From IMG/VR virus record IMGVR_UViG_3300020048_000003: a stretch of DNA of 64,000 nucleotides. One strand, given 5' to 3'. Each line of letters begins with the position of its first letter. Position 1 is the stretch's first letter. The notes under the pieces were generated by a model. The model ran no database searches, was not told the origin of the DNA, and saw nothing but the letters and a program-made list of their open reading frames with translations. Below are positions 1 to 64,000 of this stretch, one piece after another. This stretch comes from a virus. Position numbers and translations under genes: made by a program.

Positions 1-33
1 GTAAAGCCGTGAGTTCGATTCTCACCAGCATCT
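1..33 (+). tRNA. tRNA 3' fragment truncated by the window start
   Basis: T-loop-like GAGTTCGATTCTC followed by an acceptor 3' strand. The 5' half lies outside the window. Confidence 0.3.
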
Positions 34-48
34 CAAACAAATTAAAAT

Positions 49-133
49 GCCGTAATGAGCGGAGTTGGTCTATCGCAGTTGGCTCATATCCAACCGTCTT
101 AAGTGACATCGTGTGTTCGAATCACACTTACGG
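49..133 (+). tRNA. tRNA, CAT anticodon loop (Met/Ile2-type), with an unusually long variable region
   Basis: Acceptor GCCGTAA/TTACGGT. Anticodon stem GTTGG/CCAAC with loop CTCATAT. T-arm GTGTG-TTCGAAT-CACAC. Variable region of about 16 nt. Confidence 0.5.
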
Positions 134-150
134 TACAAATATATATACAT

Positions 151-224
151 GGTCTTGTATATCAATTGGTTAGATTGCAAACCTGATAAGTTTGAGGTTG
201 GAGGTTCAAGTCCTCCCAAGACTA
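151..224 (+). tRNA. tRNA-Ile (GAT)
   Basis: Acceptor GGTCTTG/CAAGACT. Anticodon stem CAAAC/GTTTG with loop CTGATAA. T-arm GGAGG-TTCAAGT-CCTCC. Confidence 0.6.
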
Positions 225-235
225 CAAAAACAAAT

Positions 236-314
236 GCTGCTGTATCCCCGCTGGCTTATATCCAGTCATTAACAAGGTAATTGGTGTATGTGGGTTCGAG
301 TCCCTCCAGCAGTA
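236..314 (+). tRNA. tRNA-like gene, isotype unresolved
   Basis: Acceptor GCTGCTG/CAGCAGT and a canonical T-loop GGTTCGAGTCC. The anticodon arm could not be folded confidently by eye. Confidence 0.35.
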
Positions 315-319
315 CAAAT

Positions 320-401
320 AGTGATGTAATCAGCCGATCCTGATAAGATCGAGAACTGTAATTGGTTTTGAAACTGTGAGTTCGAGTCTCACCTTCACTA
401 C
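320..401 (+). tRNA. tRNA-like gene with anticodon loop CTGATAA (GAT) and a long extra arm
   Basis: Anticodon stem CGATC/GATCG. T-arm GTGAG-TTCGAGT-CTCAC. Acceptor AGTGATG/CTTCACT with one mismatch. Confidence 0.4.
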
Positions 402-600
402 AATGAAATAATATAAATATAGTATAAACAATTAAATTATGAAAGGAAAGACACTAAATTAATCTGAATGTGAGAAACCCGCCCTGCCTCGCTAGCAAGG
501 GAATGGCTGTTCAAGACTGCGTACTGTTGAGAGGTGGTATGAGGGTAAATGTCAGATGATTGTCAAAATAGCGTAACAGAAATAAATTTAAAATAGTAAG

Positions 601-688
601 TACTCGTTGCTTTAGTTGGCCGAAAAGTCCAGACTGTTAATCTGGTAAGGTTTATCCTTCATCGTAGGTTCGAATCCTACCGAGTGCG
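601..688 (+). tRNA. tRNA, type-II-like, anticodon loop CTGTTAA (GTT)
   Basis: Acceptor GTACTCG/CGAGTGC. Anticodon stem CCAGA/TCTGG. Long variable arm AAGGTTTATCCTT. T-arm GTAGG-TTCGAAT-CCTAC. Confidence 0.5.
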
Positions 689-873
689 CATTTTGACAGT
701 ACCAATGTATCATTAACTTAATCGCGGGGATGCATACTCTTTCGTTGTTACGACTGAGCGTTCGGGTTCAAAGATAGAGGAAAGCGGTTGATACCCCTAT
801 ACCAATTAAAATTTAGAGATTTAAAGAAAACTTCCAGCAATAAAAAAAACTTTGACTGTTAATCAAATCCAAA

Positions 874-1164
874 ATGTTTTCTGTTCTCTTTTTTTTTTAT
901 TTTGAAATTATTTTATATCTTTATAAAATGATAGAATTAATTTGTCCAAGATATAGAGTTTGTAAATTTAGATGTGAGCATAAATTTCTTCATCAACAAA
1001 ATGACTCCTGTAAGCTTATATGTGTATCAGGGAACTGTAATTGTGTATCATCATCGGTATATTATAGAAAAGAAAAATTAGAAAAAATTAAAAATTATGG
1101 GTGTTCAGGAGAAAATACAACAGGAGAACTTAATCTTAAAGAGTTTAAAAAGAGAAATTCTTAA
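874..1164 (+). CDS. small hypothetical protein, family A
   Basis: ORF track. Carries the RKEKLEKIKN motif immediately before the next ATG at 1097. Confidence 0.3.
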   Translation: MFSVLFFFYFEIILYLYKMIELICPRYRVCKFRCEHKFLHQQNDSCKLICVSGNCNCVSSSVYYRKEKLEKIKNYGCSGENTTGELNLKEFKKRNS

Positions 1165-1309
1165 ACATGCTAAAAAGAATGAAACTTATCACTATTGGGA
1201 TATATCTGGTTTATCCGATTCTATGGTGAAAAGTATAGTTGTTGAGTTAGAAAAAGATGGTAAGAATGTAAATAGTAAGGGACCAAATTATAAAATTATA
1301 AGGTGGTAA
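1097..1309 (+). CDS. small hypothetical protein
   Basis: ORF track. Its ATG directly follows the A-rich family A junction element. Confidence 0.35.
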   Translation: MGVQEKIQQENLILKSLKREILKHAKKNETYHYWDISGLSDSMVKSIVVELEKDGKNVNSKGPNYKIIRW

Positions 1310-1313
1310 TATA

Positions 1314-1408
1314 TTGCAGATTAGAGAAGTGGCTGTAATCCAGAGAAGATACTTATCTCGTCCCCGCGCATGAAGGGGAAGAGCCGTGGTTCGATTCCAC
1401 GATCTGCG
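1314..1408 (+). tRNA. tRNA, type II (long variable arm), isotype unresolved
   Basis: T-arm CGTGG-TTCGATT-CCACG. Variable-arm hairpin TCCCC-GCGCATGAA-GGGGA. Acceptor 3' strand ATCTGCG. Confidence 0.45.
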
Positions 1409-1500
1409 ACAATTTGTTTTTAAGAGATAATTTTAAATAGTAAACCCTATCTTCATAAAAAACATGAAAGTGCTTCTGAAGAGATAAAAATGATAATGAG

Positions 1501-1974
1501 ATGAAATTTGGTGTAGCGATTTTGATAATTGAAAGTATGTTTCATAAAAGAGAAATAAAACTTAGTGGAATGGATTTCGGCTGGGGAAATGGGTATGTGT
1601 TATTACCAAAAAATCATCCTTTATATGGAGAAGATTATGATGCTGTTTCGGTTAATACTATTGATATTCATGGTGGATTAACTTATGGTTGTGAGTTTGA
1701 TTCAAATCATTTTATTAAATGGATAAATAGTAGAGAAATTGATGGTGATGTTACTATGAACAATTATCAGAAATTTAATGGTTATTGGATGTTTGGCTTT
1801 GATACTTCCCATTTGGGTGATAGTTTACTTACTTGTCCAAAATCATATGTTATGAGTCAGACCATCAATCTTTTAGAACAATGTATAAGTGATGATATAT
1901 ATAATATTCAAAAATATAAAAGATTCTATCAAAGAAAAGATAAATTAAAAAAGATAGATTTATTAAGTGAATAA
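1501..1974 (+). CDS. hypothetical protein, family A
   Basis: ORF track. C-terminal RKDKLKKIDLLSE tail. The stop abuts the tRNA at 1975. Confidence 0.5.
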   Translation: MKFGVAILIIESMFHKREIKLSGMDFGWGNGYVLLPKNHPLYGEDYDAVSVNTIDIHGGLTYGCEFDSNHFIKWINSREIDGDVTMNNYQKFNGYWMFGFDTSHLGDSLLTCPKSYVMSQTINLLEQCISDDIYNIQKYKRFYQRKDKLKKIDLLSE

Positions 1975-2053
1975 GCCTCTGTATTAGCCTTGTCTTCGAA
2001 ACAAGAGACGTATAATAGGAACGAAAATGTGGGTTCGAATCCCACCAGAGGTT
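1975..2053 (+). tRNA. tRNA-like gene, anticodon loop CTTCGAA (TCG, Arg?), reduced D-arm
   Basis: Acceptor GCCTCTG/CAGAGGT. Anticodon stem CTTGT/ACAAG. T-arm GTGGG-TTCGAAT-CCCAC. Confidence 0.45.
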
Positions 2054-2120
2054 CAACATCTTAATCTATGAAAATAGAAAAATACGAGTTTTAATTATTT
2101 ATATATAGAAATAAAACAAT

Positions 2121-3110
2121 ATGAATAATTTTAATTGTAAAATATGTGGAAAAGAATATCCATTATTATTAAGTTTTAGTAAACATTTAGCAAATAAACA
2201 TAAATATAATGGAGGATTAGTACAATATTATATTGATTATGAAAATTTCATAGTTCCTAAATGTATTTATTGTGATAATGAGGCTAAAAGAAAAGAAGGA
2301 TTAGAGTATAGAAAAACTTGTGGTGATAAAAATTGTATTAAAAAATTAAATATTAACAAAAAACACACAGAAGAAACAAAATCACAAATTAGTAAAAAAT
2401 TAATTGAGTCTCATAAAAAAGGTGAGCATTCTGGTTGGGATTTTATTAATAAGGATTTGAATAGAAGAAGTTATCCAGAAAAATGGTTCATTAAGAATGT
2501 ACTAGAAAAATATTCTTTTTATTACAAATATACAATAGAAGAAAAATTTCCTTTTGGTAAGTATTGGCTAGATTTTGCTATTATTGATATGAAAATTGAT
2601 ATAGAAATAGATGGTCAACAACATTTTAGAACGATTGATGCTATTGAACATGATAAAGAAAGAGATGAATTTGTGTTGAGTAAAGATTGGAAAGTATATA
2701 GAATTGCTTGGATTGAATTGAAAAATAATAGAGAAGATGTTGTTGATGATTTTTTAAATTGGATTGAACAAAATGAAATTAAATATCATAAATATGATGT
2801 TGATGAAATTGTTCATAAATTTAAAAAAAATAATTATCGAACTTATGATGTTAAAAAAATTAAACCATCAAAACATAAAAAATCTATTGAATATTTTTCA
2901 GATAGAAAAAATCAATATGATTTGAGGCAAATTCCTAATATAGAAAAAATTATTAATAGTGATATTGATTTTTCAAAAGAAGGTTGGGTAAAAAAGGTTT
3001 CTATTCTAATTGGTATATCAGAGAATAAAGGTTCGGGTTGGATGAAAAGAAACATGAATGAATTTTTTATTAATAATTGTTGGAAAAGAAAATCAAAGAA
3101 GGTCTTGTAG
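2121..3110 (+). CDS. homing-endonuclease-like protein (zinc-finger N-terminus, NUMOD3-like motif, C-terminal Vsr/DUF559-like endonuclease fold)
   Basis: CxxC...CxxC at the N-terminus. HTEETKSQISKKL resembles NUMOD3. IEIDGQQH...DKERDEFVLSKDWKVYRIAW resembles the DUF559/Vsr-like nuclease fold. The 3' end overlaps the tRNA at 3101. Confidence 0.5.
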   Translation: MNNFNCKICGKEYPLLLSFSKHLANKHKYNGGLVQYYIDYENFIVPKCIYCDNEAKRKEGLEYRKTCGDKNCIKKLNINKKHTEETKSQISKKLIESHKKGEHSGWDFINKDLNRRSYPEKWFIKNVLEKYSFYYKYTIEEKFPFGKYWLDFAIIDMKIDIEIDGQQHFRTIDAIEHDKERDEFVLSKDWKVYRIAWIELKNNREDVVDDFLNWIEQNEIKYHKYDVDEIVHKFKKNNYRTYDVKKIKPSKHKKSIEYFSDRKNQYDLRQIPNIEKIINSDIDFSKEGWVKKVSILIGISENKGSGWMKRNMNEFFINNCWKRKSKKVL

Positions 3111-3172
3111 TTCAACGGATAGAATTAAAATTTGCGGAATTTTAGATATGAGTTCGATTCTCATCAAGATCA
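3101..3172 (+). tRNA. tRNA (anticodon loop TTGCGGA, GCG, Arg?)
   Basis: Acceptor GGTCTTG/CAAGATC. T-arm ATGAG-TTCGATT-CTCAT. D-loop AACGGATAGA. Confidence 0.5.
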
Positions 3173-3197
3173 CAAAATTTAAGAATAAATTTAACAT

Positions 3198-3443
3198 ATG
3201 AAATATTGTCCAAGACATGGTGAAGTTGAGCCAGGATTTCTTTTAATAGAGACTTCTAGTGGTTCGTTTAGTATAGAACAAAATGATTGTCCAATTGACA
3301 ATTGTTTTGAAGATTGTTTTGATATGCCCTTATCAAATAGCACAAAAGAAGAACTTAAAATATATCAGAAGTATGTGGTACAATCTGAAAGAGTAGAAAA
3401 ACTTAAAAAACTCAAAAAATTTCCAAGATATTTTTTTTATTAA
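3198..3443 (+). CDS. small Cys-rich hypothetical protein, family A
   Basis: ORF track. C-terminal tail ...VEKLKKLKKF. Confidence 0.4.
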   Translation: MKYCPRHGEVEPGFLLIETSSGSFSIEQNDCPIDNCFEDCFDMPLSNSTKEELKIYQKYVVQSERVEKLKKLKKFPRYFFY

Positions 3444-3484
3444 AAACTTTTTTATACTTTTGTATTATAATTAATAAAATAAAT

Positions 3485-3567
3485 GCCCCGATGGTGAAAT
3501 AGGTAGACACGTAAGACTTAAAATCTTATTCTCATTGCGAGAGTGCCGGTCCGATTCCGGCTCGGGG
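3485..3567 (+). tRNA. tRNA-Leu (TAA)
   Basis: Acceptor GCCCCGA/TCGGGGT. D-arm GGTGAAATAGGTAGACAC. Anticodon stem TAAGA/TCTTA with loop CTTAAAA. Long variable arm. T-arm GCCGG-TCCGATT-CCGGC. Confidence 0.7.
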
Positions 3568-3678
3568 TACAAAATCAAAAATAGAAAAAACTTAATAAAA
3601 AATAATACTATATAATAATATGAAAAATATCTTAAACATAGTTCAACAACAACAGATTTAGGTCTGATTGGGTTAACT

Positions 3679-3951
3679 ATGTCTTTTTTTACCCAATCTC
3701 CTGAGGATTGGGTTTTTTATTTTAAAATAATTTGGAATATGGAAAATAATAAAGGAAGAAGAAATGAAATAACAAAATTAAAATGGAAGAAAAGAATTTC
3801 ATTTTTAAGAACACAATATAATGTTGAAGAACCTGCAAAATTATATTGCTATAAGACAACTGGAAAACCTTGTAGTTGTCCTATGTGTTCACCTTATAAA
3901 TATGATAGAAATGAAAAGCATAAAAAGAATTTTGAAGATGATGTTCAGTAA
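3679..3951 (+). CDS. small Cys-rich hypothetical protein
   Basis: ORF track. Confidence 0.35.
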   Translation: MSFFTQSPEDWVFYFKIIWNMENNKGRRNEITKLKWKKRISFLRTQYNVEEPAKLYCYKTTGKPCSCPMCSPYKYDRNEKHKKNFEDDVQ

Positions 3952-4000
3952 AAATGTGTTTTCATTTAAAATGAAAACGATAAAATAATGAACAAATATT

Positions 4001-4071
4001 GTCCTGTGGTGTAATTGGCTAGCACGAAACACTTTGACTGTTTTAGATAAAGTTCGAATCTTTACAGGACA
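4001..4071 (+). tRNA. tRNA-Gln (TTG)
   Basis: Acceptor GTCCTGT/ACAGGAC. Anticodon stem AAACA/TGTTT with loop CTTTGAC. Confidence 0.6.
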
Positions 4072-4077
4072 ACACAT

Positions 4078-4165
4078 TGACCTATGATGGAAAAGAGTAG
4101 ACATACCAGGTTTTGACCCTGGTGCCCCAACGGGTGTGAAGGTTCGAGTCCTTCTAGGTTAGCCA
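4078..4165 (+). tRNA. tRNA, type II, with a genomically encoded CCA; anticodon loop TTTTGAC
   Basis: Acceptor TGACCTA/TAGGTTA. Anticodon stem CCAGG/CCTGG. Variable-arm hairpin. T-arm GAAGG-TTCGAGT-CCTTC. Ends GCCA. Confidence 0.5.
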
Positions 4166-4168
4166 TAT

Positions 4169-4242
4169 TGACCCGTAGAATAATTGCGTAGTTCGTCACC
4201 CTTTGAAGGTGTATGGTATTGGTTCGAGTCCAATCCGGTCAA
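4169..4242 (+). tRNA. tRNA (anticodon loop CTTTGAA, TTG)
   Basis: Acceptor TGACCCG/CCGGTCA with one mismatch. T-arm ATTGG-TTCGAGT-CCAAT. Confidence 0.5.
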
Positions 4243-4247
4243 CATAT

Positions 4248-4321
4248 TATCCAATAGCACAATCGGTGGTTGCAACTGCCTCTGAAGCAGTAGGTTATAG
4301 GTTCAAGTCCTATTTGGATAA
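4248..4321 (+). tRNA. tRNA-Gln (CTG)
   Basis: Acceptor TATCCAA/TTGGATA. Anticodon stem ACTGC/GCAGT with loop CTCTGAA. T-arm ATAGG-TTCAAGT-CCTAT. Confidence 0.55.
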
Positions 4322-4324
4322 CTT

Positions 4325-4362
4325 TTGAAGCTAAAAGTTTTGAACTTTTAGCTTTTTTTATT
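4325..4362 (+). terminator. rho-independent terminator after the tRNA cluster
   Basis: Hairpin AGCTAAAAGTT-TTG-AACTTTTAGCT followed by a T-run. Confidence 0.55.
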
Positions 4363-4384
4363 ATATAATAAAATAAAAAATAAT

Positions 4385-4975
4385 ATGGAAGTTAGACCGA
4401 TTTTTGAGGTTAAGAGTACGATTGATCAGACGGAATATTACTGGTTTCAAGATGCTTTTTCGGAGGAGGAGTTAATTTGGATGGATAATTTGAAAGAATT
4501 ATTTCCTTATGAAGTTGCATCTATTGTTGGTGATACTGGTTATGTTGATTCTGTTAGAAAGTCTAAAATAAAGTGGATTACTTTGGATGATACAACTCTT
4601 TGGGTTTATGATAAGTTGAAAAATTTTGCAATTGAGGCGAATAATACGATATGGGATTTTGATTTGCGTTCAATAGTGGATCCGATTCAATATACTGAGT
4701 ATAATGAGGGAGGTGATCATTATGATTGGCATCTTGACATAGGACCTGCGAGTATTAATCATAGGAAAATAAGTATAGTAGTTCAGTTGTCGGATCCTGA
4801 TGATTATGATGGTGGTGATTTTGAATTATATTGTGGTGGTGAGTTTAAGAGGTTGCCTAAGTTAAAGGGTTGTGCTATTTTATTCCCAAGTTTCTTATTA
4901 CATCGTGTTACTCCAGTTACGAGGGGAATTAGAAAGACGTTAGTTCTTTGGATTGGTGGAGGAAGTTTCAAATAA
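4385..4975 (+). CDS. 2OG-Fe(II) oxygenase family protein (prolyl-hydroxylase-like)
   Basis: HxD...H triad: DWHLD and LHRVTP, plus RKTLVLW. Confidence 0.6.
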   Translation: MEVRPIFEVKSTIDQTEYYWFQDAFSEEELIWMDNLKELFPYEVASIVGDTGYVDSVRKSKIKWITLDDTTLWVYDKLKNFAIEANNTIWDFDLRSIVDPIQYTEYNEGGDHYDWHLDIGPASINHRKISIVVQLSDPDDYDGGDFELYCGGEFKRLPKLKGCAILFPSFLLHRVTPVTRGIRKTLVLWIGGGSFK

Positions 4976-4978
4976 AAA

Positions 4979-5010
4979 AAGCCGTTCTAATAACGGCTTT
5001 TTTTATACAT
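4979..5010. terminator. bidirectional rho-independent terminator
   Basis: AAGCCGTT-CTAAT-AACGGCTT flanked by A- and T-runs, between convergent genes. Confidence 0.6.
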
Positions 5011-5392
5011 TATATTTATCTGCATCAATTTTCATAATAATATCATTCATATTGACTTTACCGAGGTATATTATTTCTGGTTCGTCTGTCCAGTATTTTA
5101 AAATAAGTAGGTTATTTCCTCTTAGTTTAAATCTTATTCTACAGTCACCGTTTCCCATTCTACCGTAGTGAAGAGTATATCCTTTATTTATATAAGACCA
5201 ATCAGTTTTTCTGGGATTACCTAAATGTGCATTATTATGAGAGACACTATTTATTTTATAGTTTACTTTATAATTTGGAAAGAAGTTACTATCAAAATAT
5301 GTTTTTATTTTGATTAGTTCTTGTTCGTATTTAATGGCTTTTTCTTCGGTATCAAAGAGTTTGCCATCAAGAGTTTGATATTTTATTTTCAT
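5003..5392 (-). CDS. hypothetical protein
   Basis: ORF track. A class-1 promoter element lies upstream at 5408-5420. Confidence 0.5.
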   Translation of the reverse strand: MKIKYQTLDGKLFDTEEKAIKYEQELIKIKTYFDSNFFPNYKVNYKINSVSHNNAHLGNPRKTDWSYINKGYTLHYGRMGNGDCRIRFKLRGNNLLILKYWTDEPEIIYLGKVNMNDIIMKIDADKYNV

Positions 5393-5440
5393 ATCTTTGA
5401 TTTAGAGTGCAAAGGTATGGAAATATTTTTAATAAAAAAA

Positions 5441-6187
5441 CTACAATATATTGAATTGTTTTATTGAGTCAATAATTTTTGTATTAAGAAATTCTTTAAT
5501 TTCTTCTTCTGTGAAGCAATAATTTTTTCCTTTTGTGAGCATAAGTTTAATCAGATCAATTTTTTGATCAAATTCAATTTTGTTAAGATCAATAAGAACT
5601 AGTGATAGAGTTTGAAATAGTATTGATGTTTTTTCTTTTTCTGAGTAGAGAAGAAATTTTCTAGTTTGTTCACCAGTTTTTACTTTTTCACCTTTTATAT
5701 TTTTAAGTTTTATGCTTCTTTGTTCTTTTATTGGAATTTCTTCAAATCTATATGGGTTAACATAGTTTCTAACACCACGAATTTTTAGCATAATGTTGTT
5801 TATGAAATTACCGCCATATGTTTTTGTTTTTTCTCTTTTTTCATTTTCAACGTAGTATATTTCACCTTCTTTAAAGGATTTTCCAGAACTATATCTACAT
5901 CTAACGAATTGTCCTGTATAATTTTTTTCTGAGTCTAATGGTGCTCTATATGATCCAAAATCTTTATGATAATCTAATGATTTACCATCAATATCAGTAA
6001 AATTAGCAAGTGAATAAGTACCAATATTTTTGAGTGTTATTTTTCTCTCGGTGGTATGACTTGTATAAATACAGGTAGCTACATAGGTTGCACCTTTTAA
6101 GAGTTTTGTAGAATTTCTTGCGTTTATGCAGATAACTTTTATTGGTTCGTGATAAGGTGTCATAGATTTATATTTGGTTTTTAACAA
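5441..6187 (-). CDS. hypothetical protein
   Basis: ORF track. Confidence 0.5.
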   Translation of the reverse strand: MLKTKYKSMTPYHEPIKVICINARNSTKLLKGATYVATCIYTSHTTERKITLKNIGTYSLANFTDIDGKSLDYHKDFGSYRAPLDSEKNYTGQFVRCRYSSGKSFKEGEIYYVENEKREKTKTYGGNFINNIMLKIRGVRNYVNPYRFEEIPIKEQRSIKLKNIKGEKVKTGEQTRKFLLYSEKEKTSILFQTLSLVLIDLNKIEFDQKIDLIKLMLTKGKNYCFTEEEIKEFLNTKIIDSIKQFNIL

Positions 6188-6262
6188 AAGTAAGTATTTT
6201 TTATGGAATAAAAAAATGAAAATGAAATTTTAATATATACCGTAAAACTATAATTATTTATT

Positions 6263-6901
6263 ATGATCAGAAAATCTCAGAATGGGTATGATATAATTCA
6301 AGGTATAGTAAATAATGATTATTTTGTTAGTGATTTATCTAATGATAGGTATAAATTTTATTATAGGATTCAAAATTTAAATAGAGAGCCGGTTCAGGAA
6401 TTTAGAAGACCTAGTTATGTATTGAGTTTAATATTTTTATTTTTAATTGTGGTATCAGGATTTTTAATTATAGAACAGCAGCCAAGAAACGTTTCTGAAA
6501 AATTATTTAAGACTTATTATAGTTCTGAAAATATTATTGATATAACTCGTTCTGATGAAGTTAATGTAGCGATAGTTAGATTTAAAGATAAGGATTATGC
6601 TGAAGCATCGGTATTATTTTCAAATATAATCAAGAGGGATAGTACAAATATTGCTGTTATTTTTTATAATGGTATATGTCAAATTGAGAATAATGAACTT
6701 GAGAATGCTATAAAATCTTTTCAGTATATAATACGATATGAAGATACTTTATATGTTGAGCATGCAGAGTGGTATTTGGCGTTATGTTATTTAAAAACCC
6801 ATCAACTTGATTTAGCAAAGGTTCAATTCAAAAAGATTGTAAGTGAGGATGATAATTATTATAAAAAAGATGCTCAAAAGATTTTATCTGAGTTGAAGTA
6901 A
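6263..6901 (+). CDS. membrane-anchored TPR-like protein
   Basis: Internal hydrophobic helix LSLIFLFLIVVSGFLII. The C-terminal region has TPR-like helices. Confidence 0.4.
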   Translation: MIRKSQNGYDIIQGIVNNDYFVSDLSNDRYKFYYRIQNLNREPVQEFRRPSYVLSLIFLFLIVVSGFLIIEQQPRNVSEKLFKTYYSSENIIDITRSDEVNVAIVRFKDKDYAEASVLFSNIIKRDSTNIAVIFYNGICQIENNELENAIKSFQYIIRYEDTLYVEHAEWYLALCYLKTHQLDLAKVQFKKIVSEDDNYYKKDAQKILSELK

Positions 6902-7315
6902 TTTAATTTTTCTAATTTTAATTAACCAATCTTTATATTCAAGTCTTTCTCCATTGAGATAATAATTTTCTAATCCAGGAAAATTTACAGAGTGATTGTT
7001 CCATATTCTATAGAAAGCTTCGCGGGATTCATTGTGCATTTCACAATTTTTTAGATGTAGGTAGTTTACACATTCGTCAAGATTGTGGTCTTTATAGCAA
7101 ATACAAGAAATTTTATGTTTATTTCTTTTTATAAAGAGGTAGAATTCTTGTACTACTCTACTTTTTTTATTATGTCCTTGATTTTTGTGTATTGTGTGGT
7201 AAGTTGATCTTTCAAATATAATATTATCAATAGTAACGCTAATGATTTTACTCATTATAATTTCTCTACTTTTTGGTACACTTTTACTAGGTATATCTAA
7301 TCTTAGTTTAGCCAT
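6884..7315 (-). CDS. hypothetical protein
   Basis: ORF track. Confidence 0.4.
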   Translation of the reverse strand: MAKLRLDIPSKSVPKSREIIMSKIISVTIDNIIFERSTYHTIHKNQGHNKKSRVVQEFYLFIKRNKHKISCICYKDHNLDECVNYLHLKNCEMHNESREAFYRIWNNHSVNFPGLENYYLNGERLEYKDWLIKIRKIKLLQLR

Positions 7316-7842
7316 TTAGATTTCTCACTTGGAAATTGAAATTGGTTTTTATTTGAGGATTTTAAAGCAGAATTATTTCTTTTTATAAATTTAGCGGAAT
7401 ATGAGTTTGTATATTCCTGACTAACTTCTTTACCATCAAGATAAACAATATATTCTCCTGTTTCGTATAGTGTATCGTTTTCAATTTTAGATTTTACATT
7501 GAAAAAGTACATTTTTGTTTTTGAGCAAGTTGCGGTAGAATCGCCACCTTCAATTATATAATCTCTGTATATGAGATAATCATCATTTACATGTGCGCTT
7601 ATAATGATAAAAGGAGCATCTGAAATGATGATGTTAAGCATATCAAAGTCATATGAAATTCTTCTAACTGAAGTTGTTGTATCTTCAAAAAACCCTGTGT
7701 AGATTGTGTTCATACCTTTAGGGTTTGGATTATCTTGTTCGCTTGCCCATTCGCCAATAAATTTATTATACGTTGGTTCTTTTGAACATCCGATAGTAGT
7801 AGTTAGTACTAGGATAAATAGTATTTTAATGAGATTTTTCAT
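7303..7842 (-). CDS. putative lipoprotein
   Basis: Signal peptide ending LTTTIGC, a lipobox-like Cys. The upstream gene ends in the family A motif. Confidence 0.5.
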   Translation of the reverse strand: MKNLIKILFILVLTTTIGCSKEPTYNKFIGEWASEQDNPNPKGMNTIYTGFFEDTTTSVRRISYDFDMLNIIISDAPFIIISAHVNDDYLIYRDYIIEGGDSTATCSKTKMYFFNVKSKIENDTLYETGEYIVYLDGKEVSQEYTNSYSAKFIKRNNSALKSSNKNQFQFPSEKSKWLN

Positions 7843-8132
7843 AAGTTTTTTATTTTTTGGAGTTTTTCTTTTCTTAATTGTATTCTTATTTCTTTTAATG
7901 TGTTTTCAAATTCAGCACCTGGACAAACATTAGCATGAAACCATTCTTTTTTTGAATACCAATGTCTTTTATATCTTATTTGATGTCTAATGTTTAAACA
8001 ATTACTATTATTTGGTATACCATACTCAATAATTTTAATATCATCTAATGATATTGATTTTCTTGTATAATCATTAGATTTCTGAATATATCTTTTCAAT
8101 TCGTCTATTGAGTGTGGAGTTTTGTTTAGCAT
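7839..8132 (-). CDS. hypothetical protein, family A
   Basis: C-terminal LRKEKLQKIKNL overlaps the next start. Confidence 0.45.
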   Translation of the reverse strand: MLNKTPHSIDELKRYIQKSNDYTRKSISLDDIKIIEYGIPNNSNCLNIRHQIRYKRHWYSKKEWFHANVCPGAEFENTLKEIRIQLRKEKLQKIKNL

Positions 8133-8545
8133 TGTTTTAATTGTTTAAGTTTTAGGTATCTTTCTGCTTGTTGTAAATCTTCATTCAATACAAAATAAAA
8201 TGGGTCATACCAAATTTCGTTTTGATTATTTATTTCATTTTCTAATTCATCCCAAAATTTACCATTTGTTTGAAAGATGTATAATTTATTTTTTTTAAAT
8301 GTAAATGTTTCAAACAATGGTTTACGTTTCTCGGCATATTTATTATAATTATGATTTGAACGATGATAAATCATGTTATCACCTGAAAAATCAACATAAT
8401 CACAATTTGATGAAAGGTTAAAATTTTTGAAATTTTTTACATATGAAGTTTCTTCAAAATTTTCATCAACTATTATGTTTATAATACTATTTCTCAAATG
8501 ATAAACATCACCATATTTTTTGAATAATTTAGTCTCCATACGCAT
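8126..8545 (-). CDS. hypothetical protein
   Basis: ORF track. Confidence 0.45.
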   Translation of the reverse strand: MRMETKLFKKYGDVYHLRNSIINIIVDENFEETSYVKNFKNFNLSSNCDYVDFSGDNMIYHRSNHNYNKYAEKRKPLFETFTFKKNKLYIFQTNGKFWDELENEINNQNEIWYDPFYFVLNEDLQQAERYLKLKQLKQC

Positions 8546-8756
8546 CTGCCTTATAAAAAATAATATCCATTATAAGAGTCTGAAAAAATGCACAAAAAAC
8601 TGGTATTGTTAAAATATCATGTATTGTAATATTTGGTGTTTCTGCCGCCCATATCCAAAAACAAGCATAAATCAAATAACTAAACACAAACATAAATCCA
8701 ACCCATATAACTCTAAAACTTTGCCATTTTGTAAAGTATCTTTTTATAGTTTTCAT
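8529..8756 (-). CDS. small membrane protein
   Basis: Two hydrophobic helices. Confidence 0.4.
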   Translation of the reverse strand: MKTIKRYFTKWQSFRVIWVGFMFVFSYLIYACFWIWAAETPNITIHDILTIPVFCAFFQTLIMDIIFYKADAYGD

Positions 8757-8761
8757 AGTTT

Positions 8762-8953
8762 TTAATATATTGAGATTATATTTTCGGGATAAACTAACAT
8801 AACATCTGGAGTATCAAAGTCCATATCCATATCATCTTTTTCAAGTTTTACTAAATACATATCATGGTGATTATTTCCGTTTCTTACTTTGTCGTAAACT
8901 ATACCTGTATAGTCACAATCGTCAATTCTAAAAGTTATTTTTCTACCTATCAT
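8762..8953 (-). CDS. hypothetical protein
   Basis: ORF track. Confidence 0.35.
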   Translation of the reverse strand: MIGRKITFRIDDCDYTGIVYDKVRNGNNHHDMYLVKLEKDDMDMDFDTPDVMLVYPENIISIY

Positions 8954-8981
8954 AATTTTATTTTATTTTGAATACAAATAT

Positions 8982-9335
8982 ATGCTTTTTTTGTTTATAA
9001 AAAAATTATATATACAAAAAAAAGTTATTCTTATGAAGAATGTTAGAAGTTATGAATCTTTTGATTTTAATTTTGATGAAGATAGTAGTAGAGTTTATGG
9101 TAAAAATACCTTTGAAGTAACTGTAAATGGTATTCCATTAGCAGTTGAGGGAGAGGTTATAGAAGGTAGTAAGGGTGATAGAGATACACCTGGTGTTACT
9201 GATTCTTTTGAAATATCAAAAATTTACATGTTTGATGAAGATGATCAAGAGGTAGAAGCAACACCTCAAGAATTAAAGGGTTTAGGTATATCTTATGATG
9301 ATATTGAATTTGAGGTACTTAATCAGATTGATTAA
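8982..9335 (+). CDS. acidic hypothetical protein
   Basis: ORF track. Confidence 0.4.
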   Translation: MLFLFIKKLYIQKKVILMKNVRSYESFDFNFDEDSSRVYGKNTFEVTVNGIPLAVEGEVIEGSKGDRDTPGVTDSFEISKIYMFDEDDQEVEATPQELKGLGISYDDIEFEVLNQID

Positions 9336-9526
9336 TGAATACCCAGATACCAAACACCTTTAATTTTTTCAAATTTATATTGAATTTTATCTTTCTTCAA
9401 CATGTTATCAAATGGTTTAATATCTGATTTCCATTTATCACCACGGGCGACAATTTCTTTAATATGAATATAAACTTGTTCAACATTCAAATTTTCAAAT
9501 TTCAAATTTCTTAGTTTTTTTAACAT
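9332..9526 (-). CDS. hypothetical protein
   Basis: ORF track. Confidence 0.35.
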   Translation of the reverse strand: MLKKLRNLKFENLNVEQVYIHIKEIVARGDKWKSDIKPFDNMLKKDKIQYKFEKIKGVWYLGIH

Positions 9527-9528
9527 TT

Positions 9529-9870
9529 TTATAGGGTTTTTTTAAGTTCTTCAATTTCTTTTTCGTGTCTTTTTATTTCTGATAATTTTGCTTTGTAATC
9601 TTTTTCTAATGATTGTTCATAAGTTTCTCTGAAATTTTGAATAATATTCCAAAGACCCCAGACTATGCAGAGTACCATAACGGCTGAGAAAAAATAGATA
9701 TCAAATCTAGTAAATAGATTTGTACTATTGTATGGTGGAATAAAATATAAACAGGTTGCACTTCCAACAACGTAAAATGACCATAAAAATATACTGAATA
9801 TTTTTAGTACAGTATATTTTCTTTTACTTTGCACATTTACTACTTTATATCTACTTTGCATAATCTTCAT
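9529..9870 (-). CDS. membrane protein with a coiled-coil tail
   Basis: Two transmembrane helices followed by a charged C-terminus. Confidence 0.45.
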   Translation of the reverse strand: MKIMQSRYKVVNVQSKRKYTVLKIFSIFLWSFYVVGSATCLYFIPPYNSTNLFTRFDIYFFSAVMVLCIVWGLWNIIQNFRETYEQSLEKDYKAKLSEIKRHEKEIEELKKTL

Positions 9871-10204
9871 ATTTTACTAGTTGCTTTTTTGTTTCTTCTA
9901 TTGCGTTATCACAATTTTTAATACCATTTTCTTTTGATTTAATTTCTTTTTGAAAATCTTCTTTTGTTCTTTCATAGAATATAATTCTTCCTTCTAAATA
10001 TTTCTTGTAGGTTGTTTTTGAGACTGAAAACATTGCATAAAATCCAGCAAAAGCACAGAATAATATAAGAAATTTTATAACGCCCATAGTTGGATCAGGA
10101 TTAAAATTTAACCATATGAACAATCCAAATGCTGAGAATCCGTAGATAAGACAAAACATTATCTTCAAAACTTTATCTGCTGTGAAACTTTCTAAACTTC
10201 TCAT
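9851..10204 (-). CDS. membrane protein, paralog-like of 9529..9870
   Basis: Similar architecture: two transmembrane helices and a KE-rich tail. Confidence 0.45.
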   Translation of the reverse strand: MRSLESFTADKVLKIMFCLIYGFSAFGLFIWLNFNPDPTMGVIKFLILFCAFAGFYAMFSVSKTTYKKYLEGRIIFYERTKEDFQKEIKSKENGIKNCDNAIEETKKQLVKYEDYAK

Positions 10205-10542
10205 TTTTTTCTTATAATTAAATCTTCATCAATAAAATCATGACTATATTTACCATTATCAAGTTTGTATTTGATACGGTATTTTTTTGTATTTTCATCA
10301 AATACAAGAGGTTCATCAAATGGCGGAAACATATCTACCATACCAAATAGCGTATCTATGTCTTTTTCACCTGGTACAGTAAAATAGACATAGTCACCAT
10401 TTTTATATTTTGGTTCAACTTTTTGTGGTTCTGGTTTAGGTTCAGAACATGCGGCTAACAATAATATTGTTATAAAGGTTAAGAGAATTTTATTTATCAT
10501 CTTCGTTTGAGTATTTGACATAAATATCACTATCAATGTCAC
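10201..10542 (-). CDS. putative lipoprotein
   Basis: MINKILLTFITILLLAACSEPKPEP: signal peptide plus lipobox Cys. Confidence 0.5.
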   Translation of the reverse strand: MTLIVIFMSNTQTKMINKILLTFITILLLAACSEPKPEPQKVEPKYKNGDYVYFTVPGEKDIDTLFGMVDMFPPFDEPLVFDENTKKYRIKYKLDNGKYSHDFIDEDLIIRKK

Positions 10543-10681
10543 GGTTTTTTAACATTTTTTTAAGTAAATCTTCTTTTGTCCTTTTTGCAGAATTTTCTGA
10601 AATTGCGTGCATTTGTGCAAAGAGACTAATTCCACCAAACAACAGTACAAGTGCCATAAGTAAGTAATATCCAGTTCCCAT
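10490..10681 (-). CDS. small membrane protein
   Basis: ORF track. One transmembrane helix. Confidence 0.35.
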   Translation of the reverse strand: MGTGYYLLMALVLLFGGISLFAQMHAISENSAKRTKEDLLKKMLKNRDIDSDIYVKYSNEDDK

Positions 10682-10708
10682 AGTTTTTAAGTTTTTTTAT
10701 AGTTTATT

Positions 10709-10873
10709 ATCGTGTCATTTCAAGTGCGTCCTCAAGAGAGAAATTCAATTCTACTTTATCGGTAAAAAAATCAGCTTTTTCAGCATCGGTGAGATCATTG
10801 ATTGTCATAGAAGGTTTTACACCACATTCAATCATTTTTGATTCAACTTCAAAATTTTCAGTATAGTTTGTCA
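10709..10873 (-). CDS. small acidic hypothetical protein (55 aa; not in the ORF track)
   Basis: Hand translation gives MTNYTENFEVESKMIECGV.... A class-1 promoter element lies directly upstream at 10913-10926. Confidence 0.35.
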
Positions 10874-10945
10874 TAGTTTTGTAGATTAAAGTGATTAGTA
10901 ATTCGTTAACAATGCAAAGATACGGATTTTACCCGGAAGAAAAAA

Positions 10946-11152
10946 TTACTTCAATTTTTGAAATTCTTTGTAAATAGCAATATCACAAAAAATATTTATT
11001 ATTGTTGCGACACTTCCAATTATTGTTAAAGATGGAAAATAAAGAAATCCTTTGGTGAATCCAATATAAAGTACTGGAAATGTGTATATTATATGCACAA
11101 GTATAGATACTAGTATAAGTGCTTTTAAAATAAGTTTGTTATAATTATCCAT
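10946..11152 (-). CDS. small membrane protein
   Basis: ORF track. Two transmembrane helices. Confidence 0.4.
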   Translation of the reverse strand: MDNYNKLILKALILVSILVHIIYTFPVLYIGFTKGFLYFPSLTIIGSVATIINIFCDIAIYKEFQKLK

Positions 11153-11501
11153 TAGTTATTTTTTTTAGAAAAAATGCATCTTTTTTTGAAGTTCTCACAA
11201 AAACTAAGTGGCTTAATATTTCTGTGAGTTCGCTTTTAATATTACAATCCATTAAATTATCAATTCCAAAGACTAAAATTTGATTTTTAAATTTCTCATT
11301 TCCAATTAGTTTTGCAATTGTACCACCTGCTTCAAGTATTTTTGGTATTATAGTTTCATCTTTTAATGTTTCAAGTTCAATATTTAATTCAATATCATTT
11401 TTTATAATTTCACCGTTCACAATGATTTGTGAATTTTTCATTCTTGCTTTTATGTCGTTAGCAAATAATCCGTGTATTTTTAAAATTTCTGAGAGTTTCA
11501 T
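11145..11501 (-). CDS. hypothetical protein
   Basis: ORF track. A class-1 promoter element lies immediately upstream. Confidence 0.45.
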   Translation of the reverse strand: MKLSEILKIHGLFANDIKARMKNSQIIVNGEIIKNDIELNIELETLKDETIIPKILEAGGTIAKLIGNEKFKNQILVFGIDNLMDCNIKSELTEILSHLVFVRTSKKDAFFLKKITNG

Positions 11502-11531
11502 AATGCAAAGATATGCAAAAGTTTAAAATAA

Positions 11532-11562
11532 AAAAAGTGGACTAAAAAATCCACTTTTTTTG
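11532..11562 (-). terminator. rho-independent terminator after the TonB receptor gene
   Basis: GTGGA-loop-TCCAC hairpin with a T-run on the minus strand. Confidence 0.45.
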
Positions 11563-11577
11563 TTTTCAATGAAGAAA

Positions 11578-14500
11578 TTAGAAAATATAACGTACTCCAA
11601 CTTGTGCTCCCCAAGTACTTTGAGTTGAAAGTACAGGTGTGAATGTTGATGTTGGTAATGAAGAACCAGTATAATTCATTTGATAATGAGGAATACCATC
11701 TGTTCCAGTTTTACTCATTTTTAATAAAGTAATATCATATGAACCTAAGGTTTGTTTTTGATAGATACCCCAACTTGAGTTTAGTAAATTTCCAACATTT
11801 AATAAATCTAAGCTTATTTGTAATGTTTGTCTTTTATTATTTTTACCTACTCCTGTAAATATATCTTGTAAAAGTTTTACATCAAATCTATTTACCCAAG
11901 GCATAATAACACCATATCTCTCAGCATATTGTCCTTTGTTTTCTGATAAGTATTCATCTTGATCAACATAAGCCCAGAAAGCAGCATTTTGTTCTTCTGA
12001 TGTAAATATTGTTTCAAATGTACCATCTGCTAATTTTTTAGTAATAGGATCAAAAATTATTTCGGACTCATCTTTAGGAATATACATAAGGTCAGCGGCA
12101 TTACCATCACCGTTCATGTCATTTGAATAGATATAATCTAAACGACCTTGGCTACTACCTTGATATACTAATGATACTGAAGTTCCTAAATGTTTAAGAT
12201 ATTCTTTATGATAAGTTACTGAACCTATAACTCTGTTAGGTACAGCGAATTGTGAATAACTTAATTCTAAAGCATTTTGACTTGCTACTGTTGGATTGCT
12301 TGCCCATGCTGATGATGCTGCGGAACCTGGATTTGAAGTAAAGTCTTTTACACCAAAGTGTGTATAAGCAATAAAGCCACTAAATCCATTTTGGAATTGT
12401 TTACTTAACTGTGCGGTTAATGAATATGAGTATCCATTTTCAATTGAAAGTTCATTAGTTAGAACCATTGCGTTGCTAACTCCTGGATTGATTTTGCGAG
12501 TAGCAGAGAAGTATCTTGGTCGCATATCTGGACCATTGAATGTTGCGGTGCTATCTTTTTGGTTTGCATTATATTGAATAACATCATTGATATTATTTGA
12601 ATACATACCTTCAAATGTTCCAACAATACCCCAAGGTAATTTAACATCAACTGCTAAATTAGTTCTCCAAACTTGTGGCATTTTGAATTTTGGATCAACA
12701 ACAGCAATAGAGCCAGGTGCAACACTTGATGGTTGACTTGGAAATAATGTTGTGTTGGATAAGTGATAGAAAGGATCTGGATTGAAAGTTAAATCTACTA
12801 ATTGAGCAGCTTTTGTAACTTCAACTGTGTTTTGTAGAGTTCCAGAATTTGTTGGTTGGTTTGTGAACCATACAAATGGTAATCTACCTGTAAAAACTCC
12901 TGAACCTCCTCGTACTTGAAGTGATTTATCTCCCTTAACATCCCAGTTAAAACTTACTCTAGGAGAGAAGGTGGGTTTGGATTCGGGCCATTTGCCAGCA
13001 TCTAATGTTAAATCTTCACCATTTAAATCTTTGAAAGTTAAATCTGTGATTGATGGATTAGGAATTAAATTATCAAAATATATTGGTAGTTCAATTCTTA
13101 AGCCTGCTGTTACTTTCAAATTATCTAAAATTTGAATTTCATCTTGTCCATAAAGAGCAGCGTAGCCAAAGGTTAATTCAGCATATCCATTTCCTGCGCC
13201 TTCATAAGGATAAGTTAGACCAAATGTAGTAGGAATTCCACCATTATAAAAATCATCCATAGATGCATATCTATAATAGCTTGTTCCATATCTTTTGTAA
13301 CTATTAGCAAAATACATTTGATCATAAGATGCACCTATTGTAAATGTGTGCATTCCCATATAATAGTTATAGTTATTAATAAAAGTTAATGTGTTATTTT
13401 TTACATCATTATCTTTTGTAAATAATTCATAACCAAATGACATGTAAGGATCTCCATCTTTATAAATATCAACAAATGGAAAAGGTGAACTGTTACTATT
13501 TCTAGTATCTTGAATTTTAGTATAAGTAAATAAGAATTTATTTGCAGATTTACCCCAAACACTATTTAATTCTGCTGATACTGAACCTACTGTATTAAGA
13601 AATCCATAATTAGAATTACTGAATGCCATAGATTTTTCTCCAATACGACCAAATGTTGAACGAGTTCCTGGTGCACTTGTTGCATTAACTTGTTGATCGT
13701 TAGTTGATTCAACATAGTTATATCTAACAGCGAATTTGTGATGTTGGTTAATATTCCAATCAATTTTTCCTAAAATTTTGTAATTATTACTTTCAAAATT
13801 TCCAAAATTTTGATAACTTCCAGCATCATATTGATATGTATTTTTGAGATAATCACTCATAACTGACATATCAGTAGCAGTTGTTCTAGAAATATAATTC
13901 GCAGCATCTGGTTCAATACCATTTTCTGGATCGCTTACACTCCAAGGAATTCCTGGATATGATGATTTTTCCTTTTCTGCGTTAAAGAATATAAATAATT
14001 TATTCTTTATAATTGGTCCTCCTACTGATGCTCCGTAACTAAGTGTACTTTGATCGGTTAGTGTTAACTCTTTATCTTCTACTTTTTTTCCATTGAAGGA
14101 TTTATCACGGAAATAAGTATAAGCGGTTCCTTTCCATTCGTTAGTACCACTTTTAGTAACAGCATTAATATTTGCACCTGTAAAATTTGACTGTCTAATA
14201 TCAAATGGTGCGACATTTACGCTAATTTCTTCAATAGCATCTAAACTAATTGGTTGTGCATCACCACCTGGTAGTGATTTTGTGCTTAGTCCGAAGTTGT
14301 TGTTGAAGTTTGCACCGTCAACTGTGATGTTATTGTATCTTCCATCACGACCTGCAAAACTGGTTCCGTTGGATTGTGGTGTCATTTTAGTGAAATCTGT
14401 AATACTTCTATTGATAGAAGGTAATGCTTTGATTTCAGCCAAATTGATGTTTGTTGATGCTCCAGTTTTATTACCATCAATTAATTGATTTTTTTGTGCT

Positions 14501-14925
14501 GTTACTTCAACACCTGTAATTTCACTGGCATTTTGAGATAGTGTTTCATTTAATCCTAGTGTTTGTCCTAAGTTTAAATTGATATTTTCCTCAACAATTG
14601 GTTTGTAGCCAACGTAGGATATGGTTAGTGTGTAAGGTCCTCCAACTTTTAAGTTAGTAATTCGGTAGAGCCCATCCACATCTGTAACTGTGCCGTATTG
14701 TGTTCCTGTTGGAACATGAACTAATACAACACTTGCACCTGGCAATGAGACTTTGTTTTCTCCATATATCTTACCACTTATACCTGAAGTGGTAACTTGA
14801 GCAAACATTATCAAACTGCTAAATGAGAACAATAGAAAAAAGATTAATCTTTTTAGGTTTTTTGTCATAGTTTTGATTTTTTTTTTGACTTCCCGCGGAA
14901 TTACGAGAGTTATCATTTTTATCAA
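11578..14925 (-). CDS. TonB-dependent outer-membrane receptor (Bacteroidetes type: CarbopepD_reg N-domain, plug, 22-strand barrel)
   Basis: Signal peptide. N-terminal domain VTTSGISGKIYGENKVSLPGASVVLVHVPTGTQYGTVTDVDGLYRI. Plug-like region. C-terminus ends ...VGVRYIF. GC is noticeably higher than flanking DNA. Confidence 0.85.
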   Translation of the reverse strand: MIKMITLVIPREVKKKIKTMTKNLKRLIFFLLFSFSSLIMFAQVTTSGISGKIYGENKVSLPGASVVLVHVPTGTQYGTVTDVDGLYRITNLKVGGPYTLTISYVGYKPIVEENINLNLGQTLGLNETLSQNASEITGVEVTAQKNQLIDGNKTGASTNINLAEIKALPSINRSITDFTKMTPQSNGTSFAGRDGRYNNITVDGANFNNNFGLSTKSLPGGDAQPISLDAIEEISVNVAPFDIRQSNFTGANINAVTKSGTNEWKGTAYTYFRDKSFNGKKVEDKELTLTDQSTLSYGASVGGPIIKNKLFIFFNAEKEKSSYPGIPWSVSDPENGIEPDAANYISRTTATDMSVMSDYLKNTYQYDAGSYQNFGNFESNNYKILGKIDWNINQHHKFAVRYNYVESTNDQQVNATSAPGTRSTFGRIGEKSMAFSNSNYGFLNTVGSVSAELNSVWGKSANKFLFTYTKIQDTRNSNSSPFPFVDIYKDGDPYMSFGYELFTKDNDVKNNTLTFINNYNYYMGMHTFTIGASYDQMYFANSYKRYGTSYYRYASMDDFYNGGIPTTFGLTYPYEGAGNGYAELTFGYAALYGQDEIQILDNLKVTAGLRIELPIYFDNLIPNPSITDLTFKDLNGEDLTLDAGKWPESKPTFSPRVSFNWDVKGDKSLQVRGGSGVFTGRLPFVWFTNQPTNSGTLQNTVEVTKAAQLVDLTFNPDPFYHLSNTTLFPSQPSSVAPGSIAVVDPKFKMPQVWRTNLAVDVKLPWGIVGTFEGMYSNNINDVIQYNANQKDSTATFNGPDMRPRYFSATRKINPGVSNAMVLTNELSIENGYSYSLTAQLSKQFQNGFSGFIAYTHFGVKDFTSNPGSAASSAWASNPTVASQNALELSYSQFAVPNRVIGSVTYHKEYLKHLGTSVSLVYQGSSQGRLDYIYSNDMNGDGNAADLMYIPKDESEIIFDPITKKLADGTFETIFTSEEQNAAFWAYVDQDEYLSENKGQYAERYGVIMPWVNRFDVKLLQDIFTGVGKNNKRQTLQISLDLLNVGNLLNSSWGIYQKQTLGSYDITLLKMSKTGTDGIPHYQMNYTGSSLPTSTFTPVLSTQSTWGAQVGVRYIF

Positions 14926-14975
14926 AAAATAAACAAAAAGTTTTAAAAAGATTAATCTTTTAATACTTGCTGATA

Positions 14976-15362
14976 TTATTCACCATCATAATCATCAACA
15001 ATCTTGATGCCAAGTTCAATTTCAATTGTGTTAAGTTTTTCAACTTTTTCTTTTTCGGTTTCGTATGTTTCCACTATTGCTGATAAAACATCACGAAGTG
15101 ATTTGAATTCTTTTCTTGAAAGAAAGTTTTCAACTTTCTTTTCTGTTTCTATGTCATTACTTAAAGAGTAAAATCTATCAAGAATACCATGTAAAAGATG
15201 TATTTGCTCATTGGTTTTAAGTGATAGTGTTTTTTTAACAGCATCATCCAAATCTAATGTTGAAAAATCTTCTTCTTTTTCAACATTTAATGTGTTTTTA
15301 ATTAAATCCAATTCGGATTGTGGTGTTTCAGCGTAAAAAGTGTATGTTCCTTCGGTTATCAT
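14976..15362 (-). CDS. acidic hypothetical protein
   Basis: ORF track. Confidence 0.45.
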   Translation of the reverse strand: MITEGTYTFYAETPQSELDLIKNTLNVEKEEDFSTLDLDDAVKKTLSLKTNEQIHLLHGILDRFYSLSNDIETEKKVENFLSRKEFKSLRDVLSAIVETYETEKEKVEKLNTIEIELGIKIVDDYDGE

Positions 15363-15382
15363 TTTATTTTATTTTTTAATGT

Positions 15383-15796
15383 TTATACATTAGTATTATC
15401 TTCGGTTGATTCTGTTGGTGTTACAGGTATAATAGGTGTTATCGTTGTTAAACTGTCGTTTAAATGATAAAGTTGGTTCAGATGCAGCGAATTTTCTTTT
15501 GTTGATGCAGGATCAACAGGTGTTACAGTGCTATTACTTTTTGCTTTTTCTGCCTCAATTAAATCCCATACTTCTTTAAAAACCATATCAGATTTAAATG
15601 CGGCAATAACGTAAGCTATCAGAACAATATTCATAAAAATTAAACAAATTAATATCATATGAAATATTGATGTTTTTGGTACCATATAAAGTGCGGCAAC
15701 AAGCCATCCGGTCATTATTAGTCCACGATATACGTTTTGTTCAAGATTTTTTACAATCTCAATAACTGTTGATGTTTTTAATTTTTCTATTTTCAT
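15383..15796 (-). CDS. membrane protein
   Basis: Two transmembrane helices and a Thr/Pro-rich tail. Confidence 0.45.
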   Translation of the reverse strand: MKIEKLKTSTVIEIVKNLEQNVYRGLIMTGWLVAALYMVPKTSIFHMILICLIFMNIVLIAYVIAAFKSDMVFKEVWDLIEAEKAKSNSTVTPVDPASTKENSLHLNQLYHLNDSLTTITPIIPVTPTESTEDNTNV

Positions 15797-16125
15797 TAGT
15801 TTTTTTGTTTAATTGTCATTGCTATTGGATAAGAGGAACTTCTACCTTCTACAATATATAATGTATCAGCATCACAAGTATATTGATATATAATACCAAA
15901 CTGTTCAGAATTAGATTTACTAATCAGTTTGAAGTTATTTGGAATTTCAATCTTTTTTTCTTCGGGTTTTTCTTCAGATTCAACTGATTTGCAGCCTGTT
16001 AAAAAACTTGCTAATCCAAATAGAACTAGAAAAAATATTAATGCAAATAAAATAGATGCTCTTCCGTGAAAAACATTTGCTCGTTTTTGATTGTAATCAA
16101 TCATTTCTTTTAATTCTTTTTCCAT
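15796..16125 (-). CDS. membrane protein
   Basis: One transmembrane helix near the N-terminus. Confidence 0.4.
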   Translation of the reverse strand: MEKELKEMIDYNQKRANVFHGRASILFALIFFLVLFGLASFLTGCKSVESEEKPEEKKIEIPNNFKLISKSNSEQFGIIYQYTCDADTLYIVEGRSSSYPIAMTIKQKN

Positions 16126-16354
16126 ATTATTTATTTTTAGTGTGTTCTAACATTTCGTATACTGTGTACAATGCCACAAGAATTGGCAACATCCATATTA
16201 TTTCCATTAAAGTGATTTTATAAGTTTATTCCTATCATTTACGATTTTTTCAATGAGTTTTTTATTATCATTAGAAAATTTAATCTGAACTACAACATAA
16301 GTTATAATTGCAATTATTGCTAATGATATTGGTATCCAAATTAAAATGTCCATA

Positions 16355-16678
16355 TTATTTTTTATTTTTTGTTTCTAAAAAGGTGTACGCTGCAATTATT
16401 TTCTGCATTTGAGCAGTAGTATTAACGCCTGGATTTTTATCTGGATGCCATTTCATAGCCATTTTGCGATATGCTTTCTTTATTTCAGCAAATGTAGCGC
16501 CAACTTCAATACCAAGAATAAAATATGGGTCATCCACACCAAGAACTGTTACCGCTTCTTCATAACCCATTCTTTGATTAAATGCTTTTTTCCATTGTGA
16601 AGCATCACCATAACCATCAACTGAAGGATTATAAGTTTTATATCCATCCATAAATCCCTTTTTTGCTTTTGTTGTCAT
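16355..16678 (-). CDS. J-domain (DnaJ-like) co-chaperone
   Basis: [33 protein letters not shown] with the HPD motif. Confidence 0.75.
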
Positions 16679-16687
16679 AGATTTAGT

Positions 16688-16951
16688 TTAATTTGATTTG
16701 AGATTAAGTGTAACTGGAACTTCGTGTCCTGGTAATCCAAGTGCCTGTAAGTGTTTACAAGTACGGTAACGCCTCCAACCTGGGCAGGAGCAACCCATAT
16801 GACCTTTTATGATATTCTGTGAAACGATATAAACTCTATCAGACGATTCCGAACGAATTTCAAAGCGATTTTTCCACAATTTATTATCTGGAAGAAAATC
16901 AGATTTTTTCACATATAATGTTATTGATGAATCTTTTACCAAATTTGACAT
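16688..16951 (-). CDS. SWIM zinc-finger protein
   Basis: CSCPGWRRYRTCKHLQAL, a CxC...CxH pattern. Confidence 0.55.
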   Translation of the reverse strand: MSNLVKDSSITLYVKKSDFLPDNKLWKNRFEIRSESSDRVYIVSQNIIKGHMGCSCPGWRRYRTCKHLQALGLPGHEVPVTLNLKSN

Positions 16952-16980
16952 ATCTTGTTTTTAAGAGGTTAGCACTATAT

Positions 16981-17028
16981 TGTTTCAACAGTACAAAAGT
17001 ACTATTTTTCTTTGAATAAAAAAAATCC
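16981..17028 (-). promoter_or_regulatory. class-2 promoter element (~46 bp; contains TACTTTTG, matching the Bacteroidetes -7 box, on the minus strand)
   Basis: One of 5 near-identical copies of TGTTTCAACARTACAAAAGTACAATTTTT..TGAATAAAAAAAAT. About 40 nt upstream of the start of 16688..16951. Confidence 0.5.
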
Positions 17029-17082
17029 AAATGAAATAATAATTATAAAAAAACTTTTAATATAAAATTTTATAAGTAAATT

Positions 17083-17898
17083 ATGTTTACTTTAAAAGAA
17101 TTGCAAGATAAAGTTGAAAAAGGAATATCAGAATACATAGGTTTTGATGTGAATAAAATTTTTGAACAATCTGATTATATTACAATTTATGGTGGTGCTG
17201 TCCGTGATAGTCTTGCTGGTGTTGAAATACACGATATAGATATTTTATGTATGCCAAATTCTGCACATAAACTTAAAACCTATCTTAATTCAGTTGGTTA
17301 TGAATCACTTGATTTATATGACCCTGATACTTTGAATATGTATCATGGTATATCATTAATTTCAGAACCTTGGACCCTTATGAATGATAAAAAGAAAATT
17401 ATTCAAATTATTAGACCAAGATGGAATGGACAACTTTATAGAAAAGGTAAAATTAGTGAATATCATGCGGCTGAAGTGACAAATTATCAACTAGCATATT
17501 ACAATTTAATAAAAAATGTTGATATTTCTTGTTGTGGTGTATTTTTAGAAAATCATGATAGAGAAATTAGGTTAAGAGAGGCTTGTAAAAATTCAATAAT
17601 TAATTGCTTATCTCAAACTTATACAGTTAACAAATGGGCAAAATTATATAGTTCAAATAGAACTGAAAATAGAAAACACAAATTATCAACTAGAGGTTGG
17701 ATAGAACTTGATCAAGCTATATCTATTAGTAGTCCATATACTCCGGCTCATAAAATATTCTTAAAAAAAGAAAGATTATTCAAAATTATGAATTTAGAGT
17801 TTAATCCTGAGTATAATTATAAAATTTGGACAGAAGAAGAATATTTAAATAGAATTAAACCTTTTGAGCCTATTGATATTTGGGATTTACTCAAATAA
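17083..17898 (+). CDS. Pol-beta-type nucleotidyltransferase, tRNA CCA-adding/poly(A) polymerase head-domain family
   Basis: IYGGAVRDSLAGVEIHDIDIL matches the GGxVRD...DxD head-domain signature. Confidence 0.55.
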   Translation: MFTLKELQDKVEKGISEYIGFDVNKIFEQSDYITIYGGAVRDSLAGVEIHDIDILCMPNSAHKLKTYLNSVGYESLDLYDPDTLNMYHGISLISEPWTLMNDKKKIIQIIRPRWNGQLYRKGKISEYHAAEVTNYQLAYYNLIKNVDISCCGVFLENHDREIRLREACKNSIINCLSQTYTVNKWAKLYSSNRTENRKHKLSTRGWIELDQAISISSPYTPAHKIFLKKERLFKIMNLEFNPEYNYKIWTEEEYLNRIKPFEPIDIWDLLK

Positions 17899-17902
17899 AA
17901 AA

Positions 17903-17930
17903 GCCAGATTTTTTCTGGCTTTTTTTCTTA
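17903..17930. terminator. bidirectional rho-independent terminator
   Basis: AGCCAGA-TTTTTT-CTGGCT with a T-run, between convergent genes. Confidence 0.55.
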
Positions 17931-17935
17931 AAGTT

Positions 17936-18709
17936 CTATTTTTTACTCCAAGTTTCAAATTCTTTTACTATTTCTAATAATTTTGGATCCAATTTTTCAT
18001 ATGCTTCATCTGAAATTGAGGTTGGTATTCCATAAAATGCTTGTGCTATTCCACCAGCCATACAACCTGTTGTATCGCAATCACCACCTAACCATATAGT
18101 TAGACGAATACAATCTTCGTAATTTTTACTTTCCAAGAAACATACAATTGCTTCTGGTACAGAACCTTGACAAGTTTCTTGAAACCAATAATCTGGTTTC
18201 CGTTCGGCAATAGTTGTATCAAGGTCGTAATCAAAATTATTTTCAATATAATTTTTTATTTCTTGTTTACCTTGTCCAGTTCTTGCTAAGAAGATAGCAG
18301 CGGCAATTGCTTGTGCGCCTTTAATTCCTTCTGGGTGATTATGTGTAACTTCGGCACTTTTCTTTGCCATTTCCAATGTTTTTTCCAATGTATCATAGGC
18401 AAATCCAATTGGACTAATTCGCATTGCGGAGCCATTACCAAAACTATTGTATGGTTGTGGATCTGAGAAATCTATCCATTTTTTGAACATTCCGCCATAT
18501 CCAGCATTTCGGAACATTCTTGCATATTTTTGATATGTTTCTGTGAAATCTAAGTTGTGCATTATACAATCTGCTGTTGCTACGGATAAAACTGTATCAT
18601 CAGTAAATTTAGATTTTTCAGAAAAAAGTGGAAAATCATTTTTTTCACCTTTCCAATTTTTGAATTCATATACGGAGCCTATAATATCTCCTGCGATTGC
18701 ACCTATCAT
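17936..18709 (-). CDS. ADP-ribosylglycohydrolase (DraG/ARH family)
   Basis: MIGAIAGDIIGS...TDDT...GGDCDTTGCMAGGIAQAFYG match the family signatures. Confidence 0.7.
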   Translation of the reverse strand: MIGAIAGDIIGSVYEFKNWKGEKNDFPLFSEKSKFTDDTVLSVATADCIMHNLDFTETYQKYARMFRNAGYGGMFKKWIDFSDPQPYNSFGNGSAMRISPIGFAYDTLEKTLEMAKKSAEVTHNHPEGIKGAQAIAAAIFLARTGQGKQEIKNYIENNFDYDLDTTIAERKPDYWFQETCQGSVPEAIVCFLESKNYEDCIRLTIWLGGDCDTTGCMAGGIAQAFYGIPTSISDEAYEKLDPKLLEIVKEFETWSKK

Positions 18710-18737
18710 AATTTTTTATTTTAAAATAGTGAGAAAA

Positions 18738-19067
18738 TTAAGAAAAGTTTAGTTCTTTAATTTTTTGTAATTTTTTCTGACGATTTTGATTCTTCATTTT
18801 TCTTTCTAATTGAAGAATTTTATTATCACTCCATTTATTAAATATCATATCTCTTATATGACTAAAATCGTTATCAGCAAGAAATCTTTCAACTTTTGTT
18901 ATTTCTAAATCACGATCACCAGAAAGTGTATATTCAATATCCATTACATGTAGAATAAAGTCTCTAACTTTTATGAGAGATAATGAAGAAAGATAATTTT
19001 TTAATTCAACTATCTCAATAGGATTTAGTTTTGCGACTAATACTATATTTAAATCAAATTTTTTCAT
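18738..19067 (-). CDS. hypothetical protein, family A
   Basis: C-terminal tail ...RQKKLQKIKELNFS. Confidence 0.45.
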   Translation of the reverse strand: MKKFDLNIVLVAKLNPIEIVELKNYLSSLSLIKVRDFILHVMDIEYTLSGDRDLEITKVERFLADNDFSHIRDMIFNKWSDNKILQLERKMKNQNRQKKLQKIKELNFS

Positions 19068-19069
19068 AA

Positions 19070-19711
19070 TTAGAATTTATAAAGTTTAGTAGGTTTACGA
19101 CTTTTTAACATATGGAGGCTCATGTTCATTTCAGAAATTCCTTTTTCTAATTTAGCTTTGTCTCCTATTCTTTTAAGAACCCATCCTTCAAGCATGTCAA
19201 CTAATGTGATTTTTTTCCAAAGTTCTAAGAAATTTTCATAGAAAGTTTTTACTCTATACACATTTTCATTAATTTTATAGAGATAATCATTTTCATCAAC
19301 AGTACCGAAAAGTTCATCAAGTAATTTTACTCTTTCTTCAAATGTAGTACCAATAAGATATTCACCATTATAAACCAAAATGTCAAAAATTACAAATTTG
19401 TGATTCCAAGGTTTACCATCAATTCCTTTTTTATTTTTATTCATGTATTCGCCAACAATAACATTCCAGTTATCATTACCGCAATTAAGAACTTCTAAGT
19501 CATTGATTTTCAATTTGAAATTTGATAAATTCTCATTTTCATGTCTACCAAAATTTTTGAAATCTTTTCCTTTTATGTAGATAGTGCAACATGAACCATT
19601 CAATTTTGGTTGACCTAAATACATACCTTCATATTGTCCAAGTTTTTCTGGATTAGTTGTGTACTCTGGACGAGGAGGATAGTAGTACTTAAAACGAGTA
19701 TATGGTTGCAT
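19070..19711 (-). CDS. minimal ATP-dependent ligase (DNA/RNA ligase nucleotidyltransferase superfamily)
   Basis: Motif I KLNGS around the Lys. Motif III VIVGEY. FDIL. Motif IV EGWVLK. A class-1 promoter lies upstream. Confidence 0.55.
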   Translation of the reverse strand: MQPYTRFKYYYPPRPEYTTNPEKLGQYEGMYLGQPKLNGSCCTIYIKGKDFKNFGRHENENLSNFKLKINDLEVLNCGNDNWNVIVGEYMNKNKKGIDGKPWNHKFVIFDILVYNGEYLIGTTFEERVKLLDELFGTVDENDYLYKINENVYRVKTFYENFLELWKKITLVDMLEGWVLKRIGDKAKLEKGISEMNMSLHMLKSRKPTKLYKF

Positions 19712-19732
19712 ATTTTTCTATTTTGATTAGAA

Positions 19733-19746
19733 TGCAAAGATACGGA
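19733..19746 (-). promoter_or_regulatory. class-1 promoter element (coding strand CCGTATCTTTGCATT; -7 box TAnnTTTG)
   Basis: One of about 11 copies of TGCAAAGATACGG on the plus strand, each 15-40 nt upstream of a minus-strand start codon. Confidence 0.5.
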
Positions 19747-19765
19747 AATATTATGGATTAAAAAA

Positions 19766-20089
19766 TTAACTTTTATACCAAGGTTTATATTTCTTGATTT
19801 GTTCTAGTTTTATTTTTCTTTTTACTTTAATATCAACAATCACTTCTTTTGGTTTGAATTTATAAAATTTTGATTTTTCAAAAATTGATATTCTATCATT
19901 TATAAACTTGAGTCTAAATCCTTCGCAGTAGCTAAAATTAGACCAACGGTAAGCTTTGGAAATATCCTGAGTAATCTCGTATGAATAACCAAGAGGTCTC
20001 TTCCTAAAGGTTTTAATGTAGCCTACGAAAGTTTGCTCATTTTTAATTTCAATTACATAAATACCTGATTTAAATTTTATTTCTTTCAT
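19766..20089 (-). CDS. hypothetical protein, family A
   Basis: C-terminal tail KRKIKLEQIKKYKPWYKS. Confidence 0.45.
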   Translation of the reverse strand: MKEIKFKSGIYVIEIKNEQTFVGYIKTFRKRPLGYSYEITQDISKAYRWSNFSYCEGFRLKFINDRISIFEKSKFYKFKPKEVIVDIKVKRKIKLEQIKKYKPWYKS

Positions 20090-20153
20090 TTAGCAAAATT
20101 AAATTAAAATCCATTATAAAAAAATAATATATAAAGAAAAGTAATATTTAGAT

Positions 20154-20354
20154 ATGAAGATAAAAAAATTTTCAAAATTAAATGAGGGATTTTTAGACAA
20201 ATCCGAGTATTTCTGGGAGGTTAGAAAGAATATAAATAATTTTGGTTTTGATAATGATGAAGTCTTAGATTTTTTTATTGCTGAAATTGGTAAAGAAAAG
20301 AGTAAAGAGATATTAGAGAAACTGCACGATAAATTAGAAAGAGATGATTTTTAA
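20154..20354 (+). CDS. small hypothetical protein
   Basis: ORF track. Confidence 0.35.
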   Translation: MKIKKFSKLNEGFLDKSEYFWEVRKNINNFGFDNDEVLDFFIAEIGKEKSKEILEKLHDKLERDDF

Positions 20355-20374
20355 GAAAAAATAATAAACACAAA

Positions 20375-20887
20375 ATGAAAACAACAAATAATAAAATACT
20401 TCCTTTTTCAATATTTGAAGGGTATGATGATGGTGATATTGGTATAGAAAATAAAAAAGAGACTGTTGAGAAATTAAATAAACTATTATCTAATTATTTC
20501 ATTTTATATATGAAGTTATTAAATTTTCATTGGAATATTGTTAGTAAAAGATTTAATAATATTCATAAATTCTTTGAAGAACTTTATGATAAAATTTTTG
20601 AAAATATTGATAGTGTTGCAGAAAGAATTAGAATAATTGGTGGTAGACCTATAAGTAGTTTGGAAGGCTATTTAAAAAATACGGACTTGAAAGAAAATAC
20701 TGATTCAGATGTTCCTGATGTTGATAAAATGATAGAAGAAATTCTCTATGATTATGAAACAATAATAAAAGAAATTAGAGATTATTTAAGTGATGATTTA
20801 GATAATGGTACAAGTAAATTTTTAGAAGATTTAATTGAAGCACACGAAAAAGACGCATGGATGTTAAGATCAAATTTAGAGAATTAA
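20375..20887 (+). CDS. Dps-like ferritin (DNA-protection-during-starvation family)
   Basis: LNFHWNIVSKRFNNIHKFFEELYD...IDSVAERIRIIGGRP matches the Dps signature NFHWNVKG...HE.FEE.Y...D.IAERI..LGG. Confidence 0.65.
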   Translation: MKTTNNKILPFSIFEGYDDGDIGIENKKETVEKLNKLLSNYFILYMKLLNFHWNIVSKRFNNIHKFFEELYDKIFENIDSVAERIRIIGGRPISSLEGYLKNTDLKENTDSDVPDVDKMIEEILYDYETIIKEIRDYLSDDLDNGTSKFLEDLIEAHEKDAWMLRSNLEN

Positions 20888-20891
20888 TGTT

Positions 20892-21233
20892 ATGATAAAT
20901 TTAATTACTATAATAATACCGTTTATAATCACCATATTATTTTCAATATTTAATGGTTTAATTATTAATTGGAGGTCGGCTACAGGTGAAGATGCGATTA
21001 GACTTTCAAAAAAATGGCATAAAGTTGGATTTTTAATACATATGTTAATTGTAGCTGAAATTTTTTTACTTGGTGGTTGGATATGGGGAATAGTTGGATT
21101 TTTTACAGTTTGGATTATACATAATATAATCATTGCGATTCAAATGGGTCAGAAATGGTATTATGTTGGAACAACATCTTGGTTTGATAGACAAATACGA
21201 AAAATATTCAAGAATGTAAATTTTGATAAATAA
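20892..21233 (+). CDS. membrane protein
   Basis: Three hydrophobic helices. Confidence 0.45.
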   Translation: MINLITIIIPFIITILFSIFNGLIINWRSATGEDAIRLSKKWHKVGFLIHMLIVAEIFLLGGWIWGIVGFFTVWIIHNIIIAIQMGQKWYYVGTTSWFDRQIRKIFKNVNFDK

Positions 21234-21238
21234 AAAAA

Positions 21239-21262
21239 GCCACCTATTGGTGGCTTTTTTTT
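21239..21262 (+). terminator. rho-independent terminator
   Basis: GCCACC-TATT-GGTGGC followed by a T8 run. Confidence 0.6.
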
Positions 21263-21436
21263 AACATATTAATTACTATCTCTATTATAAAATCTAATTT
21301 TTGCTTTTTTGGCTTATCTATATTATATATTATTATTATAAATTTACCAAGTCGGGGGACTGTTACACCTTTCCATATTTTATTAATTTATTGGTTAATA
21401 ATCTGTTAGTGAGTTTATATTGAATTCTTCAAAGAA

Positions 21437-21592
21437 GAATGGATTATTCAGGAAAATTGCAAGTATCAATTCGGTTAGAATCATCAACAAAATTAACAAC
21501 GGTTTTGTCAAAATTCAAATTGGGAGAAAGTTTCAAAGAAGATTCAAATCCGAAACCAGTAGTCAACAAATCATCAAACATATCATTCATAA
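21437..21592 (-). CDS. small acidic hypothetical protein (49 aa; not in the ORF track)
   Basis: Hand translation gives MNDMFDDLLTTGFGFESSLKL.... A class-2 promoter copy lies upstream. Confidence 0.3.
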
Positions 21593-21620
21593 TTTTTAAT
21601 TTTTAAAGGATTAGTGTTTC

Positions 21621-21666
21621 TGTTTCAACAATACAAAAGTACAATTTTTATTTGAATAAAAAAAAT
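21621..21666 (-). promoter_or_regulatory. class-2 promoter element
   Basis: Second copy of the ~46-bp repeat. Confidence 0.5.
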
Positions 21667-21677
21667 TCTATAAAAAT

Positions 21678-22685
21678 TTATTGAAAAGTTTGATTATTTA
21701 TTACAGGATTTTCGTTTATATTAAGTACATTTACTGTTACTGTTGCTGAACTTGATAGAGCCGGTGTACCATTATCAATTACTTTAATCACTAATGCGAA
21801 AGATGGTGTTGTTTCATAATCAAGTTGAGAAGGATTAGTTACAAGTAATGCACCTGTTGCGGCATTTATAGAGAATGTGCCACCCGTATTTCCAGACTCA
21901 ATTGAGAAAGTTTTTGTTTGTCCAGCATCAGGATCAGTGGTGACAATAGTTCCAACTAATGTGGCATTTGCAGAATTTTCATTCACATTAAATGTTTGAT
22001 TATTAATAACTGGTGTTTCGTTTACATTAAGTATATTAACTGTAATTGTTGCTTGTGCAGATAGTGGTACAGTTGCATTGTCTTGTACTTTTACAACAAT
22101 AGGAATGGATTGAACTGTTTCATAATTCAATATTGGAGAATTAAAAACTGTTAATACTCCTGATGTTGCGTTTATTGCAAATACTCCTCCAGTGTTTCCT
22201 GATACGATAGAATATGTTTTTGTTTGTCTTGCTTCTGGGTCCGTAGCAACTACGGTACCAATTACTGTACTATTTGATGAATTTTCATTTATACTAAATG
22301 TTTGAGGTGCAATACTTGGCACAGTATTATATTCATTTAATGTGATAAGATAAGTAGAAAATTTAGGATCTGGTAGACCATTTGTTGTACCATTATCTAA
22401 TAGTTTAAGTGTGAAAGTAAATGTAGTTAATGTACTATTATTTATTGCTGTAGCGTCATTTACAAATATATCACCAAGTGTATTTTTCCATAGTGTCTGT
22501 GTTTCTACTATACTCCAAGTAATTGTGTTATTTTCAGGATCACAACCTGTAAAATGTTCAACTTGTAAGTTGGCTGTTACTGGTTTATAGAAATTTATTG
22601 GTTTTACTACATATGTAGGACATATAGTTTGACTGAAGCCAATGAATGACATTAGCATTAAGATGATTGTAAATAATTTTTTCAT
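21678..22685 (-). CDS. secreted cadherin-like repeat protein
   Basis: Signal peptide. Tandem ~95-aa repeats containing SGNTGGVFAINATSGVLTV..NYETVQS, a cadherin-like L.YE signature. Confidence 0.55.
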   Translation of the reverse strand: MKKLFTIILMLMSFIGFSQTICPTYVVKPINFYKPVTANLQVEHFTGCDPENNTITWSIVETQTLWKNTLGDIFVNDATAINNSTLTTFTFTLKLLDNGTTNGLPDPKFSTYLITLNEYNTVPSIAPQTFSINENSSNSTVIGTVVATDPEARQTKTYSIVSGNTGGVFAINATSGVLTVFNSPILNYETVQSIPIVVKVQDNATVPLSAQATITVNILNVNETPVINNQTFNVNENSANATLVGTIVTTDPDAGQTKTFSIESGNTGGTFSINAATGALLVTNPSQLDYETTPSFALVIKVIDNGTPALSSSATVTVNVLNINENPVINNQTFQ

Positions 22686-22731
22686 AATTTTGATATTTAT
22701 TATATATATTTAGTGTGATTTTTTTAAAAGT

Positions 22732-23370
22732 TTAATTTGGAAATATGAAATTGAAACATAAATTATAAGTATATCCATTTAAGATATTGTCTGGTGTCAT
22801 AGTTAAATTGATAGTATCTGTAAATTTATAACTAACACCACCAGATATTTTAAAAAATTTAACTATATTTAGTTCAACTTCGGCACCAGGTTCAATAATA
22901 TAAAATATATCTTGATAATTATCATCATAAATTGTCAGGTTATTATTATCACAATAAGAGGCTGAACCTACACCACCTTTAAAAGTTGCATTAACGTGAA
23001 TTGGTAATACTGGAAAAAATCTTACTTCGGTGAATAAACCACCATATCCATATCTAAAATATCCACCCCGACTTTGATATCCATAGATTGTAGAATAATT
23101 ATAAGGTATGTATGGATTATACAAATTATCAGAATTTGTATAACCATACACACCAATAGCAAAATTCTCATTTAATATACAACCTATTGATAGTCCAATT
23201 TCAATTGCTCTATTATCACTTAAATTTTGGTCATTTAACAACTGATAACCTAATTTAAATGAGCCAGATAAAGATACTCTTGTGGTATCAGAATTTCCAA
23301 AGAGATTAATATCTTGTGAAAATGTAGATAAACTACATAATATAAAAAGTAAAATAAATATTTTTTTCAT
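22732..23370 (-). CDS. putative outer-membrane beta-barrel protein
   Basis: Signal peptide. Alternating Gly/Tyr-rich amphipathic strands. The C-terminus ends in an aromatic residue. Confidence 0.45.
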   Translation of the reverse strand: MKKIFILLFILCSLSTFSQDINLFGNSDTTRVSLSGSFKLGYQLLNDQNLSDNRAIEIGLSIGCILNENFAIGVYGYTNSDNLYNPYIPYNYSTIYGYQSRGGYFRYGYGGLFTEVRFFPVLPIHVNATFKGGVGSASYCDNNNLTIYDDNYQDIFYIIEPGAEVELNIVKFFKISGGVSYKFTDTINLTMTPDNILNGYTYNLCFNFIFPN

Positions 23371-23371
23371 T

Positions 23372-23857
23372 TTAATAATTTTGAGTAAGAACTAATTTAT
23401 ATGCAACATTATAAACTCTGCTACCGTGATTGCTACAACTTGATGGATGAAGGGGTTTTCTACATTTATGATATGTAGCACCACATACAGGACAAGTTAA
23501 GGTGTATTTTACAATTTTTTTAAGAGACTTTGCACGACCTTCTTCACCATCTTTATATTTTTCAGCGCCATGACAACGTTTTCCATCACCACCAAGTTCT
23601 ATACATTTGGCTTTCCAAACTTTATCATGATTGTGTATAGGAGTTAATGCGTGTGCAATTTCGTGTAAGATAGTATCTTTGATTGCCCAATCAGTCATTA
23701 AAGGAACAAGATATTGAGAAAGTTCAATTTGTTTATCGGTGTAATCACAACAACCGAAGGCTCTTTTCCTTCTATTGGTAGTTACAGTCCAATTTTTCAA
23801 TTCGCTATGATTTTTCAGTAAATTTTTTGTTAGTGTAATTGCCTGATTTATAGTCAT
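23372..23857 (-). CDS. SprT-like zinc metalloprotease with a C-terminal zinc ribbon
   Basis: HEIAHAL HExxH motif. C-terminal CPVCGATYHKC...C..H. Confidence 0.55.
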   Translation of the reverse strand: MTINQAITLTKNLLKNHSELKNWTVTTNRRKRAFGCCDYTDKQIELSQYLVPLMTDWAIKDTILHEIAHALTPIHNHDKVWKAKCIELGGDGKRCHGAEKYKDGEEGRAKSLKKIVKYTLTCPVCGATYHKCRKPLHPSSCSNHGSRVYNVAYKLVLTQNY

Positions 23858-23898
23858 ATGATTTTTTTAGAGGTTTAGAGGTTTAGAAAGATTTATTC

Positions 23899-23945
23899 TG
23901 TTTCAACAATACAAAAGTACAATTTTTTCCTGAATAAAAAAAATT
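23899..23945 (-). promoter_or_regulatory. class-2 promoter element
   Basis: Third copy. Preceded by the TAGAGGTT TAGAGGTT tandem. Confidence 0.5.
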
Positions 23946-23956
23946 ACATGAAAAAA

Positions 23957-23980
23957 AGCCACCTTTCGGTGGCTTCCCAG
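23957..23980 (-). terminator. rho-independent terminator (minus strand)
   Basis: AGCCACC-GAAA-GGTGGCT with a T-run on the minus strand, after 23988..24335. Confidence 0.5.
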
Positions 23981-23987
23981 GCTGGCA

Positions 23988-24335
23988 TTAGGAACTGGCA
24001 GTCTGATGTTCTTTTAATTTTTCTAATCTAATATTAAATAAATATCTTATAATATGTTTTTGCATTTCATAAAAATTAATATCTGACAATTTGACAGGTT
24101 TTTCTAATTTTTCGTCCCATAAATGAGACATTCCTGACACTCTAAAGAATAAATCATTAAATATTTTAATTTTTATATTATCTTTTTCAAAAACTACATT
24201 TTCAAGTTTTCTCCTACAATAGAATTTACCAAATCTATGTTCATCAGTTTCATCATAATCTTCGTGAAATGAGAAACCTTCTGATTCTAGGTCGGAGATT
24301 ATTTTTTTAACTGAATTACTCTCCAAGTTTGTCAT
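23988..24335 (-). CDS. hypothetical protein
   Basis: ORF track. Confidence 0.45.
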   Translation of the reverse strand: MTNLESNSVKKIISDLESEGFSFHEDYDETDEHRFGKFYCRRKLENVVFEKDNIKIKIFNDLFFRVSGMSHLWDEKLEKPVKLSDINFYEMQKHIIRYLFNIRLEKLKEHQTASS

Positions 24336-24408
24336 ATTATTTGGTTATTATAGTTTATAAAAAAGGACAACAAGAGATTTCTCTTGTTGTCCTAACCTCT
24401 TCTAACTC

Positions 24409-25014
24409 TTAACGGGTTTCTTTCAACATAAGAACTGGGTTGATATCACCAATAAGTCCTTCAACATCACCATTTCCTACGGTGAAAGCTTCGTTGATTG
24501 CATCTGACTTAATGTTATAGGTAACACGGTTGGTAAAAAGTTCTTCTTTTTCAGCATCGGTCATAAAGTCGTTTGCTTCACCAAGGATCAGTTCTTCAAT
24601 TTTCTCGGCATATTTGCGATAAAGTTCGTCATTCATAATGAGTTCTGATTTTTCTTCAACGAAAGTTTCGCCATATTTTTCACGAAGTTCAGTTGCGCGG
24701 TCTTCGTCCATTGCTCCGGTATATTTCTTTACAACGATGAACATAACTTTGTCACCATTTTCTGATTCAACTTTAATTGATTCAGGATTGCGTTTCAGTT
24801 TGGTATACATTTTCTTGTATTCATCAAGAGCGGTTGCTTTGATTTCACCTTCAACTGATTTCTGCTCGGCAGTCAGGTCTTTAATGTCGTTTTTCACTTT
24901 ATTGAATTTTGCAAGTTTTTCTGCAAAATCAGCACCTTTTACAACTGCAACTGGGTGTAAGTCTTTCTTTACAGTTTCTTTTTTTGCTACTACGGTTTTC
25001 TTTCCTAATGCCAT
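24409..25014 (-). CDS. Lys/Glu-rich hypothetical protein, probably highly expressed
   Basis: Two tandem class-2 promoter copies lie upstream. Higher GC than its neighbours. Confidence 0.5.
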   Translation of the reverse strand: MALGKKTVVAKKETVKKDLHPVAVVKGADFAEKLAKFNKVKNDIKDLTAEQKSVEGEIKATALDEYKKMYTKLKRNPESIKVESENGDKVMFIVVKKYTGAMDEDRATELREKYGETFVEEKSELIMNDELYRKYAEKIEELILGEANDFMTDAEKEELFTNRVTYNIKSDAINEAFTVGNGDVEGLIGDINPVLMLKETR

Positions 25015-25048
25015 AATGTTATGTTTTTTTTAGAGGTTTATATCTTAT

Positions 25049-25095
25049 TGTTTCAACAGTACAAAAGTACAATTTTTATCTGAATAAAAAAAATC
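25049..25095 (-). promoter_or_regulatory. class-2 promoter element (proximal copy)
   Basis: Fourth copy. Confidence 0.5.
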
Positions 25096-25142
25096 TGATT
25101 AAAAATTTCTTTTGTTAATGTTTTTGATGATTGAGTGTTAGT

Positions 25143-25188
25143 GTTTCAACAGTACAAAAGTACAATTTTTATCTGAATAAAAAAAATC
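25143..25188 (-). promoter_or_regulatory. class-2 promoter element (distal tandem copy)
   Basis: Fifth copy, about 95 bp from the fourth. Confidence 0.45.
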
Positions 25189-25509
25189 CTATTTTTTAAT
25201 TTTTTTCGCAATGAATTCAATATCTTTAATAAAAGTTTGAATTAATATATCTCCAAAATAACCCATTCCAGTTCCTTCATAATTTTCTGATAAAAAGAAA
25301 AGTTTCATAATGGTAAATCCAAAATATACTGTCCATACCGCAGTACATAACATTGATAAACAGAGGTAAATTACTTCTATTATTCCAAATGGAAATAATG
25401 TGGCACCTATCAAAAATGCCGCAGACATAATATAAAGAACAATAGTTTCTTTAAGTGTTGTATAAAAACTTTTTAAGTCTTGATTAAATTCTAATGCTGT
25501 CTTTTTCAT
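25189..25509 (-). CDS. membrane protein
   Basis: Three transmembrane helices. Confidence 0.45.
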   Translation of the reverse strand: MKKTALEFNQDLKSFYTTLKETIVLYIMSAAFLIGATLFPFGIIEVIYLCLSMLCTAVWTVYFGFTIMKLFFLSENYEGTGMGYFGDILIQTFIKDIEFIAKKIKK

Positions 25510-25513
25510 AATT

Positions 25514-26554
25514 TTATTCTTCTTCTTCTCGTAAATATGTTTTATTAATTTCTACAAATTTTTCAAGTAATACTTGATGTTGATTATATTCGCCGCATTG
25601 TGGTGTTACATATAATTGATATGGTTTAAAATAACCTGACATACAATGTAAATTGTGCCTAATGGTTACAAGATCACACAACCAGCCACCAAAAGTTTTC
25701 ACATCTTCAATATATTGATCAACAATTGTAATGGGTTTTTTTGGTTCATTTTGAAAATTAAATTTCTTTGTCATTTTTCTCCAACTCCAATCGGAATTGC
25801 TCATTCCAATAATCCAAAATAATTGTTCTGCTTGTTTATCTTCTTCAAGATATTCCCACAATTGCCACATTGATTTATCACCAACCCACATTTTATCTTC
25901 TGGAATTTTCACAACACTATTTAGACTAGAATATTTATCAGTAAGATTGTGTATGGATCCTGATTTATGATGTAACCAAGTACCATCTGAATAGAATTTT
26001 TCACCATTAAATTCCCAAGTCTGATTGTATCTACTGATTTGACTTAACAAATATGTAGCATTTTGATTAGTTTCACCTTCAAAATCTGTGGCTTGTGCTT
26101 GTCCAACATAAGTAAAACCAAGCAATTCCAATATTTGTTTATTACCAAATTCTAAACTTCCAGCACCACCATAACCTTTATGAACATTAGTGCTCATAAA
26201 GTCATATACTTTTCTGTCAATAAACATGAATTCCCAATCTTTAATTTCACTTACTTTTTTGAGGTGTGCTGGAAAATCATCTTCATCATCACGAATTAAA
26301 CCGCGAGTAAAAAATGTACAAAATTGTTCAATTGTACAATTAAAATATTCTTCAATTTTCTTTGTATTATCATTTTTTTCAATATCCTCAAGTCCACCAT
26401 AATCATCATACTTACCAAAGATAGGAAGAGTTGCAGGAAGATATGGTAGATATGAACCATTCATCCTATCATTTTTTAGTGGTAAAAGAACACACTGTTG
26501 ACCTGCTGTTATAGCTATTTGACTTATTCCACAATAAACCGACCAAGAACCCAT
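25514..26554 (-). CDS. hypothetical protein
   Basis: ORF track. A class-1 promoter lies at 26577-26589. Confidence 0.5.
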   Translation of the reverse strand: MGSWSVYCGISQIAITAGQQCVLLPLKNDRMNGSYLPYLPATLPIFGKYDDYGGLEDIEKNDNTKKIEEYFNCTIEQFCTFFTRGLIRDDEDDFPAHLKKVSEIKDWEFMFIDRKVYDFMSTNVHKGYGGAGSLEFGNKQILELLGFTYVGQAQATDFEGETNQNATYLLSQISRYNQTWEFNGEKFYSDGTWLHHKSGSIHNLTDKYSSLNSVVKIPEDKMWVGDKSMWQLWEYLEEDKQAEQLFWIIGMSNSDWSWRKMTKKFNFQNEPKKPITIVDQYIEDVKTFGGWLCDLVTIRHNLHCMSGYFKPYQLYVTPQCGEYNQHQVLLEKFVEINKTYLREEEE

Positions 26555-26667
26555 ATTTTATATTTTTAGATTAGAATACAAAGATACAGAATATTTTTGA
26601 AATAAAAAAACTTAATGTATTTTTTAGAATAAAATAAAATGCTTAAATTTGCTTAAAATAAAACAAT

Positions 26668-27576
26668 ATGGATAAATTAGGATACGCTTGTATAAACACA
26701 ACATTAGCAGAAAAAGATATTACTGTTAATAGAGGTATGGTTCAGAGAACATTTAAGACTAAAGGTCTAAATTATGTTTCTGAACTTATCATTCTTAACG
26801 TTCAAGATTTTATATCTATAATTGAATGGAATGAAAAAAATAATATCAAGAATTATAGAATGAGTTCTGATATGTTTCCGTGGTTCACTCACTATAATTT
26901 AGAAGATTTGCCTCAGTATCAAAAAATAAAATTTTTGATGAAAACTGCTGGCAATTTAGCAAAAAAGTATAATCATAAATTAAGTTTTCATCCAGGTCCT
27001 TTTAATTGCTTGGCATCACCAAATCCTGATGTTGTTAAGAAAACTATTTTTGAATTAAATCAACATTCAAATTTAATTGACTTATTAGAACTTGATGAAA
27101 GTCCGTTTTATAATATTAATATTCACATAGGAGGCGTTTACGGTGATAAAATAGGTACGATGGAGAGATTTATTGAAAATTTTAACCTACTCTCAGAACC
27201 CACCAAAAAGCGGTTAACTTTAGAAAATGATGATTCAAATGGTTATACTGTAAAAGATTTATATACAGTTCATCAACGAACTAATATTCCAATTGTTTTT
27301 GATACATTACATTACTATTGTAATCCAGGTGATATGAGTTATGAAGATAGTTTTAATCTTGCATACTCTACTTGGAATAGTATTATTCCTGAAATACATC
27401 ACGCATCAAGCAAGAAGTTATATGAAGATGTAAAGGCAACTATTAAAACACATGCTGATTACATATTTGATGAAATAAATACTTGTGGAAAAGATGTTTA
27501 TGTTACTATTGAAAGTAAGGCAAAAGAATTAGCTTTACTGAAATATAGAAAAGATTATCATAAATTATATTCATAA
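26668..27576 (+). CDS. uvdE: UV damage endonuclease (UvdE/UvsE family)
   Basis: MDKLGYACINTTL...NYRMSSDMFPW plus His-rich C-terminal barrel residues typical of UVDE. Confidence 0.65.
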   Translation: MDKLGYACINTTLAEKDITVNRGMVQRTFKTKGLNYVSELIILNVQDFISIIEWNEKNNIKNYRMSSDMFPWFTHYNLEDLPQYQKIKFLMKTAGNLAKKYNHKLSFHPGPFNCLASPNPDVVKKTIFELNQHSNLIDLLELDESPFYNINIHIGGVYGDKIGTMERFIENFNLLSEPTKKRLTLENDDSNGYTVKDLYTVHQRTNIPIVFDTLHYYCNPGDMSYEDSFNLAYSTWNSIIPEIHHASSKKLYEDVKATIKTHADYIFDEINTCGKDVYVTIESKAKELALLKYRKDYHKLYS

Positions 27577-27758
27577 TGCCATATAAATATTTTTTAGAAC
27601 CTTGTGCTTATTGTAATAAAACTTTAATTGGAGAACATATTTGTTTGGTAGAGGAAAATTTTATAAATATATGTCGTTCTTGTTTTAATAATAGACAAAG
27701 AAAAGAACAAAGAAAAGAAAAGTTAAAAAAATTAAGCAATGTTCTTGATTTGCTCTAA
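27576..27758 (+). CDS. small zinc-ribbon protein, family A
   Basis: CAYCNK...CRSC. C-terminal tail RKEKLKKLSNVLDLL. Confidence 0.4.
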   Translation: MPYKYFLEPCAYCNKTLIGEHICLVEENFINICRSCFNNRQRKEQRKEKLKKLSNVLDLL

Positions 27759-28160
27759 TTTCATTTTTCTGTTAATTTTATTTATTTGTTTAATATAATA
27801 TTCTTTAGGTAAGAACATTCTATTTGTATCAAAATCATTACTTACCGTGTGAATTTTTTGTCCAGTTATTTCTTCAAATATTAAGCAAGGATCAAAAAAT
27901 GATATTCCATTTATAAAATCAACATGATGTATTCTTATGATTTGTTTAAATATTTCAGGATGATAATATTTAAGTTGTTGTATATCACAAGGTTTCATAA
28001 TTTCATGTATATCAACCACAAATGGATATACACGAATTATATATTTTTTATGTAAAGCAACATATTCTCTATAACTAATATCATAAAAATGATATTCTTT
28101 TAAATTTAAAAGAATATCATTTATTTCATTTGATTCTCTTATGTGCCAGGTGTTTAACAT
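27732..28160 (-). CDS. hypothetical protein, family A
   Basis: C-terminal tail RKMKLEQIKNIA. Confidence 0.45.
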   Translation of the reverse strand: MLNTWHIRESNEINDILLNLKEYHFYDISYREYVALHKKYIIRVYPFVVDIHEIMKPCDIQQLKYYHPEIFKQIIRIHHVDFINGISFFDPCLIFEEITGQKIHTVSNDFDTNRMFLPKEYYIKQINKINRKMKLEQIKNIA

Positions 28161-28366
28161 TTTTTTAGTTGTTCTAATTTTTGTTTCCTGATTTCTTTAG
28201 TATCTATGAATAAATTTTTACCATAAAACATGTCTAAACCTATATCATTTATCACCATAATTAATAAACTATCTTCATGTAAAACTTCGTACCATTTACC
28301 AATTGTAAGTGATGTGTGATATCTAGGATCATTTTCTTTATTTTTTATACATAATACTTTTTTCAT
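28154..28366 (-). CDS. small hypothetical protein, family A
   Basis: C-terminal tail RKQKLEQLKKC. Confidence 0.4.
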   Translation of the reverse strand: MKKVLCIKNKENDPRYHTSLTIGKWYEVLHEDSLLIMVINDIGLDMFYGKNLFIDTKEIRKQKLEQLKKC

Positions 28367-28638
28367 TCACTTAACTTATTAAGTTTCTGTAATTTGTATT
28401 TTCTTTTTACTAATTCTAATTTTGATTTAATATCAGGTGTTTCTGATGCAAAAAGAGTGTATTTTTTACCTTCACCTACATCATTCCAAGACACATATTC
28501 ATAGTCATGAAAGATTTGAAGATATTCTTTTATGTGATTATAGAGGATTTTATTCACAACAATATCATTTCGTGTCGTAGTATATACACGAAAAAAATGT
28601 AATCCTTGTTGTAATATGTCACCTTCTTTAATTTCCAT
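28363..28638 (-). CDS. small hypothetical protein, family A
   Basis: C-terminal tail KRKYKLQKLNKLSE. Confidence 0.4.
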   Translation of the reverse strand: MEIKEGDILQQGLHFFRVYTTTRNDIVVNKILYNHIKEYLQIFHDYEYVSWNDVGEGKKYTLFASETPDIKSKLELVKRKYKLQKLNKLSE

Positions 28639-29261
28639 TATTCTTTTTTATGATATGATTCAACAGTTTTAAAACTCCAAGAAGGGTCTGGTTTATATTC
28701 AGAATTTAAAAAATACTCATAAATAGGTTTCCAATCAATTTCCGGATCGAATCCTGATTTATCTTCAAATAAGACATTATAGTAAGGTTTCTTATCATAA
28801 CAACCAAATGTACCTTTTGCATCTGAAATTTCAGGGTTTTCATTTACATATTTGAAATGTATACCATCTTTTGCAAAAGTGTCCATATAAACTTTAATTT
28901 CATCAGGATATGATGATGTGAAAAGAATCATAATAATATCAGGACGATTTTTTGTAATAAACTGAAGAGTTTCTTTTACATATGGATAGTAACTTACTTC
29001 TTTTACATTTTTACGATAATCAGGACGAGAGATAACACCATGTACATCAAAAAGCCAATATGTTTCATACCATTGTCTTTTTTCAGCATGATCAAACATT
29101 TTTTCAATCCATTTTAGTAATGAAGGTTTATAGTTAGATAAAAATTCTTCAATAGGAACACCAGCAAACCCCATTTTTTCAATTTCAGCCCATTCAATCT
29201 GAAATTGTTCTGGAGTAATGTTACTTAAATGTTTACGGAGATTATCTAATAGTGTGTTCAT
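28638..29261 (-). CDS. hypothetical protein, possible HAD-like phosphatase
   Basis: Weak DxDG-like motif LFDVHGVI. Assignment tentative. Confidence 0.3.
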   Translation of the reverse strand: MNTLLDNLRKHLSNITPEQFQIEWAEIEKMGFAGVPIEEFLSNYKPSLLKWIEKMFDHAEKRQWYETYWLFDVHGVISRPDYRKNVKEVSYYPYVKETLQFITKNRPDIIMILFTSSYPDEIKVYMDTFAKDGIHFKYVNENPEISDAKGTFGCYDKKPYYNVLFEDKSGFDPEIDWKPIYEYFLNSEYKPDPSWSFKTVESYHKKE

Positions 29262-29438
29262 ATAGTTTCAATTGAAATTTTTGCTTTGATTCCGTGAGTT
29301 TTAGAATATTCATTTGCAATTTTGAAAACTTTATTAAAGACGATATCATACTCCTTTACAGTACAGGGAGCATCTAATGCTTCTGTTGTAATTATTAGAG
29401 ATTCAGTTTTAACTACAAATTTAAATTGTTTTTTCATA

Positions 29439-29882
29439 TTATTCGCCTTTTAAATTTAATTCACCAATTTTTAACATCCTAATTAAAAGTTTCACATCTT
29501 TATATTTAGCATATTTTTGATTTCTTTGTACCCTAAGAGATAAATTTTCAACTTCACCATAATTAGTTGATCCAGAGCATATTACCTTGAATTTTTTACC
29601 ATATGGTTTGGCTTTATCTTCTGTTGTTCTAGCAAAGGGATTAAAATTGTTCATAGGTGCAGAAACTGTACAATTTTTATACAGAGTATAATTTTGTCTT
29701 TTGAATTTCATTTGCCAAACAATAAAGAGTTCATCACCTTGTTCTTCACAGTTATTGACTAATTCTAAAAATTCGTTTAGAATTTTATCGGAAAGAATAA
29801 TTAATTCAAATCCTTTTTCGGATTGATTAGTCATTTTAACGAATTGCTTATCTTTGTGATAAAATTTTAAAAATCTCTTCAT
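29439..29882 (-). CDS. hypothetical protein
   Basis: ORF track. A class-1 promoter variant TGCAAAGTTAA lies upstream. Confidence 0.45.
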   Translation of the reverse strand: MKRFLKFYHKDKQFVKMTNQSEKGFELIILSDKILNEFLELVNNCEEQGDELFIVWQMKFKRQNYTLYKNCTVSAPMNNFNPFARTTEDKAKPYGKKFKVICSGSTNYGEVENLSLRVQRNQKYAKYKDVKLLIRMLKIGELNLKGE

Positions 29883-29951
29883 ATCTTATAATAGTTTTAA
29901 TTAAATGCAAAGTTAAAAAATTATTTAGAATAAAAAAATTATATATATGAA

Positions 29952-30287
29952 ATGAAACATTTACAAATTTATGAAAATTTCATAACTGATTTATTTAAAA
30001 AAAAACAAAAGAGTAAACTTCATCAGGCACTATATCCTGATAATAATAATTTTTTATCTGTAGTTAAAATTAAATATCAGATAGGAGAAATATTAAAAAG
30101 AGTAGAAGATGGAAGATTAGGAAAAGTTCTTGCACATGAGCCTGGTATAACTAATGATAATCAGTTAGAAATAGTATATATGATTAAATTTGGTAATGAA
30201 CTTAATGGATATTTTAAAAAGGATCTTGAAGTACCAACAGAAGAAGAAAAAGAATTTTTTGAAACTATAAACAAATATAATTTATGA
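29952..30287 (+). CDS. family B cassette protein (N-terminus MKHLQIYENF, C-terminus NKYNL)
   Basis: Conserved termini. The stop overlaps the next start as ATGA. Confidence 0.5.
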   Translation: MKHLQIYENFITDLFKKKQKSKLHQALYPDNNNFLSVVKIKYQIGEILKRVEDGRLGKVLAHEPGITNDNQLEIVYMIKFGNELNGYFKKDLEVPTEEEKEFFETINKYNL

Positions 30288-30892
30288 GACATTTACAAAT
30301 ATATGAAAATTTTTCAACTGATGAGATGCTTTTAGAAAGCAATAGGAATATATATCGTTCTATACAAGATAAAACTATTAAAAAATTAGCTTTAAATTTA
30401 TATTTTGTTGGTACATTTCAAATGGGAGTAACTATATTATATCCAATTGTTGAAGCACTTGTGAATAATTCTGATATACCACAAATAATAACACCTGAAC
30501 ATATTGTTTTAATGACAATATTTTCAATTGCTCAAATTTTAAATGTGAATACAGAAGATGTTAAGAAAATTAAAACAGAGTTGGAAAAAGATAATCTTGT
30601 GGAGGTTACAGAAAAGGTTAAAATATCATTACAATCTATATACAAAATATTTAGTTACGTGGCTAAGAGATTTAATAAAATAGTAGATGTTTTTACTGAT
30701 GTATTGGCATATGTAGCATTAGGTACGCCTTTTTATCTTGCGTTATTAGAAATGATATCTAAGGAAGGATTGAATTTAGATACATTACCTCAAAAAGTTC
30801 TTGTTTTTGGTACTGGTGTTGCAATTTTTGCATTTAAAAGTTTTGCTGAGGCAATTGTGAATATCATCAAAAATAAAATGAATAAAAATTAA
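30284..30892 (+). CDS. family B cassette protein with a membrane region (N-terminus MRHLQIYENF)
   Basis: Conserved N-terminus. Several hydrophobic helices. Confidence 0.5.
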   Translation: MRHLQIYENFSTDEMLLESNRNIYRSIQDKTIKKLALNLYFVGTFQMGVTILYPIVEALVNNSDIPQIITPEHIVLMTIFSIAQILNVNTEDVKKIKTELEKDNLVEVTEKVKISLQSIYKIFSYVAKRFNKIVDVFTDVLAYVALGTPFYLALLEMISKEGLNLDTLPQKVLVFGTGVAIFAFKSFAEAIVNIIKNKMNKN

Positions 30893-30939
30893 AAACATAT
30901 CTAAGTTTTTTTCATATATAAAGAAAAAATTAGATTTTT

Positions 30940-32133
30940 GTGGTTGTTCAGAGTGATTTAGAGTACTTATTACAGTTTGTTTCAAAAGATTTTCAATATT
31001 TAACTCAACAAGTAAAGATACCGTATAAAGGTATAAATTTGAAATGTAATTATCTTATTAATATAATACATGAACTTTTAATAAAGTACTATTTCAGTAA
31101 TAATACAGAACTAAAATTCAATTTATCATCCACTATTCTCAGAAAAAGATACGGTGAACATTATAATTATTATATAGAGTATTTATGTAATAATGGATTT
31201 ATGAGTTTAGTTTCTAAATATTATGTTGGTAAAAAAACTAATACTTATAAATTAGATTCTAAATATGTTTATGATGTAATAAGATGGAAAAATTGTGATA
31301 ATTTTTTATTGAAAAAAACAAAAGATAGATTTGAAACATCTATAACTGAACTTGGTGAAAGTTCTATATTGCCATCAATAAGAAAAAAATTAGTAACATC
31401 ACTAGGTAATATAGAAATTGATTATGATGGTGCATTTAAATATCTTAATGAATTGAAAAATAGTAATTTAATAGATGATTCAAAATATTATAAGAATTTA
31501 ATATCAATTGAAAATATAAATATTAATGTTAATAATATTTATTTTAATTTTGATGATTTTGGAAGATTTCACACCAATTTTACTATTCTAAAAAAGGAAA
31601 TTAGAAATAAATTTTTAACCATAAATAATGAAATGCTTGCTGAAGTTGATATTAAAAATTCGCAACCATTATTTTTTGCTGTTTATTTGAAAGAAGAGTT
31701 ATTTAATGAGATAAATGAAGATACAAAAAAATATTTTGATATAGTAAAATCAGGATTACTTTATGATGATATAATTGAAAATTCGGAATTAACAAATAGA
31801 AGTGAGGCTAAAGAAATGATGTATAAGGTTTTATTTGGTAATAATAAGTCAAATAAGAAAGAAAACGCTATTTTTAAAAAATTATATCCATCAGTATATG
31901 AGTATATTTGTGAATATAAGGATTTAAGAGATAATTATAAAGAATTGGCACATGATCTTCAACGAAAAGAGAGCAATTTTATATTTAATAATGTTATAAA
32001 AGAGATATTTGAAACTTATCCTGATGTAACATTATTTACGGTTCATGATTCAATAATATTTTCTAAATCTTATCAAGAAAGAATTGAAGTTATATTTAAT
32101 AAACATTTTCAAAATTTAATAAAAATTTTTTAA
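30940..32133 (+). CDS. hypothetical protein
   Basis: ORF track (397 aa; N/K-rich). Confidence 0.5.
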   Translation: MVVQSDLEYLLQFVSKDFQYLTQQVKIPYKGINLKCNYLINIIHELLIKYYFSNNTELKFNLSSTILRKRYGEHYNYYIEYLCNNGFMSLVSKYYVGKKTNTYKLDSKYVYDVIRWKNCDNFLLKKTKDRFETSITELGESSILPSIRKKLVTSLGNIEIDYDGAFKYLNELKNSNLIDDSKYYKNLISIENININVNNIYFNFDDFGRFHTNFTILKKEIRNKFLTINNEMLAEVDIKNSQPLFFAVYLKEELFNEINEDTKKYFDIVKSGLLYDDIIENSELTNRSEAKEMMYKVLFGNNKSNKKENAIFKKLYPSVYEYICEYKDLRDNYKELAHDLQRKESNFIFNNVIKEIFETYPDVTLFTVHDSIIFSKSYQERIEVIFNKHFQNLIKIF

Positions 32134-32143
32134 TATATAGAAT

Positions 32144-33088
32144 ATGAAATTTTTAAAAAGTTTTGAGGAAACTTTATATAAGAAGCATCGTCCGAGTGAA
32201 ATGTCAAGAGAAGAGTTACTAGGACATATTTTACACTTATATGGTTCTATTCCTTTATATAAACAAAAATCACAAACAGTCTTAAAAAAGATATTATATG
32301 GCAAATTTCCAGTATTTGGTGAAGATGTACATTTAGATCATAAGAATTCTCATGATAAAGTTAGATTTGTTGATTATTTTGATTCTTTATTAAATGCTAA
32401 AGAAGTTAGAGGACATAATTTTGAAGGATTTATTGCTGGATTATATGATGGTGAGTTATCTAAACCTGGTGAAAAATATGATATAACAATAGATGGTAAA
32501 ACATGGAGTTTAAAGTTTGTTGATAATCCATCAAAAGCACCAGAAATAGGTAGTTTCTTAGCGCCTATAATAGAAAATGGTTTACAAGCAACTGTTAAGG
32601 AGAAACAAGGATTAACAAAGATATTTCAGAGTAAAAATAATGATTTAAAAAAACAACTCTTTGATATAGTATCAAAAGGTATAACAGGTGGTTGGTTGAT
32701 TGCTTATCCTATGAAAACCAAAAAAGAATTTTATATACAAATTCATATTATAGATTTGGTTGATATGGAAAATTTATTAATGCAGGGTTATAGCACATCA
32801 CCAAAAGGTGGCTTAAAGTCTTTATATTCTCTTGCTTTAAGTGCAAGGTATAAAACTTTTGAAGATGTTAAAAATTATAAAATTATAATTCCTGAAATAT
32901 CAGATGATGAATTAAGAGAAATTTATATTTCTGATAATGAAGAAATTTGGGGTACAGAAGTTTTTGGTAAAAAAACATATAAAATAAGACCAGATGTTTT
33001 AAAGTATATTAAGAAAAATTCAAAAGATATTGGTAAAAAACTAATGGACTTTGAAGAACCTACAAAATTTGATGATCTACCATTTTAA
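32144..33088 (+). CDS. hypothetical protein
   Basis: ORF track (314 aa). Confidence 0.5.
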   Translation: MKFLKSFEETLYKKHRPSEMSREELLGHILHLYGSIPLYKQKSQTVLKKILYGKFPVFGEDVHLDHKNSHDKVRFVDYFDSLLNAKEVRGHNFEGFIAGLYDGELSKPGEKYDITIDGKTWSLKFVDNPSKAPEIGSFLAPIIENGLQATVKEKQGLTKIFQSKNNDLKKQLFDIVSKGITGGWLIAYPMKTKKEFYIQIHIIDLVDMENLLMQGYSTSPKGGLKSLYSLALSARYKTFEDVKNYKIIIPEISDDELREIYISDNEEIWGTEVFGKKTYKIRPDVLKYIKKNSKDIGKKLMDFEEPTKFDDLPF

Positions 33089-33684
33089 TCTTCAAATGTA
33101 TTTTTTAATCTCTCCAATTTAAATTTTCTTAGAGCAACTTTTACTTTATATCTTTGAAAGAAATCAGTTTCAAAGTTATCTTTTGCATTGACAAATGCTT
33201 GTTCTATTATATTACCATCTTTATCAATAATTTGATAAGATTCTTCTACTTTTATGTGTGATTTTCCTCTTATTATTTCTTCTTTTATTCCAAAGGTGTT
33301 TATTTTAGGACCAGGTTCATCTTCTGTGAAAAACACCCCAGCAAAATAATTCATGTTGTTAGACTTGAACATACCATTTATTATATTTCCATATTCAAAT
33401 GTTATTGAAAATGGTTTAGGTTGTATAACTTTTTTATATGCAGAAAAGAAAATTTCAAAATTTGGTTGATAATTATAAGTGCAATATACAGTTTCATCAA
33501 TGTCTAAATCATTGAATTTTATATATTTTAAATCAAATCCAATATCATCAAATTTTTTAAGTAAAATTCCATAATTGATACTAGAAAATTGATATTTTAT
33601 TTTTTTTGAAATTAAAAAACTGTAATCAAATTTAATTTCTGATCCATAATAATGAAATTGTATATGTATAGTATCGTGATACAT
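33085..33684 (-). CDS. hypothetical protein
   Basis: ORF track. Confidence 0.45.
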   Translation of the reverse strand: MYHDTIHIQFHYYGSEIKFDYSFLISKKIKYQFSSINYGILLKKFDDIGFDLKYIKFNDLDIDETVYCTYNYQPNFEIFFSAYKKVIQPKPFSITFEYGNIINGMFKSNNMNYFAGVFFTEDEPGPKINTFGIKEEIIRGKSHIKVEESYQIIDKDGNIIEQAFVNAKDNFETDFFQRYKVKVALRKFKLERLKNTFED

Positions 33685-34031
33685 TATTTAGACATTTGTA
33701 CTAATGCGTTATCAATAAGTCTTTTGGATGCTTTGCTCCATTCAACAAAAAAGTTATTCTTTTCAAATTCTTTAACTGTAGTCATAAGATTTTCATCTTC
33801 AGGAATACGAATATAATCCTCTATAATAGAATCGCTTTTAATTTTTTCGTATTTCTTCATATCTTCAGTATATTTATTCTTTAATTCTGAATAAATATCA
33901 AGAACACCATCTATATCCGAATTTGGATTGATTTTTTGAACTTCTTCAAAAACTGGTTCGGAAGGTTTTGGTGCTACTCTACGATTAAAGTAGAGTACTA
34001 ATTCAAATTTTTCGGTATAGTTATAGTCCAT
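33684..34031 (-). CDS. hypothetical protein
   Basis: ORF track. A class-1 promoter lies at 34053-34066. Confidence 0.45.
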   Translation of the reverse strand: MDYNYTEKFELVLYFNRRVAPKPSEPVFEEVQKINPNSDIDGVLDIYSELKNKYTEDMKKYEKIKSDSIIEDYIRIPEDENLMTTVKEFEKNNFFVEWSKASKRLIDNALVQMSK

Positions 34032-34085
34032 ATTTTTACTTTTATTTGTTAATGCAAAAGTACGGAAAATTATCGGATTAAAAAA

Positions 34086-34409
34086 TTATAAATTATATTT
34101 ATTTGCTTCCATTTCTATATCTAATTGTTCTAGATATTCTTCTGGTAGAAATACTTCAAATCTGATTGCCTTGTTGTCTAGTAAAAATTTATACTCAAAA
34201 TCATTAAAATCATGATAAAATTTTTGAATATTCTTTTTTTCTAAAATTCGTGCATATTTAATAACAATATTGAGCATACCTTGATTTTCATAAAATAAAA
34301 CATTATCTGCTTCATATTTTTTCAATATATAATGATAATATTTAACGTATTTTTTGTTAAATAACTTATATTCAATGCTTAATGCTTCAAATTGTTTAAC
34401 GTGTTTCAT
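34086..34409 (-). CDS. family B cassette protein (MKHVKQFEAL ... ANKYNL)
   Basis: Conserved termini. Confidence 0.5.
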   Translation of the reverse strand: MKHVKQFEALSIEYKLFNKKYVKYYHYILKKYEADNVLFYENQGMLNIVIKYARILEKKNIQKFYHDFNDFEYKFLLDNKAIRFEVFLPEEYLEQLDIEMEANKYNL

Positions 34410-35205
34410 TTTCTAATATCATTTTTAAATGTGTTGGTAGTTCTAAATCTATATCAAAATCTCTTTTTATTCTTTCCTTCATGTATGTGAAAGTGTAATG
34501 TTTATAATATAATTTTGACCAATTTGAAGGTATTTTTTTATTTAATTCTTCTATTGTTATTGGTAAATAATTTTCATGTAATTCTCTTGACCAATTTTCA
34601 ACATAAGGATATTTTAATAACCAATGTAAAAGAGTTCTATAATTATCAATAGGACCCCAATATTGTTCAAATTCTTTTAATTGTTTAGGATCAGCTTTAT
34701 CTCTTATTATTTTAGTGAAAACTGGACTAAATTTCATGTGTTTTAATGATGGAATCATATCCCTTACTATAATATACTTGAATGTATCAATAAATACTTG
34801 ATCATTCCAAAATTCTCTAATACTTTTTGATGTGCCATATGAATAAACTTCATGAATAACTGATGATAAATATAATGCTGGTGTTTCATATTTATCTGTT
34901 TCTTCTTTTACTAATTCCCAATCATTTGTGAATAAAATATCAGACTTTTCATTCTTCAAAATATTTATCATTCTATCGTCTAAATCATAACCTATTAATT
35001 TTATATCAGGATTTATTTCGTGTATCTTTTTGAGTATGAAACCATTAGCACAACCAAAATCTACAATACAATCTGGTTGAATTTTATTTAGAAAAAACAA
35101 TTTTGATCCTAATCCTTTTTCCATTCTAGATAAATATAAATCTAAATTTGGAATAGGTTGAGCATCAATACTTTCAGTTACTATAAAGTCATTATAAGAT
35201 TTCAT
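34396..35205 (-). CDS. class I SAM-dependent methyltransferase
   Basis: Motif I IVDFGCANGF. Confidence 0.5.
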   Translation of the reverse strand: MKSYNDFIVTESIDAQPIPNLDLYLSRMEKGLGSKLFFLNKIQPDCIVDFGCANGFILKKIHEINPDIKLIGYDLDDRMINILKNEKSDILFTNDWELVKEETDKYETPALYLSSVIHEVYSYGTSKSIREFWNDQVFIDTFKYIIVRDMIPSLKHMKFSPVFTKIIRDKADPKQLKEFEQYWGPIDNYRTLLHWLLKYPYVENWSRELHENYLPITIEELNKKIPSNWSKLYYKHYTFTYMKERIKRDFDIDLELPTHLKMILENETR

Positions 35206-35561
35206 AAATTATATTTTTTTGCATTTCTTCTTAGTTCAATCCATTCGTAAAGTTTAACTGATTCATTAAATTCCATATGAATATAAGAAATTCTATCATA
35301 TGTTGTATCGTGTTCGTCAACAATCTCATCATAAAATTCTACCATTGAATCTATATCATCATATTCATCTAATTGTTCTAATATAGAATCATATCCTTCT
35401 TTTTTACATGCAAAATAAACTTTATTTGCTATAAAATTAAAAGCATCAGTATAATTATCAAATAACCATCTATAATTACTATATCCATCACCAATTCTCT
35501 CAAACGAATAGATATGAGGTTTTTCAGATTCTAGATTTTCGTTAAATTTTATAATTTTCAT
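35202..35561 (-). CDS. family B cassette protein (MKIIKFNENL ... AKKYNL)
   Basis: Conserved termini. Confidence 0.45.
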   Translation of the reverse strand: MKIIKFNENLESEKPHIYSFERIGDGYSNYRWLFDNYTDAFNFIANKVYFACKKEGYDSILEQLDEYDDIDSMVEFYDEIVDEHDTTYDRISYIHMEFNESVKLYEWIELRRNAKKYNL

Positions 35562-35914
35562 AAATTGTATTTTTTTGCTACTTTATTAAGTTCTTTATCT
35601 TCTATCCATTTTTTATATTCTCCTGGTGATCTCCACATTGGAGCATAATTTTTTTGACCACAATTATCACATATCCATTCTGGTGGTTGCATTCCACCTT
35701 TTGGTATTGGTGTTAATTTATAACTATCACATTTAGTACAAATATAATATCTATCACCAAATACGGTGTCATATAGATAAGGATTAAAATTATCTTCAGG
35801 TTGTTCTTGTTTAGTTAAATAATTTCCTTTCGCATTATACAATTCACCTGTACTCCAATTCTTTTTAAATTTAGGTTTCTTTTTGAAGAACTCATAGATT
35901 TTTACGTGTTTCAT
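35558..35914 (-). CDS. family B cassette protein with a zinc ribbon (MKHVKIYEFF ... AKKYNL)
   Basis: CTKCDS...CDNCGQ. Confidence 0.5.
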   Translation of the reverse strand: MKHVKIYEFFKKKPKFKKNWSTGELYNAKGNYLTKQEQPEDNFNPYLYDTVFGDRYYICTKCDSYKLTPIPKGGMQPPEWICDNCGQKNYAPMWRSPGEYKKWIEDKELNKVAKKYNL

Positions 35915-36291
35915 TATAAGTTATATTTATTTGCGATTCGTCTAGTAGGATCAGTATCTTCTATATCTTGATTTAAATTTGAATTTTTTTCTATTTCTTC
36001 TTGTTTTTTAGCAATACTTTTCAATTCTTTCCAATATTTTTTAGAAAATTCATAACGAGTAATTGTATCTCCTTGTGATACAGATACAAAATATTGATTA
36101 GAAATTGCATTATCATTATAAAAACAAAAATACCTTTTATTATCTATTTTAAATCTATATCCAATTTCGTCTTCAATTTCAATTTGTATATTTTCATCTT
36201 TTAAAATTTCTATAATGTTTGACATTATTGGATCACCTATTTTTGGTTTATCTAAACCAAACAATTCGTTAATTTGGAGTATGTGTTTCAT
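35914..36291 (-). CDS. family B cassette protein (MKHILQINELF ... ANKYNL)
   Basis: Conserved termini. Confidence 0.5.
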   Translation of the reverse strand: MKHILQINELFGLDKPKIGDPIMSNIIEILKDENIQIEIEDEIGYRFKIDNKRYFCFYNDNAISNQYFVSVSQGDTITRYEFSKKYWKELKSIAKKQEEIEKNSNLNQDIEDTDPTRRIANKYNL

Positions 36292-36294
36292 ATT

Positions 36295-36735
36295 TTATAA
36301 ATTATATTTTTTGATATCCTCTCTTCTTTGAATAACTTCTCTTGTTATTCTTTTACCTTCATCATCAACACCTCTTTTTTTATACTTATTAATAAGTTCT
36401 ACAATCCAAGGTTCTAAACTTCTACCACCATTACCTTCAACTTCACTTCTAAGTTCTTTTGGTAACCAAATATGATATAGTTTAGTATCTTGTTGAAATC
36501 TTGATCTCATTTCTAACATGGTCATAGCAGCTACACTATTTGAGTCTGCTTGTATTCTTACCATATTTTCAATATCCAATCCTTTTTTAAATAATTTTTT
36601 TACTGGAATAAAGGTTTCAGATGCAAGAAAGATGTAAAAATCATGATCTTCACTTAATGGATTTTCTGTTAATAAATCTCCTAAAAGTTCTATTTTTTCT
36701 TCTGTTTTTGATTCAAATGTTTTTAAATGTTTCAT
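36295..36735 (-). CDS. family B cassette protein (MKHLKTFESK ... KKYNL)
   Basis: Conserved termini. Confidence 0.5.
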   Translation of the reverse strand: MKHLKTFESKTEEKIELLGDLLTENPLSEDHDFYIFLASETFIPVKKLFKKGLDIENMVRIQADSNSVAAMTMLEMRSRFQQDTKLYHIWLPKELRSEVEGNGGRSLEPWIVELINKYKKRGVDDEGKRITREVIQRREDIKKYNL

Positions 36736-37262
36736 TATAAGTTATATTTTTCTGATTCTAGAAAGAATTCAAATTCACTTTTTGTTAAATATTTTATAAA
36801 GTTTTTTATTTCTTCTATCGTATTAATTTTATAAAAATTTACTCCATTTTTAAATTCTTCTGATGTTATTTTTTGAAAATTGTTTGCTTTTTCACATACA
36901 TATACTAAAAAATCTGCAATATTTTTTTCTATTTCTGATATTTTTATTGGATAAATATTATCTTTTATAAAAATTTTTAATAATATTTTATTATCATTTG
37001 TTTTTAGAAAATCAATGGTATTTAACTTTAACATTATATAATATAAACTTTTTCCATCAAGTGGATTATCTTTCATCTTAACGGTCATATTATTTACAGA
37101 AAAATTAAAATCTTTACCTTTTGGCTTTTTTAATTTTGCAAATAATTCTAATTCATCAAGAAAACTTTTTGTTGAATTTACTAATAATTCAACATTTTTT
37201 TTACTTGTTACTGAATCTTTATTAAAAAAATCAAAAAATTCAAATGTTTTTAAATATTTCAT
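36735..37262 (-). CDS. family B cassette protein (MKYLKTFEFF ... SEKYNL)
   Basis: Conserved termini. Confidence 0.5.
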   Translation of the reverse strand: MKYLKTFEFFDFFNKDSVTSKKNVELLVNSTKSFLDELELFAKLKKPKGKDFNFSVNNMTVKMKDNPLDGKSLYYIMLKLNTIDFLKTNDNKILLKIFIKDNIYPIKISEIEKNIADFLVYVCEKANNFQKITSEEFKNGVNFYKINTIEEIKNFIKYLTKSEFEFFLESEKYNL

Positions 37263-37798
37263 AAATTGTATGATTTTATATCTTTTAAGAAGTTAATTGC
37301 TTCTTCAAGTTCTGTTAATTCGCTATTATATATTTTTATTTTTTCATTTTTATTATCATGTATATTTAATAGAATATATTCATCTTGTCCATAAGTATTA
37401 TCTGGTACATGTGATTGTGGTAATCCCATTACGTTATAGAAACTTGCCGAAAAAATAAAATTTAACTCATAATGAAATTTCATATGTAAAAATGCACTTT
37501 TTACTTTGCCAATATAAGAAGAATATCCCCACTTATCTTTTTTCATATTCCATTCAATATATTTACCTTCAATAAGAGGCTTAAATGCTTTATCTCTAAA
37601 TTCTTCTGCTATCATACCTTTTTTACCCCAAGCATTTATATCTTTTGAATCTTTAAATGTTATCATCTTCTTTTCTATAATTTGATCTCTATACGTATTG
37701 TAATCTTTCCATAGCATACTTAAATCAACTTCTCTAAAACTTTCATTTTCAAGAAACTCTCTAATAGTTTGATTTTCATATGGTTTAATATATCTCAT
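37259..37798 (-). CDS. family B cassette protein (MRYIKPYENQ ... KSYNL)
   Basis: Conserved termini. Confidence 0.5.
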   Translation of the reverse strand: MRYIKPYENQTIREFLENESFREVDLSMLWKDYNTYRDQIIEKKMITFKDSKDINAWGKKGMIAEEFRDKAFKPLIEGKYIEWNMKKDKWGYSSYIGKVKSAFLHMKFHYELNFIFSASFYNVMGLPQSHVPDNTYGQDEYILLNIHDNKNEKIKIYNSELTELEEAINFLKDIKSYNL

Positions 37799-38082
37799 AA
37801 GTTATATTTATCTGCTTCCATTTCATAGTCTGGTACTAATCTCATTTCATATGCTGTTTTCCATCCACCACCAGTTTTTTGTACACCACCTCTATTATTT
37901 ATATCTTCACAAAAATAAGAATTATCTCTAAATCCACTCAATGTTACAATAAAAAAAGTATTTAATTCTTCACCTCTTTTATCCAAAACTTTTACAATAT
38001 CACCATTTTTAAATTTTTTAGTAGCATTAATAACAGTATAAGATGCATCAGTTTTTGTTTCGTATGTTTTAATATGTTTCAT
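37795..38082 (-). CDS. family B cassette protein (MKHIKTYETK ... ADKYNL)
   Basis: Conserved termini. Confidence 0.5.
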   Translation of the reverse strand: MKHIKTYETKTDASYTVINATKKFKNGDIVKVLDKRGEELNTFFIVTLSGFRDNSYFCEDINNRGGVQKTGGGWKTAYEMRLVPDYEMEADKYNL

Positions 38083-38417
38083 AAGTTATACCTATTTGCT
38101 ATTATTTTTAAACCTAATTCGGAATTCTCTATTTCTTCTGGTGTTAGTTTTCTAACAAAATATATTTCTTCAAATTTACAATCATCAATTTGAATTTTTT
38201 GAACACCTAAAATAGTTTCAATCATAACATCGTAATAAATATTATAACCTTTTTGTTTTTTTCTTTTTTCACCTAATTTTAATATCCATTTAATATAACA
38301 ATCAATTTCATTATCGTGCATCATTAGTTTTACTAAATCACCAACACGTACAAAGTCATTATTTTCACATAAAATTTCATAATTATCAAACATTTCAAAC
38401 TTTTTTATATACTTCAT
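38079..38417 (-). CDS. family B cassette protein (MKYIKKFEMF ... ANRYNL)
   Basis: Conserved termini, with codon-level variation (AGG TAT AAC TTA). Confidence 0.5.
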   Translation of the reverse strand: MKYIKKFEMFDNYEILCENNDFVRVGDLVKLMMHDNEIDCYIKWILKLGEKRKKQKGYNIYYDVMIETILGVQKIQIDDCKFEEIYFVRKLTPEEIENSELGLKIIANRYNL

Positions 38418-38794
38418 AAGTTATATTTCTTTGCATTTTTATAAATATCTGTATCATTCATATATTCAACAAAGTATTCAATTTGTTCTTTATTAAGAGA
38501 AATTTTTTCAGATTCTTCACCATTATCCCAACTAATATATACACTAATATTATCGTCATCTTTATTTACTCTATATACATCAAAAGCATCTTCATATTCA
38601 GTATAATTTTTATTATCTTCCTCTAATACTTTTGGTAATAAGGTAGGATTATAAAATAAAAATTCTTCCATTCTTCTAAATAAATTTTGTTCTCTAACAA
38701 ACATATCAACCCTTTCATCTAAAAATTTTGATAATTTACTTGCTGACCATCCAACTTCTAAAGTACTTGATTCATAATTTTTTAGATATTTCAT
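38414..38794 (-). CDS. family B cassette protein (MKYLKNYESS ... AKKYNL)
   Basis: Conserved termini. Confidence 0.5.
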   Translation of the reverse strand: MKYLKNYESSTLEVGWSASKLSKFLDERVDMFVREQNLFRRMEEFLFYNPTLLPKVLEEDNKNYTEYEDAFDVYRVNKDDDNISVYISWDNGEESEKISLNKEQIEYFVEYMNDTDIYKNAKKYNL

Positions 38795-39651
38795 AGTTCC
38801 ATTAATTTGTTTGTATATAGATAATACATAAATGCTGTCATGATTTTTTCACGACTCCATTTATCAATCATTATGGGTATATTTAAATATTCTTTATATT
38901 TATTTGAGTACTCATCTTCAAATTTTATTAAATATTCGTTGAATATTGTTAATGAATCTGCTTTAACTATATCACTATAAAGCTTATATGGATCCGTTTC
39001 TTTTTGTTTCTTTTTTAATTTATCAATATCTTTTGCTCTATCAACATTTAAGTATAAAATATCACTAATTTGTTGATCTGTCAATCCTCTTTTTACATTT
39101 TTTAAGTGATTAACAATAATATTTGTGATAATATTAGATTTTCTACCATACATTTTTTTAACAATTCTAGTAAAATTTTCTGCAAATTCTTTTTTGAAAG
39201 TATTTGTAATATCTTCAAAGTTTTCTTCTTCTTTTTTTAATTTTCTTGTTCCTGAAAATTCATGTAGCCAATTACCAGATATTAATTGATAATTTTTATA
39301 GCCTCTCTCAATCTTTTTTGTGATTTCTGTGAATGTTGATTGAATTCTTTCTACTCTTTTCCATTGTTCATTTCCAAAATCATCTTTTTCAGTTAATAGA
39401 TATGTTTCAACATAATATTTTCTATCATAAGAAAATAGAATAAATAATTTATCTTGATGAATAGATATGATTAATGTATTTTTTGATCTACGTAAAGCAG
39501 AAACAGCATCTTTTTTATATGTTAAATTTTTCCATTGTGCATCATCAGAAATAGCATAATTCTTTTGTATGCTTTTCATTACTGAATATGGTACACCTAT
39601 TTCTAATAATGATGTTTTTTCAAATAATTTGAAAGATAATATAAATTTCAT
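38791..39651 (-). CDS. family B-like protein, first gene of the minus-strand array (MKFILSFKLFE)
   Basis: N-terminal similarity only. Confidence 0.45.
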   Translation of the reverse strand: MKFILSFKLFEKTSLLEIGVPYSVMKSIQKNYAISDDAQWKNLTYKKDAVSALRRSKNTLIISIHQDKLFILFSYDRKYYVETYLLTEKDDFGNEQWKRVERIQSTFTEITKKIERGYKNYQLISGNWLHEFSGTRKLKKEEENFEDITNTFKKEFAENFTRIVKKMYGRKSNIITNIIVNHLKNVKRGLTDQQISDILYLNVDRAKDIDKLKKKQKETDPYKLYSDIVKADSLTIFNEYLIKFEDEYSNKYKEYLNIPIMIDKWSREKIMTAFMYYLYTNKLMEL

Positions 39652-39826
39652 ATTTTATATATATTAAAATGGTAATATGATTTTTATTTTTGGTTTGATA
39701 AAAAATGAGTTTTTTTATTTAATATATAATAGAAAAAATAATAAGGCATATTACAAAAAAATATCTTTTACTGATGGCGAAGAGGTAGTCATATAAAGAC
39801 CTTATAAAAAAATAATTAAAAGAAAA

Positions 39827-40528
39827 ATGAGAATTAAAAAATTAATGTATGATTCGTTCTACTCAAATAATGAAGCGTTTTCAGGTGTTACGTCAGTAGA
39901 AAGTTTAGGAAGCGATTTATATTTTCACTATATAAAACAAAGTAGTGGACACTATAAATTATCGGGAAATACAGCTGCATTGGCATCAGGGGTAATTTTT
40001 GAGGATAGTGTTACCACATCAATTGTTGTTACACCAGCAGCAAGTTATCAATATTCAGGTTTAACTGTACAAATAGCTGTTGTCAATCAAGATGGTATTG
40101 ATGTACTCAGTGAATGTAGTATTTTAAGTTCAAATCCTGTTGTTGGACAAACTGGCTCAACTAAGGGACTTATAACAGTTACTAACACAGGTGTAACTAC
40201 AATTAATGTTACACATAATGATGGTCCAACTGGATCCGCAACTGTAACAGGCTACTGGCCAGGTCCAGTAACAATTACACCTCTTGTAGCAACTGGCGTA
40301 ACTGGAACAACTCTACAATTTACTTTAACTAGTGATCCAACAGGAAGAAATATAACTTCATTAGCAACTTGGACAAGTAGTGCAACTGGTGTTACTATCG
40401 GAGCATCAACAGGTTTAGCTACAATTGCCGCACACGCAGGATCAACTGCGACAATAACAGCAACATATGGAACATTAACAGGTTCAGCATATGTACCAAC
40501 ACGAACTCTTACTATTTCCGGGGCTTAA
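39827..40528 (+). CDS. bacterial Ig-like (Big_2-like) domain protein, Thr/Ser/Gly-rich
   Basis: ITVTNTGVTTINVTHNDGPTGSATVTGYWPGPVTITP repeats. Higher GC than the surrounding DNA. Confidence 0.5.
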   Translation: MRIKKLMYDSFYSNNEAFSGVTSVESLGSDLYFHYIKQSSGHYKLSGNTAALASGVIFEDSVTTSIVVTPAASYQYSGLTVQIAVVNQDGIDVLSECSILSSNPVVGQTGSTKGLITVTNTGVTTINVTHNDGPTGSATVTGYWPGPVTITPLVATGVTGTTLQFTLTSDPTGRNITSLATWTSSATGVTIGASTGLATIAAHAGSTATITATYGTLTGSAYVPTRTLTISGA

Positions 40529-40545
40529 CTTTAATGTTTAATCAA

Positions 40546-40578
40546 AACAAAAAGACCATTTTTCAATGGTCTTTTTTT
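40546..40578. terminator. bidirectional rho-independent terminator
   Basis: AAGACCATT-TTTCA-AATGGTCTT with A- and T-runs, between convergent genes. Confidence 0.6.
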
Positions 40579-40603
40579 GTTTCTGTAAAACTCTGATTAT
40601 CAA

Positions 40604-41545
40604 TTACTTTTCATCATCTAATTCAAAGAAGTCTTCTGCATCATCGTTTTCGCCGAATGTTGCTTCATCTTCAGGTTCTTTAGTTGAGAATGTATCAGAT
40701 GCTTTTTGTATTGCTCTTTCTGACATATTAATATCGTTTCCGACTAATACTTCAAGAATTTGTGATACTTTGTAGCGATCTTCTGCTGTCCATTCTTTTG
40801 GAAGATGATCTTCCAAATTAACAGTGCGTTCCATTAAGAATTGAGTAATCTTTTCTTTAACTTTAGGATTTGTGATTTTGTTTTTTCCAGTTTTTGGATC
40901 AACTTCAACAGGTGCTTTCTTACCTTGAATTTGAATAGGAGAGATATCCATAAATGTACTTGAATCATAATTAGGATAATCACCTAATTGTTTCATAACA
41001 AGTTTAAAGTTTTTACCATTAGCCAAGTCAAATACATTACAAGGGTCGCCTGAAATGCCATCTTTTTGGTCTTTGATTTTTTCTTTAATCTTGTAGCCAT
41101 AAGGATAAATTAGAATTTTTCCTTCTAATTCACGATTTTGTTCATCTTCAATAACAAGAATATAAGAATAATATTTTGTGTTTCTTCCAATAAGTTCTGC
41201 CTTTTCTACATCAGAAGCATTTTTTGAATTTTTTAATTTCCAGTACATTGTACAAAAATCACACTTGTCAGTAAAATTTTTCATACAGTCATAATATCCC
41301 ATTAATTCAGGATGATTTTTAAAATCAACATAGTGCTGGTGTTTTTCAATTGCTGCTTGTAATACTTTTCCTTCTTTGGAGAGATTGGGTAAAAAACGGA
41401 TTGTTGAGATATATCCTTTTTTCTTGTCGGTAATTTTTGGACGATAGATACCATCTAAACTACCACCTTTTTTTTCTAGAAAATCTAGAGTTTCACTTCC
41501 TGCGTCAATACTGTCAAAAATATCAACATTTTCAATTTCTTTCAT
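40604..41545 (-). CDS. putative ssDNA-binding protein (T4 gp32-like)
   Basis: His...C-x7-C-x2-C zinc site HPELMGYYDCMKNFTDKCDFC. Acidic C-terminal tail ...DDAEDFFELDDEK. Confidence 0.4.
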   Translation of the reverse strand: MKEIENVDIFDSIDAGSETLDFLEKKGGSLDGIYRPKITDKKKGYISTIRFLPNLSKEGKVLQAAIEKHQHYVDFKNHPELMGYYDCMKNFTDKCDFCTMYWKLKNSKNASDVEKAELIGRNTKYYSYILVIEDEQNRELEGKILIYPYGYKIKEKIKDQKDGISGDPCNVFDLANGKNFKLVMKQLGDYPNYDSSTFMDISPIQIQGKKAPVEVDPKTGKNKITNPKVKEKITQFLMERTVNLEDHLPKEWTAEDRYKVSQILEVLVGNDINMSERAIQKASDTFSTKEPEDEATFGENDDAEDFFELDDEK

Positions 41546-41668
41546 TGCCTTTAATTATTTTTAATAAGCCTTTTAGCCTTAAAATATTCTAAAACCTCTT
41601 ACAGTCTTAAAACATTATATATGTTATATAATTAAATATATGAAAAGTTTAATTTAGATTAAATAAAA

Positions 41669-41971
41669 TTAAAGATATTTTATCCAAGAGTATGGCTTTC
41701 TTTTGCTTAAATACCCTAGGTTGTGGTCATTTTGATATGCTTCTTTTTCAAATGAAATTTCATGATATCCTTTAAATGCCCACTCAATCAAATACAAAAT
41801 ATAAAAAGGTAAAATCAACATTTCTAATTGTTGTTTATAATGTATTTTCTCGTGATTTAAAGTTTTTATATTATGTGGATGTTTTAGATATATTCCAAAA
41901 GGGCAGAGAGATATTCCTAATATTTCACCAAAAAAATATTTTATTGGTTTATTTATTTTTCTTATTCTCAT
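41669..41971 (-). CDS. small membrane protein
   Basis: ORF track. Hydrophobic helices. Confidence 0.35.
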   Translation of the reverse strand: MRIRKINKPIKYFFGEILGISLCPFGIYLKHPHNIKTLNHEKIHYKQQLEMLILPFYILYLIEWAFKGYHEISFEKEAYQNDHNLGYLSKRKPYSWIKYL

Positions 41972-42356
41972 TTTTTATACCTTTTATATCTATAATATAT
42001 TTTTTATTTACTTTTTGCTTTATATCTGAATTTTTGTAGAAATCTTCAAATTTATAACCAAGTTCGTCTAGTTTTAGGTTAAGCATACATTGTAAATTAT
42101 AGAGGTTAAATTGCCAAAAGTTTATATAAAATTGAGAATAACCTTCAGCAGTAAATATATCAAAGTTTTCAAGATTCTTTAAAGTCATATTTAGAAATTC
42201 AATACAAAAATCGTTATATTTATATTTATATTTGATTTTAGATTTCTTCAAATCATTGTTAATGAACTCTATGGTCGTTTTATATGCTTTATAGTCATCA
42301 ACAAAAGAATTGATTAAAGCTGTTTTAATAATCTTTTTCCTATCTTCAACTTCCAT
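41949..42356 (-). CDS. hypothetical protein
   Basis: ORF track. Confidence 0.4.
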   Translation of the reverse strand: MEVEDRKKIIKTALINSFVDDYKAYKTTIEFINNDLKKSKIKYKYKYNDFCIEFLNMTLKNLENFDIFTAEGYSQFYINFWQFNLYNLQCMLNLKLDELGYKFEDFYKNSDIKQKVNKKYIIDIKGIKNENKKNK

Positions 42357-42425
42357 ACAGTATATATTAAAAAATTATATTTGATAAGTATAAATTTTAT
42401 ATATAAAAGAAATTAAAAATATAAA

Positions 42426-45137
42426 ATGGCTTTATTAAAGTTATCAAGTATAAAACCTACTATTGCAACAAATGCACAATCATCTGATTTATCAAGTTCT
42501 GTGAGTGGTAATTTAGGTCTTATAGAATCTCAAACAAATTTAAAGAATAATGATTACATTAATATTAGGAATGCTGTTAAAATATTAGAAAAATATTCTA
42601 ATTGGAATGGATATACAAAACTTTATACCGAAGTACAGAGTAATTTTCATTTAGGTGATATAGTTTATATTACATATACAGAACCGACAATTGATTCAGA
42701 GACATTTAATCTTGAAAATCCATCCGTACCATTTGCTGATTTCTATTTGGGTTATAAAGTATTACATGCTAATCCATATAAAAATATGGTTGTTATTGAT
42801 AGATATTTCAATGATATAACTTCTGGTAAAAAGTTAAAAAATCAATATCTAAGTAAAATATCTTGTAGAGGCGGTGATTATTATGATGATGTTGCTGATG
42901 GTGTAGTTTTTTACGATTGTAATATTTTTAATAACACATTTGCACCATTAACAGGCATAGTTAGTGGTTCAACAATTGCTGGTGCAGTTATAAATTGTTT
43001 CGGAGTTAGTTCTATATCAGATTCTGGTGGTTCATATTCAATGAATGTGCCTATTGGTCCTGTTATCTTAAATTGTCAAGCAACTGGTTATATTGGTAGA
43101 ACACTTTTTTTGAATATACAAGAAAACACAACAAATGTACAAGATATTCTCATGACTCTTGGCTCAAATTCAATAACTATAAGTGCTGATGCTACAACAA
43201 TTTGTGCAGGTAAAACTATTACATTTTCTGTTAGTAGTATGATAGGCTATTCAGATCCAATAGTTAGTTATTTATGGAAAATAAATGGAATAAACGTAGG
43301 AACTGATAATTCAATTTTTGCATATAGTTCATTTTCAAATGGTGATGTTGTAACATGTGAAGTTAATGATGATATTACTTCAAGTGTAAGTAACTCTATT
43401 ACAATAACTGTTCAGCCAGTTAAAAATGTAAATATACATATTGCAAATACTCCAAATTCTATGTTTGGAAATAGATGTTATGTTAATCTAATATATCATA
43501 TTATGTTTGTTGCTACAACAGAAAATGTTTGTGCTGGTGATGTTTATCAATGGTATAAAAATGATATTGCGGTTGGTACTAATTCAAATACTTATGAAGA
43601 AATTGCACCAATGGAATTAGATAGATTCTATTGTGTTGTGACAAGTGGCTGTCTTTGTCCAAATGTACCATCGGCACAATCCAATACAGTAGAATTACGT
43701 TCTAGAAAAATACATATAACAAGCAATCAAGCATCAAATACTATTTGTAGCGGAACTACAGTTCATTTTTATGCTACACAATCTGGATTTAAGGATCCTA
43801 TATATACTTGGAAAGTTAATGGTGTAGCATCTATGTTTATACCAACAAACAACACAACCTATTCTACTATGTTATCAACTGGTGATATTGTTACTTGTGA
43901 ATGTAAAGATGCTAATGATAGTTTTCCTGCTGATACAAGTAATCCAATAACATTTATCGTTGTTCCATCTTCTACATTTGAAGTTGAAATTGTTAATCCT
44001 ATTTATATTCCATCTGGTGGATATAATACTATTTATTTTAATCCTTCTAACACTTCAATGAATCTTGAAGGTGAAATCCAAGGAACAGCATATACTGGTG
44101 ATACATTAAAATGGTACAGAAATGCCACTTTACTTTCAACAACAGTTATTACGAATCCATTATCACCAACTTCAACATATACATTAGATTTACCACAAAA
44201 TCAGGATCAGATAAATTTAGTTGGTCATAGTACCTGTGTTTGTAATGTTGTGAGAGATGTTACATTTAGTGCCGAACTTATCGCTATGTCTGTTCAGATA
44301 TCTTCAAATAATTCTTCAAATTTATGTTCAGGTAGCACAATTGCATTTACATCTTCTTTAATAGGATTTATAATTCCTACATATCAATGGAAACGAAATG
44401 GATCAAATATTGGTGGTGCTACAACATCAACATATTCATCAGCATCATTAAATAATGGCGATGCAATTACTTGTGTTGTGACAGAGTCACCTAATTCTAT
44501 TACAAGTAATGCGATTTCTGTGATTGTTAATAAGAAAACTGATTTTGAACTTGATATAACACAAAATTCATCATTACCTATTTATAATTCTAATCCACCT
44601 TCTTCCGGTGATTATTTTATACCTGTTGCTAATGAAGATGGATTAAGTATATCTTTTACTGCTATCGCAAATGCAAATCCAACTGTAACATATTCACCAA
44701 CATATCAATGGTACTATATTAGAACTGGTGTTCATGCTGTGAATGGAGCAACAACAACTAATTTAGTCTGGAATGAACCTTTAAATAACGATACTATTTA
44801 TTGTAAAATGAATAGTAACTATAATTGTATAAATACATATGGTCCTATTGTTGATAGTCAACAAGTTAGAATTGTATTTAAAAGTATAAGTATTTTATAT
44901 TCACCACCTAATTTTTATTCAAGTATTATTGGATTTAATACACCAATATATCAATGGTTCTCTGGTACAACTATAAGTAATGTTGCTACATGGGTTGGTG
45001 CAACAAGTTCAACTTCTCCTCCTAGATCATATTCTAGTGGAAATGCAGTTCAATGTATGGTAACTGAAGGAGATGTATTATCTGGAGATTATGATTATTT
45101 TGCTTACAGTGAAGTTTTAGTTTATCCTTTTACTTAA
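42426..45137 (+). CDS. large Ig-like/PKD-like repeat protein (adhesin or tail-fibre candidate)
   Basis: At least four repeats of ICxGxTxxF...Y.WK.NG.......Y.....GD.VTCEV. Confidence 0.55.
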   Translation: MALLKLSSIKPTIATNAQSSDLSSSVSGNLGLIESQTNLKNNDYINIRNAVKILEKYSNWNGYTKLYTEVQSNFHLGDIVYITYTEPTIDSETFNLENPSVPFADFYLGYKVLHANPYKNMVVIDRYFNDITSGKKLKNQYLSKISCRGGDYYDDVADGVVFYDCNIFNNTFAPLTGIVSGSTIAGAVINCFGVSSISDSGGSYSMNVPIGPVILNCQATGYIGRTLFLNIQENTTNVQDILMTLGSNSITISADATTICAGKTITFSVSSMIGYSDPIVSYLWKINGINVGTDNSIFAYSSFSNGDVVTCEVNDDITSSVSNSITITVQPVKNVNIHIANTPNSMFGNRCYVNLIYHIMFVATTENVCAGDVYQWYKNDIAVGTNSNTYEEIAPMELDRFYCVVTSGCLCPNVPSAQSNTVELRSRKIHITSNQASNTICSGTTVHFYATQSGFKDPIYTWKVNGVASMFIPTNNTTYSTMLSTGDIVTCECKDANDSFPADTSNPITFIVVPSSTFEVEIVNPIYIPSGGYNTIYFNPSNTSMNLEGEIQGTAYTGDTLKWYRNATLLSTTVITNPLSPTSTYTLDLPQNQDQINLVGHSTCVCNVVRDVTFSAELIAMSVQISSNNSSNLCSGSTIAFTSSLIGFIIPTYQWKRNGSNIGGATTSTYSSASLNNGDAITCVVTESPNSITSNAISVIVNKKTDFELDITQNSSLPIYNSNPPSSGDYFIPVANEDGLSISFTAIANANPTVTYSPTYQWYYIRTGVHAVNGATTTNLVWNEPLNNDTIYCKMNSNYNCINTYGPIVDSQQVRIVFKSISILYSPPNFYSSIIGFNTPIYQWFSGTTISNVATWVGATSSTSPPRSYSSGNAVQCMVTEGDVLSGDYDYFAYSEVLVYPFT

Positions 45138-45152
45138 AAAAACAATTAAATA

Positions 45153-46463
45153 ATGAAAATAACACAAGCCGTTTTAAAATATTGTAATGTTTATGGTATA
45201 ACATTTAGTGATAAATATTCAAATATAAAATCTATTGTTACAAGTGATAATTACAATTCTAAATTTACTAGTGAATCACAAACTTCTACTATATTATTAA
45301 ATGATTCATCGTATTATAATAGAGTAGAAAAATGTAAATTATTTAATTGTAATGTTGAAAATGGACATTTTTTGAATTCTAATTTTATTGGTTTATCTGG
45401 TGTGACAAACTACATTAATGAAGGTTATTTTAGTGGATGTACTTTTTCTGGATATACAATAAATGGTGGTAAATTCTATAACTGTGTTGTACATTCAAAT
45501 AATGTATGGGAGAATGGATATTGGGACAATTCAAATGGTACGGTAGATTTTAGAGCATCTTGGCACGATGGTATCTGGAATAGAGGAAGATTTGCAAGTG
45601 ACCAAGGATGGACAGGTGGTACATTTAATGGAGGTACTTTTGAATATCCAGCAATTTGGTATAATGGTATAGCAAATGGTGGAATATTTAGTGGAGCAAC
45701 TTGGTGGAGAGGCTTAGTTAGAAACGCAACTTTTATGAATTCACAATTTAATGGTGGCGTTTTCAATTCAGGTAAAATAATTAATAGTGCAATTCAAGGT
45801 GGTATAATTAATGGTGGTAGTATAAATAATTCAGTTGTAACTGCTTATTATAATCATACAATTCTCAATGGTGGAACATTGTCTGGTGGTTCATTGAGTG
45901 ATATGAACGTTGAAGTTAGAGGTGCTAATTTAAATTATATAAATACAACTTATTGTACTATATATGCAACTAATTCAATAGGTACAAGGTTAGATGGTGC
46001 TATAATATATGGTGGAATTTTTAAAAATTGTAATATTGAAAGTGGTGATATATATAACGGCACCTTTACTAATTTATCGGGCACTACGGGTCCAAGTAGT
46101 TCATTTACAATACACAATGGTACATTTGATAATAGTTATTTTCAAAATGCGACATTGATTAAAAATGGTAATTTTGTAAATTGTGTTGCAAATAATATAA
46201 CTTGGGATTATGGTATTTTTACAGATGGAAATATGTTAAATAGTATTTGGCGTGATGGGTATGTTAATGATTCATTTTTATCTGGAACGACATGGCACGA
46301 TGGTCAATTTTATGGATCTGAATTTTGGTCGGGAACACCGACTAGTAAATGGTTAGGTGGAATTTTCCATTATGGATATTTAGATGGTATTTATTATACA
46401 CAAGCACCTACAACAAAATGGTCTTCTCAACAGCAAGTAGCACAACCACCTTCATCATTTTAA
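45153..46463 (+). CDS. beta-helix-like repeat protein, Gly/Asn-rich (fibre or receptor-binding candidate)
   Basis: Dozens of GG.F.N/ NG.F.NS pseudo-repeats. Confidence 0.5.
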   Translation: MKITQAVLKYCNVYGITFSDKYSNIKSIVTSDNYNSKFTSESQTSTILLNDSSYYNRVEKCKLFNCNVENGHFLNSNFIGLSGVTNYINEGYFSGCTFSGYTINGGKFYNCVVHSNNVWENGYWDNSNGTVDFRASWHDGIWNRGRFASDQGWTGGTFNGGTFEYPAIWYNGIANGGIFSGATWWRGLVRNATFMNSQFNGGVFNSGKIINSAIQGGIINGGSINNSVVTAYYNHTILNGGTLSGGSLSDMNVEVRGANLNYINTTYCTIYATNSIGTRLDGAIIYGGIFKNCNIESGDIYNGTFTNLSGTTGPSSSFTIHNGTFDNSYFQNATLIKNGNFVNCVANNITWDYGIFTDGNMLNSIWRDGYVNDSFLSGTTWHDGQFYGSEFWSGTPTSKWLGGIFHYGYLDGIYYTQAPTTKWSSQQQVAQPPSSF

Positions 46464-46518
46464 ATAAACTTATATGTATATTTTATCTATATGAAATTAT
46501 TAAAAAATAATTGAAAAT

Positions 46519-46860
46519 ATGGATGAAAATTATTATAATATCGTTGGAAACAATGGTGAAAAAAGAGTTTATACAATTCCTATTGGTACAATATCACAAA
46601 AAGATGCTCAAGATACTATAAAAAATCTTATGATGGATTATAGAGATGATGTTGATTTTACTGTTGATTATTTTTTTCCGACTGAAGAAAATTTTCCATT
46701 AGAATTTGATACAGAAGAAGAAACTAAATATCATGACGAATGGATTCCACCTACATTAGATGAAATATGTGATAATTTAGAACAGAAACACAAGTTTTTA
46801 AGTGATGGTGAGTCAATTTCAATTATGAGATTAGTTGAATTTTATAGAAATTATAAATAA
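46519..46860 (+). CDS. acidic hypothetical protein
   Basis: ORF track. Confidence 0.45.
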   Translation: MDENYYNIVGNNGEKRVYTIPIGTISQKDAQDTIKNLMMDYRDDVDFTVDYFFPTEENFPLEFDTEEETKYHDEWIPPTLDEICDNLEQKHKFLSDGESISIMRLVEFYRNYK

Positions 46861-46861
46861 A

Positions 46862-47293
46862 ATGGCATTTAACTTAAATATAGGCTATCCTAATGATCCT
46901 GTTTATACAAATTTATTTATAATAAATTTTGATGATGAATATATGAAGGAGAATTGTTATAAAATGGATAAAAAATATTGTTATTTTAATGCTAATGAGA
47001 TTAATGAGAAAATTGTTCCATTAGAATATATTTATAGACTAATTAAAAATAAAGAAGTCTTTGACTTACCTATTTATATTCATAATAAAAAAGAAACAGT
47101 AATACAGATTATTATATTAGAAAATTTTCAATTTACCAAATTAAAAGATGTTGTAAATTTTGATTACAGTAGATTTTCTGATATTATGAAATTAAGAGTG
47201 AGATATAAATATAAAAATATGGTATTGTGTAATGATTATAATAAATATTTGAGAAAAAAGAAATTAGAAAATATAAAAAAAATATCTGAATAA
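46862..47293 (+). CDS. hypothetical protein, family A-like tail
   Basis: ORF track. Start moved to the MAFNLN ATG that follows the upstream stop. C-terminus KKLENIKKISE. Confidence 0.4.
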   Translation: MAFNLNIGYPNDPVYTNLFIINFDDEYMKENCYKMDKKYCYFNANEINEKIVPLEYIYRLIKNKEVFDLPIYIHNKKETVIQIIILENFQFTKLKDVVNFDYSRFSDIMKLRVRYKYKNMVLCNDYNKYLRKKKLENIKKISE

Positions 47294-47294
47294 A

Positions 47295-48242
47295 ATGGCA
47301 AGAGGAAGTAATTATATTTCATATTTTGGTGGAAAGAATAAAGCATCAAATTGGATTTGGTCACAAGTAACACCAGAAATGAAAAAATCAACAAAAATTT
47401 TTACTGAGGTTTTTTCGGGTGCTTTTTGGGTTTATCTTAATGAAGATTTTAGTTTTGCTGATAAAATCATATATAATGATATGAATCAGTATCTTACAAA
47501 TTTTTATGCTTGTGTGAGTACTCCAGAATATGTGGAACACTTAGAAAAACTTAGTAAACCAGGTGAATTATTACATTTTAATGTAAATTTAAAATCAACA
47601 CCAAAAGAAACTTATGATCATTATTACAGTTACTTTAAGGAATTGTTTCAAAAATATCGTCAAGAACTCTATTATGATAGAATAGGAGAACAGTTTACTA
47701 TAAATATACCTGACTTTGATCTTGCCGTAAAGTATGGTATAATGTTACGTCATGCGTTCTCAGGTATAAGTAATGATAAACAATGTGGTTTTTCTTATTC
47801 AGCATCTTCTTATATTGAAGGCAAAAAATGTCCAGAACCAAAATCGCAAATGCTAATAAGAAAAGTTAAAGATCCAATTTTAACAAATAAACTTAATAGA
47901 GTTAGCGCATTTGAATGTCTTGATTTTGAAGAACATATAAACAAATATGATTCAGAGAGTACATTATTTTATTTGGATCCACCTTATTATAGTACTGAAT
48001 TTCAATATTATAGAGGTAAAGAACATTTTGGAAAAGAAGGTCATCAAAGATTGGCAAATGTATTAAAAGATATAAAAGGAAAATTTATTTTATCTTATTA
48101 TGATTTTGATGGTTTAGATGAAATGTATCCGAGGAATGAGTTTAGATGGGAAGAAAAATCTTTTACAAGAGCAAGTACAACAATATCAAATCAAACTCTT
48201 GAAGAGAAGCAAGGTCATGAAATTTTAATCATGAACTATTAA
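47295..48242 (+). CDS. Dam-family N6-adenine DNA methyltransferase (alpha class)
   Basis: N-terminal YFGGKNK and FSGAFWVYLN (motif I), then DPPYYSTEF (motif IV). Confidence 0.7.
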   Translation: MARGSNYISYFGGKNKASNWIWSQVTPEMKKSTKIFTEVFSGAFWVYLNEDFSFADKIIYNDMNQYLTNFYACVSTPEYVEHLEKLSKPGELLHFNVNLKSTPKETYDHYYSYFKELFQKYRQELYYDRIGEQFTINIPDFDLAVKYGIMLRHAFSGISNDKQCGFSYSASSYIEGKKCPEPKSQMLIRKVKDPILTNKLNRVSAFECLDFEEHINKYDSESTLFYLDPPYYSTEFQYYRGKEHFGKEGHQRLANVLKDIKGKFILSYYDFDGLDEMYPRNEFRWEEKSFTRASTTISNQTLEEKQGHEILIMNY

Positions 48243-48257
48243 AAATAATAAAAAATT

Positions 48258-48698
48258 ATGGAACAACAATATTTCATACCAAAGCATAAGGATGAATATT
48301 TACCTGAGATAGTAAACGAAATGATGCTAAGTGGTAGAATACAAAGAGTTTATCCTTGGAATAATAGTATTTTATCTATTGAAAAGAGATTTTTTAGAAA
48401 ATTAAAAATTCAAAATATTGAGAATAGATTAACAGGTGATAATAAAAAATTATTAGATGTTTTAATTGATGAAAAATTTACACATTTATTAACTCCATCT
48501 GAATATAAAAAAAGAACAACGACACAAAGTTCAAGTGGATTTTCAGGTACTTGGGGTATGAGTGGTACTTCAGGTGTTTCAGGAGTTTCAGGTGGTTATG
48601 GAGTTTCAGGAAGTAATACTATTACAACTGGAAATTATAATACTGCTATTGGTCATACTGTATTAGCAGCAGGAACATATACTACATATACCATATGA
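48258..48698 (+). CDS. hypothetical protein with a Gly/Ser-rich collagen-like tail
   Basis: GFSGTWGMSGTSGVSGVSGGYGVSGS. Confidence 0.45.
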   Translation: MEQQYFIPKHKDEYLPEIVNEMMLSGRIQRVYPWNNSILSIEKRFFRKLKIQNIENRLTGDNKKLLDVLIDEKFTHLLTPSEYKKRTTTQSSSGFSGTWGMSGTSGVSGVSGGYGVSGSNTITTGNYNTAIGHTVLAAGTYTTYTI

Positions 48699-48872
48699 AA
48701 ATAATATTATAGTAAATCACTAAATTTTTCTTTACTGTTCCAATGTGCTAATTTCCAAATAGGATAAGATAGTATTATTAAGAAAATCATAAAAAAATAT
48801 GATATGATACCTATCATACCCATAAATGCGAAATAAAATAAAAATAAAATGTCTCTCATAACTTATATATAT

Positions 48873-49220
48873 TTATTGTAAGTATTCATTTTTTTCATAC
48901 CAAGAATCTTTCCATAATTTTTCAGATTCTATTATAATCTCAGGATTTGTAATTTGATGTAATTTAGCTTTTCTTCTATATGTGATATTAACAAAGTCAA
49001 ATTCATATATTTCACTGAAGTTGTATTCTTGATCATAATTAATTTTTGTATATCTGTGAATTAAATATAATTTATTATCAACAAATAAACTCATTAAATC
49101 TAAGTACCATGTATTTGGTGCTTCAGAAGAATTTGATAATGATAAAAACAATTCAATTTTTTCTTGTTCAATTTTAGAGATAAGTGATTTTATAAAATTC
49201 TCACTTTCATCATAATGCAA
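48873..49220 (-). CDS. hypothetical protein
   Basis: ORF track. Confidence 0.45.
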   Translation of the reverse strand: MHYDESENFIKSLISKIEQEKIELFLSLSNSSEAPNTWYLDLMSLFVDNKLYLIHRYTKINYDQEYNFSEIYEFDFVNITYRRKAKLHQITNPEIIIESEKLWKDSWYEKNEYLQ

Positions 49221-49313
49221 TACAAATTCATGCCAATTGTTATTGTTAGTTATTTTTTATTAAAAATTTCTAAAATATAATTATCTTTATCATTTTTAAA
49301 TAGAATTGACGAT

Positions 49314-49634
49314 TTAAGTAACATCGTTTAATTTTTTAAGTTTTTCTTTTCTTTGATAAGTTATTATTAATTTTTTCATTAATTTATCACGTTCAAACTT
49401 ATTATAACCTAATTTTTGCATCATATTTGAAGTTATATTATTAGGTATGTTTATAATTTTTTCATATTTGCCTCTACTAAGTCTTTTTACAAATCCGGAA
49501 TTAAGCATATGATTAATATATTGACCCTCAGTAGAATTGCTGCTATCGGTTATACGGAGAGATATTCTCATTTCTTTTTTTGTAAATATTTTATTATTAT
49601 TTACAAAATCTACAACATCAGACCACTTACTCAT
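49314..49634 (-). CDS. hypothetical protein, family A
   Basis: C-terminal tail QRKEKLKKLNDVT. Confidence 0.45.
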   Translation of the reverse strand: MSKWSDVVDFVNNNKIFTKKEMRISLRITDSSNSTEGQYINHMLNSGFVKRLSRGKYEKIINIPNNITSNMMQKLGYNKFERDKLMKKLIITYQRKEKLKKLNDVT

Positions 49635-50064
49635 TTGTTAATTTTTTTAATTTTTCTTTTCTAAGTTCTTTTAATGGTGTTTTATTAAAATCTTCTATGT
49701 CAACAAAACAACCTCCACCAAAAAATGCTTGTATGCCAGATTTACTTGTTAGTGTCATTCCCAAATAACTTTCACCATCTAAATGAAATGAACCAATTTT
49801 TTCTATATAATTTTTACTACCATTAAATACATCTGTATCATCACCAATTGTTAGAACTTTATTATCATTAAGTCTTAAAATTGAATGAATATAATAATTA
49901 TCATACCAATTATATGTAGCATTTAATATTATAAAATTAAATTCTGAGTCTTTTTCTGTTATTATTATATTATTCCACTTCTCACGAGTTCTTAATTTTA
50001 AGAATCCATATTTTTCCTTGGTTACTATTCGTTTATAATAACTTAAAATTTTATAATTGGACAT
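49627..50064 (-). CDS. hypothetical protein, family A
   Basis: C-terminal tail LRKEKLKKLTNE. Confidence 0.45.
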   Translation of the reverse strand: MSNYKILSYYKRIVTKEKYGFLKLRTREKWNNIIITEKDSEFNFIILNATYNWYDNYYIHSILRLNDNKVLTIGDDTDVFNGSKNYIEKIGSFHLDGESYLGMTLTSKSGIQAFFGGGCFVDIEDFNKTPLKELRKEKLKKLTNE

Positions 50065-50119
50065 TGTTAATCTTGTTTAGTTTATTTCTTTAGAGTATAA
50101 TTTTTATATATAATAAAAT

Positions 50120-50593
50120 ATGGATAGTTTTAATAATTTTTTGAATGAGAGACGAACATGGACAAAAGAAATGCTCCAAAAAGAAGTAGATAAATATAAA
50201 ACTAGAGGAGAATTTAAGAAAAAAAGTGTAGGTGCATATATTAAATCTAGAAGATTAGGTATTTTAGATGATTTATTTAAAAATCATGAAAATCTAGGAT
50301 TTGATGAAAATAGAAAAACTAAAAATTATTGGACCGAAGAGAAATTACAAGATGAAGTTAATAAATATAAAACAAGAGGAGAATTTTGGAAAAATAATAG
50401 TGTAGCGGCAAATATAGCACTTAAGAAAGGATTAATGAATAATTTATTTAATAAACATCAAAACTTAGGTAATACAGATAAACAAGTTATATCTGGATAT
50501 TGGACAGAAGAAAAATTACAAAAAGAAGCCAATAAATATAAAATAGACATAGTTTTAGGGAAAATAGTAATGGCGCATACAAAGCAGCATTGA
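50120..50593 (+). pseudogene. N-terminal repeat-module fragment of a frameshifted GIY-YIG endonuclease gene
   Basis: Two and a half copies of the ~38-aa module WTEEKLQ.E.NKYKTRGEF.KN...A...KKGL...LF.KH.NLG. The third copy breaks near 50555-50585. The frame then continues in 50590..51309. Confidence 0.5.
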
Positions 50594-51309
50594 GAAAAGG
50601 GTTATTAGATGAGTTATTTAAAAATCACACAAATTGTGGCTACTTAAATAAGGATGAATGGAAAGAAAATAGTTATGTAATATATGCTTATGAATTACAA
50701 GAATACAATAAAGTTTATGTTGGATTAACCAATAATGTAAAAAGAAGAGATATAGAGCATTTATGGAGTGAAAAAGAAGCATTAAGTTTATTTTGTAGAG
50801 AAAATGATATAACATACCCAAAATATAACATTCTAGAAGATGATTTAAAATCAACAGAAGCACAGAAAAGAGAAAAATATTGGGTTGACGTCTACAAAGA
50901 AAATGGCTGGGAAATGTTTAATATCGCTAAAGCAGGTGCATTAGGTGGTTCTACAATAAAATGGAACAAAAAGTCATTACAACGAGAAGCAGATAAATAT
51001 AAAACAAGAACAGAATTTCAAAAAAATAATGGTGGTGCATATTTTGCCGCTTGCAAAAAAGGAATACTAGATGAATTATTTAAAAATCACTTAAACCTAG
51101 GACGTACAGACAAACAAGTTATTTCTGGTTATTGGACAAAAGAAAAATTACAAGAGATAGTTAATAAATATCTTACAAGAGGTGAATTTCAAAAGAACGC
51201 GAATTCTGCATATCAGGCCGCTCTTAAAAAAGGCTTAATGGATGAATTATTCAAGAATCACACAAATGATAGAAAATATATAAAATTTTTTGAAGATGTT
51301 AAAAAATGA
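50590..51309 (+). CDS. GIY-YIG homing endonuclease catalytic domain flanked by the same repeat modules
   Basis: YVIYAYELQEYNKVYVGLTNNVKRRDIEH matches the GIY...YIG...R...E/H signature. Confidence 0.6.
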   Translation: MRKGLLDELFKNHTNCGYLNKDEWKENSYVIYAYELQEYNKVYVGLTNNVKRRDIEHLWSEKEALSLFCRENDITYPKYNILEDDLKSTEAQKREKYWVDVYKENGWEMFNIAKAGALGGSTIKWNKKSLQREADKYKTRTEFQKNNGGAYFAACKKGILDELFKNHLNLGRTDKQVISGYWTKEKLQEIVNKYLTRGEFQKNANSAYQAALKKGLMDELFKNHTNDRKYIKFFEDVKK

Positions 51310-52128
51310 TTATTCTGATTTTTTTAGTTTTTCTACCTTTCTTCGTTTTCTTTCTTGATAGGTTATACCTTTAATAAAATGATTATCAATTTCATTTTGA
51401 TATTTTTGTCTATAGTCCTCAACATTATTTAGTCTTTCTTTTGCCATTTTAATATAATTTTCAGATATATCAATACCTACATAATTACAACCAAACAATG
51501 TTGCTGAAAGTGCGACGGTGCCAGATCCGCAATAAGGATCTAATACAATTTTATCCTTATCATTGTCAAATATAGAGTAGATAATCCTTGTAGGCAATTC
51601 TAACGGAAAAGGCGCAGGATGTGGGTTTTTATTCTCAGGCATTATATCCCATATGGCTGTAGCATTTGCGTGTTTTGGTAAAAGTTCTTTTCCTATTTTA
51701 GAATGGTTTGGTTTGTATAGCCAATAAATTCTTTCGTCTGTTTGCCAAAATCTCCATCCTCTTAAATTTCCAGTTATTTTTCTATTCCATACAATTTCTT
51801 GTTTAATCATGAAATTAGTTTTACTTAACCAAAGTATTGGATGAATCATATTTCCTTCATCCCATCTACATTTATGATTATAAAAAAATGAACCACCAGG
51901 TTTTAAAGTTCTATAAACTTCATTGATTACTTCAATCTGACGACTTTGATATACATCTTCTGGAAGATTATCATCATAAGAATCATACTTTACTTTTTTA
52001 ATAATCTGACCTTGATTATTTCGCTTATTATAGGGTGGGCTTGTAATTGCGAGATCAAAATAGTCAGAATCTATCAATTGTAATGTTTTTAATGTTTCTC
52101 CTATTAGTAATTCATTTAGTGGTTTCAT
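51310..52128 (-). CDS. DNA methyltransferase, beta class (N4-C/N6-A; motif IV SPPY before motif I), family A tail
   Basis: DLAITSPPYNKRN, then LDPYCGSGTVALSA. C-terminal tail RKRRKVEKLKKSE with no downstream gene. Confidence 0.7.
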   Translation of the reverse strand: MKPLNELLIGETLKTLQLIDSDYFDLAITSPPYNKRNNQGQIIKKVKYDSYDDNLPEDVYQSRQIEVINEVYRTLKPGGSFFYNHKCRWDEGNMIHPILWLSKTNFMIKQEIVWNRKITGNLRGWRFWQTDERIYWLYKPNHSKIGKELLPKHANATAIWDIMPENKNPHPAPFPLELPTRIIYSIFDNDKDKIVLDPYCGSGTVALSATLFGCNYVGIDISENYIKMAKERLNNVEDYRQKYQNEIDNHFIKGITYQERKRRKVEKLKKSE

Positions 52129-52256
52129 TTAGTTTTTTTAATTTTTCTTTTCTTTTCTTTGCTATGTTTTCACAGTCTGGGCAAAATTTTGAATTTATAC
52201 AATTTCCCTTAGCTTCATGTAATTTTACATGTGGACAAAGAAAACAATGTTTATCT

Positions 52257-52574
52257 TTACCTGGGCAAATTACTTTCATTAATTTGGTCTATTTTATTTT
52301 TACGTTCTTCTTTTATATCAATAATACCATATTTATCATGAAGCATTTCCAATATATCACGAACAATTACAATTTTAAGAGTCATTTCTTCTGCAAATGT
52401 ATCATCAATAGAAATATCAAATTCATTTTCTAAATCTATAATCATTTGAACTTGATCTAGAGAGTCTAGTCCTAATTTTACTAAATTTGTACCTAAGTTT
52501 ATATCATGATATTCAACACCATATTCTTTAATGGCTGCACTAACTGCTTTAAATAATTTTTGATGTACGTTCAT
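52257..52574 (-). CDS. acyl carrier protein-like
   Basis: LGLDSLDQVQMIIDLENEFDISI matches the ACP phosphopantetheine-site motif [21 protein letters not shown]. Confidence 0.6.
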   Translation of the reverse strand: MNVHQKLFKAVSAAIKEYGVEYHDINLGTNLVKLGLDSLDQVQMIIDLENEFDISIDDTFAEEMTLKIVIVRDILEMLHDKYGIIDIKEERKNKIDQINESNLPR

Positions 52575-53189
52575 TTAACTCTCATTTTTTAATTTGTTAC
52601 TAAATTCCACAAATAATCCTAACCAATGTTTAGGATTACAATCTTCATCATATATTCTATGTTTTAAAGAATTCAATGATGAATATTCTATAATGCTTCC
52701 ATTATCTTTAATTTGTTTACCAAAGTCTAATATTCGTAGAGCATGATAGATATTTTTACTTACATAATCAAAATTTTCATCTTTATATGAAAGAATTGCA
52801 TTGTGCCAACTTGCTGAAGCCAGACTTATAACTTTTTTACACATTTCTTTCTCATTATACTTATTCATTTTGAAGTTAAAAGTTTTCTTTACTATCATTT
52901 CTTCTGGTAAAAATATACATTCTAATGCTGACATTTGATAATTATTTATAGCATCTATAAATCCACCTCTTGAGTAGCAAGTACCTTGAATTTCTCTATT
53001 TTCAGATGAAATTGCATTATCTTTAAATGCTCCGCTTGGTAAAAGTGAACGCTTATGAACTATGATATAATCATAGTCTGAAAATTCAGTATTACTACCG
53101 TAAACATGAGAACCATAAGGATATATGTTTAATATATCATTTATGTTTAGATTTAAACTTTCACAAATTTCTTCAGCTGTAAATTTCAT
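52575..53189 (-). CDS. Pol-beta-superfamily nucleotidyltransferase domain protein
   Basis: YPYGSHVYGSNTEFSDYDYIIV matches GS...G...SD.D. Confidence 0.5.
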   Translation of the reverse strand: MKFTAEEICESLNLNINDILNIYPYGSHVYGSNTEFSDYDYIIVHKRSLLPSGAFKDNAISSENREIQGTCYSRGGFIDAINNYQMSALECIFLPEEMIVKKTFNFKMNKYNEKEMCKKVISLASASWHNAILSYKDENFDYVSKNIYHALRILDFGKQIKDNGSIIEYSSLNSLKHRIYDEDCNPKHWLGLFVEFSNKLKNES

Positions 53190-53349
53190 TTTTTTATATT
53201 ATTTAGTTTTTTTTGTCTAACATATCTTTCAATAACATCAAATGGTAAAGAATCTAATATTTGTTCATGTGATAGGTCTTTTATGCGCGGAAACCATTCC
53301 TCATATCCTTCTGTTATAAATATTCCAGGTCGTTTATATTTATTTAAAT

Positions 53350-53622
53350 CTATATTGATTGGCATAATTTTTTCAATTTTAATTTTCTATCTAATTTCTT
53401 AGTTGTGAATCTTGATGAAAAACAATTAATTATTCCTATATCACTATAAATTTGTACTTCATCAGCGTTATATTCTCTATATGATCTAATTACTGTATAT
53501 TCATTACCTTCTGTTAAATAATGAGTTAACCCCATGTTACAAATACAGATGATTCTATCACCTTCTTTCCATTTAGGGGTTCTCTTATCTGTTGGTTCAA
53601 AATATTTATATTTCATTTTCAA
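53350..53622 (-). CDS. small family A protein
   Basis: C-terminal tail LDRKLKLKKLCQSI. Confidence 0.4.
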   Translation of the reverse strand: MKMKYKYFEPTDKRTPKWKEGDRIICICNMGLTHYLTEGNEYTVIRSYREYNADEVQIYSDIGIINCFSSRFTTKKLDRKLKLKKLCQSI

Positions 53623-53881
53623 TGTTTTTAATCTTTTTTCTTCTTAATTCTTTTATTCCTGTAAAATGTTCTAATCTTGGATAACCATATAATGCAACAA
53701 ATAAGTTATAATTTATATTTACAAATTTAGTTGATAAAATAGTGATAAAATTATGATTATCATCAATATCAGTTATAATGAATTTATCATTTTTATTGAT
53801 AAGATGAGAACGACCCTGAGGATCTGTTGTTCTAAACTCTATTTTAGCAAATAAAACATCTCCAACCTTATAACCGTACAT
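53606..53881 (-). CDS. small family A protein
   Basis: C-terminal tail LRRKKIKNIENEI. Confidence 0.4.
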   Translation of the reverse strand: MYGYKVGDVLFAKIEFRTTDPQGRSHLINKNDKFIITDIDDNHNFITILSTKFVNINYNLFVALYGYPRLEHFTGIKELRRKKIKNIENEI

Positions 53882-54239
53882 TTTTTATCTTATTTAATTT
53901 ATCTTTTCTTACCGCCTTTAATGATATTGCAAAATAGTCTGAAATATTTGTATCTTTTGCTAATTCATAATATTTGAAAAATTCATCTTGAATTTGAATA
54001 GTATAGTTACGATCAACTTCGCTATTCAGATAATATACAGGATAAGATGAAACATGCAATTTATATTTTTTACCAAATATAAATCTACTATTATGATAGT
54101 TATTACTTTGATTTGGTGGTACTTGCGTACCAATTGGATATAAGTATTTCGTATCATAGCCAGTTTTTATACAATATAGTTCAGTAATTTTACCGGCTAT
54201 AATATCTCTTGCTATTTCATTGTCTTTCTTTTTGTCCAT
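53868..54239 (-). CDS. small family A protein
   Basis: C-terminal tail VRKDKLNKIKNVRL. Confidence 0.4.
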   Translation of the reverse strand: MDKKKDNEIARDIIAGKITELYCIKTGYDTKYLYPIGTQVPPNQSNNYHNSRFIFGKKYKLHVSSYPVYYLNSEVDRNYTIQIQDEFFKYYELAKDTNISDYFAISLKAVRKDKLNKIKNVRL

Positions 54240-54453
54240 TTATTTTCTCCAATTTTAATTTTCTGTATTTACTCAAAGTTATAAAATAATTTTCAATATA
54301 GTTTATAGAGACTTGAGTATCACATCTATCACCATGTAACATATATCTACCTACATAATTTAAATCTTCAATTTCATAAATTTTACCTTTTTCAAAGTTA
54401 AATCCCCATTGTTTATGCGTTGAAAAATCATCTTTTATTGCTATGTATTTCAT
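54217..54453 (-). CDS. small family A protein
   Basis: C-terminal tail YRKLKLEKINGQKERQ. Confidence 0.4.
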   Translation of the reverse strand: MKYIAIKDDFSTHKQWGFNFEKGKIYEIEDLNYVGRYMLHGDRCDTQVSINYIENYFITLSKYRKLKLEKINGQKERQ

Positions 54454-54673
54454 TTAATTTTTGTTTTCTTTCTTTTTGTATATCTATAAAATGATATTTG
54501 AAATATTCTTCACTAAATTGTCCAATATTTCGTCCTAATATAGATTTATTATTATCATAAACAAAGTAGTTGTACGGATAAAACTCACGTTGTTCAATAA
54601 TTTTATAAATATAAATTTGATTCATTTCAAATGATGAATTTGGTGCAATCGGGACAACTAATTTACATTTCAT
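54428..54673 (-). CDS. small family A protein
   Basis: C-terminal tail ERKQKLNEIHSNKR. Confidence 0.4.
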   Translation of the reverse strand: MKCKLVVPIAPNSSFEMNQIYIYKIIEQREFYPYNYFVYDNNKSILGRNIGQFSEEYFKYHFIDIQKERKQKLNEIHSNKR

Positions 54674-54992
54674 TACTTAGTTTTTTTAATTTTTCTTTTC
54701 TTTCGTTTTTTAAGTTTGTGAAATAATCATGAAAATATTTTTGTCTATCATATGATGTAATACTAATTTGATAATTTTTCTTGAATGAGAATTTATAGCC
54801 TGGTGCAATATCATATAATTTTGTCTTTCTACTTGAAAGAAGATTTTTATTATAATCTATCATATCTTCTGGATAAAAACGCATATATACAACATTAGCA
54901 TCAGCACAAATTTCATATTCATAATATTTGCCTGCCTGAAATTTTCCAAAGCCACATTCAATAGTTTTGATACATTTATATTTTTCCGCCAT
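54663..54992 (-). CDS. small family A protein
   Basis: C-terminal tail ERKEKLKKLSNEM. Confidence 0.4.
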   Translation of the reverse strand: MAEKYKCIKTIECGFGKFQAGKYYEYEICADANVVYMRFYPEDMIDYNKNLLSSRKTKLYDIAPGYKFSFKKNYQISITSYDRQKYFHDYFTNLKNERKEKLKKLSNEM

Positions 54993-55293
54993 CTGAAATA
55001 TTTTTTAATTTTTCTAACTTTTGTTTTCTTAAGAAGACTTCTCCCATATATCTAAAGTTATATCCTTCAGGTCCATAACAATCATAATCATTCCATTCAA
55101 ATTTAGTACCATCATTTTCAACAGATACATAGAAAAAGCCTCTCTTTCTTATTCCTTCTACTATATAATCATCTTCAGAAGAATTTGATAGTCTACTTAA
55201 AATAGCATCAATGCGCATCGGTCTAAATCCTAAATGCCGCATAGAATCTCTGTAACCAGTCTTTTCAGTTATCTTCCAATATACATTTTCCAT
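54976..55293 (-). CDS. small family A protein
   Basis: C-terminal tail LRKQKLEKLKNISDGGKI. Confidence 0.4.
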   Translation of the reverse strand: MENVYWKITEKTGYRDSMRHLGFRPMRIDAILSRLSNSSEDDYIVEGIRKRGFFYVSVENDGTKFEWNDYDCYGPEGYNFRYMGEVFLRKQKLEKLKNISDGGKI

Positions 55294-55459
55294 TTAGTTT
55301 ATCAAGTTTTTCTTTTCTCATTTTTACAATATCTTTACAATCAGGACATTGAGTATTCATATAACAATTCCTGTCCTCTTTGTGATTTTTTCCATGATAA
55401 CAATCATTTTCCCATTTACACATATGAGCCATTGGACAAATTACTATTATTTTTGGCAT
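55265..55459 (-). CDS. small Cys-rich family A protein (starts MPKI)
   Basis: Eight Cys. C-terminal tail MRKEKLDKLNGK. Confidence 0.4.
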   Translation of the reverse strand: MPKIIVICPMAHMCKWENDCYHGKNHKEDRNCYMNTQCPDCKDIVKMRKEKLDKLNGKCILEDN

Positions 55460-55689
55460 ATTTTTTTTAATTTTCTCTTTCTTAATTCCTTTAAAGTTGG
55501 TGTAGGTTTAGGTATCATACTATACTCTATATAACCTCTCATAAAAAGTATAGATCCAAATAAAACATCAATTGCTACTATTGTATACCATTTAACGTGA
55601 TCAGAAGCACTAAATATTAGAAATGCTGTCATAACTAACATTATCTTACCAAATTTCTTCCAATCAACTGTTTTTAGAAATTCTTTCAT
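55447..55689 (-). CDS. small membrane family A protein
   Basis: Two transmembrane helices. C-terminal tail LRKRKLKKICQK identical to that of 55888..56148. Confidence 0.4.
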   Translation of the reverse strand: MKEFLKTVDWKKFGKIMLVMTAFLIFSASDHVKWYTIVAIDVLFGSILFMRGYIEYSMIPKPTPTLKELRKRKLKKICQK

Positions 55690-55900
55690 TTATTTCTTGT
55701 ATTTTTAGTTTTCTAAAATATTCTATTTGATCTCTCTTTTTTTGAAATTCAATTCTTTTATATTCACCCAAATAATATTCATTTTTTATAATGTTTTTAC
55801 AATGAGGACACTTATCATCATAACCTTGCACCACATAATCACAGTACTCACAACGAATTCTGTAATATTTTTTTGGTTGACATGGTGTTATTTTTGGCAT
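55664..55900 (-). CDS. small zinc-ribbon family A protein (starts MPKI)
   Basis: CEYCDY...CPHCKN. C-terminal tail FRKLKIQEINER. Confidence 0.4.
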   Translation of the reverse strand: MPKITPCQPKKYYRIRCEYCDYVVQGYDDKCPHCKNIIKNEYYLGEYKRIEFQKKRDQIEYFRKLKIQEINERISKNS

Positions 55901-56148
55901 ATTTTTTTTAATTTTCTCTTTCTAATTTCTTTTGTCGCTGGTATAAATAAATCACTTCTAAAAGAAGAATTCTTATACTCTTTTACTTTTATCCATTCTT
56001 CATTTAATCCTTTAAATCCAAATTTTATATCAACACTTTCAACAACATGAATTGCATTAATATTATAAGTATTTTTATAATACATCAACGATTCAATATC
56101 GCCTGATAATCTATTCTTATCAAATATAACTAAATCTCCTTTTTTCAT
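55888..56148 (-). CDS. small family A protein
   Basis: C-terminal tail IRKRKLKKICQK. Confidence 0.4.
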   Translation of the reverse strand: MKKGDLVIFDKNRLSGDIESLMYYKNTYNINAIHVVESVDIKFGFKGLNEEWIKVKEYKNSSFRSDLFIPATKEIRKRKLKKICQK

Positions 56149-56630
56149 TTTTCATTTAACTTTTTTTCATACATCATTTTAACTCTATCAACATCAATAG
56201 TTTGAAAGTTAGTCATATATCCAATTTCGTTATATGCTGATCCCATTTTTTCAATAGTATCAATACATAAGCCTTTAATTGAATCTAAACTTAAATTGTT
56301 ATTAATAGTTGGCAATGCTAAGTATAAATAAATACAAATATCATTGTTATTTGAATTGTATGCAATTTGCTGAAATTGATATACCATATCTTTATCAATT
56401 TTTCTGATAATATGAGATAGTATCATATTGGTATCTTCACATACTTTATTACCACATGTTTTCCATAAGTTGAAACCAAGAGCCACAACCATTTTAAGAT
56501 CCTCTACAGGATTTTTAGAATTGGTCAATGCTTTTGTAAACCGATTCATTTGGTTTGCAATAGTTGACTCTACATTATCATATGTTTCACCCTTTGAAGG
56601 ATTGTTGATTAACTTTTCTACATCTATCAT
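56145..56630 (-). CDS. hypothetical protein
   Basis: ORF track. Confidence 0.45.
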   Translation of the reverse strand: MIDVEKLINNPSKGETYDNVESTIANQMNRFTKALTNSKNPVEDLKMVVALGFNLWKTCGNKVCEDTNMILSHIIRKIDKDMVYQFQQIAYNSNNNDICIYLYLALPTINNNLSLDSIKGLCIDTIEKMGSAYNEIGYMTNFQTIDVDRVKMMYEKKLNEK

Positions 56631-56641
56631 ATTTTATTTTA

Positions 56642-57127
56642 TTAAAAAAATTTACTCCAGAATTTTTTTTTCTTTTCTGGTAATTTAAAATCAGCTTCAA
56701 TCTGTTCAGGTTCAGCAGGTTTAGTAGGTTCAACTTCAACAACTTTTTTTACTACCGGAATTGGATCAGGCATAGTTTTAGATATTTCCTCTAAGGCTTT
56801 TAACTTAGTTGCTCTATCTTCAAGTCCAAACGCTTCAATTAGTTTCTGCATTGCTTCTTTTTCTTTCTGTACTTTTATAATTGCTTCAGCATTTTTAAAA
56901 ATTTCATGTGCTTTCAAGAAAATTTCTGCGGATAACTTCCTATTCACAAAGGCATATTGTTGTGGTGATATTAAAGTAACCTCTCTTGAATGAACATGCA
57001 TTAGAATATAATAATTCTTTACTTTATGCTTGATTGAGGTAAGTGTTTGATTGGACCAGTTGTCTGGATAATCTAATTCTTTTAATAGCTTTGCCGCTAA
57101 TGCTTTTTCAAATATTTCTACGTCCAT
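56642..57127 (-). CDS. hypothetical protein
   Basis: ORF track. Confidence 0.45.
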   Translation of the reverse strand: MDVEIFEKALAAKLLKELDYPDNWSNQTLTSIKHKVKNYYILMHVHSREVTLISPQQYAFVNRKLSAEIFLKAHEIFKNAEAIIKVQKEKEAMQKLIEAFGLEDRATKLKALEEISKTMPDPIPVVKKVVEVEPTKPAEPEQIEADFKLPEKKKKFWSKFF

Positions 57128-57176
57128 AATTATAATTTTATATGGGGCTAATATATGAAGAATATTTAAAATAAAA

Positions 57177-57205
57177 AAACCTCCGAAGAGGTTTATTTTT
57201 TTGTT
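57177..57205. terminator. rho-independent terminator (hairpin flanked by T-runs on both strands)
   Basis: AACCTC-CGAA-GAGGTT. Confidence 0.5.
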
Positions 57206-57579
57206 TTTACTGTTGGCTCAAAATCTTTTTTTAATTGTCTATTATAGTAAGTTTCAAAGTCGGTTTTTAGAAAAGACCATTCACGATTTTTAAAATCAAC
57301 ACAACCATTTACAGTCTTTACATCACTTGAATATTGAATTGAAATTCTATTGTAATACCAATAATTTTGAATACTACCTTTGAAATTTTTATATGTAAAA
57401 GAATATGTTATATCTTTTTTACCATATCCATCCCTTGGTGTGTGTTTTGTGAATTTGAATCCTTTTTTCGTAAGGAAATCTATTGGAATTTCAATAACAG
57501 TTTCATAAACTTCATTGGTTAACTTTTCAACCTCACTTCTTAATTGAAGAAGTTCATTTAATTTTTTCTCAGGAGTCAT
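57193..57579 (-). CDS. hypothetical protein
   Basis: ORF track. Confidence 0.45.
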   Translation of the reverse strand: MTPEKKLNELLQLRSEVEKLTNEVYETVIEIPIDFLTKKGFKFTKHTPRDGYGKKDITYSFTYKNFKGSIQNYWYYNRISIQYSSDVKTVNGCVDFKNREWSFLKTDFETYYNRQLKKDFEPTVKTKK

Positions 57580-57583
57580 ATTT

Positions 57584-57844
57584 TTAGTTTATCATGTTAA
57601 TAACATCTGAAATTTCAGAATTGAATAATACCTTTTGCTGTTCAGCACTAGAGGTATTGAATAAATCAAGGATTTTATGAACAGTATCAAGAACTTGTTC
57701 TTTTTCTGCGTCACCATTCAAATTTTCTTCAACTAAACTTTCAAAAATGCCAAATTTACCATTGTTTTGGCAAAGAGTTGAAAATGAATGTTCTACTTTA
57801 TTGATGAATTTCTGTGTCATAGTTTTACCGTTTTGATAGTACAA
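57584..57844 (-). CDS. hypothetical protein
   Basis: ORF track. A class-1 promoter lies at 57840-57852. Confidence 0.45.
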   Translation of the reverse strand: MYYQNGKTMTQKFINKVEHSFSTLCQNNGKFGIFESLVEENLNGDAEKEQVLDTVHKILDLFNTSSAEQQKVLFNSEISDVINMIN

Positions 57845-57873
57845 AGATACGGAAAAGGTTTAGAATAAAAAAA

Positions 57874-58419
57874 CTACAGATAAAAAATTCTGTTAATTTT
57901 TCTCTGGCTATTTATTGTTGGTACTATGGTTAGCACATTTATATTAGTGTTATCTTCAAATAAATTATCAACATTATATTCTAAAATTAAAAAAGCAAGT
58001 AAATCAGGTACTTTAATAGCAATTCTATTTGTTCTAAAATCGCTTGTCATTCTTACTGCAATTTCTTTAAAATGTTCATGAAATAATTTTTTTATTGCTT
58101 TTTCAAATACTTCATTAAATTCTGATATTGAGTCTGATATAGTTCTTACTTCTACTCTATATTTAAATGGATGTTCTTTTGTGTTATACCAAGTAAAATT
58201 TAATTCTTTATTAAAACTTTCATCATATATTTTAGTTACTAGTTCAGCATCATATAAAAAATGATCCTTTTTTATAATAGTTTCAAAATCTATTTCATCA
58301 GCAAATATAGATACATCTGCAAATTTAGCCTCTAAATATAATTGAAAATTTGTTATCATTCTAATATATATTAAAATGATAAAGTAAAAAATTAATATAT
58401 AAAAGAAAAAATATTTCAA
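57874..58419 (-). CDS. hypothetical protein with an N-terminal transmembrane helix
   Basis: ORF track. Confidence 0.45.
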   Translation of the reverse strand: MKYFFFYILIFYFIILIYIRMITNFQLYLEAKFADVSIFADEIDFETIIKKDHFLYDAELVTKIYDESFNKELNFTWYNTKEHPFKYRVEVRTISDSISEFNEVFEKAIKKLFHEHFKEIAVRMTSDFRTNRIAIKVPDLLAFLILEYNVDNLFEDNTNINVLTIVPTINSQRKINRIFYL

Positions 58420-58482
58420 TGAAATATATTAGATTGTTTGAAGATAATAAGATATAAAACAGTTTAAATGGAAACATTTATA

Positions 58483-58512
58483 AAAAAAGAGCCAAAAGGC
58501 TCTTTTTTTATA
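58483..58512 (-). terminator. rho-independent terminator after the helicase gene
   Basis: AGAGCC-TTTT-GGCTCT with a T-run on the minus strand. Confidence 0.55.
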
Positions 58513-60061
58513 AAACTTCATTTAAGAAGTCTTCCATACTTAGTGAGGCAATTCTTTCATCTTCATAATCAGCCTCTACTTCTTCAATATTTTTACCGAT
58601 ATTAGGACACCTTTTTTTCAATTTATTCAATGCTTCTGGTCCATCAATAGTTGGTAATCCATTTGCATCATTTGATATAACCATATCATCAACTGGATTG
58701 AATCCAAAATCTCTCATTTTGTGAATTAGTTCACCAATATGCTCTTTACTATCTTTATTTTCATGTATAATTTCTGGTATAATAACCCAAGCATACTTTT
58801 TAATGAAATCTTTCAAATTTAGAGGGTTTAATACACCATCTTCCAATTTTTTGCGATCTCTTGGATCTGGTCTTGCCGAACGACCATAAGTCTGAAAAAA
58901 TTTAGAATCACTTAATTCTCTTAATGGCATAATCCCTGTGAATCCAGAAATATCAATACCTTCAGCAACTATATCATAGTGTAAAACAATAAGTTCCTTA
59001 CTTGGATCTTCACCATCTATTTTTAATCTTTTAAGAAAATCTTGTCTTGTTGTTTTTTCACCATTTATATTATTACCAATAGCATCATTAGATGAAACCA
59101 TATAAATATTAACACCACGGATATTCCTTAAATAATCATATTCTGGACTATTTAAAAATTTAACCATATCTTTTGTTCCAGTAACACTCAACAACATTTT
59201 TGGTCTAAGTTCAGACACATATTGATGTTGTTTAAATGATTCAAGTATAATATTAGGAATACTATTTTGAAATTCATCTTTATTGAATTCTAAACTTTGA
59301 TTTTTAAGACGAACAAAGTGCATTCTTGGTCTAACCATTTTACCTTTTGAAATTGCTTCCATTGGTGTCATTGTGAATAAATTCTTACCATAAAATTTTT
59401 CGTTGTTCATACCCCTACCTTCAGATGATTCTGAATGAATTTCAGTAGCAGTAAAGAAATAAAAACGATTTGGTTTTAATATTTTTAATAGTTCAAAAAA
59501 TTTACCTTGAACTAAATATTGTGCTTCATCATTCACAACGATTTCAATTTTTTTCTCGTCTTTCAATGAAAGTTCAATTCTATCAGCACTATTATAAGTA
59601 GAAAAGAAAATTAATGGTAAATTTTGGTTTTCAGATTTTTTGATCATTTCTTTTATGATATCTGATGATGTACCATTTGCAATATCAGAATAAGGAATAT
59701 TATCTTCTAAATTTTCATTTGCATTTTCACGAATTTTTTCCAATTCCTGAATATCAGTTTGCCCACCTGAATGAACGCACATATACCTTGCTTCAACACC
59801 AAATTTAACTAAAAATGAATAAACTTCTCTAAGAAGTTGATAAGATAACATAATACGAGGAGCATTTATCACATAAATCCTAAATTTATTAGGATTTTTC
59901 AAAATATCAATAGCAATTATAGCGGCTTGAATCCTTGTTTTACCTGTACCTGTAGGAAGAATAACTTTACCTTTTTTACTTAGGTTAGTTGCTTGTAATG
60001 CTTCTTGTTGGTAGTCATACAAGGAATCTATAATTTGTTTAATTTTATTTTCGTTTTTCAT
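58508..60061 (-). CDS. SF2 (DEAD/DEAH-like, ResIII-type) helicase
   Basis: Motif I ILPTGTGKT, II VNDEAQ, III FSTYNS, VI QTYGRSAR. Start set at MKNENKI (60061) because a class-1 promoter at 60081-60092 lies inside the longer ORF extension. Confidence 0.7.
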   Translation of the reverse strand: MKNENKIKQIIDSLYDYQQEALQATNLSKKGKVILPTGTGKTRIQAAIIAIDILKNPNKFRIYVINAPRIMLSYQLLREVYSFLVKFGVEARYMCVHSGGQTDIQELEKIRENANENLEDNIPYSDIANGTSSDIIKEMIKKSENQNLPLIFFSTYNSADRIELSLKDEKKIEIVVNDEAQYLVQGKFFELLKILKPNRFYFFTATEIHSESSEGRGMNNEKFYGKNLFTMTPMEAISKGKMVRPRMHFVRLKNQSLEFNKDEFQNSIPNIILESFKQHQYVSELRPKMLLSVTGTKDMVKFLNSPEYDYLRNIRGVNIYMVSSNDAIGNNINGEKTTRQDFLKRLKIDGEDPSKELIVLHYDIVAEGIDISGFTGIMPLRELSDSKFFQTYGRSARPDPRDRKKLEDGVLNPLNLKDFIKKYAWVIIPEIIHENKDSKEHIGELIHKMRDFGFNPVDDMVISNDANGLPTIDGPEALNKLKKRCPNIGKNIEEVEADYEDERIASLSMEDFLNEVL

Positions 60062-60113
60062 AGTTTTTCTGTTTTGATACTGCAAAGATACAATAAAATA
60101 TTGGAACAAAAAA

Positions 60114-60710
60114 TTATTTTTTCAATTCCGATGCAATATTCCTGCATAAATCCCAAAAATGAAAGTTGTTATCCAAAAGAGATTTCAAATCTTCAATACC
60201 ATAACATTTAACAAATCCTTTAAACATTTCATTATCTGTATAAAAATTTAATCCTTTTGCAGTAGTGAAAACATAATGTCTTGGCACATCTGTATTGCTC
60301 TCTGGTGCAATAATTTTAAATTTAAACATAGCATCAGCAATGAAGTTACTAAGATGGTCTTCATTTGCGGTTAGAGTTTTCATGGTGTTTGAACGATATT
60401 TAACTTGAATTGCACATTTTTCACGAAGTGAATTTAATCCTGTACCATCAACACCATTATCATCAGATTGAACTGGTTCATACCCAGCAATATTGATTCT
60501 ATTATCATATTGAGAGGTTTTGATAATAAGTTCTACTAAAAATTCAAAACCATCACCAACATATTTATCCCTATCATATCGATCTGGATCAAGTTTACCT
60601 TGTTTTTCAAGTTTTCGCATGAATGTTGACATTTTGTTGGTATCTTTGAATAAAGCAACAATATCATGTGCTCTTTTACCAAATCCGTGTTGAATATCTT
60701 TTGAAGTCAT
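60114..60710 (-). CDS. Mrr-like PD-(D/E)xK restriction-endonuclease-domain protein
   Basis: GYEPVQSDDNGVDGTG...REKCAIQVKYRSN matches the Mrr catalytic core D.G.DG...Q.K. Start set at MTSKDIQ because a promoter at 60734-60744 lies inside the longer ORF. Confidence 0.55.
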   Translation of the reverse strand: MTSKDIQHGFGKRAHDIVALFKDTNKMSTFMRKLEKQGKLDPDRYDRDKYVGDGFEFLVELIIKTSQYDNRINIAGYEPVQSDDNGVDGTGLNSLREKCAIQVKYRSNTMKTLTANEDHLSNFIADAMFKFKIIAPESNTDVPRHYVFTTAKGLNFYTDNEMFKGFVKCYGIEDLKSLLDNNFHFWDLCRNIASELKK

Positions 60711-60767
60711 AGAGGTTTTATTTTTGATTGAAGAGCAAAGGTACAAAATTATATTGAGATAAAAAAA

Positions 60768-61079
60768 TTAAGTTTTAACTTGAACCATAAAATCTACCAT
60801 ATCATCAATTGTGACTTTTGTGAAATCCATATCACAACCTTCTTTATTTGTATCATTTGGTATCAAGATATAATGATATAATAGTTTATATCTATTATCT
60901 TTATTATCTAATAAATATTCATAGATAATATAGTTTAGAGCATGTAGCGGTAATTCATTAATCTTAATATCAGATTTTTTTGGTTTTGTAAATTGCTTAT
61001 TTGAACCAATCTTATATTGATTATTCTGAAGTTTTTCTAAAATTATATCGTAGTATTCTTTAATTGTCATATCAATCAA
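60768..61079 (-). CDS. hypothetical protein
   Basis: ORF track. Confidence 0.4.
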   Translation of the reverse strand: MIDMTIKEYYDIILEKLQNNQYKIGSNKQFTKPKKSDIKINELPLHALNYIIYEYLLDNKDNRYKLLYHYILIPNDTNKEGCDMDFTKVTIDDMVDFMVQVKT

Positions 61080-62547
61080 TAAATTCTTTCCAGAAATCTT
61101 TTCTAAATAATTCTAAAATTTTTGGATATGCCAATGGGTTTCCAGCAGTTGAAACAAATTTAGTATTTAAATTTATATTTTGAAATTTTTTGCTTTTTAA
61201 GCAAATATCAATTTTAGATAAATTCTCAACATCATCAATTATTCCATATGCATATTGTGTCATTCCATATAATCCATTATTATCAATAACACTTGTTGGA
61301 TTTGCACCATTACCTAATATAAGTTTTACAATACCAAAATGTCCATTGGTGTTTTTATTAGACCAATGCAAATTAAATTTATTATCTTTTAACACACTAT
61401 AAATACAAGGATATTTAAATTCTGTTGTCATTTCTTTTGACATAAATGGTTTTCTTGTTTCGTATGCTGAATAACTATGTAGAATTTTAACTTTTTCTTC
61501 ATTATTCTTTGCTAATAATTTTTTAATTTCTGAGAACATCCCATTAGGAATAAATTCCATATCGTTAAGATTAACATTCTCTATTGTACCATCTTGACAT
61601 TTAACAATTGTTTGCTTATTTTTTATTGTATTAATATTATTAATACAATAAAAATCATATGGTGTTGTTGCGTTAAAAGTTTTTTCACCATCTGCACTAT
61701 TATGCATCTCAAGATAAATAATATATTTTGATAATAATAGTTTTTGTATATTTTTATATATTCCATCAACATTTCTCCATCCTGATGGATGAACCATAGT
61801 CATATATCCACCTTCTGATAATACTGAAACATATTTTTCAACAAAAAATTGCCAAATAGATTGTGTTTTTTTAAATCCTTCTTTTTTTTCTTGATATGGT
61901 GGATTTCCAACCATAACATCTAGTTTTTCAATTTTCCATTCATTTTTCATATGTTCATCAAATTCTTTTTCTAAAGAATTGCCCCTATACAAGTTCAATT
62001 TGAACTCATTTCTTGGATCAATACTTACCATCCAAAAGAACATATTTTTTATCTGAAGTTCAGCAACATAAATCATATTTTCAACAATATGTTTATATCT
62101 TTTTTCTTGGTTAGGTTCCCATGATTCAAGACCAATCATCAATCGTTTTATGATTATAACCATAAAATTACCAACACCATTACAAAAATCTCCCCATTTC
62201 AAATTAGGATTATTCCATACCTCAACTGGTAAAGTATCTAGCATGTCATTTATCAACCAAAATGCTGTAAATATTTCACCATATGATTTTTTCTCAACTT
62301 CTCCAACTGGATTATATTTTCTTATTCTTTCAATAACTTTATCTAATTCGGATATTCTATCAATAGATTTTATTTTTATAAGCATATTTTTTAATTCATT
62401 GTCTTTTTTATAACAAAGAGCAGCAAGCATAGCAATTCTTTTTTTCTCTCTAGGTAATCCTTCAATTATAACTCGGATTTTTGCACCATGTTGAGATTCA
62501 ATAATGTCTAAAACACTTTGTTCTATATTGTATATATTATTTTTCAT
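61072..62547 (-). CDS. N6-adenine DNA methyltransferase, gamma class, with a C-terminal target-recognition region
   Basis: Motif I-like WGDFCNGVGNFMVII precedes motif IV VMVGNPPYQ. A class-1 promoter lies at 62578-62590. Confidence 0.7.
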   Translation of the reverse strand: MKNNIYNIEQSVLDIIESQHGAKIRVIIEGLPREKKRIAMLAALCYKKDNELKNMLIKIKSIDRISELDKVIERIRKYNPVGEVEKKSYGEIFTAFWLINDMLDTLPVEVWNNPNLKWGDFCNGVGNFMVIIIKRLMIGLESWEPNQEKRYKHIVENMIYVAELQIKNMFFWMVSIDPRNEFKLNLYRGNSLEKEFDEHMKNEWKIEKLDVMVGNPPYQEKKEGFKKTQSIWQFFVEKYVSVLSEGGYMTMVHPSGWRNVDGIYKNIQKLLLSKYIIYLEMHNSADGEKTFNATTPYDFYCINNINTIKNKQTIVKCQDGTIENVNLNDMEFIPNGMFSEIKKLLAKNNEEKVKILHSYSAYETRKPFMSKEMTTEFKYPCIYSVLKDNKFNLHWSNKNTNGHFGIVKLILGNGANPTSVIDNNGLYGMTQYAYGIIDDVENLSKIDICLKSKKFQNINLNTKFVSTAGNPLAYPKILELFRKDFWKEFID

Positions 62548-62685
62548 TTAGATTGTTTTAAGTTTCTTATTCAACTCTGCAAAAGTACGGATTATTTTTG
62601 AATTAAAAAAACTTTTAGTAATTATAAATGTACTGAATTATTATCCGAATTAAAAATTAAAGTTTATATTTTAATATATAACTAT

Positions 62686-63042
62686 ATGAAATATTTTAAG
62701 TCGTTTGAAGATTACTCTAATTACTCAAGTAATAAGTTAAAATTTCCAGATAAAAATTTCCAGATGGCATTTATGGAGGATATGATGGATGTTTATATGA
62801 ATCCTGAATCTTTTTATAAATTTTATTTCAAAGGTGGCTTAACAAGAGAAATGATGTTAGAGTATATTGATCTTTTTATAAAAGTAAGAGGAGGTAATTT
62901 TTTAGGAGACCTTTTTGATAGAGAAATTTTCAGAGACTTATTACTTTTTAAATTTTTTAATGTACCATTAAGTGATATAGATTCAAATATTGAACCATTT
63001 CTAACTGATTTTGAAGTAGATACAAATAAATATAATCTCTAA
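62686..63042 (+). CDS. family B cassette protein (MKYFKSFEDY ... TNKYNL)
   Basis: Conserved termini. Confidence 0.5.
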   Translation: MKYFKSFEDYSNYSSNKLKFPDKNFQMAFMEDMMDVYMNPESFYKFYFKGGLTREMMLEYIDLFIKVRGGNFLGDLFDREIFRDLLLFKFFNVPLSDIDSNIEPFLTDFEVDTNKYNL

Positions 63043-63071
63043 AAGAGATATTTACAAAAGTAAATTAATTT

Positions 63072-63374
63072 ATGAAATATATCAAACTATTTGAATTACT
63101 TGAACTTGAGCAATATAGTAAATATTGGAAGATAAGAACAGATACACCATACTATAACATTAGTTTAGATAAAATAAAAATGCCAAAAGATATACAAAAA
63201 GATTATTTAGATTCAGAAATAAGAAGAAGATATTTTAAAAATTTAAAATTTGTTTTTATTGCAAAAGAACAAGCAGGAACAGGATTTGAATGGACTTGGA
63301 GTGGTTATGAAACTGAATATAGAAAAAAGTTCAGAAATATGGGTGATCACATCAGAAGATTTAGAAGAATATGA
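63072..63374 (+). CDS. family B cassette protein (MKYIKLFELLE). The KYNL junction downstream is in a different frame.
   Basis: The stop at 63372-63374 precedes the junction element AAATAAATATAATTTATGA, which reads ...VNKYNL in the +1 frame. Confidence 0.45.
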   Translation: MKYIKLFELLELEQYSKYWKIRTDTPYYNISLDKIKMPKDIQKDYLDSEIRRRYFKNLKFVFIAKEQAGTGFEWTWSGYETEYRKKFRNMGDHIRRFRRI

Positions 63375-63404
63375 ATTAAATAAAACTGTAAATAAATATA
63401 ATTT

Positions 63405-63689
63405 ATGAAATATATTAAAACATACGAATCATACATCCAGCCTGGAAACAAAGAAGTAAATTACAAAATAGGTGATATAGTAGTTTGTAGTACTAAAAAA
63501 AAACTTATGAATCCAAATGATCCTGGTAAAGTGCCAATATATGGTAGAAAATATAAAATATTAGATATGTTTCAAAATCAATATCTAACAATACAAGATA
63601 TTGTTGATACTTCTTTTATTCAAATTGGATGGGATAAAAGAAATTTTACATCAGAAATAAAATGGGATTTAAATAATTATAACTTATAA
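63405..63689 (+). CDS. family B cassette protein (MKYIKTYESY ... LNNYNL)
   Basis: Conserved termini. ATGA overlap with the next gene. Confidence 0.5.
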   Translation: MKYIKTYESYIQPGNKEVNYKIGDIVVCSTKKKLMNPNDPGKVPIYGRKYKILDMFQNQYLTIQDIVDTSFIQIGWDKRNFTSEIKWDLNNYNL

Positions 63690-63690
63690 T

Positions 63691-64000
63691 GAAGTACTTA
63701 CAAATATATGAAAGTTGGTATAAAGATTGGTTTCTTAAAAATAAAAAAGAAGAAGAACCAATAATTTATCCTAGTGCTGAAAATCAATATTGGAAACGTA
63801 TTTTTTCAATAACTTTGAATCCAGGATACGGTGCGGTTGTTTTTGATCAAAAACACTTTAATATTGAATTAATTATGAAATTTACGTATGAAATTGATTT
63901 GATGGATGATGGAAAAGGTGGTGAATATCATTTTGACGGAATTTGGAAAACTGCTTTTGATTGGAGTGTTTATTATAAAAATAAGTCTCCCTTATTTGGT
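63691..64000 (+). CDS. family B cassette protein, 3'-truncated by the window end (MKYLQIYESW)
   Basis: Conserved N-terminus. Open to the end of the window. Confidence 0.45.

Follow-up and report, generated by a model that had tools for sequence, protein, structure and literature searches.

Common peptides at both ends of otherwise unrelated small proteins in an uncultured huge phage

Introduction

Why do dozens of otherwise unrelated small proteins of one uncultured huge phage share their first eight residues and a common short tail? The question arises from a window of 64,000 nucleotides, the whole stretch analysed here, which belongs to an AT-rich, Mahaphage-related contig of at least 286 kb whose host is probably a member of the Bacteroidota. 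A sequence-only reading of the window had described an array of genes with shared ends. The array proved to be real and larger than described, and its shared tags look like an address label or docking handle of an undescribed kind.

Results

The N-terminal tag (N-tag) follows the consensus M-[KR]-[HYF]-[ILV]-[KQ]-x-[FY]-E. The C-terminal tag (C-tag), first described as a four-residue motif, is a module of about 15 residues, Phi-E-E-Phi-E-Phi-K-K-N-[ATS]-[NK]-K-[YF]-N-[LI], ending in K-[YF]-N-[LI]. The N-tag DNA pattern ATGARRYAYNTNMAANNNTWYGAR matched 13 times (0.00 expected) and the pattern TAYAAYTTATRA 14 times (1.07 expected). All N-tag matches in a six-frame scan were ORF starts, and all YNL-stop matches but one fell at tagged-gene ends; the exception (27558-27569) looks like a chance match. 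Within the window, the tags are carried by 10 of 12 consecutive minus-strand genes (34086-39651; a run formerly counted as 13), by three plus-strand genes (29952-33088) and by a second array that starts at 62686, comprises 15 consecutive tagged genes and extends past the window end on the source contig. Members number at least 28 in about 75 kb. Gene calls made independently on two further assemblies of this phage gave identical coordinates, and the same tags recur in metagenomic phage loci (more than 250 distinct ORFs, 56 loci). The bodies are mutually dissimilar, as first reported: once the tags were trimmed, pairwise BLASTP similarity was absent (all E > 0.1).

The main array opens with a 286-aa head gene (38791..39651, minus strand like the whole run) that had been credited with a near-identical N-tag; it has only the degenerate MKFILSFK and no C-tag. 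This gene is a conserved anchor adjoining a Big_2-like gene and gp32, and is 75% identical, at the same position, in loci L036 and L037. Cassettes with both tags follow at 38414..38794 (126 aa, MKYLKNYE ... NAKKYNL), 38079..38417 (112 aa, MKYIKKFE ... IANRYNL, with the complete C-module RKLTPEEIENSELGLKIIANRYNL), 37795..38082 (95 aa, MKHIKTYE ... EADKYNL), 37259..37798 (179 aa, MRYIKPYE ... IKSYNL), 36735..37262 (175 aa, MKYLKTFE ... SEKYNL) and 36295..36735 (146 aa, MKHLKTFE ... IKKYNL). The 146-aa protein has 54 metagenomic homologues, nearly all full-length, with the tags among the most conserved positions; a search for fold matches to its AF2 model found none. Next, a tagged zinc-ribbon cassette (35558..35914, 118 aa, MKHVKIYE ... 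AKKYNL) is flanked by two genes to which the common N-peptide had also been assigned. These end in the C-tag and bear variant N-tags only: 35914..36291 (125 aa, MKHILQINE, ANKYNL) and 35202..35561 (119 aa, MKIIKFNE, AKKYNL), the latter variant being seen again in other loci. An untagged SAM-methyltransferase-like gene (34396..35205, 269 aa, L037 ortholog 82% identical), mistakenly included among the tagged genes before, lies inside the array. The last cassette (34086..34409, 107 aa, MKHVKQFE ... ANKYNL) retains its C-tag although the next gene start is 54 nt downstream. The ATGA stop/start overlaps attributed to the array occur at seven of its junctions; two more overlap as TAATG, one has a gap of 3 nt and one an overlap of 14 nt.

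Among the plus-strand genes, two had been listed as members. The first (29952..30287, 111 aa, MKHLQIYE ... INKYNL) bears both tags; the second (30284..30892, 202 aa, MRHLQIYE) has the N-tag only, and its hydrophobic segments look like the transmembrane helices of a polytopic membrane protein. An additional N-tag-only gene (32144..33088, 314 aa, MKFLKSFE) ends in MDFEEPTKFDDLPF, which resembles the C-terminal tip of E. coli SSB. The second array, also on the plus strand, begins with 62686..63042 (118 aa, MKYFKSFE ... TNKYNL). It continues with an N-tagged gene at 63072..63408 (MKYIKLFE), whose called ORF stops early, at 63374, because its C-tag module LEEYELNKTVNKYNL lies after an A-run in the +1 frame, then with 63405..63689 (94 aa, MKYIKTYE ... 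LNNYNL) and with 63689..64000 (MKYLQIYE), which leaves the window. An isolated minus-strand gene (5003..5392, 129 aa) ending in IDADKYNV may be an outlying member of the C-tag set.

Purifying selection on the peptide maintains both tags. That the peptide and not a DNA junction is selected had been proposed from codon usage varying between copies of a kept peptide, and both the observation and the proposal are borne out. Synonymous sites of tag codons have diverged to the level of random codon pairs (pS 0.55-0.69, equal to or higher than the 0.45-0.57 of unrelated body codons), and codon choice at tag residues follows background usage. Among 260 ORFs chosen by their C-terminal tripeptide alone, the N-tag residues were K2 in 200, Y/H3 in 182, I/L4 in 196, K5 in 193, F/Y7 in 201 and E8 in 182, with Asp at position 8 in fewer than 4. 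Lys at C-tag position -4, which lies outside the selection pattern, was present in 95 of 102. In 52 orthologues of the 146-aa protein, about 50% identical, E8 never varies and N145 is at least 90% conserved. Substitutions within the tags exchange similar amino acids (L/I/V, F/Y, E not D). The two tags co-occur strongly (odds ratio 54, p = 3e-84); 19 proteins have the N-tag only and 98 the C-tag only.

Within one genome the C-tags show concerted evolution of their amino-acid sequence. The C-tag variant is genome-specific (Y/F at -3, p = 5e-13; L/I at -1, p = 4e-8). Synonymous divergence is equal within and between loci (0.71 versus 0.74), which rules out gene conversion as the source of the concerted change; a genome-specific variant without DNA homogenisation counts for a partner acting in trans. 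A weaker translation-initiation or RNA-level constraint lies over the junctions. Genes with a start codon within 6 nt have more third-base A at codons -1, -6 and -8 and more Asn AAC at -2; for at least 49 C-tagged genes, the 6 nt downstream contain no start codon.

The tags are modules attached to unrelated folds and are required at the extreme termini only. Bodies include Ank repeats (in five tagged proteins), HAD, methyltransferase, zinc ribbon and novel folds, and many members have a common SH3-like 'GDxV' body with a TPEEIE..L C-module. Some homologues of the zinc-ribbon body lack the N-tag and others are joined to a second body; two-body fusions carry a single N-tag and a single C-tag at their extreme ends, and a search of tagged ORFs for in-frame internal tag junctions found none. 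A linker of variable length directly follows the N-tag. In both AF2 models the two ends are helical, the C-terminal helix confidently so, with the N-tag a low-confidence helix detached from the body (pLDDT 58 and below 50). The proteins are mostly acidic (median pI 5.4). In Mahaphage genomes, N-termini are enriched in a looser N-core motif, with a variable offset from Met.

Cassette turnover between relatives is real: where anchor genes are 75-82% identical, cassettes have been gained, lost and reordered between the conserved anchors. The arrays lie beside replication genes (gp32, on which the relatedness of the phage to T4 is based, helicase, methyltransferases), with no recognisable head module next to them. 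DUF723 and GIY-YIG genes lie inside or near the arrays, and the window also has genes for a J-domain protein and a TPR protein.

Discussion

We read the tags as terminal handles recognised in trans, with prohead sorting, as for the T4 capsid-targeting sequence (CTS), as their likeliest use. We hold this reading tentatively, at somewhat less than an even chance. The array genes would encode many accessory proteins, unrelated to each other and for the most part small, acidic and soluble, on one plan: the N-tag, probably an amphipathic helix of 8-9 residues (M-K-[YH]-[IL]-K-x-[FY]-E), a variable linker, a variable body, a C-terminal helix and the C-tag (...[ATS]-[NK]-K-[YF]-N-[LI]-COOH). A putative partner co-evolving with the phage lineage would recognise the handles, and the assembling prohead core is the likeliest destination. 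There, a Glu-specific prohead protease could cut the N-tag off after Glu8, and the cargo would be delivered together with the DNA. At junctions, A-rich third positions may be favoured for re-initiation at the overlapping downstream gene. By acquiring tags, new genes could enter the set, and the arrays turn over fast.

In T4 the CTS reads MKTYQEFIAE (PMC8442874); targeting depends on residues 4 and 7, and processing is blocked when the cleavage position holds Asp (PMC9026906). The resemblance noticed earlier goes beyond general form, extending to hydrophobic or aromatic residues at 4 and 7 and a strict closing Glu. Prohead proteases of T4 and giant phages all cleave after Glu, and giant-phage heads contain about 50 proteins (PMC5694885). 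Against prohead sorting, the T4 cleavage motif L/I-x-E, earlier noted in several members, is not the rule, P3 (position 6) being the sole variable position. The acidity of the tagged proteins contrasts with the basic T4 internal proteins, one N-tagged member has the look of a polytopic membrane protein, the membership makes a very long cargo list, and the arrays adjoin replication genes and no recognisable head module. The likeness itself covers a pattern of four positions and could be due to convergence or coincidence.

It is possible, if rather doubtful, that the handles are read in trans for a destination other than the capsid, a hub shared by the proteins in the cytoplasm. This could be an AAA+ protease or unfoldase, the tags then timing early proteins as degrons or anti-degrons; it could also be a chaperone system, a hub of clamp-like or SSB-like type, or a compartment that the phage builds, with import resembling PTS1/PTS2. 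The evidence from peptide-level selection and co-evolution fits equally; small acidic soluble proteins are like typical early host-takeover or anti-defence proteins, Ank repeats are protein-binding modules, the arrays lie among replication genes, and the N-tag occurs on a putative membrane protein. TPR domains are well known for reading free C-termini, but the TPR/J-domain link is one of co-location within the 64-kb window, and the strict Glu with the pattern at positions 4 and 7 is explained more specifically by CTS-like sorting and proteolysis.

That the tags are two halves of one small structural element, the N-helix packing on the C-helix, and that the genes form an ancient family of paralogues whose insert is hypervariable or replaceable, appears improbable. 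The helical ends, the strong co-occurrence of the tags and the suggestion of a core subfamily in the 'GDxV' body with its C-module speak for it. Against it stand the unrelated known folds, the common single-tag proteins, the same body with and without an N-tag, and the low pLDDT of the N-tag before a variable-length linker. N-C covariation was not detected (maximum z = 2.9 over 192 pairs), and a genome-specific C-tag variant is unexpected for an intramolecular contact.

Lower still we place conserved ends that act as cassette boundaries for homologous recombination, the peptide being a by-product. This is the role of PeSL in T4-type phages, intergenic DNA elements with an early promoter and a terminator stem-loop, conserved as DNA (PMC2839356, PMC4122927). 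As with PeSL, small accessory genes are flanked by conserved parts in hyperplastic regions, where close relatives have shuffled gene content; unlike PeSL, these parts are coding and kept as peptide. The PeSL-like shuffling suggested earlier thus stands as far as cassettes are gained, lost and reordered, with junction DNA repeats (26-58 nt, 64-92% identity) and the DUF723 and GIY-YIG genes in its favour. Its DNA element is absent: enrichment of promoters or stem-loops at array junctions was sought and none was found, the junctions have no intergenic space, and synonymous sites show neither excess conservation nor homogenisation within genomes. Protein-level conservative substitutions and a C-module spanning 15 residues also tell against boundaries. 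Least probable is conservation for translation (a termination-reinitiation junction, a start region for a non-Shine-Dalgarno host or the RNA operator of a RegA-like repressor): most junctions overlap as ATGA or TAATG, the third-base A and AAC preferences accompany nearby start codons, and the usual second codon is AAA, with K2 widespread in untagged genes as well, but conservation tracks codon structure with third positions free, GAT (Asp) is excluded at position 8 though as AT-rich as GAA (Glu), tags are kept at array-first genes and genes without a downstream neighbour, the N-core register relative to AUG shifts in Mahaphages, and the C-tag varies between genomes at the amino-acid level.

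Comparison with known systems

Terminal sorting peptides include encapsulin cargo-loading peptides, microcompartment encapsulation peptides, and the peroxisomal signals PTS1 (a C-terminal tripeptide) and PTS2 (an N-terminal nonapeptide). Like the tags, these peptides are short, flexible and terminal, sit on folded cargo of unrelated kinds with a linker before the body, and are portable between proteins; each type is recognised by a single receptor or shell, as is proposed for the tags. They differ in sharing no sequence similarity with the tags, and most members here bear both signals together.

The CTS of T4 IPI, IPII, IPIII and Alt is likewise a short N-terminal leader on unrelated, fast-evolving accessory proteins, in a related phage, with an M-K start, hydrophobic or aromatic residues at 4 and 7 and a closing Glu. 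Alt is processed at both termini in T4 and has propeptides at both ends (PMC5694885). The leader here has 8 residues instead of 10 and lacks L/I-x-E, the second, C-terminal tag has no T4 counterpart of its kind, and members number tens per genome against 3-5. T4 internal proteins have no sequence homology to the tagged proteins. The head paralogues gp53 and gp54 of SPN3US differ in being paralogues, with a 15-residue peptide and A-x-E sites, where the bodies here are unrelated; with their identical N-terminal propeptide and protease sites after Glu, they provide a giant-phage precedent (PMC5694885).

Tagged gene arrays in the window

The main array runs on the minus strand from 39651 down to 34086, with junctions formed by 4-nt or 1-nt overlaps or a 3-nt gap. 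The ORF listing and the junctions bear out the tight packing described in the sequence-only reading, and gene boundaries were identical in independent calls on two other assemblies of the same phage. The run is consecutive, as that reading held, and comprises 12 genes rather than the 13 it counted. Members are recognized by their ends, an N-terminal octapeptide M-[KR]-[HYF]-[ILV]-[KQ]-x-[FY]-E (N-tag) and a C-terminal module closing on K-[YF]-N-[LI] (C-tag); MKHLKTFESF and EEYELKKDANKYNL are examples of the tag peptides. C-terminal [KRS]-Y-N-L is present in 10 of the 12 genes and N-terminal M-[KR]-[HY]-[ILV]-K-x-[FY]-E in 8, with the variants MKHILQINE and MKIIKFNE in 2. The head gene (38791-39651, minus strand; 286 aa) has a degenerate N-terminus only and lacks the C-tag, and a methyltransferase-like gene (34396-35205, minus strand) is untagged.

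On the plus strand, both tags are present at 29952-30287 and the N-tag only at 30284-30892 (with TM-like segments) and 32144-33088 (314 aa, C-terminus ...MDFEEPTKFDDLPF). A second plus-strand array starts at 62686 and continues past the window end, comprising 15 consecutive tagged genes on the source contig. Both motifs are far above chance in the window: the N-tag DNA pattern was observed 13 times (0.00 expected) and the C-tag-plus-stop pattern 14 times (1.07 expected). In a six-frame scan of the window, all N-tag matches were ORF starts and all YNL-stop matches ended tagged genes, except one at 27558-27569 that looks like chance.

Two local features were also observed. The N-tagged gene at 63072-63408 (plus strand) has an ORF that stops early at 63374 (...HIRRFRRI*), while beyond the A-run AGAAAAAAG (~63325) the +1 frame holds a perfect C-tag module, VITSEDLEEYELNKTVNKYNL*; this could reflect a pseudogene or 1-nt indel, a mistake in the assembly, or slippage on the run of A. 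The end of the 32144-33088 protein is very similar to the acidic tip that closes bacterial SSB (...MDFDDDIPF in E. coli), and the protein may mimic or compete with the SSB tail.

Tags across the phage clade

The 146-aa gene (36295-36735, minus strand) has 54 metagenomic homologues, almost all full-length, on contigs of up to 531 kb. Within this family, at a mean identity of ~50%, E8 is invariant, N145 is at least 90% conserved, and the tags are among the best-conserved positions. Exact junction-DNA searches of IMG/VR returned 33 and later 56 stretches on contigs of up to 330 kb. The resulting 56 tag-rich loci total 577 kb and contain 934 unique ORFs (≥60 aa), with both tags in 152, the N-tag only in 19 and the C-tag only in 98 (co-occurrence odds ratio 54, p = 3e-84); as these loci were picked via the junction itself, such proportions do not describe whole genomes. 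To avoid this circularity, 260 ORFs were picked by their last three residues alone; these displayed K2 in 200, Y/H3 in 182, I/L4 in 196, K5 in 193, F/Y7 in 201 and E8 in 182, against fewer than 4 with Asp at position 8. When the proteins are lined up at their C-termini, the C-tag is conserved over ~15 residues, Phi-E-E-Phi-E-Phi-K-K-N-[ATS]-[NK]-K-[YF]-N-[LI], and K at -4, which lies outside the selection pattern, occurs in 95 of 102 tagged proteins.

A relaxed version of the N-tag core, [ILVF]-[KRQ]-x-[YF]-[EDN], covering residues 3-6, is N-terminally enriched near gp32 in the phage genomes LR756504 (p = 7e-5) and LR756501 (p = 3e-6), where its offset from Met varies and the C-tag is absent. 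At 13190-13754 of locus L038, taken from LR756504, Mahaphage genes begin MSIKKFNEFLQE and MRNIKKFNEF; the Mahaphage K-K-F-N-E-F-L-Q-E is close to K-T-Y-Q-E-F-I-A-E of the T4 capsid-targeting sequence (CTS), and this Mahaphage stretch contains an L-x-E site.

Portable terminal modules on unrelated bodies

Tagged proteins are short (median 119 aa), soluble and acidic, with a median body pI of 5.4; TM-like segments occur in just 1-3 of 102, including the 30284-30892 product. The mutual dissimilarity of the bodies noted from sequence alone was confirmed by all-against-all BLASTP of the trimmed window bodies, in which all E values exceeded 0.1. Pfam and PHROGs searches of the 102 tagged proteins yielded Ank repeats in 5, HAD in 1 and methyltransferase in 1, any other matches being to unannotated PHROGs; no Pfam or PHROG model captured the tags, and Pfam found nothing in the window array genes beyond a weak methyltransferase match on the untagged gene. 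AF2 models of the 146-aa protein (pLDDT 87) and the zinc-ribbon protein (35558-35914, minus strand; pLDDT 76) differ in topology. In both, the N-tag forms a short low-confidence helix (58 and <50, respectively), and the C-tag comprises the last part of a confidently modelled C-terminal helix and the three-residue tail after it. The 146-aa model had no meaningful fold match in PDB or BFVD, nor did a profile search with this protein against PDB sequences give one. The BLASTP values, the different Pfam domains and the two topologies argue against a single paralogous family with a common fold.

Within the zinc-ribbon family, a linker of 0-22 residues directly follows the N-tag, and one homologue with a 64% identical body lacks the N-tag. 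In two others a second body, SH3-like, is fused behind the first, and the single N-tag and single C-tag of each fusion sit at its outermost ends only. Within proteins, mutual information compared with within-locus shuffles detected no N-tag/C-tag covariation above chance. The linker, the N-tag loss, the terminal-only tags in fusions and the lack of covariation together show the tags behaving as portable terminal modules rather than parts of a shared fold. The tags are joined to unrelated bodies and function at free termini only. A polyprotein or fusion origin was likewise discarded, since no in-frame internal ...YNL-MK... junction occurs in any ORF and the frame relation at junctions is not constant.

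Selection on the tag peptides

Codon choice at conserved tag residues tracks background (His CAT/CAC, 15/8; Ile ATA/ATT, 14/14; Leu TTA/CTA/TTG, 15/6/5). The claim, first made from sequence alone, that selection acts on the peptide is upheld: synonymous divergence is not reduced at tag codons (0.55-0.69, vs 0.45-0.57 at unrelated body codons), replacements are conservative as protein, and Glu8 is kept, not being swapped for Asp though GAT and GAA are equally AT-rich. C-tag variants are specific to genomes, with K-F-N-L throughout one lineage and K-Y-N-I in others (Y/F, p = 5e-13; L/I, p = 4e-8), and tag-codon synonymous divergence is 0.71 within a locus vs 0.74 between loci. Such concerted amino-acid change without DNA homogenisation is as predicted by co-evolution with a common trans-acting reader, not by gene conversion. 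These findings establish that both tags are under purifying selection as peptides and that the C-tag evolves in concert inside genomes, and we infer that the tags are read in trans. Separately, Tyr, His and Phe at conserved tag positions are encoded by C-ending codons more often than expected (TAC for Tyr, 11 against an expected 4.0; TTC for Phe, 6 against 1.2). Selection for decoding accuracy where a residue is critical to function may be the reason.

Source phage and host

The window encodes a 1115-aa SusC-like outer-membrane protein (11578-14925, minus strand; CarboxypepD_reg plus TonB-dependent beta-barrel, E = 1e-46), an unusual phage cargo. This architecture is typical of Bacteroidota, and its presence hints at a host in that phylum. 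G+C content across the window is 23-33%. Its gp32 is best matched (43-47% identity) by the 634-735 kb 'uncultured phage' genomes LR756501-LR756504 and LR745206, the largest of Al-Shayeb et al. 2020 (PMC7162821). In that study all the largest genomes fall in the Mahaphage clade, and those >634 kb are predicted to replicate in Bacteroidetes (PMC7162821). Judged by gene content and relatives, the phage probably infects Bacteroidota.

A protein recorded for a 286,618-bp contig matches one of the array proteins at 100% identity; among GenBank phages there was no DNA match to the whole array and no tblastn match to the body of the 112-aa gene (38079-38417, minus strand). A junction scan of bacterial genomes gave four matches, three by chance; the fourth, CAYVSY010000054.1 (locus L080; 5.7 kb, 25% GC), is a contig binned with a gut Muribaculaceae MAG. 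It carries a tagged pair, ...TKANKYNL* overlapping MKYLKT..., and is probably mis-binned phage DNA, which suggests that tag-bearing phages occur in gut samples too. Other window genes encode an ADP-ribosylglycohydrolase (17936-18709, minus strand; E = 4e-37), a cadherin-domain protein (21678-22685), ferritin, a 2OG-Fe(II) oxygenase, an acyl-carrier (PP-binding) protein, DNA ligase, SprT-like and GIY-YIG proteins, and several DNA methyltransferases; no head module or protease gene was found within the window.

Candidate functions of the tags

The tags would belong with terminal sorting or docking peptides on unrelated cargo. Sorting into the prohead is ranked first, though tentatively, on the strength of the M-K, positions 4 and 7 and the terminal Glu that the N-tag shares with the CTS of the T4 internal proteins. 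The T4 CTS is MKTYQEFIAE (PMC8442874); its first 10 residues suffice, with positions 4 and 7 (Tyr4, Phe7) targeting and 8 and 10 processing, and no processing takes place when the cleavage position is Asp (PMC9026906). Cleavage after Glu is common to all prohead proteases of T4 and giant phages, both ends of Alt carry propeptides, and giant-phage heads hold about 50 proteins (PMC5694885). Like the CTS, the N-tag (8-9 residues) is a short leader common to bodies without mutual similarity, with M-K, a hydrophobic or aromatic residue at 4 and 7 and a strict terminal Glu; among the 260 ORFs, position 4 is I/L/V in 196 and position 7 is F/Y in 201, a pattern match only.

Several points weigh against the prohead. 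The L/I-x-E cleavage motif, whose form the sequence-only reading pointed out in several members, is not general here: P3 falls on variable position 6 and P2 is F/Y, and only the few I-Y-E members fit this gp21 motif, though Glu8 is strict (182 Glu, fewer than 4 Asp). The tagged proteins are acidic and include a membrane protein, their arrays sit among replication genes, and the likeness to T4 amounts to a four-position pattern. No homology to T4 IPI, IPII, IPIII or Alt was detected by Pfam or PHROGs among the 102 tagged proteins.

Docking of the same handles to a cytoplasmic hub or compartment is the second choice, somewhat less likely than the prohead. The window holds a 107-aa J-domain protein with an HPD motif (16355-16678, minus strand) and a TPR-repeat protein (6263-6901, plus strand; ORF assigned from a weak local phmmer match). 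TPR domains often bind free C-termini, making the latter a speculative candidate for the C-tag reader; both proteins are co-located with the arrays in the window, but nothing ties them to the tags. An intramolecular clasp between the two ends is less likely still, as N-tag and C-tag do not covary above chance.

Recombination boundaries, with the tags marking the edges of exchangeable cassettes, are also less likely. Three relatives (loci L036, L037 and L001) keep the order gp32, Ig-like gene, 286-aa head gene, 146-aa gene, 115-aa and 199-aa genes, with other genes in between; the tagged cassettes between these anchors differ, some missing, some new and two in reversed order. Of the cassette array like that of the T4 promoter/stem-loop element (PeSL) suggested by the sequence-only reading, the shuffling between relatives therefore stands and the element does not. 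PeSL is an intergenic element combining an early promoter and a stem-loop terminator (PMC2839356, PMC4122927). The arrays here shuffle likewise between close relatives, but there is no intergenic element of ~50-70 bp, promoter-like (sigma-70) sites in the main array are fewer than in shuffled sequence (75 observed vs 96 expected), and no terminator-like site was found on its minus strand, which argues that PeSL-type elements are absent.

Most simply, the main array is one operon headed by a TTAATATATA-like element. Such elements lie 4-23 nt upstream of the first gene in many operons on both strands, tagged arrays included (for example at 6230, 32130, 39658(-), 42361(-), 42396, 50103 and 62671); their placement before starts is striking, their total count in the window is not above chance, and they may be a phage promoter or short-leader signal. 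TTAATATATA was rejected as a tag-specific signal because it precedes many untagged operons too. DUF723 proteins were observed at the end of or inside tagged arrays (L084, 14463-15263; L037, 1805-2725), one with the variant N-tag MITKFQLYE; their genes may be mobile or endonuclease-like and tied to cassette turnover.

Pure translation signals are less likely as well: stop/start overlaps occur, yet most conservation is at the amino-acid level and persists without them, 49 C-tagged genes with no start codon ≤6 nt downstream still keeping the C-tag. Where a start codon lies ≤6 nt away, A is commoner in the third position of codons -1, -6 and -8, as is AAC for Asn at -2, so that the junction also serves re-initiation of the next gene as a second, weaker layer.

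Relation to known systems

With low confidence, we propose that a clade of Bacteroidota huge phages may use a two-part address code, an N-octapeptide plus K-[YF]-N-[LI]-COOH, read by a phage-encoded co-evolving receptor. For each genome it would deliver at least 50 unrelated proteins to a single place, either the prohead, for injection, or a compartment or hub built by the phage, and genes would be recruited by acquiring the tags. If true, ~25 residues of tag would recruit a virus gene into a functional class, which would explain the rapid cassette turnover. Genome-specific C-tag variants offer a direct computational route to the receptor via covariation across complete genomes; the 286-aa head gene was rejected as a widespread receptor candidate, with one close relative only in IMG/VR. 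If the tags sort or dock, the cargo or client set of an uncultured huge-phage clade becomes readable from sequence alone, a set that runs to hundreds of unknown proteins, probably with factors for host takeover and anti-defence among them, and foreign proteins could be loaded by using the tag pair as a portable handle.

No description of dual terminal tags under peptide-level selection on unrelated proteins was found in the literature searched, and the finding would lie further from known systems if the destination is not the capsid. A two-part code of this kind, if true, would follow a logic like that of PTS1/PTS2 or the T4 CTS on a far larger scale.

Follow-up and report, generated by a model that had tools for sequence, protein, structure and literature searches.

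A recurrent C-terminal tail peptide on unrelated small proteins of uncultured low-GC jumbo phages

The window, by which we mean the whole stretch of 64,000 nucleotides analysed here, comes from the genome of an uncultured low-GC jumbo phage. On its minus strand, 15 consecutive small ORFs (55-204 amino acids) form an uninterrupted run (52112..56148), in which neighbouring ORFs overlap by 4-29 nt and no terminator-like site was found. A C-terminal tail of eight residues, R-K-x-K-L-x-K-[LI], is encoded by about one fifth of the genes of the window, most of which are otherwise unrelated. The original prediction placed this tail on all eleven ORFs from 53350 to 56148, which is borne out; the wider run has it on 14 of its 15 ORFs. 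From 56148 downwards, these are ORF 55888-56148 with an SH3-like body (RKRKLKKI, 55900..55923, the last motif codon being overlapped by the next ATG, which opens MPKI...), ORF 55664-55900 with a zinc-ribbon-like body (RKLKIQEI, 55691..55714), ORF 55447-55689, a predicted membrane protein (RKRKLKKI, 55459..55482), and ORF 55265-55459 with a Cys-rich body (RKEKLDKL, 55295..55318). They are followed by ORFs 54976-55293 (RKQKLEKL, 55006..55029), 54663-54992 (RKEKLKKL, 54678..54701), 54428-54673 (RKQKLNEI, 54446..54469, with the next ATG within the motif at offset -8) and 53868-54239 (RKDKLNKI, 53886..53909), and by two members of an SH3-like family, ORFs 54217-54453 (RKLKLEKI, 54241..54264) and 53606-53881 (RRKKIKNI, 53621..53644). 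For ORF 53350-53616 (RKLKLKKL, 53365..53388), AlphaFold2 predicts an SH3-like barrel and, behind it, a helix formed by the tail (residues 73-87). The run closes with ORF 53186-53365 (RQKKLNNI, 53195..53218), the only ORF without the tail (52575-53189), ORF 52257-52574 (RKNKIDQI, 52281..52304), in which a complete acyl-carrier-protein (ACP) fold spans residues 4-81 of 105 and the tail is added behind it, and ORF 52112-52279 with a Cys-rich body (RKEKLKKL, 52130..52153).

Further copies are scattered over the rest of the window. Those on the minus strand belong to ORFs 49627-50064 (RKEKLKKL, 49639..49662), 49314-49634 (RKEKLKKL, 49329..49352) and 33085-33684 (RKFKLERL, 33106..33129; 199 amino acids), the latter two without an adjacent downstream gene, and to ORFs 28363-28638 (RKYKLQKL, 28381..28404), 28154-28366 of the SH3-like family (RKQKLEQL, 28166..28189), 27732-28160 (RKMKLEQI, 27747..27770), 19766-20089 (RKIKLEQI, 19796..19819; no adjacent downstream start), 18738-19067 (RQKKLQKI, 18759..18782; 49 nt from the motif to the next start), 7839-8132 (RKEKLQKI, 7851..7874) and 6884-7315 (RKIKLLQL, 6890..6913; convergent neighbour). 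Plus-strand copies are found in ORF 46862-47293 (RKKKLENI, 47252..47275), in ORF 27576-27758 (RKEKLKKL, 27711..27734), which is convergent with ORF 27732-28160 and overlaps its 3' end by 27 nt, and in ORF 874-1164 (RKEKLEKI, 1066..1089), where the next ATG lies at +7 nt and the ORF continues for 24 more codons. Two other plus-strand ORFs had been described as followed by tRNA genes. This is correct for ORF 3198-3443, whose core-type tail RVEKLKKL (3390..3413, coordinates derived from the ORF end) precedes tRNA-Leu (3485-3570); behind ORF 1501-1974 (RKDKLKKI, 1933..1956), ARAGORN found none, and a 146-nt spacer leads to gene 2121-3110. The tail claimed for the N6/N4 DNA methyltransferase (minus strand, 51310-52128) is no more than a weak and doubtful match at its end (KRRKVEKL, 51325..51348).

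Scanning all six frames with a strict regular expression, RK.K[LI]..[LI], returned 30 matches, 29 of them inside long ORFs and 24 standing 9-17 residues ahead of a stop codon, while a relaxed expression gave 28 C-terminal copies; the shared tail is thus real, with 28-30 copies in the window. The distance from the motif to the stop codon is 1-24 residues. The enrichment at gene 3' ends proposed for checking is far above chance, with 21 strict matches at the tail position against a mean of 0.017 expected from residue-shuffled proteins. Directly ahead of the tail, [LI]-K-E-[LI] is often found in this phage. The '-N(-E)' that the original prediction appended to the motif belongs not to the motif but to the start of the next gene (A|ATG|AAA) read out of frame, and appears because that start overlaps the end of the upstream ORF. 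No Pfam family corresponds to the tail, and no description of it was found in the literature.

The tail recurs in dozens of viral contigs of 17-30% GC and up to 330 kb. Among the IMG/VR pattern matches, 47 of 83 stand at ORF tails, all in low-GC contigs, reaching as many as 28 tails in 15 kb. The sampled bacterial genomes show no such recurrence: only 13 of their 120 matches stand at ORF tails, and no locus has more than one. The tail genes share their runs with helicase and methylase genes of early or middle rather than late appearance. The tail persists across relatives with 56-100% helicase identity, and the gene content of the arrays is almost wholly different between relatives with 76% identical helicases. 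BLAST grouped the bodies of 216 unique tail proteins into 138 clusters, of which 103 are singletons; over 100 unrelated small bodies thus bear the tail in this group of uncultured jumbo phages. An SH3-like profile takes in 26 of 63 tail proteins; other carriers include ACP, DUF7448 and zinc ribbons.

A DNA element of ~30 bp had been proposed to underlie the tail, but it is conserved no further than its codons demand. The window was scanned with a 24-nt weight matrix that had been trained on the relative L003, and the reverse scan was also made; all extra matches but one, a chance N-terminal match, were in frame and close to ORF 3' ends. These scans of the window and L003 found neither out-of-frame or intergenic copies nor a copy in the intergenic leader ahead of a first gene. 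The codon usage at R1, K2, K4, L5, K7 and L8 is indistinguishable from that of the genome (Monte Carlo p = 0.12-0.65). The Leu/Ile codon variation noted earlier is real and extends to Arg: Leu codons (TTA, TTG, CTT, CTA, CTC) and Arg AGA/CGN swap at background frequencies, and Arg is encoded by AGA, AGG, CGT, CGA or CGG, never replaced by Ser AGT/AGC (p = 0.004). In 11 independent homologue pairs, 51% of the codons changed in the gene bodies and 20% at the conserved motif positions (p = 6e-7), which thus change 2.6 times more slowly; the values were 41% at the x positions and 58% behind the motif, where the residues are unconstrained. The suggested comparison of synonymous with nonsynonymous variation therefore gives background-like synonymous usage together with motif positions slower than bodies. 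What repeats is a modular peptide translated at the C-terminus, and selection acts on its amino acids, not on the DNA. Frame-locking, background-like codons and slow motif change make a C-terminal peptide tag the serious candidate that it had been taken for; together with the copies that have no adjacent downstream start, they also uphold the view that the repeat is not purely a translation-initiation element.

In the wider phage group, only R1, K4, L5 and [IL]8 are constant, and this spacing (i, i+3, i+4, i+7) forms one face of a predicted α-helix rather than the 'heptad-like' pattern previously described. The information at positions 1, 4, 5 and 8 is 4.8, 3.1, 3.0 and 2.5 bits, and on a helix these positions lie at 0, 300, 40 and 340 degrees; a conservation-moment test (P about 0.05) is descriptive only, since the regular expression itself selects positions 1, 2, 4, 5 and 8. 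AlphaFold2 models the tail as a helix (pLDDT about 86). The tails of farther relatives (e.g. RQEKLESIGI, REEKLNKILK) lose the charge but retain R, K, L and I, their motif being R[DENQ]xKLxxI with a net charge of 0 to +1, and the hydrophobic moment of the tail is below that of shuffled tails (0.20 versus 0.35). On both grounds, the proposed basic amphipathic nucleic-acid-binding tail finds no support.

The relation of the tail to the next gene also has to be considered. In 151 of 216 tails (70%), the following gene has its ATG between -12 and +16 nt from the motif end, at a varying distance and in either of the other two frames. Overlaps at tail junctions are unusually long (8-29 nt), and 69% of tail junctions overlap by at least 8 nt compared with 18% of other junctions (p = 2e-22). 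The genome lacks Shine-Dalgarno (SD) motifs (4 of 119 genes) and is A-rich at -14 to -3 upstream of its starts, as in Bacteroidetes, where translation initiation regions are A-rich and SD-less (PMC6728339); the tail codons, about 65% A, fill exactly this interval. Since no constraint acts beyond [LI]8 and the motif codons are so rich in A, the next ATG is drawn to the motif end, at offsets of -8 to +16 nt, and hence the tail-coding RNA also serves as the downstream initiation region and the genes overlap. The predicted position of the tail at an A-rich initiation site is accordingly confirmed, and the evidence in part establishes a double use of the tail-coding RNA, whose initiation role appears secondary and superimposed. 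A general preference for A leaves unexplained why Arg, Lys, Leu and Ile/Leu are invariant, why the frame is locked and why some copies have no downstream gene; such copies had been reported before and amount to 64 of 220 tails (29%), well formed and with K2, L5 and K7 equally conserved.

The tight link between motif end and ATG could nevertheless mean that most copies serve primarily as RNA, the A-rich 24 nt acting as an SD-less initiation or termination-reinitiation enhancer and the peptide being a by-product. The proximity of the next ATG, the long overlaps specific to tail junctions and the SD-less, A-rich background (PMC6728339) are in its favour, as is the third base of codon 8, which is biased to A more strongly with a start following than without (84% versus 69%; p = 0.016). 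We consider it quite unlikely, however, given the single frame of all copies, the variable distance and frame of the ATG, the free exchange of Leu and Arg codons, the well-formed tails without an adjacent start and the first-gene leaders devoid of copies. The likeness drawn to the start-associated sequences (SAS) of Cluster K mycobacteriophages is not supported: both are repeated just upstream of many starts of different gene families, in a non-structural part and in one orientation, but SAS is a fixed 13-bp sequence, GGGATAGGAGCCC, with an AGGAG (SD) core 3-7 bp upstream of starts (PMC3203893), whereas the present element drifts synonymously, has no SD, is always translated in the upstream frame and, in 29% of copies, has no start behind it. 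Pausing by the nascent peptide, in which K/R-rich residues or AAA codons would slow the ribosome over the next start and enforce strict coupling, would account for both frame dependence and ATG proximity, and runs of AAA codons are present; yet relatives retain the motif while losing most Lys (RQEKLESI), the distances from the motif to stop and ATG vary, and 29% of tails have no start to couple to, which makes this reading highly improbable.

About 40% of the tail proteins have one SH3-like body, and part of the signal is therefore plain paralogy. It is unlikely that paralogy is the whole explanation, with the tail a functionless C-terminal element of an expanded SH3-like family and the other carriers arising where new bodies replaced the SH3 part in arrays while the old 3' end and junction were kept. 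The shared profile, F(-11), F(-7) and T(-5) ahead of the motif, conserved in the SH3-like family only, a natural two-unit fusion (P0135) and the plasticity of the arrays with their junction repeat fit such a history. Against it, R1, K4, L5 and [IL]8 are no less invariant in the 37 carriers outside the family than within it; the tail is kept on ACP and DUF7448, at convergent gene ends and across the range of relatives; and a functionless relic should decay as the post-motif residues do, which the tail does not, nor did the scans find an out-of-frame relic. The junction repeat itself, reported as near-identical, is real: two 58-nt copies of family D6 (55447..55504 and 55888..55945; 86% identity) share an exact 36 nt comprising the tail and the MPKI start (55447-55482 and 55888-55923). 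Together with the near-total array turnover, it recalls the promoter-early stem-loop (PeSL) cassettes of T4-type hyperplastic regions, a known precedent for shuffling, which are non-coding and combine a sigma-70-type promoter with a terminator stem-loop (PMC2839356). Like PeSLs, the tail junctions flank small, non-essential genes where the genome is plastic, and either repeat could support modular shuffling. As the main role of the tail, a recombination boundary is nonetheless very improbable: the element is translated in a fixed frame, promoter and terminator features like those of T4-type cassettes were not found at the junctions, selection is seen at the amino-acid level, and most copies have only scattered identical bases in common, synonymous drift eroding the identity needed for recombination. 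As a by-product, a cassette boundary is possible given the exact repeat.

We give an even chance to the reading that the tail is a modular helix for docking or addressing and that its codons also provide an SD-less initiation region. Its single conserved helix face, mixing Arg/Lys with Leu/Ile, resembles a docking peptide; since many different bodies carry it and neither charge nor amphipathicity is conserved, its most likely role is to allow numerous accessory proteins to bind a shared partner or to reach a shared destination. Candidates are a phage or host hub and the prohead, although the early- or middle-looking gene context does not favour a virion destination. Short modules of this kind occur elsewhere: the C-terminal cargo-loading peptides of encapsulin systems dock unrelated proteins to one shell, and the C-terminal PRANC/F-box of poxvirus ankyrin proteins docks to one host complex. 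These belong to different systems without sequence similarity to the tail and serve as illustrative analogies only. On this reading, the tail would be a C-terminal counterpart of the capsid targeting sequence (CTS), the short peptide that is all the diverse T4 internal proteins have in common (PMC3012670, PMC9026906). In both cases, a short terminal peptide alone unites diverse, fast-evolving small accessory proteins in a large myovirus-type genome; the T4 CTS, however, is N-terminal, of other sequence and cleaved off, with an experimentally shown role in packaging, whereas the tail is C-terminal and lies among early- or middle-looking genes. Three quarters of the tail copies have no [LIV]-x-E triplet directly ahead of them; in 24%, against a background of 1.9%, this triplet is present and matches the cleavage motif of the T4 prohead protease.

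A strict search for RK.K[LI]..[LI] in all six frames of the window returned 30 matches, of which 29 lie inside long ORFs and 24 stand 9–17 residues before the stop codon, confirming the enrichment at gene 3′ ends for which the original prediction had proposed a check; a relaxed pattern gave 28 C-terminal copies. After shuffling of residues within each protein the mean number of matches at the tail position was 0.017, compared with 21 observed. The tail occurs on all 11 ORFs of 53350–56148, as had been predicted, and on 14 of the 15 successive ORFs of the array at 52112–56148. Overall, the motif is located 9–33 residues before the stop, with 1–24 variable residues between it and the C-terminus. 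Most of the copies listed originally were recovered, but the methyltransferase tail matches only weakly, and the ORF at 1501–1974 is followed by a 146-nt spacer instead of directly by a tRNA. The 'N-E' included at the end of the motif is the next start (A-ATG-AAA) read in the upstream frame.

Selection acts on the element as a peptide, a conclusion that we draw with high confidence owing to five independent lines of evidence: frame, codons, rates, start-less copies and relatives. A 24-nt weight matrix derived from the relative L003 alone was run along the two strands of the window, and the reciprocal scan was also made. The known copies were recovered and further matches were in frame near ORF 3′ ends, the sole exception being a chance match at the N-terminus of a gene; no out-of-frame or intergenic copies were found in the window or in L003. 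The suggested comparison of synonymous with nonsynonymous variation revealed codons at background usage and conserved residues that change less than the protein bodies. In particular, the codons at R1, K2, K4, L5, K7 and L8 were used in proportions indistinguishable from those of the same amino acids across the genome (p = 0.12–0.65), and five Leu and five Arg codons are used within the motif. At codon 1, a third-position T appears only alongside a first-position C, so that CGT (Arg) is seen but AGT (Ser) is not (p = 0.004). Among 11 independent homologous pairs from related contigs, 51% of body codons differed versus 20% at the conserved motif positions (p = 6 × 10⁻⁷); the x positions (41%) and the codons after the motif (58%) were body-like. 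Finally, 64 of 220 tails, including those at convergent gene ends and ahead of tRNAs, have no start codon within 16 nt, and K2, L5 and K7 are as well kept in them as in the rest; thus, as originally suspected, the element does not act purely in initiation of the next gene.

Nevertheless, the tail-coding sequence most likely serves, secondarily, as the initiation region for the following gene. In 151 of 216 tails the next ATG falls between −12 and +16 nt relative to the motif end, the distances peaking at +1, +4 and +7. Since the upstream ORF continues to an out-of-frame stop inside the next gene, overlaps of at least 8 nt are found at 69% of tail junctions versus 18% of other junctions (p = 2 × 10⁻²²), and the 'CQ' present in several tails is the ATGCCA (M-P) of the next gene in the upstream frame. 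The sole nucleotide-level bias found concerns the third base of codon 8, which is A more often than expected: ATA and ATT occur there in a ratio of 15:4, against 40% and 52% genome-wide (p = 0.01); this A is present in 84% of tails when a start follows versus 69% otherwise (p = 0.016). Residues past [LI]8 would be free to vary, so that the start of the next gene could have moved up to the last constrained residue, and the A-rich tail codons would then form its SD-less initiation region. Such a selected peptide motif doubling as an initiation region would be a clean case of natural dual coding, yielding the systematic overlaps of 8–29 nt observed at tails, and would bear on gene calling in low-GC phage genomes and on initiation in SD-less hosts. 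Programmed frameshifting or poly-A slippage, by which successive ORFs would be fused, was rejected because many copies lack an A run and the next ORF lies in either of the other frames. Stop-codon recoding was likewise rejected, as the 11 tRNA genes at 49–4322 include no suppressor tRNA and the ORFs are compact under table 11. A junction subtype ending in K[LI]CQ(K/S), with the next gene starting ATGCCA (M-P-K/I), was seen at 55447–55482, 55888–55923 and 53350–53388 and in many IMG/VR tails; the window genes that start with ATGCCA are small, and two are Cys-rich (55265–55459 and 55664–55900). Two tailed genes, 27576–27758 (+) and 27732–28160 (−), are convergent with 3′ ends overlapping by 27 nt, and the post-motif residues of the former are encoded opposite the motif of the latter.

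Two known repeat systems located near phage genes were compared with the tail. The start-associated sequence (SAS) of Cluster K phages consists of 13 invariant base pairs that include an SD core (PMC3203893), and a resemblance to it had been proposed. Its defining features are not shared: the SAS has a fixed DNA consensus with an AGGAG core and lies between genes or acts independently of the upstream frame, whereas the tail codons vary synonymously at background frequencies, SD motifs are absent and the tail is always in one frame inside the upstream ORF. The likeness is limited to nearness to starts, which holds for the 151 of 216 tails with an ATG in the −12 to +16 nt range, while 64 of 220 copies lack an adjacent start. 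The PeSL cassettes of T4-type phages are non-coding promoter-plus-terminator repeats (PMC2839356), in which a strong sigma-70-like promoter and a terminator stem-loop occupy an intergenic spacer. Tail junctions have neither; no terminator-like sites or hairpins were found in 52112–56630, promoter-like matches there were near shuffle expectation and not at junctions, and the array has no intergenic spacer because neighbouring genes overlap. The two near-identical junctions described originally (55447–55504 and 55888–55945) were confirmed as 36 identical nucleotides inside 58 nt at 86% identity; this exact repeat, common to the two, suggests that duplication or recombination occurs between junctions.

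The tail is carried by many different bodies. When it was removed and iterative profile searches were run on 63 tail proteins, 26 were assigned to an SH3-like family and the other 37 were not joined; conservation upstream of the motif, at F(−11), [YH](−8), F(−7) and T(−5), is restricted to this family. A single paralogous SH3-like family therefore does not take in all tail proteins, as these 37 fall outside it and acyl carrier protein (ACP) and DUF7448 bodies are also tailed. The pooled set of 216 unique tail proteins comprises 138 body clusters, with 103 BLAST singletons. One carrier is a complete ACP, with its fold at residues 4–81 of 105 and the tail appended; others are a DUF7448 protein, Cys-rich zinc-ribbon-like proteins, a predicted membrane protein and many ORFans of 100–340 aa. 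The metagenomic protein P0135 (150 aa) consists of two SH3-like-plus-tail units naturally fused in frame, comparable to those at 53350–56148 of the window; its first tail, RKLKLEKL, is internal and is directly followed by the second unit.

Beyond the window, the tail is shared by a whole group of jumbo phages, uncultured and low in GC. A phage with a 76% identical helicase carries 27 tails in 21.5 kb, and one with a 58% identical helicase carries variants such as RQEKLESIGI, RNNKLESIGI and REEKLNKILK, in which R1, K4, L5 and I8 are kept and K2, K7 and the net charge are lost. Searching IMG/VR with degenerate DNA encoding R-K-E-K-L-K-K-L yielded 112 stretches, with 80 loci listed. Among the loci listed, 47 of 83 matches were at ORF tails, all in contigs of 17–30% GC, many of 130–330 kb, with up to 28 tails per 15 kb; the rest were single chance occurrences in higher-GC contigs. 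Among 120 sampled matches in bacterial genomes, 13 were at ORF ends with at most one per locus, which argues against a motif of bacteria in general, and they revealed no host family as a possible model for mimicry by the phage. The tail is not covered by any Pfam family, and PHROG gave only unknown-function families matching the body of one protein and reaching at most the first motif residues. A 33-column tail profile searched against 1.84 billion representatives gave six matches at E < 1 × 10⁻³, all C-terminal and in small proteins, although the profile is too short for these to provide a census. A homologue search with an 88-aa tail protein gave one match, and one with the tail alignment scored only 178 candidates. 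Our literature search returned no paper describing the tail.

Structurally, the tail is a modular one-face helix. Information peaks at positions 1, 4, 5 and 8 (4.8, 3.1, 3.0 and 2.5 bits, respectively), which fall inside a 100° arc of a helix. An AlphaFold2 model of ORF 53350–53616 from a 13-sequence alignment (mean pLDDT 79.6) places an SH3-like barrel before a helix (residues 73–87) that corresponds to the tail (pLDDT about 86); a model of ACP plus tail without an alignment was uninformative (pLDDT 47). From the mixture of Arg/Lys with Leu/Ile on the conserved face we infer a resemblance to a specific docking helix. A membrane-targeting amphipathic helix of the MinD/FtsA type, for which a high moment and an extensive apolar face are expected, is ruled out, since the Eisenberg hydrophobic moment of the tails (mean 0.20) is below that of shuffled tails (0.35) and their mean hydrophobicity is −0.54. 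The mean tail charge is +3.6 in the window phage, as might suit the basic amphipathic nucleic-acid-binding tail originally suggested, but the variant tails of the relative with the 58% identical helicase retain R, K, L and I with charges of mostly 0 to +1 (one is +4). As positive charge is not conserved, a generic polycationic binder is ruled out, and the low moment also speaks against the amphipathic part of that suggestion. Degrons of the ssrA and MuA type, recognized by ClpX, lie at the very C-terminus; a degron tag had been another proposal, and one of this kind is discarded since 1–24 variable residues follow the motif.

The most likely role of the tail, to which we give an even chance, is that of a common docking or address tag. 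Functionally, its closest analogue is the capsid targeting sequence of T4, where diverse internal proteins have nothing in common but a short terminal peptide (PMC3012670, PMC9026906); likewise, the tail is a short terminal peptide on unrelated bodies (138 clusters among 216 proteins). The T4 propeptide is N-terminal, whereas the tail is C-terminal, 9–33 residues before the stop. The T4 prohead-protease motif L/I-X-E is matched by [LIV]-x-E at exactly −4 to −2 in 51 of 216 tails (24%), versus 1.9% in the background; this feature is position-specific but confined to a minority, most tails lacking the triplet. The enrichment keeps a reading as a C-terminal targeting propeptide alive, but the location of tail genes among early-looking genes counts against it. 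In a bolder form of the address tag, which we regard as unlikely, around one-fifth of the proteins of the phage would be delivered to a single destination via the helix face R-x-x-K-L-x-x-I/L, with over 100 unrelated small effectors as cargo across the phage group. The destination could be one host hub protein, or it could be the prohead, whose contents would be injected together with the DNA; in the latter case the enriched [LI]-K-E before the tail would serve as a prohead-protease site. Either way, the tail would match the T4 sequence in kind, but at the C-terminus and on a far greater scale. Should a docking or address function hold, tailed genes would amount to a ready-made list of accessory proteins that act through one partner or compartment, already 216 distinct ones in the sequences retrieved from this large set of uncultured jumbo phages, and the tail would offer a portable handle of 8–12 residues for finding the common partner.

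A second tag-like family comprises at least 35 distinct proteins ending exactly in [NK]-[KNSR]-Y-N-L-stop and starting with M-K-[YH]-[IL]-K-x-[FY]-E, with E at residue 8 in 28 of 35. Its loci are 34086–38794 (−), 29952–30287 (+) and 62686–64000 (+) in the window and, outside it, L001 1–7400 (continuing 62686–64000), L003 14291–16718 and L009 122–1674. Its codons show synonymous variation and its bodies are diverse, with one SH3-like body at 63405–63689. The N-terminal leader and the T4 capsid targeting sequence are alike in length, position and Glu (PMC9026906).

The window has 27% GC and closely packed small genes, and its content includes 11 tRNAs, two DNA methyltransferases, an SF2 helicase and a SusC-like outer-membrane barrel. 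An identical helicase protein occurs on 209-kb metagenomic contigs, and a 286-kb contig is on record; in a helicase search the nearest cultured relatives were T4-like cyanophage helicases at 25–30% identity. GenBank phages gave no match to 24 kb of the window (megablast) or to a tail protein (tblastn). SD-like 4-mers precede four of 119 genes (3%), below the 6.6% of random 15-mers, and the −14 to −3 region upstream of genes is 58–70% A at most positions. SD-less, A-rich start regions are the Bacteroidetes pattern (PMC6728339), so the host is probably a Bacteroidota-type bacterium. The Bacteroidetes −33/−7 promoter pattern is not enriched in the window (eight found versus 8.4 expected), and the T4 late-promoter box TATAAATA gave no usable signal there (34 versus 24.6). 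The tRNA cluster at 49–4322 includes four tRNA-Gln, two tRNA-Ile(GAT) and an odd tRNA-Tyr(ATA), and several of its tRNAs are 86–96 nt long. Auxiliary genes encode an ADP-ribosylglycohydrolase at 17936–18709 (−; PHROG E = 2 × 10⁻⁵⁸), the ACP at 52257–52574 (−), with a DSLD phosphopantetheine site, and a ligase-like fragment at 19070–19711 (−). The gene at 11578–14916 (−), an unusual auxiliary gene for a phage, encodes a SusC/TonB-dependent-receptor-like protein of 1112 aa with a CarboxypepD_reg domain and an outer-membrane beta-barrel (Pfam E = 1 × 10⁻⁴⁶).

Follow-up and report, generated by a model that had tools for sequence, protein, structure and literature searches.

The locus at positions 58477-62587 of the window, by which we mean the whole 64,000-nucleotide stretch of viral DNA analyzed here, raises the question of whether four neighboring genes of a large phage of Bacteroidota encode the parts of a single restriction-modification (R-M) machine. 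The cassette lies on the minus strand and comprises, in order, a methyltransferase, a 100-aa protein, an Mrr-family nuclease, and an SF2 motor. All four open reading frames (ORFs) proposed in the first-pass annotation were found, and the starts that it had re-set to internal Met codons agree with gene calls made independently for two public contigs; of the lengths it gave, the 491 aa of the methyltransferase stood, while the small protein, nuclease, and helicase, put at 103, 199, and 518 aa, are 100, 198, and 517 aa in the gene calls. The cassette is a discrete unit, with a divergent promoter region on one side and a terminator on the other, and its flanks differ in a closely related cassette of another phage (L011). 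Among GenBank phages, no megablast match to the cassette region was obtained.

The proposal that each large gene has its own promoter element was borne out by the finding of a TAnnTTTGC box 25-35 nt before the ATG start codon of the methyltransferase (TACTTTTGC, 62579..62587, inside the divergent intergenic region 62548-62685), the nuclease (TACCTTTGC, 60735..60743), and the helicase (TATCTTTGC, 60082..60090), all on the minus strand and all interpreted as sigma-A type -7 boxes, TAnnTTTG being the flavobacterial sigma-A -7 consensus (PMC9723704). The methyltransferase box reads TAATTTTA in L011, with one mismatch; the position of the nuclease box is kept in related phages (TATATTTG in L011 and TATCTTTG in L013), as is the helicase box in L011 (TATCTTTG). 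Window-wide, 18 such boxes were observed upstream of same-strand starts, compared with 7.6 +/- 2.7 under random placement and 11 in the wrong-strand control, which amounts to a moderate enrichment. Promoters of the E. coli sigma-70 type showed no enrichment (51 versus 45.8 expected), and the Bacteroidota -7 box was preferred. Since each large gene has a promoter of the host sigma-A type, early expression by the host RNA polymerase is probable. Directly after the helicase stop codon, a GC-cored hairpin with A and T runs at its flanks (58477..58514, minus strand) is a predicted intrinsic terminator and would form the 3' end of the cassette; because these runs lie on both sides, it may be able to act in both directions.

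The 100-aa protein (60768..61070, minus strand; public gene call from an ATG at 61070, the ORF being 103 aa from a TTG) is the one cassette member that appears to be a lineage-specific accessory, outside the core set. Lacking a -7 box of its own, the gene starts with an ATG 1 nt beyond the stop codon of the methyltransferase, an arrangement suggesting translational coupling to the latter. The protein is kept only in L011 (89%) and L013 (59%), with no counterpart in other lineages, and it had neither a match in Pfam, PHROGs, PADLOC, or NCBIfam nor detectable similarity to the linker of the fused relative P0220 described below.

The nuclease subunit (60114..60710, minus strand; 198 aa from Met13 of a 210-aa ORF) is an Mrr-family PD-(D/E)xK protein consisting of a nuclease core with helical extensions. 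Both elements of the catalytic core named in the first-pass annotation, GVDGTG and IQVKY, are present. Passages of PMC2790908 give the Mrr-family motifs of Type ISP enzymes as F-E (motif I), D-x-G-h-D (motif II), and Q-x-K (motif III); the window protein has the complete LlaGI/Mrr signature (F-E, DxGVD, QxK) with identical spacing, at F55-E56, D84-N-G-V-D88, and Q102-V-K104. Across the family, the catalytic residues vary little or not at all, a sign that cleavage is under selection. In the PDB, profile and fold comparisons both place the nuclease domain of LlaBIII first, the profile match (E 0.022) being the sole credible one there; the single sequence returned nothing useful from the PDB and, as a probe for related loci, found one close viral contig only. 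At 50% identity, the family resolves into 385 representative clusters; the phage-family entry for it is labeled "unknown function," and none of the curated models, including those for R-M, reaches its cutoff for it.

The SF2 helicase-like ATPase (58508..60061, minus strand; 517 aa, ORF of 533 aa; Pfam ResIII 3.3e-11, DEAD 1.4e-8) is a predicted double-stranded DNA (dsDNA) translocase motor. It carries PTGTGKT at residues 36-42, DE at 178-179, TAT at 204-206, and QxxGRxxR at 390-397, and its Walker A, DE, TAT, and QxxGRxxR motifs show no variation; a helical C-terminal region spans residues ~440 to 516. The kinship of this protein depends on how it is searched: (i) single-sequence searches matched XPB/Rad25, beyond which the PDB yielded nothing useful; (ii) a profile of stand-alone helicases matched XPB (2e-10) and T4 UvsW (8e-8), LlaBIII not being matched; (iii) a profile including the fusions matched the helicase region of LlaGI at 8e-18; and (iv) by fold, the motor is closest to that of Type I HsdR, not to UvsW, and nearer to HsdR and Snf2-type dsDNA translocases than to XPB-Bax1. 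Closest kinship to UvsW/Dda without linkage to a nuclease and a methyltransferase is thus not a feature of the cassette motor. The comparisons suggested at the outset led, for the nuclease, to LlaBIII by profile and fold and, for the motor, to Type I HsdR by fold.

The remaining core gene encodes a gamma-class N6-adenine DNA methyltransferase of 491 aa (61072..62547, minus strand; Pfam Eco57I, E 3.8e-10) with a C-terminal target-recognition half. As expected of the gamma class, motif I (DFCNGVGNF, residues 120-128) precedes NPPY (residues 215-218), with the variable region lying toward the C terminus (residues ~240 to 480); the NPPY and target-recognition region of the first-pass annotation are thus both in place, the C-terminal half being variable among relatives. 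A degenerate AdoMet-binding site (TA for TP, DF for DP) was considered and rejected, DF being common to the whole clade and NPPY and GxG being intact. In PDB searches, the methyltransferase profile weakly matched M.TaqI and HsdM without reaching LlaBIII, and the single sequence gave spurious matches such as ankyrin designs. Three methyltransferases are present in or near the window; the phage has orphan methyltransferases besides that of the cassette. A related split methyltransferase occurs in the huge-phage record LR756508, without a nuclease or helicase of the cassette's families.

Comparison of the cassette with that of L011 revealed a discontinuity within the methyltransferase. The 100-aa protein, nuclease, and helicase are 89%, 89%, and 91.5% identical, respectively, and residues 1-200 of the methyltransferase are 70-95% identical, but from about residue 240 identity is only 15-32%. 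Across 111 homologues, the N- and C-terminal identities are likewise discordant, giving a mosaic pattern. Judged from these alignments, the recognition half has been swapped between nearly identical cassettes. A comparable swap of the recognition region against a conserved remainder distinguishes LlaGI from LlaBIII, according to passages of PMC3553950.

Whether the three core proteins belong together can be judged from their fused relatives, which were sought among the best 150 representatives of the nuclease family. In P0158, P0167, P0183, and P0211, the nuclease is joined to a ResIII/DEAD motor (with Helicase_C also in P0158, P0167, and P0211); P0222 combines nuclease and motor with a short methyltransferase-like stretch; and P0174 (1257 aa) and P0220 (1251 aa) hold nuclease, motor, and N6_Mtase/Eco57I in a single chain. 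Along P0220, matches to the window nuclease (E 1e-24), helicase (7e-69), and methyltransferase (6e-91; 40% identity over 435 aa, against residues 827-1242) follow one another collinearly, and residues 709-826 of P0220 (~118 aa), between motor and methyltransferase, have no clear counterpart in the window proteins. A methyltransferase gene adjoins the two-domain fusions P0158 and P0211. The order is nuclease-motor in every scanned fusion showing both domains, and the window nuclease gene is directly upstream of the helicase gene. By plain phmmer, the fused relatives did not match LlaBIII or LlaGI; they show weak local similarity to PglX.

Linkage in other genomes, the synteny that the first-pass annotation had proposed to look for, is also conserved. 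Among viral loci with a close or moderate relative of the helicase, the nuclease gene is present in 23 of 23, mostly directly beside the helicase, and a methyltransferase ORF lies within 6 kb in 20 of 23; L006, L024, and L061 have nuclease and helicase with no methyltransferase within 6 kb, and L029 is at a contig edge. Across loci, no pair is linked more tightly than nuclease and motor. The module also occurs in the cyanophages ACG-2014f, S-CAM7, and Bellamy, which represent three cyanomyovirus genera, with a different gene order in each. Elsewhere (L005/L006), a paralogous nuclease and helicase are paired with a DUF8425/8426 protein, and cyanophages commonly carry variants that lack the nuclease and consist of a ResIII+Eco57I protein plus a helicase. 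Because the same genes are linked or fused across many independent phage lineages, their juxtaposition is not due to chance. A scan of 185,579 cellular genomes returned, among the matches listed, only partial matches at the level of Walker A in Planctomycetota and archaea, which is suggestive, although not proof, of a family missing from cellular genomes.

The known system that these features resemble most is the Type ISP class (LlaGI/LlaBIII), described in passages of PMC2790903 and PMC3553950 as recognizing an asymmetric site, methylating one strand, translocating at the expense of ATP, and cleaving upon head-to-head collision. Shared with it are the set of an Mrr-family nuclease, an SF2 motor, and a gamma-class N6A methyltransferase with a C-terminal recognition domain; the placement of the nuclease N-terminal to an SF2 ATPase with intact motifs; the methyltransferase followed by a variable recognition domain; and the domain order, which is that of the fused relatives. 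The differences are that (i) Type ISP enzymes are single polypeptides of ~1570 aa, a trait found in P0220 and P0174, whereas in the window the parts are three separate genes (491, 198, and 517 aa; ~1200 aa in sum) plus an extra gene of 100 aa; (ii) sequence similarity to LlaGI/LlaBIII is remote, with none detected for the methyltransferase; (iii) the coupler domain between motor and methyltransferase was not identified in the cassette; and (iv) this family came to light in phages rather than on plasmids or chromosomes of bacteria. We therefore consider it likely that the cassette is a multisubunit, phage-borne counterpart of a Type ISP ATP-dependent R-M enzyme, while its separate polypeptides and remote sequence kinship to LlaGI/LlaBIII mean that it is not a strict member of that class. 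Of the earlier suggestion of a split Type I/ISP or Type III-like system, the Type ISP-like part is sustained by the collinear fusions, the LlaBIII match, and the recognition swap. The Type III-like part fails: the methyltransferase is gamma-class rather than a beta-class Mod, and the nuclease comes before the motor rather than C-terminal to the helicase. A Type I system has a separate HsdS subunit with two recognition domains and carries its nuclease as the N-terminal domain of HsdR; in the cassette, the methyltransferase chain itself provides recognition, the nuclease is a separate Mrr-type (QxK) protein, and S-subunit models matched no cassette protein. BREX and DISARM, in which a PglX- or DrmMI-type methyltransferase accompanies PglZ/BrxC/BrxL or DrmA/B/C, were also rejected, no cassette protein matching other components of these systems.

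Homology with LlaGI/LlaBIII and the Type I enzymes allows a mechanism to be drawn in which the subunits would form a complex whose 491-aa member uses its variable C-terminal half to read a specific DNA site, probably an asymmetric one, and N6-methylates adenine there, so that the phage's own DNA is marked and protected. An unmethylated site would cause the complex to fire the 517-aa SF2 motor, with ATP hydrolysis and translocation along dsDNA, and the 198-aa nuclease, held at the motor N terminus where relatives have a covalent joint, would cut once translocation has stalled or one complex has run into another. The biological use is likely offensive or competitive, the restriction target being unmethylated host DNA and/or the DNA of coinfecting phages. 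Counting against the Type ISP-like reading are the loci without a methyltransferase within 6 kb, the paralogous nuclease-helicase pairs accompanied by a DUF8425/8426 protein, and the risk that a restriction enzyme hemimethylating its sites would pose to a phage genome that replicates fast.

Among other explanations, the one that survives best, although we regard it as unlikely, is that the genes are chance neighbors, namely, an orphan protective methyltransferase beside machinery for recombination, repair, or replication restart resembling XPB-Bax1, Hef, or UvsW. It draws on the XPB and UvsW matches of the stand-alone helicase profile and the XPB/Rad25 matches of the single sequence, on the three loci without a nearby methyltransferase, on the other orphan methyltransferases of the phage, and on the consideration that recognition-half swaps are also expected from an enzyme tracking host R-M specificities. 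Like archaeal XPB-Bax1, the cassette pairs an SF2 helicase whose motif I region is XPB-like with a nuclease on a subunit of its own, but this nuclease is of the Mrr family, not Bax1, and the two are joined by fusion or linkage to a methyltransferase; the nuclease-motor-methyltransferase fusions contradict chance association and, with it, the earlier alternative of a protective methyltransferase plus an unrelated replication or repair helicase. Less probable still is motor-assisted modification with little or no restriction, in which the motor would serve processive genome methylation and the nuclease would be regulatory, nicking, or put to another use: the heavy investment in methylation seen in the three methyltransferases and the frequency of nuclease-less cyanophage variants agree with it, whereas the near invariance of the nuclease catalytic residues and the tight nuclease-motor linkage argue against it. 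Least probable is a Type IV-like system, in which a helicase-driven Mrr-family nuclease attacks modified competitor or host DNA and the methyltransferase has a separate role (the modification-dependent nuclease of the first-pass annotation), since the Mrr motif set does not imply methyl dependence, LlaGI having this set and yet cleaving in a manner that is not methyl-directed (in passages of PMC2790908), the 198-aa protein has no modified-base-reading domain in the four libraries scanned (Pfam, PHROGs, PADLOC, and NCBIfam), its top match by sequence and structure is LlaBIII, and in relatives the nuclease forms one covalent chain with a methyltransferase that has a recognition region, whereas a Type IV system would have no cognate methyltransferase.

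Virus-borne R-M systems include the Type III system EcoP1I of P1 and the Type II systems of chloroviruses. The cassette resembles phage-borne R-M and the Mom-REase fusions of jumbo phages in that one virus carries a DNA-modifying enzyme and a nuclease, with a proposed use against host DNA or superinfecting phages (passages of PMC7824862), and it differs as a predicted ATP-dependent, translocating Type ISP-like machine; the passages of that jumbo-phage survey describe M.EcoKI-like methylases and make no mention of a nuclease-motor-methyltransferase module. That the Type ISP-like module recurs among numerous uncultured phages, as well as in three lineages of cultured cyanophages, suggests that lytic phages may possess their own ATP-driven R-M machine, and the exchange of recognition halves in otherwise almost identical cassettes indicates that specificity is the object of an arms race. 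More tentatively, and with somewhat less than even confidence, we propose a new virus-specific Type ISP-like lineage, ranging from three to four genes to one 1250-aa chain and widespread in T4-like/jumbo Bacteroidota phages and cultured cyanomyoviruses, that would be a lytic-phage weapon against host chromosomes and rivals, with recognition shuffling driving an arms race between phages.

To conclude, the family presents one enzyme in a natural series of split and fused states and is therefore useful for understanding nuclease-motor-methyltransferase coupling in Type ISP and Type I enzymes, and its presence in three cultured cyanophage-Synechococcus systems makes the hypothesis directly testable. 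R-M is normally a bacterial defense against phages; here, an ATP-dependent translocating machine of R-M type appears to be owned by lytic phages, and, if active, it would be an added weapon in phage-host and phage-phage conflict in marine systems and would explain part of phage methylomes.

The cassette (window 58477-62587, minus strand) consists of four ORFs, and we found these as the first-pass annotation had described them, with starts and lengths at most one residue away from independent gene calls on public contigs (491, 100, 198, and 517 aa). Pfam assigns the 491-aa protein to Eco57I (E 3.8e-10) and the 517-aa one to ResIII and DEAD; no significant Pfam match was obtained for the 100-aa and 198-aa proteins, the latter falling in phrog_7683, a PHROGs family labelled 'unknown function'. 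As had been proposed, each of the three large genes possesses its own promoter element, a TAnnTTTGC box 25 to 35 nt 5' of the ATG on the minus strand (methyltransferase, 62579-62587; nuclease, 60735-60743; helicase, 60082-60090), and the box positions are kept in the related phages L011 and L013. The flavobacterial sigma-A -7 consensus is TAnnTTTG (PMC9723704), which is consistent with the window carrying a host gene of Bacteroidota style. Across the window, 18 boxes lie 10 to 60 nt 5' of a same-strand start, compared to 7.6 ± 2.7 for random placement (500 trials, maximum 16), and the wrong-strand control yielded 11, so that the support from this enrichment is moderate. The 100-aa gene, whose product was found in the closest relatives only, has no TAnnTTTGC box of its own, and its ATG is located 1 nt past the methyltransferase stop. 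Since a terminator-like hairpin with a T-run (58477-58514, minus strand) follows the helicase stop and the upstream end is a divergent intergenic region, the cassette is a bounded unit, and its host-type promoters suggest early expression. The leaders between the boxes and the ATGs (60062-60081, 60711-60734, and 62548-62578, minus strand) are A-rich and lack a Shine-Dalgarno sequence, which agrees with the initiation without this element described for Bacteroidetes (PMC6847099).

The catalytic residues of the nuclease are invariant or nearly so. In the family alignment of 101 sequences, E56 and K104 do not vary, and conservation reaches 90% or more at G52, E60, D84, G86, D88, and Q102; when nine sequences covering stand-alone, cyanophage, and fused forms were aligned, E56, D84, G86, V87, D88, Q102, and K104 showed no variation. 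This is the exact Mrr/LlaGI signature established by mutagenesis of LlaGI, a bacterial single-chain Type ISP enzyme (PMC2790908): (i) motif I, F-E, with E38 in LlaGI; (ii) motif II, D74-x-G-V77-D78, including the family-specific supplementary Asp; and (iii) motif III, Q92-x-K94, the D-to-Q spacing being 14 residues in LlaGI and the window nuclease alike. The sole credible PDB match of the family profile is the related Type ISP enzyme LlaBIII, at residues 23-111 with the motifs in register and a marginal E of 0.022; the only other match had an E of 1.3. The Mrr-type core had also been taken as a possible sign of a modification-dependent nuclease, which it does not imply, since cleavage by LlaGI is not directed to methylated DNA (PMC2790908).

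With the 198-aa protein as the query, HMMER searched exhaustively (E <= 1e-3) gave 385 representative clusters, mostly of stand-alone proteins of about 200 aa, together with several long proteins carrying the domain N-terminally. Pfam scans placed the nuclease domain and a ResIII/DEAD motor in P0158, P0167, P0183, and P0211 (716-752 aa), three of which additionally have Helicase_C, the same pair plus a short methyltransferase-like stretch in P0222 (1076 aa), and nuclease, motor, and N6_Mtase/Eco57I in P0174 (1257 aa) and P0220 (1251 aa). By BLASTP, P0220 is collinear with all three large window proteins, its residues 1-192 matching the nuclease (E 1e-24), 232-708 the helicase (34% identity, E 7e-69), and 827-1242 the methyltransferase (40% identity over 435 aa, E 6e-91). 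The contexts of the fused proteins are phage-like: a methyltransferase gene directly adjoins the two-domain fusions P0158 and P0211, and P0222 is a neighbor of gp23 on a T4-like contig. On locus L008, an adenylosuccinate-synthase-like gene (3749-4996) is located 3 kb upstream of the gene for the 1251-aa fusion; it is possibly PurZ-like, hinting at a 2-aminoadenine genome.

Linkage leads to the same partners. Using the helicase alignment as a probe, we retrieved 53 viral contigs, including 23 loci whose helicase is a close or moderate relative (L013-L031 and L058-L061, with near-duplicates among them). The nuclease gene is present in all 23, mostly directly adjoining the helicase on either side, and a methyltransferase ORF lies within 6 kb in 20 of them, some loci having none nearby. 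Gene order is freely permuted (MT-nuc-hel, nuc-hel-MT, hel-nuc-MT, and nuc-MT-hel were all seen). The module also occurs in three cultured cyanomyovirus genera, namely, in ACG-2014f (gp052, gp053, and gp054), S-CAM7 (genes 054-056), and Bellamy (gp85-gp88). L011 carries the same four-gene cassette, and its contiguous sharing with the window is confined to these genes, the flanks being different. Fusions and linkage thus both indicate that the nuclease, motor, and methyltransferase genes work together.

Several variant arrangements were encountered. In L005 (7995-14610) and L006 (8001-12495), the place of the methyltransferase is taken by a DUF8425/DUF8426 protein, adjoined by a nuclease paralogue of 243-244 aa and a same-family helicase of 577 aa, with CoaBC-type genes nearby (Flavoprotein in both, DFP in L006). 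The methyltransferase is split and permuted in many related loci (L023, L031, L058, L060, L085, L089, L090 [Bellamy gp86 and gp88], and L001 5897-6301 [ACG-2014f gp051]) into an ORF of about 356-410 aa with NPPY and the recognition region, followed by one of about 135-182 aa that matches the AdoMet-binding part only (Pfam N6_Mtase positions 18-97, equivalent to phrog_4376); in many cases the two ORFs share a few bases. A nuclease-less variant on IMG/VR contigs L032-L037, L040, and L062 comprises, in order, a protein of about 1060-1100 aa that has ResIII and Eco57I regions, both weak, a 141-aa AdoMet-binding piece, and a 421-aa helicase 25-27% related to that of the window. This variant probably accounts for the many cyanophage matches of the window helicase (419 GenBank records); in the scan of cellular genomes, there was no full-length helicase relative among the matches listed.

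The methyltransferase has motif I (residues 120-128) before NPPY (215-218) and a C-terminal variable region, which is the gamma-class order, and its profile matches are M.TaqI and an HsdM alone, weakly. Between the window and L011, identity is 89% for the 100-aa protein and for the nuclease, 91.5% for the helicase, and 70-95% for methyltransferase residues 1-200, dropping to 15-32% from about residue 240. N- and C-terminal identities are discordant across 111 homologues (e.g., 82% and 43% for P0391, 55% and 61% for P0397, and 36% and 46% for the fused P0220). LlaGI and LlaBIII differ in the same manner, with the recognition half exchanged and the remainder conserved (PMC3553950). Such an exchange is the pattern expected of a restriction-modification specificity module under diversifying selection.

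In the motor, PTGTGKT (Walker A), DE, TAT, and QxxGRxxR are invariant. A profile including the fusions matched LlaBIII in PDB at 1e-21 and the LlaGI helicase region (5ffj residues 8-258) at 8e-18, with UvsW only at 5.5e-5; the shallower profile of stand-alone helicases matched XPB (2e-10) and UvsW (8e-8) and did not find LlaBIII. The relationship to Type ISP motors, as read from these profiles, is real but remote. The counter-case set out in the first-pass annotation, a UvsW/Dda-like helicase lacking conserved linkage to the nuclease and methyltransferase, is not what we observed.

The window (G+C of about 26%) is part of a very large T4-like phage genome, the exact 198-aa and 517-aa proteins being encoded also by public contigs 209 and 286.6 kb long. 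Among its other gene products are a gp32 homologue and an outer-membrane protein of 1115 aa resembling SusC/TonB-dependent receptors (11578-14925, minus strand; CarboxypepD_reg and OMP beta-barrel), probably from a host-acquired auxiliary gene, which indicates a Bacteroidota host. Besides the cassette enzyme, the window has two DNA methyltransferases, a Dam-type one (D12/Dam class) and one of the N6_N4_Mtase class (47295-48242, plus strand, and 51310-52128, minus strand, respectively), so that the phage has at least three. Divergently from the cassette run tandem small paralogous ORFs (62686-63689, plus strand; 118, 100, and 94 aa), all starting MKY(I/F)K, with a C-terminal (K/N)YNL in two of the three and in an overlapping 52-aa ORF. 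Two cadherin domains (Pfam Cadherin, E 7e-34) are present in a 335-aa protein (21678-22685, minus strand) that may serve in adhesion or decoration. Homing-endonuclease-like genes, which may bear on the mobility of the cassette or on gene fission, are found at window 2121-3110 (plus strand; DUF559/Vsr-like), adjoining the L011 cassette (3014-3811; LAGLIDADG), and directly after the 1076-aa fusion in L087 (8225-8896; T5orf172).

What the data show are the domain identities, the linkage of the genes, and the conserved motifs; as a reading of these, we consider the cassette most likely to encode a multi-subunit Type ISP-like enzyme, although the defining trait of Type ISP, a single polypeptide, is absent from it and no coupler was found. 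PADLOC gave partial matches alone, among which that of a Type ISP-sized profile of 1646 positions to P0174 residues 33-349 (3e-13) is the most informative, and no curated NCBIfam model came near its cut-off. Full-text literature searches returned no account of a split or phage-encoded Type ISP, these being described solely as single-chain bacterial enzymes, and the consulted passages of a jumbo-phage survey (PMC7824862) discuss methylases and Mom-REase fusions without mention of this module. In the predicted enzyme, (i) the methyltransferase/recognition subunit would read and methylate a site; (ii) at an unmethylated site, the SF2 motor would translocate along DNA with ATP; and (iii) the Mrr-type nuclease, mounted at the N terminus of the motor, would cut. 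We infer a natural role in restricting host DNA, co-infecting phages, or both, and the swap of recognition halves between near-identical cassettes slightly favors a specificity arms race. As cultured cyanophages carry the module, the hypothesis is directly testable there.
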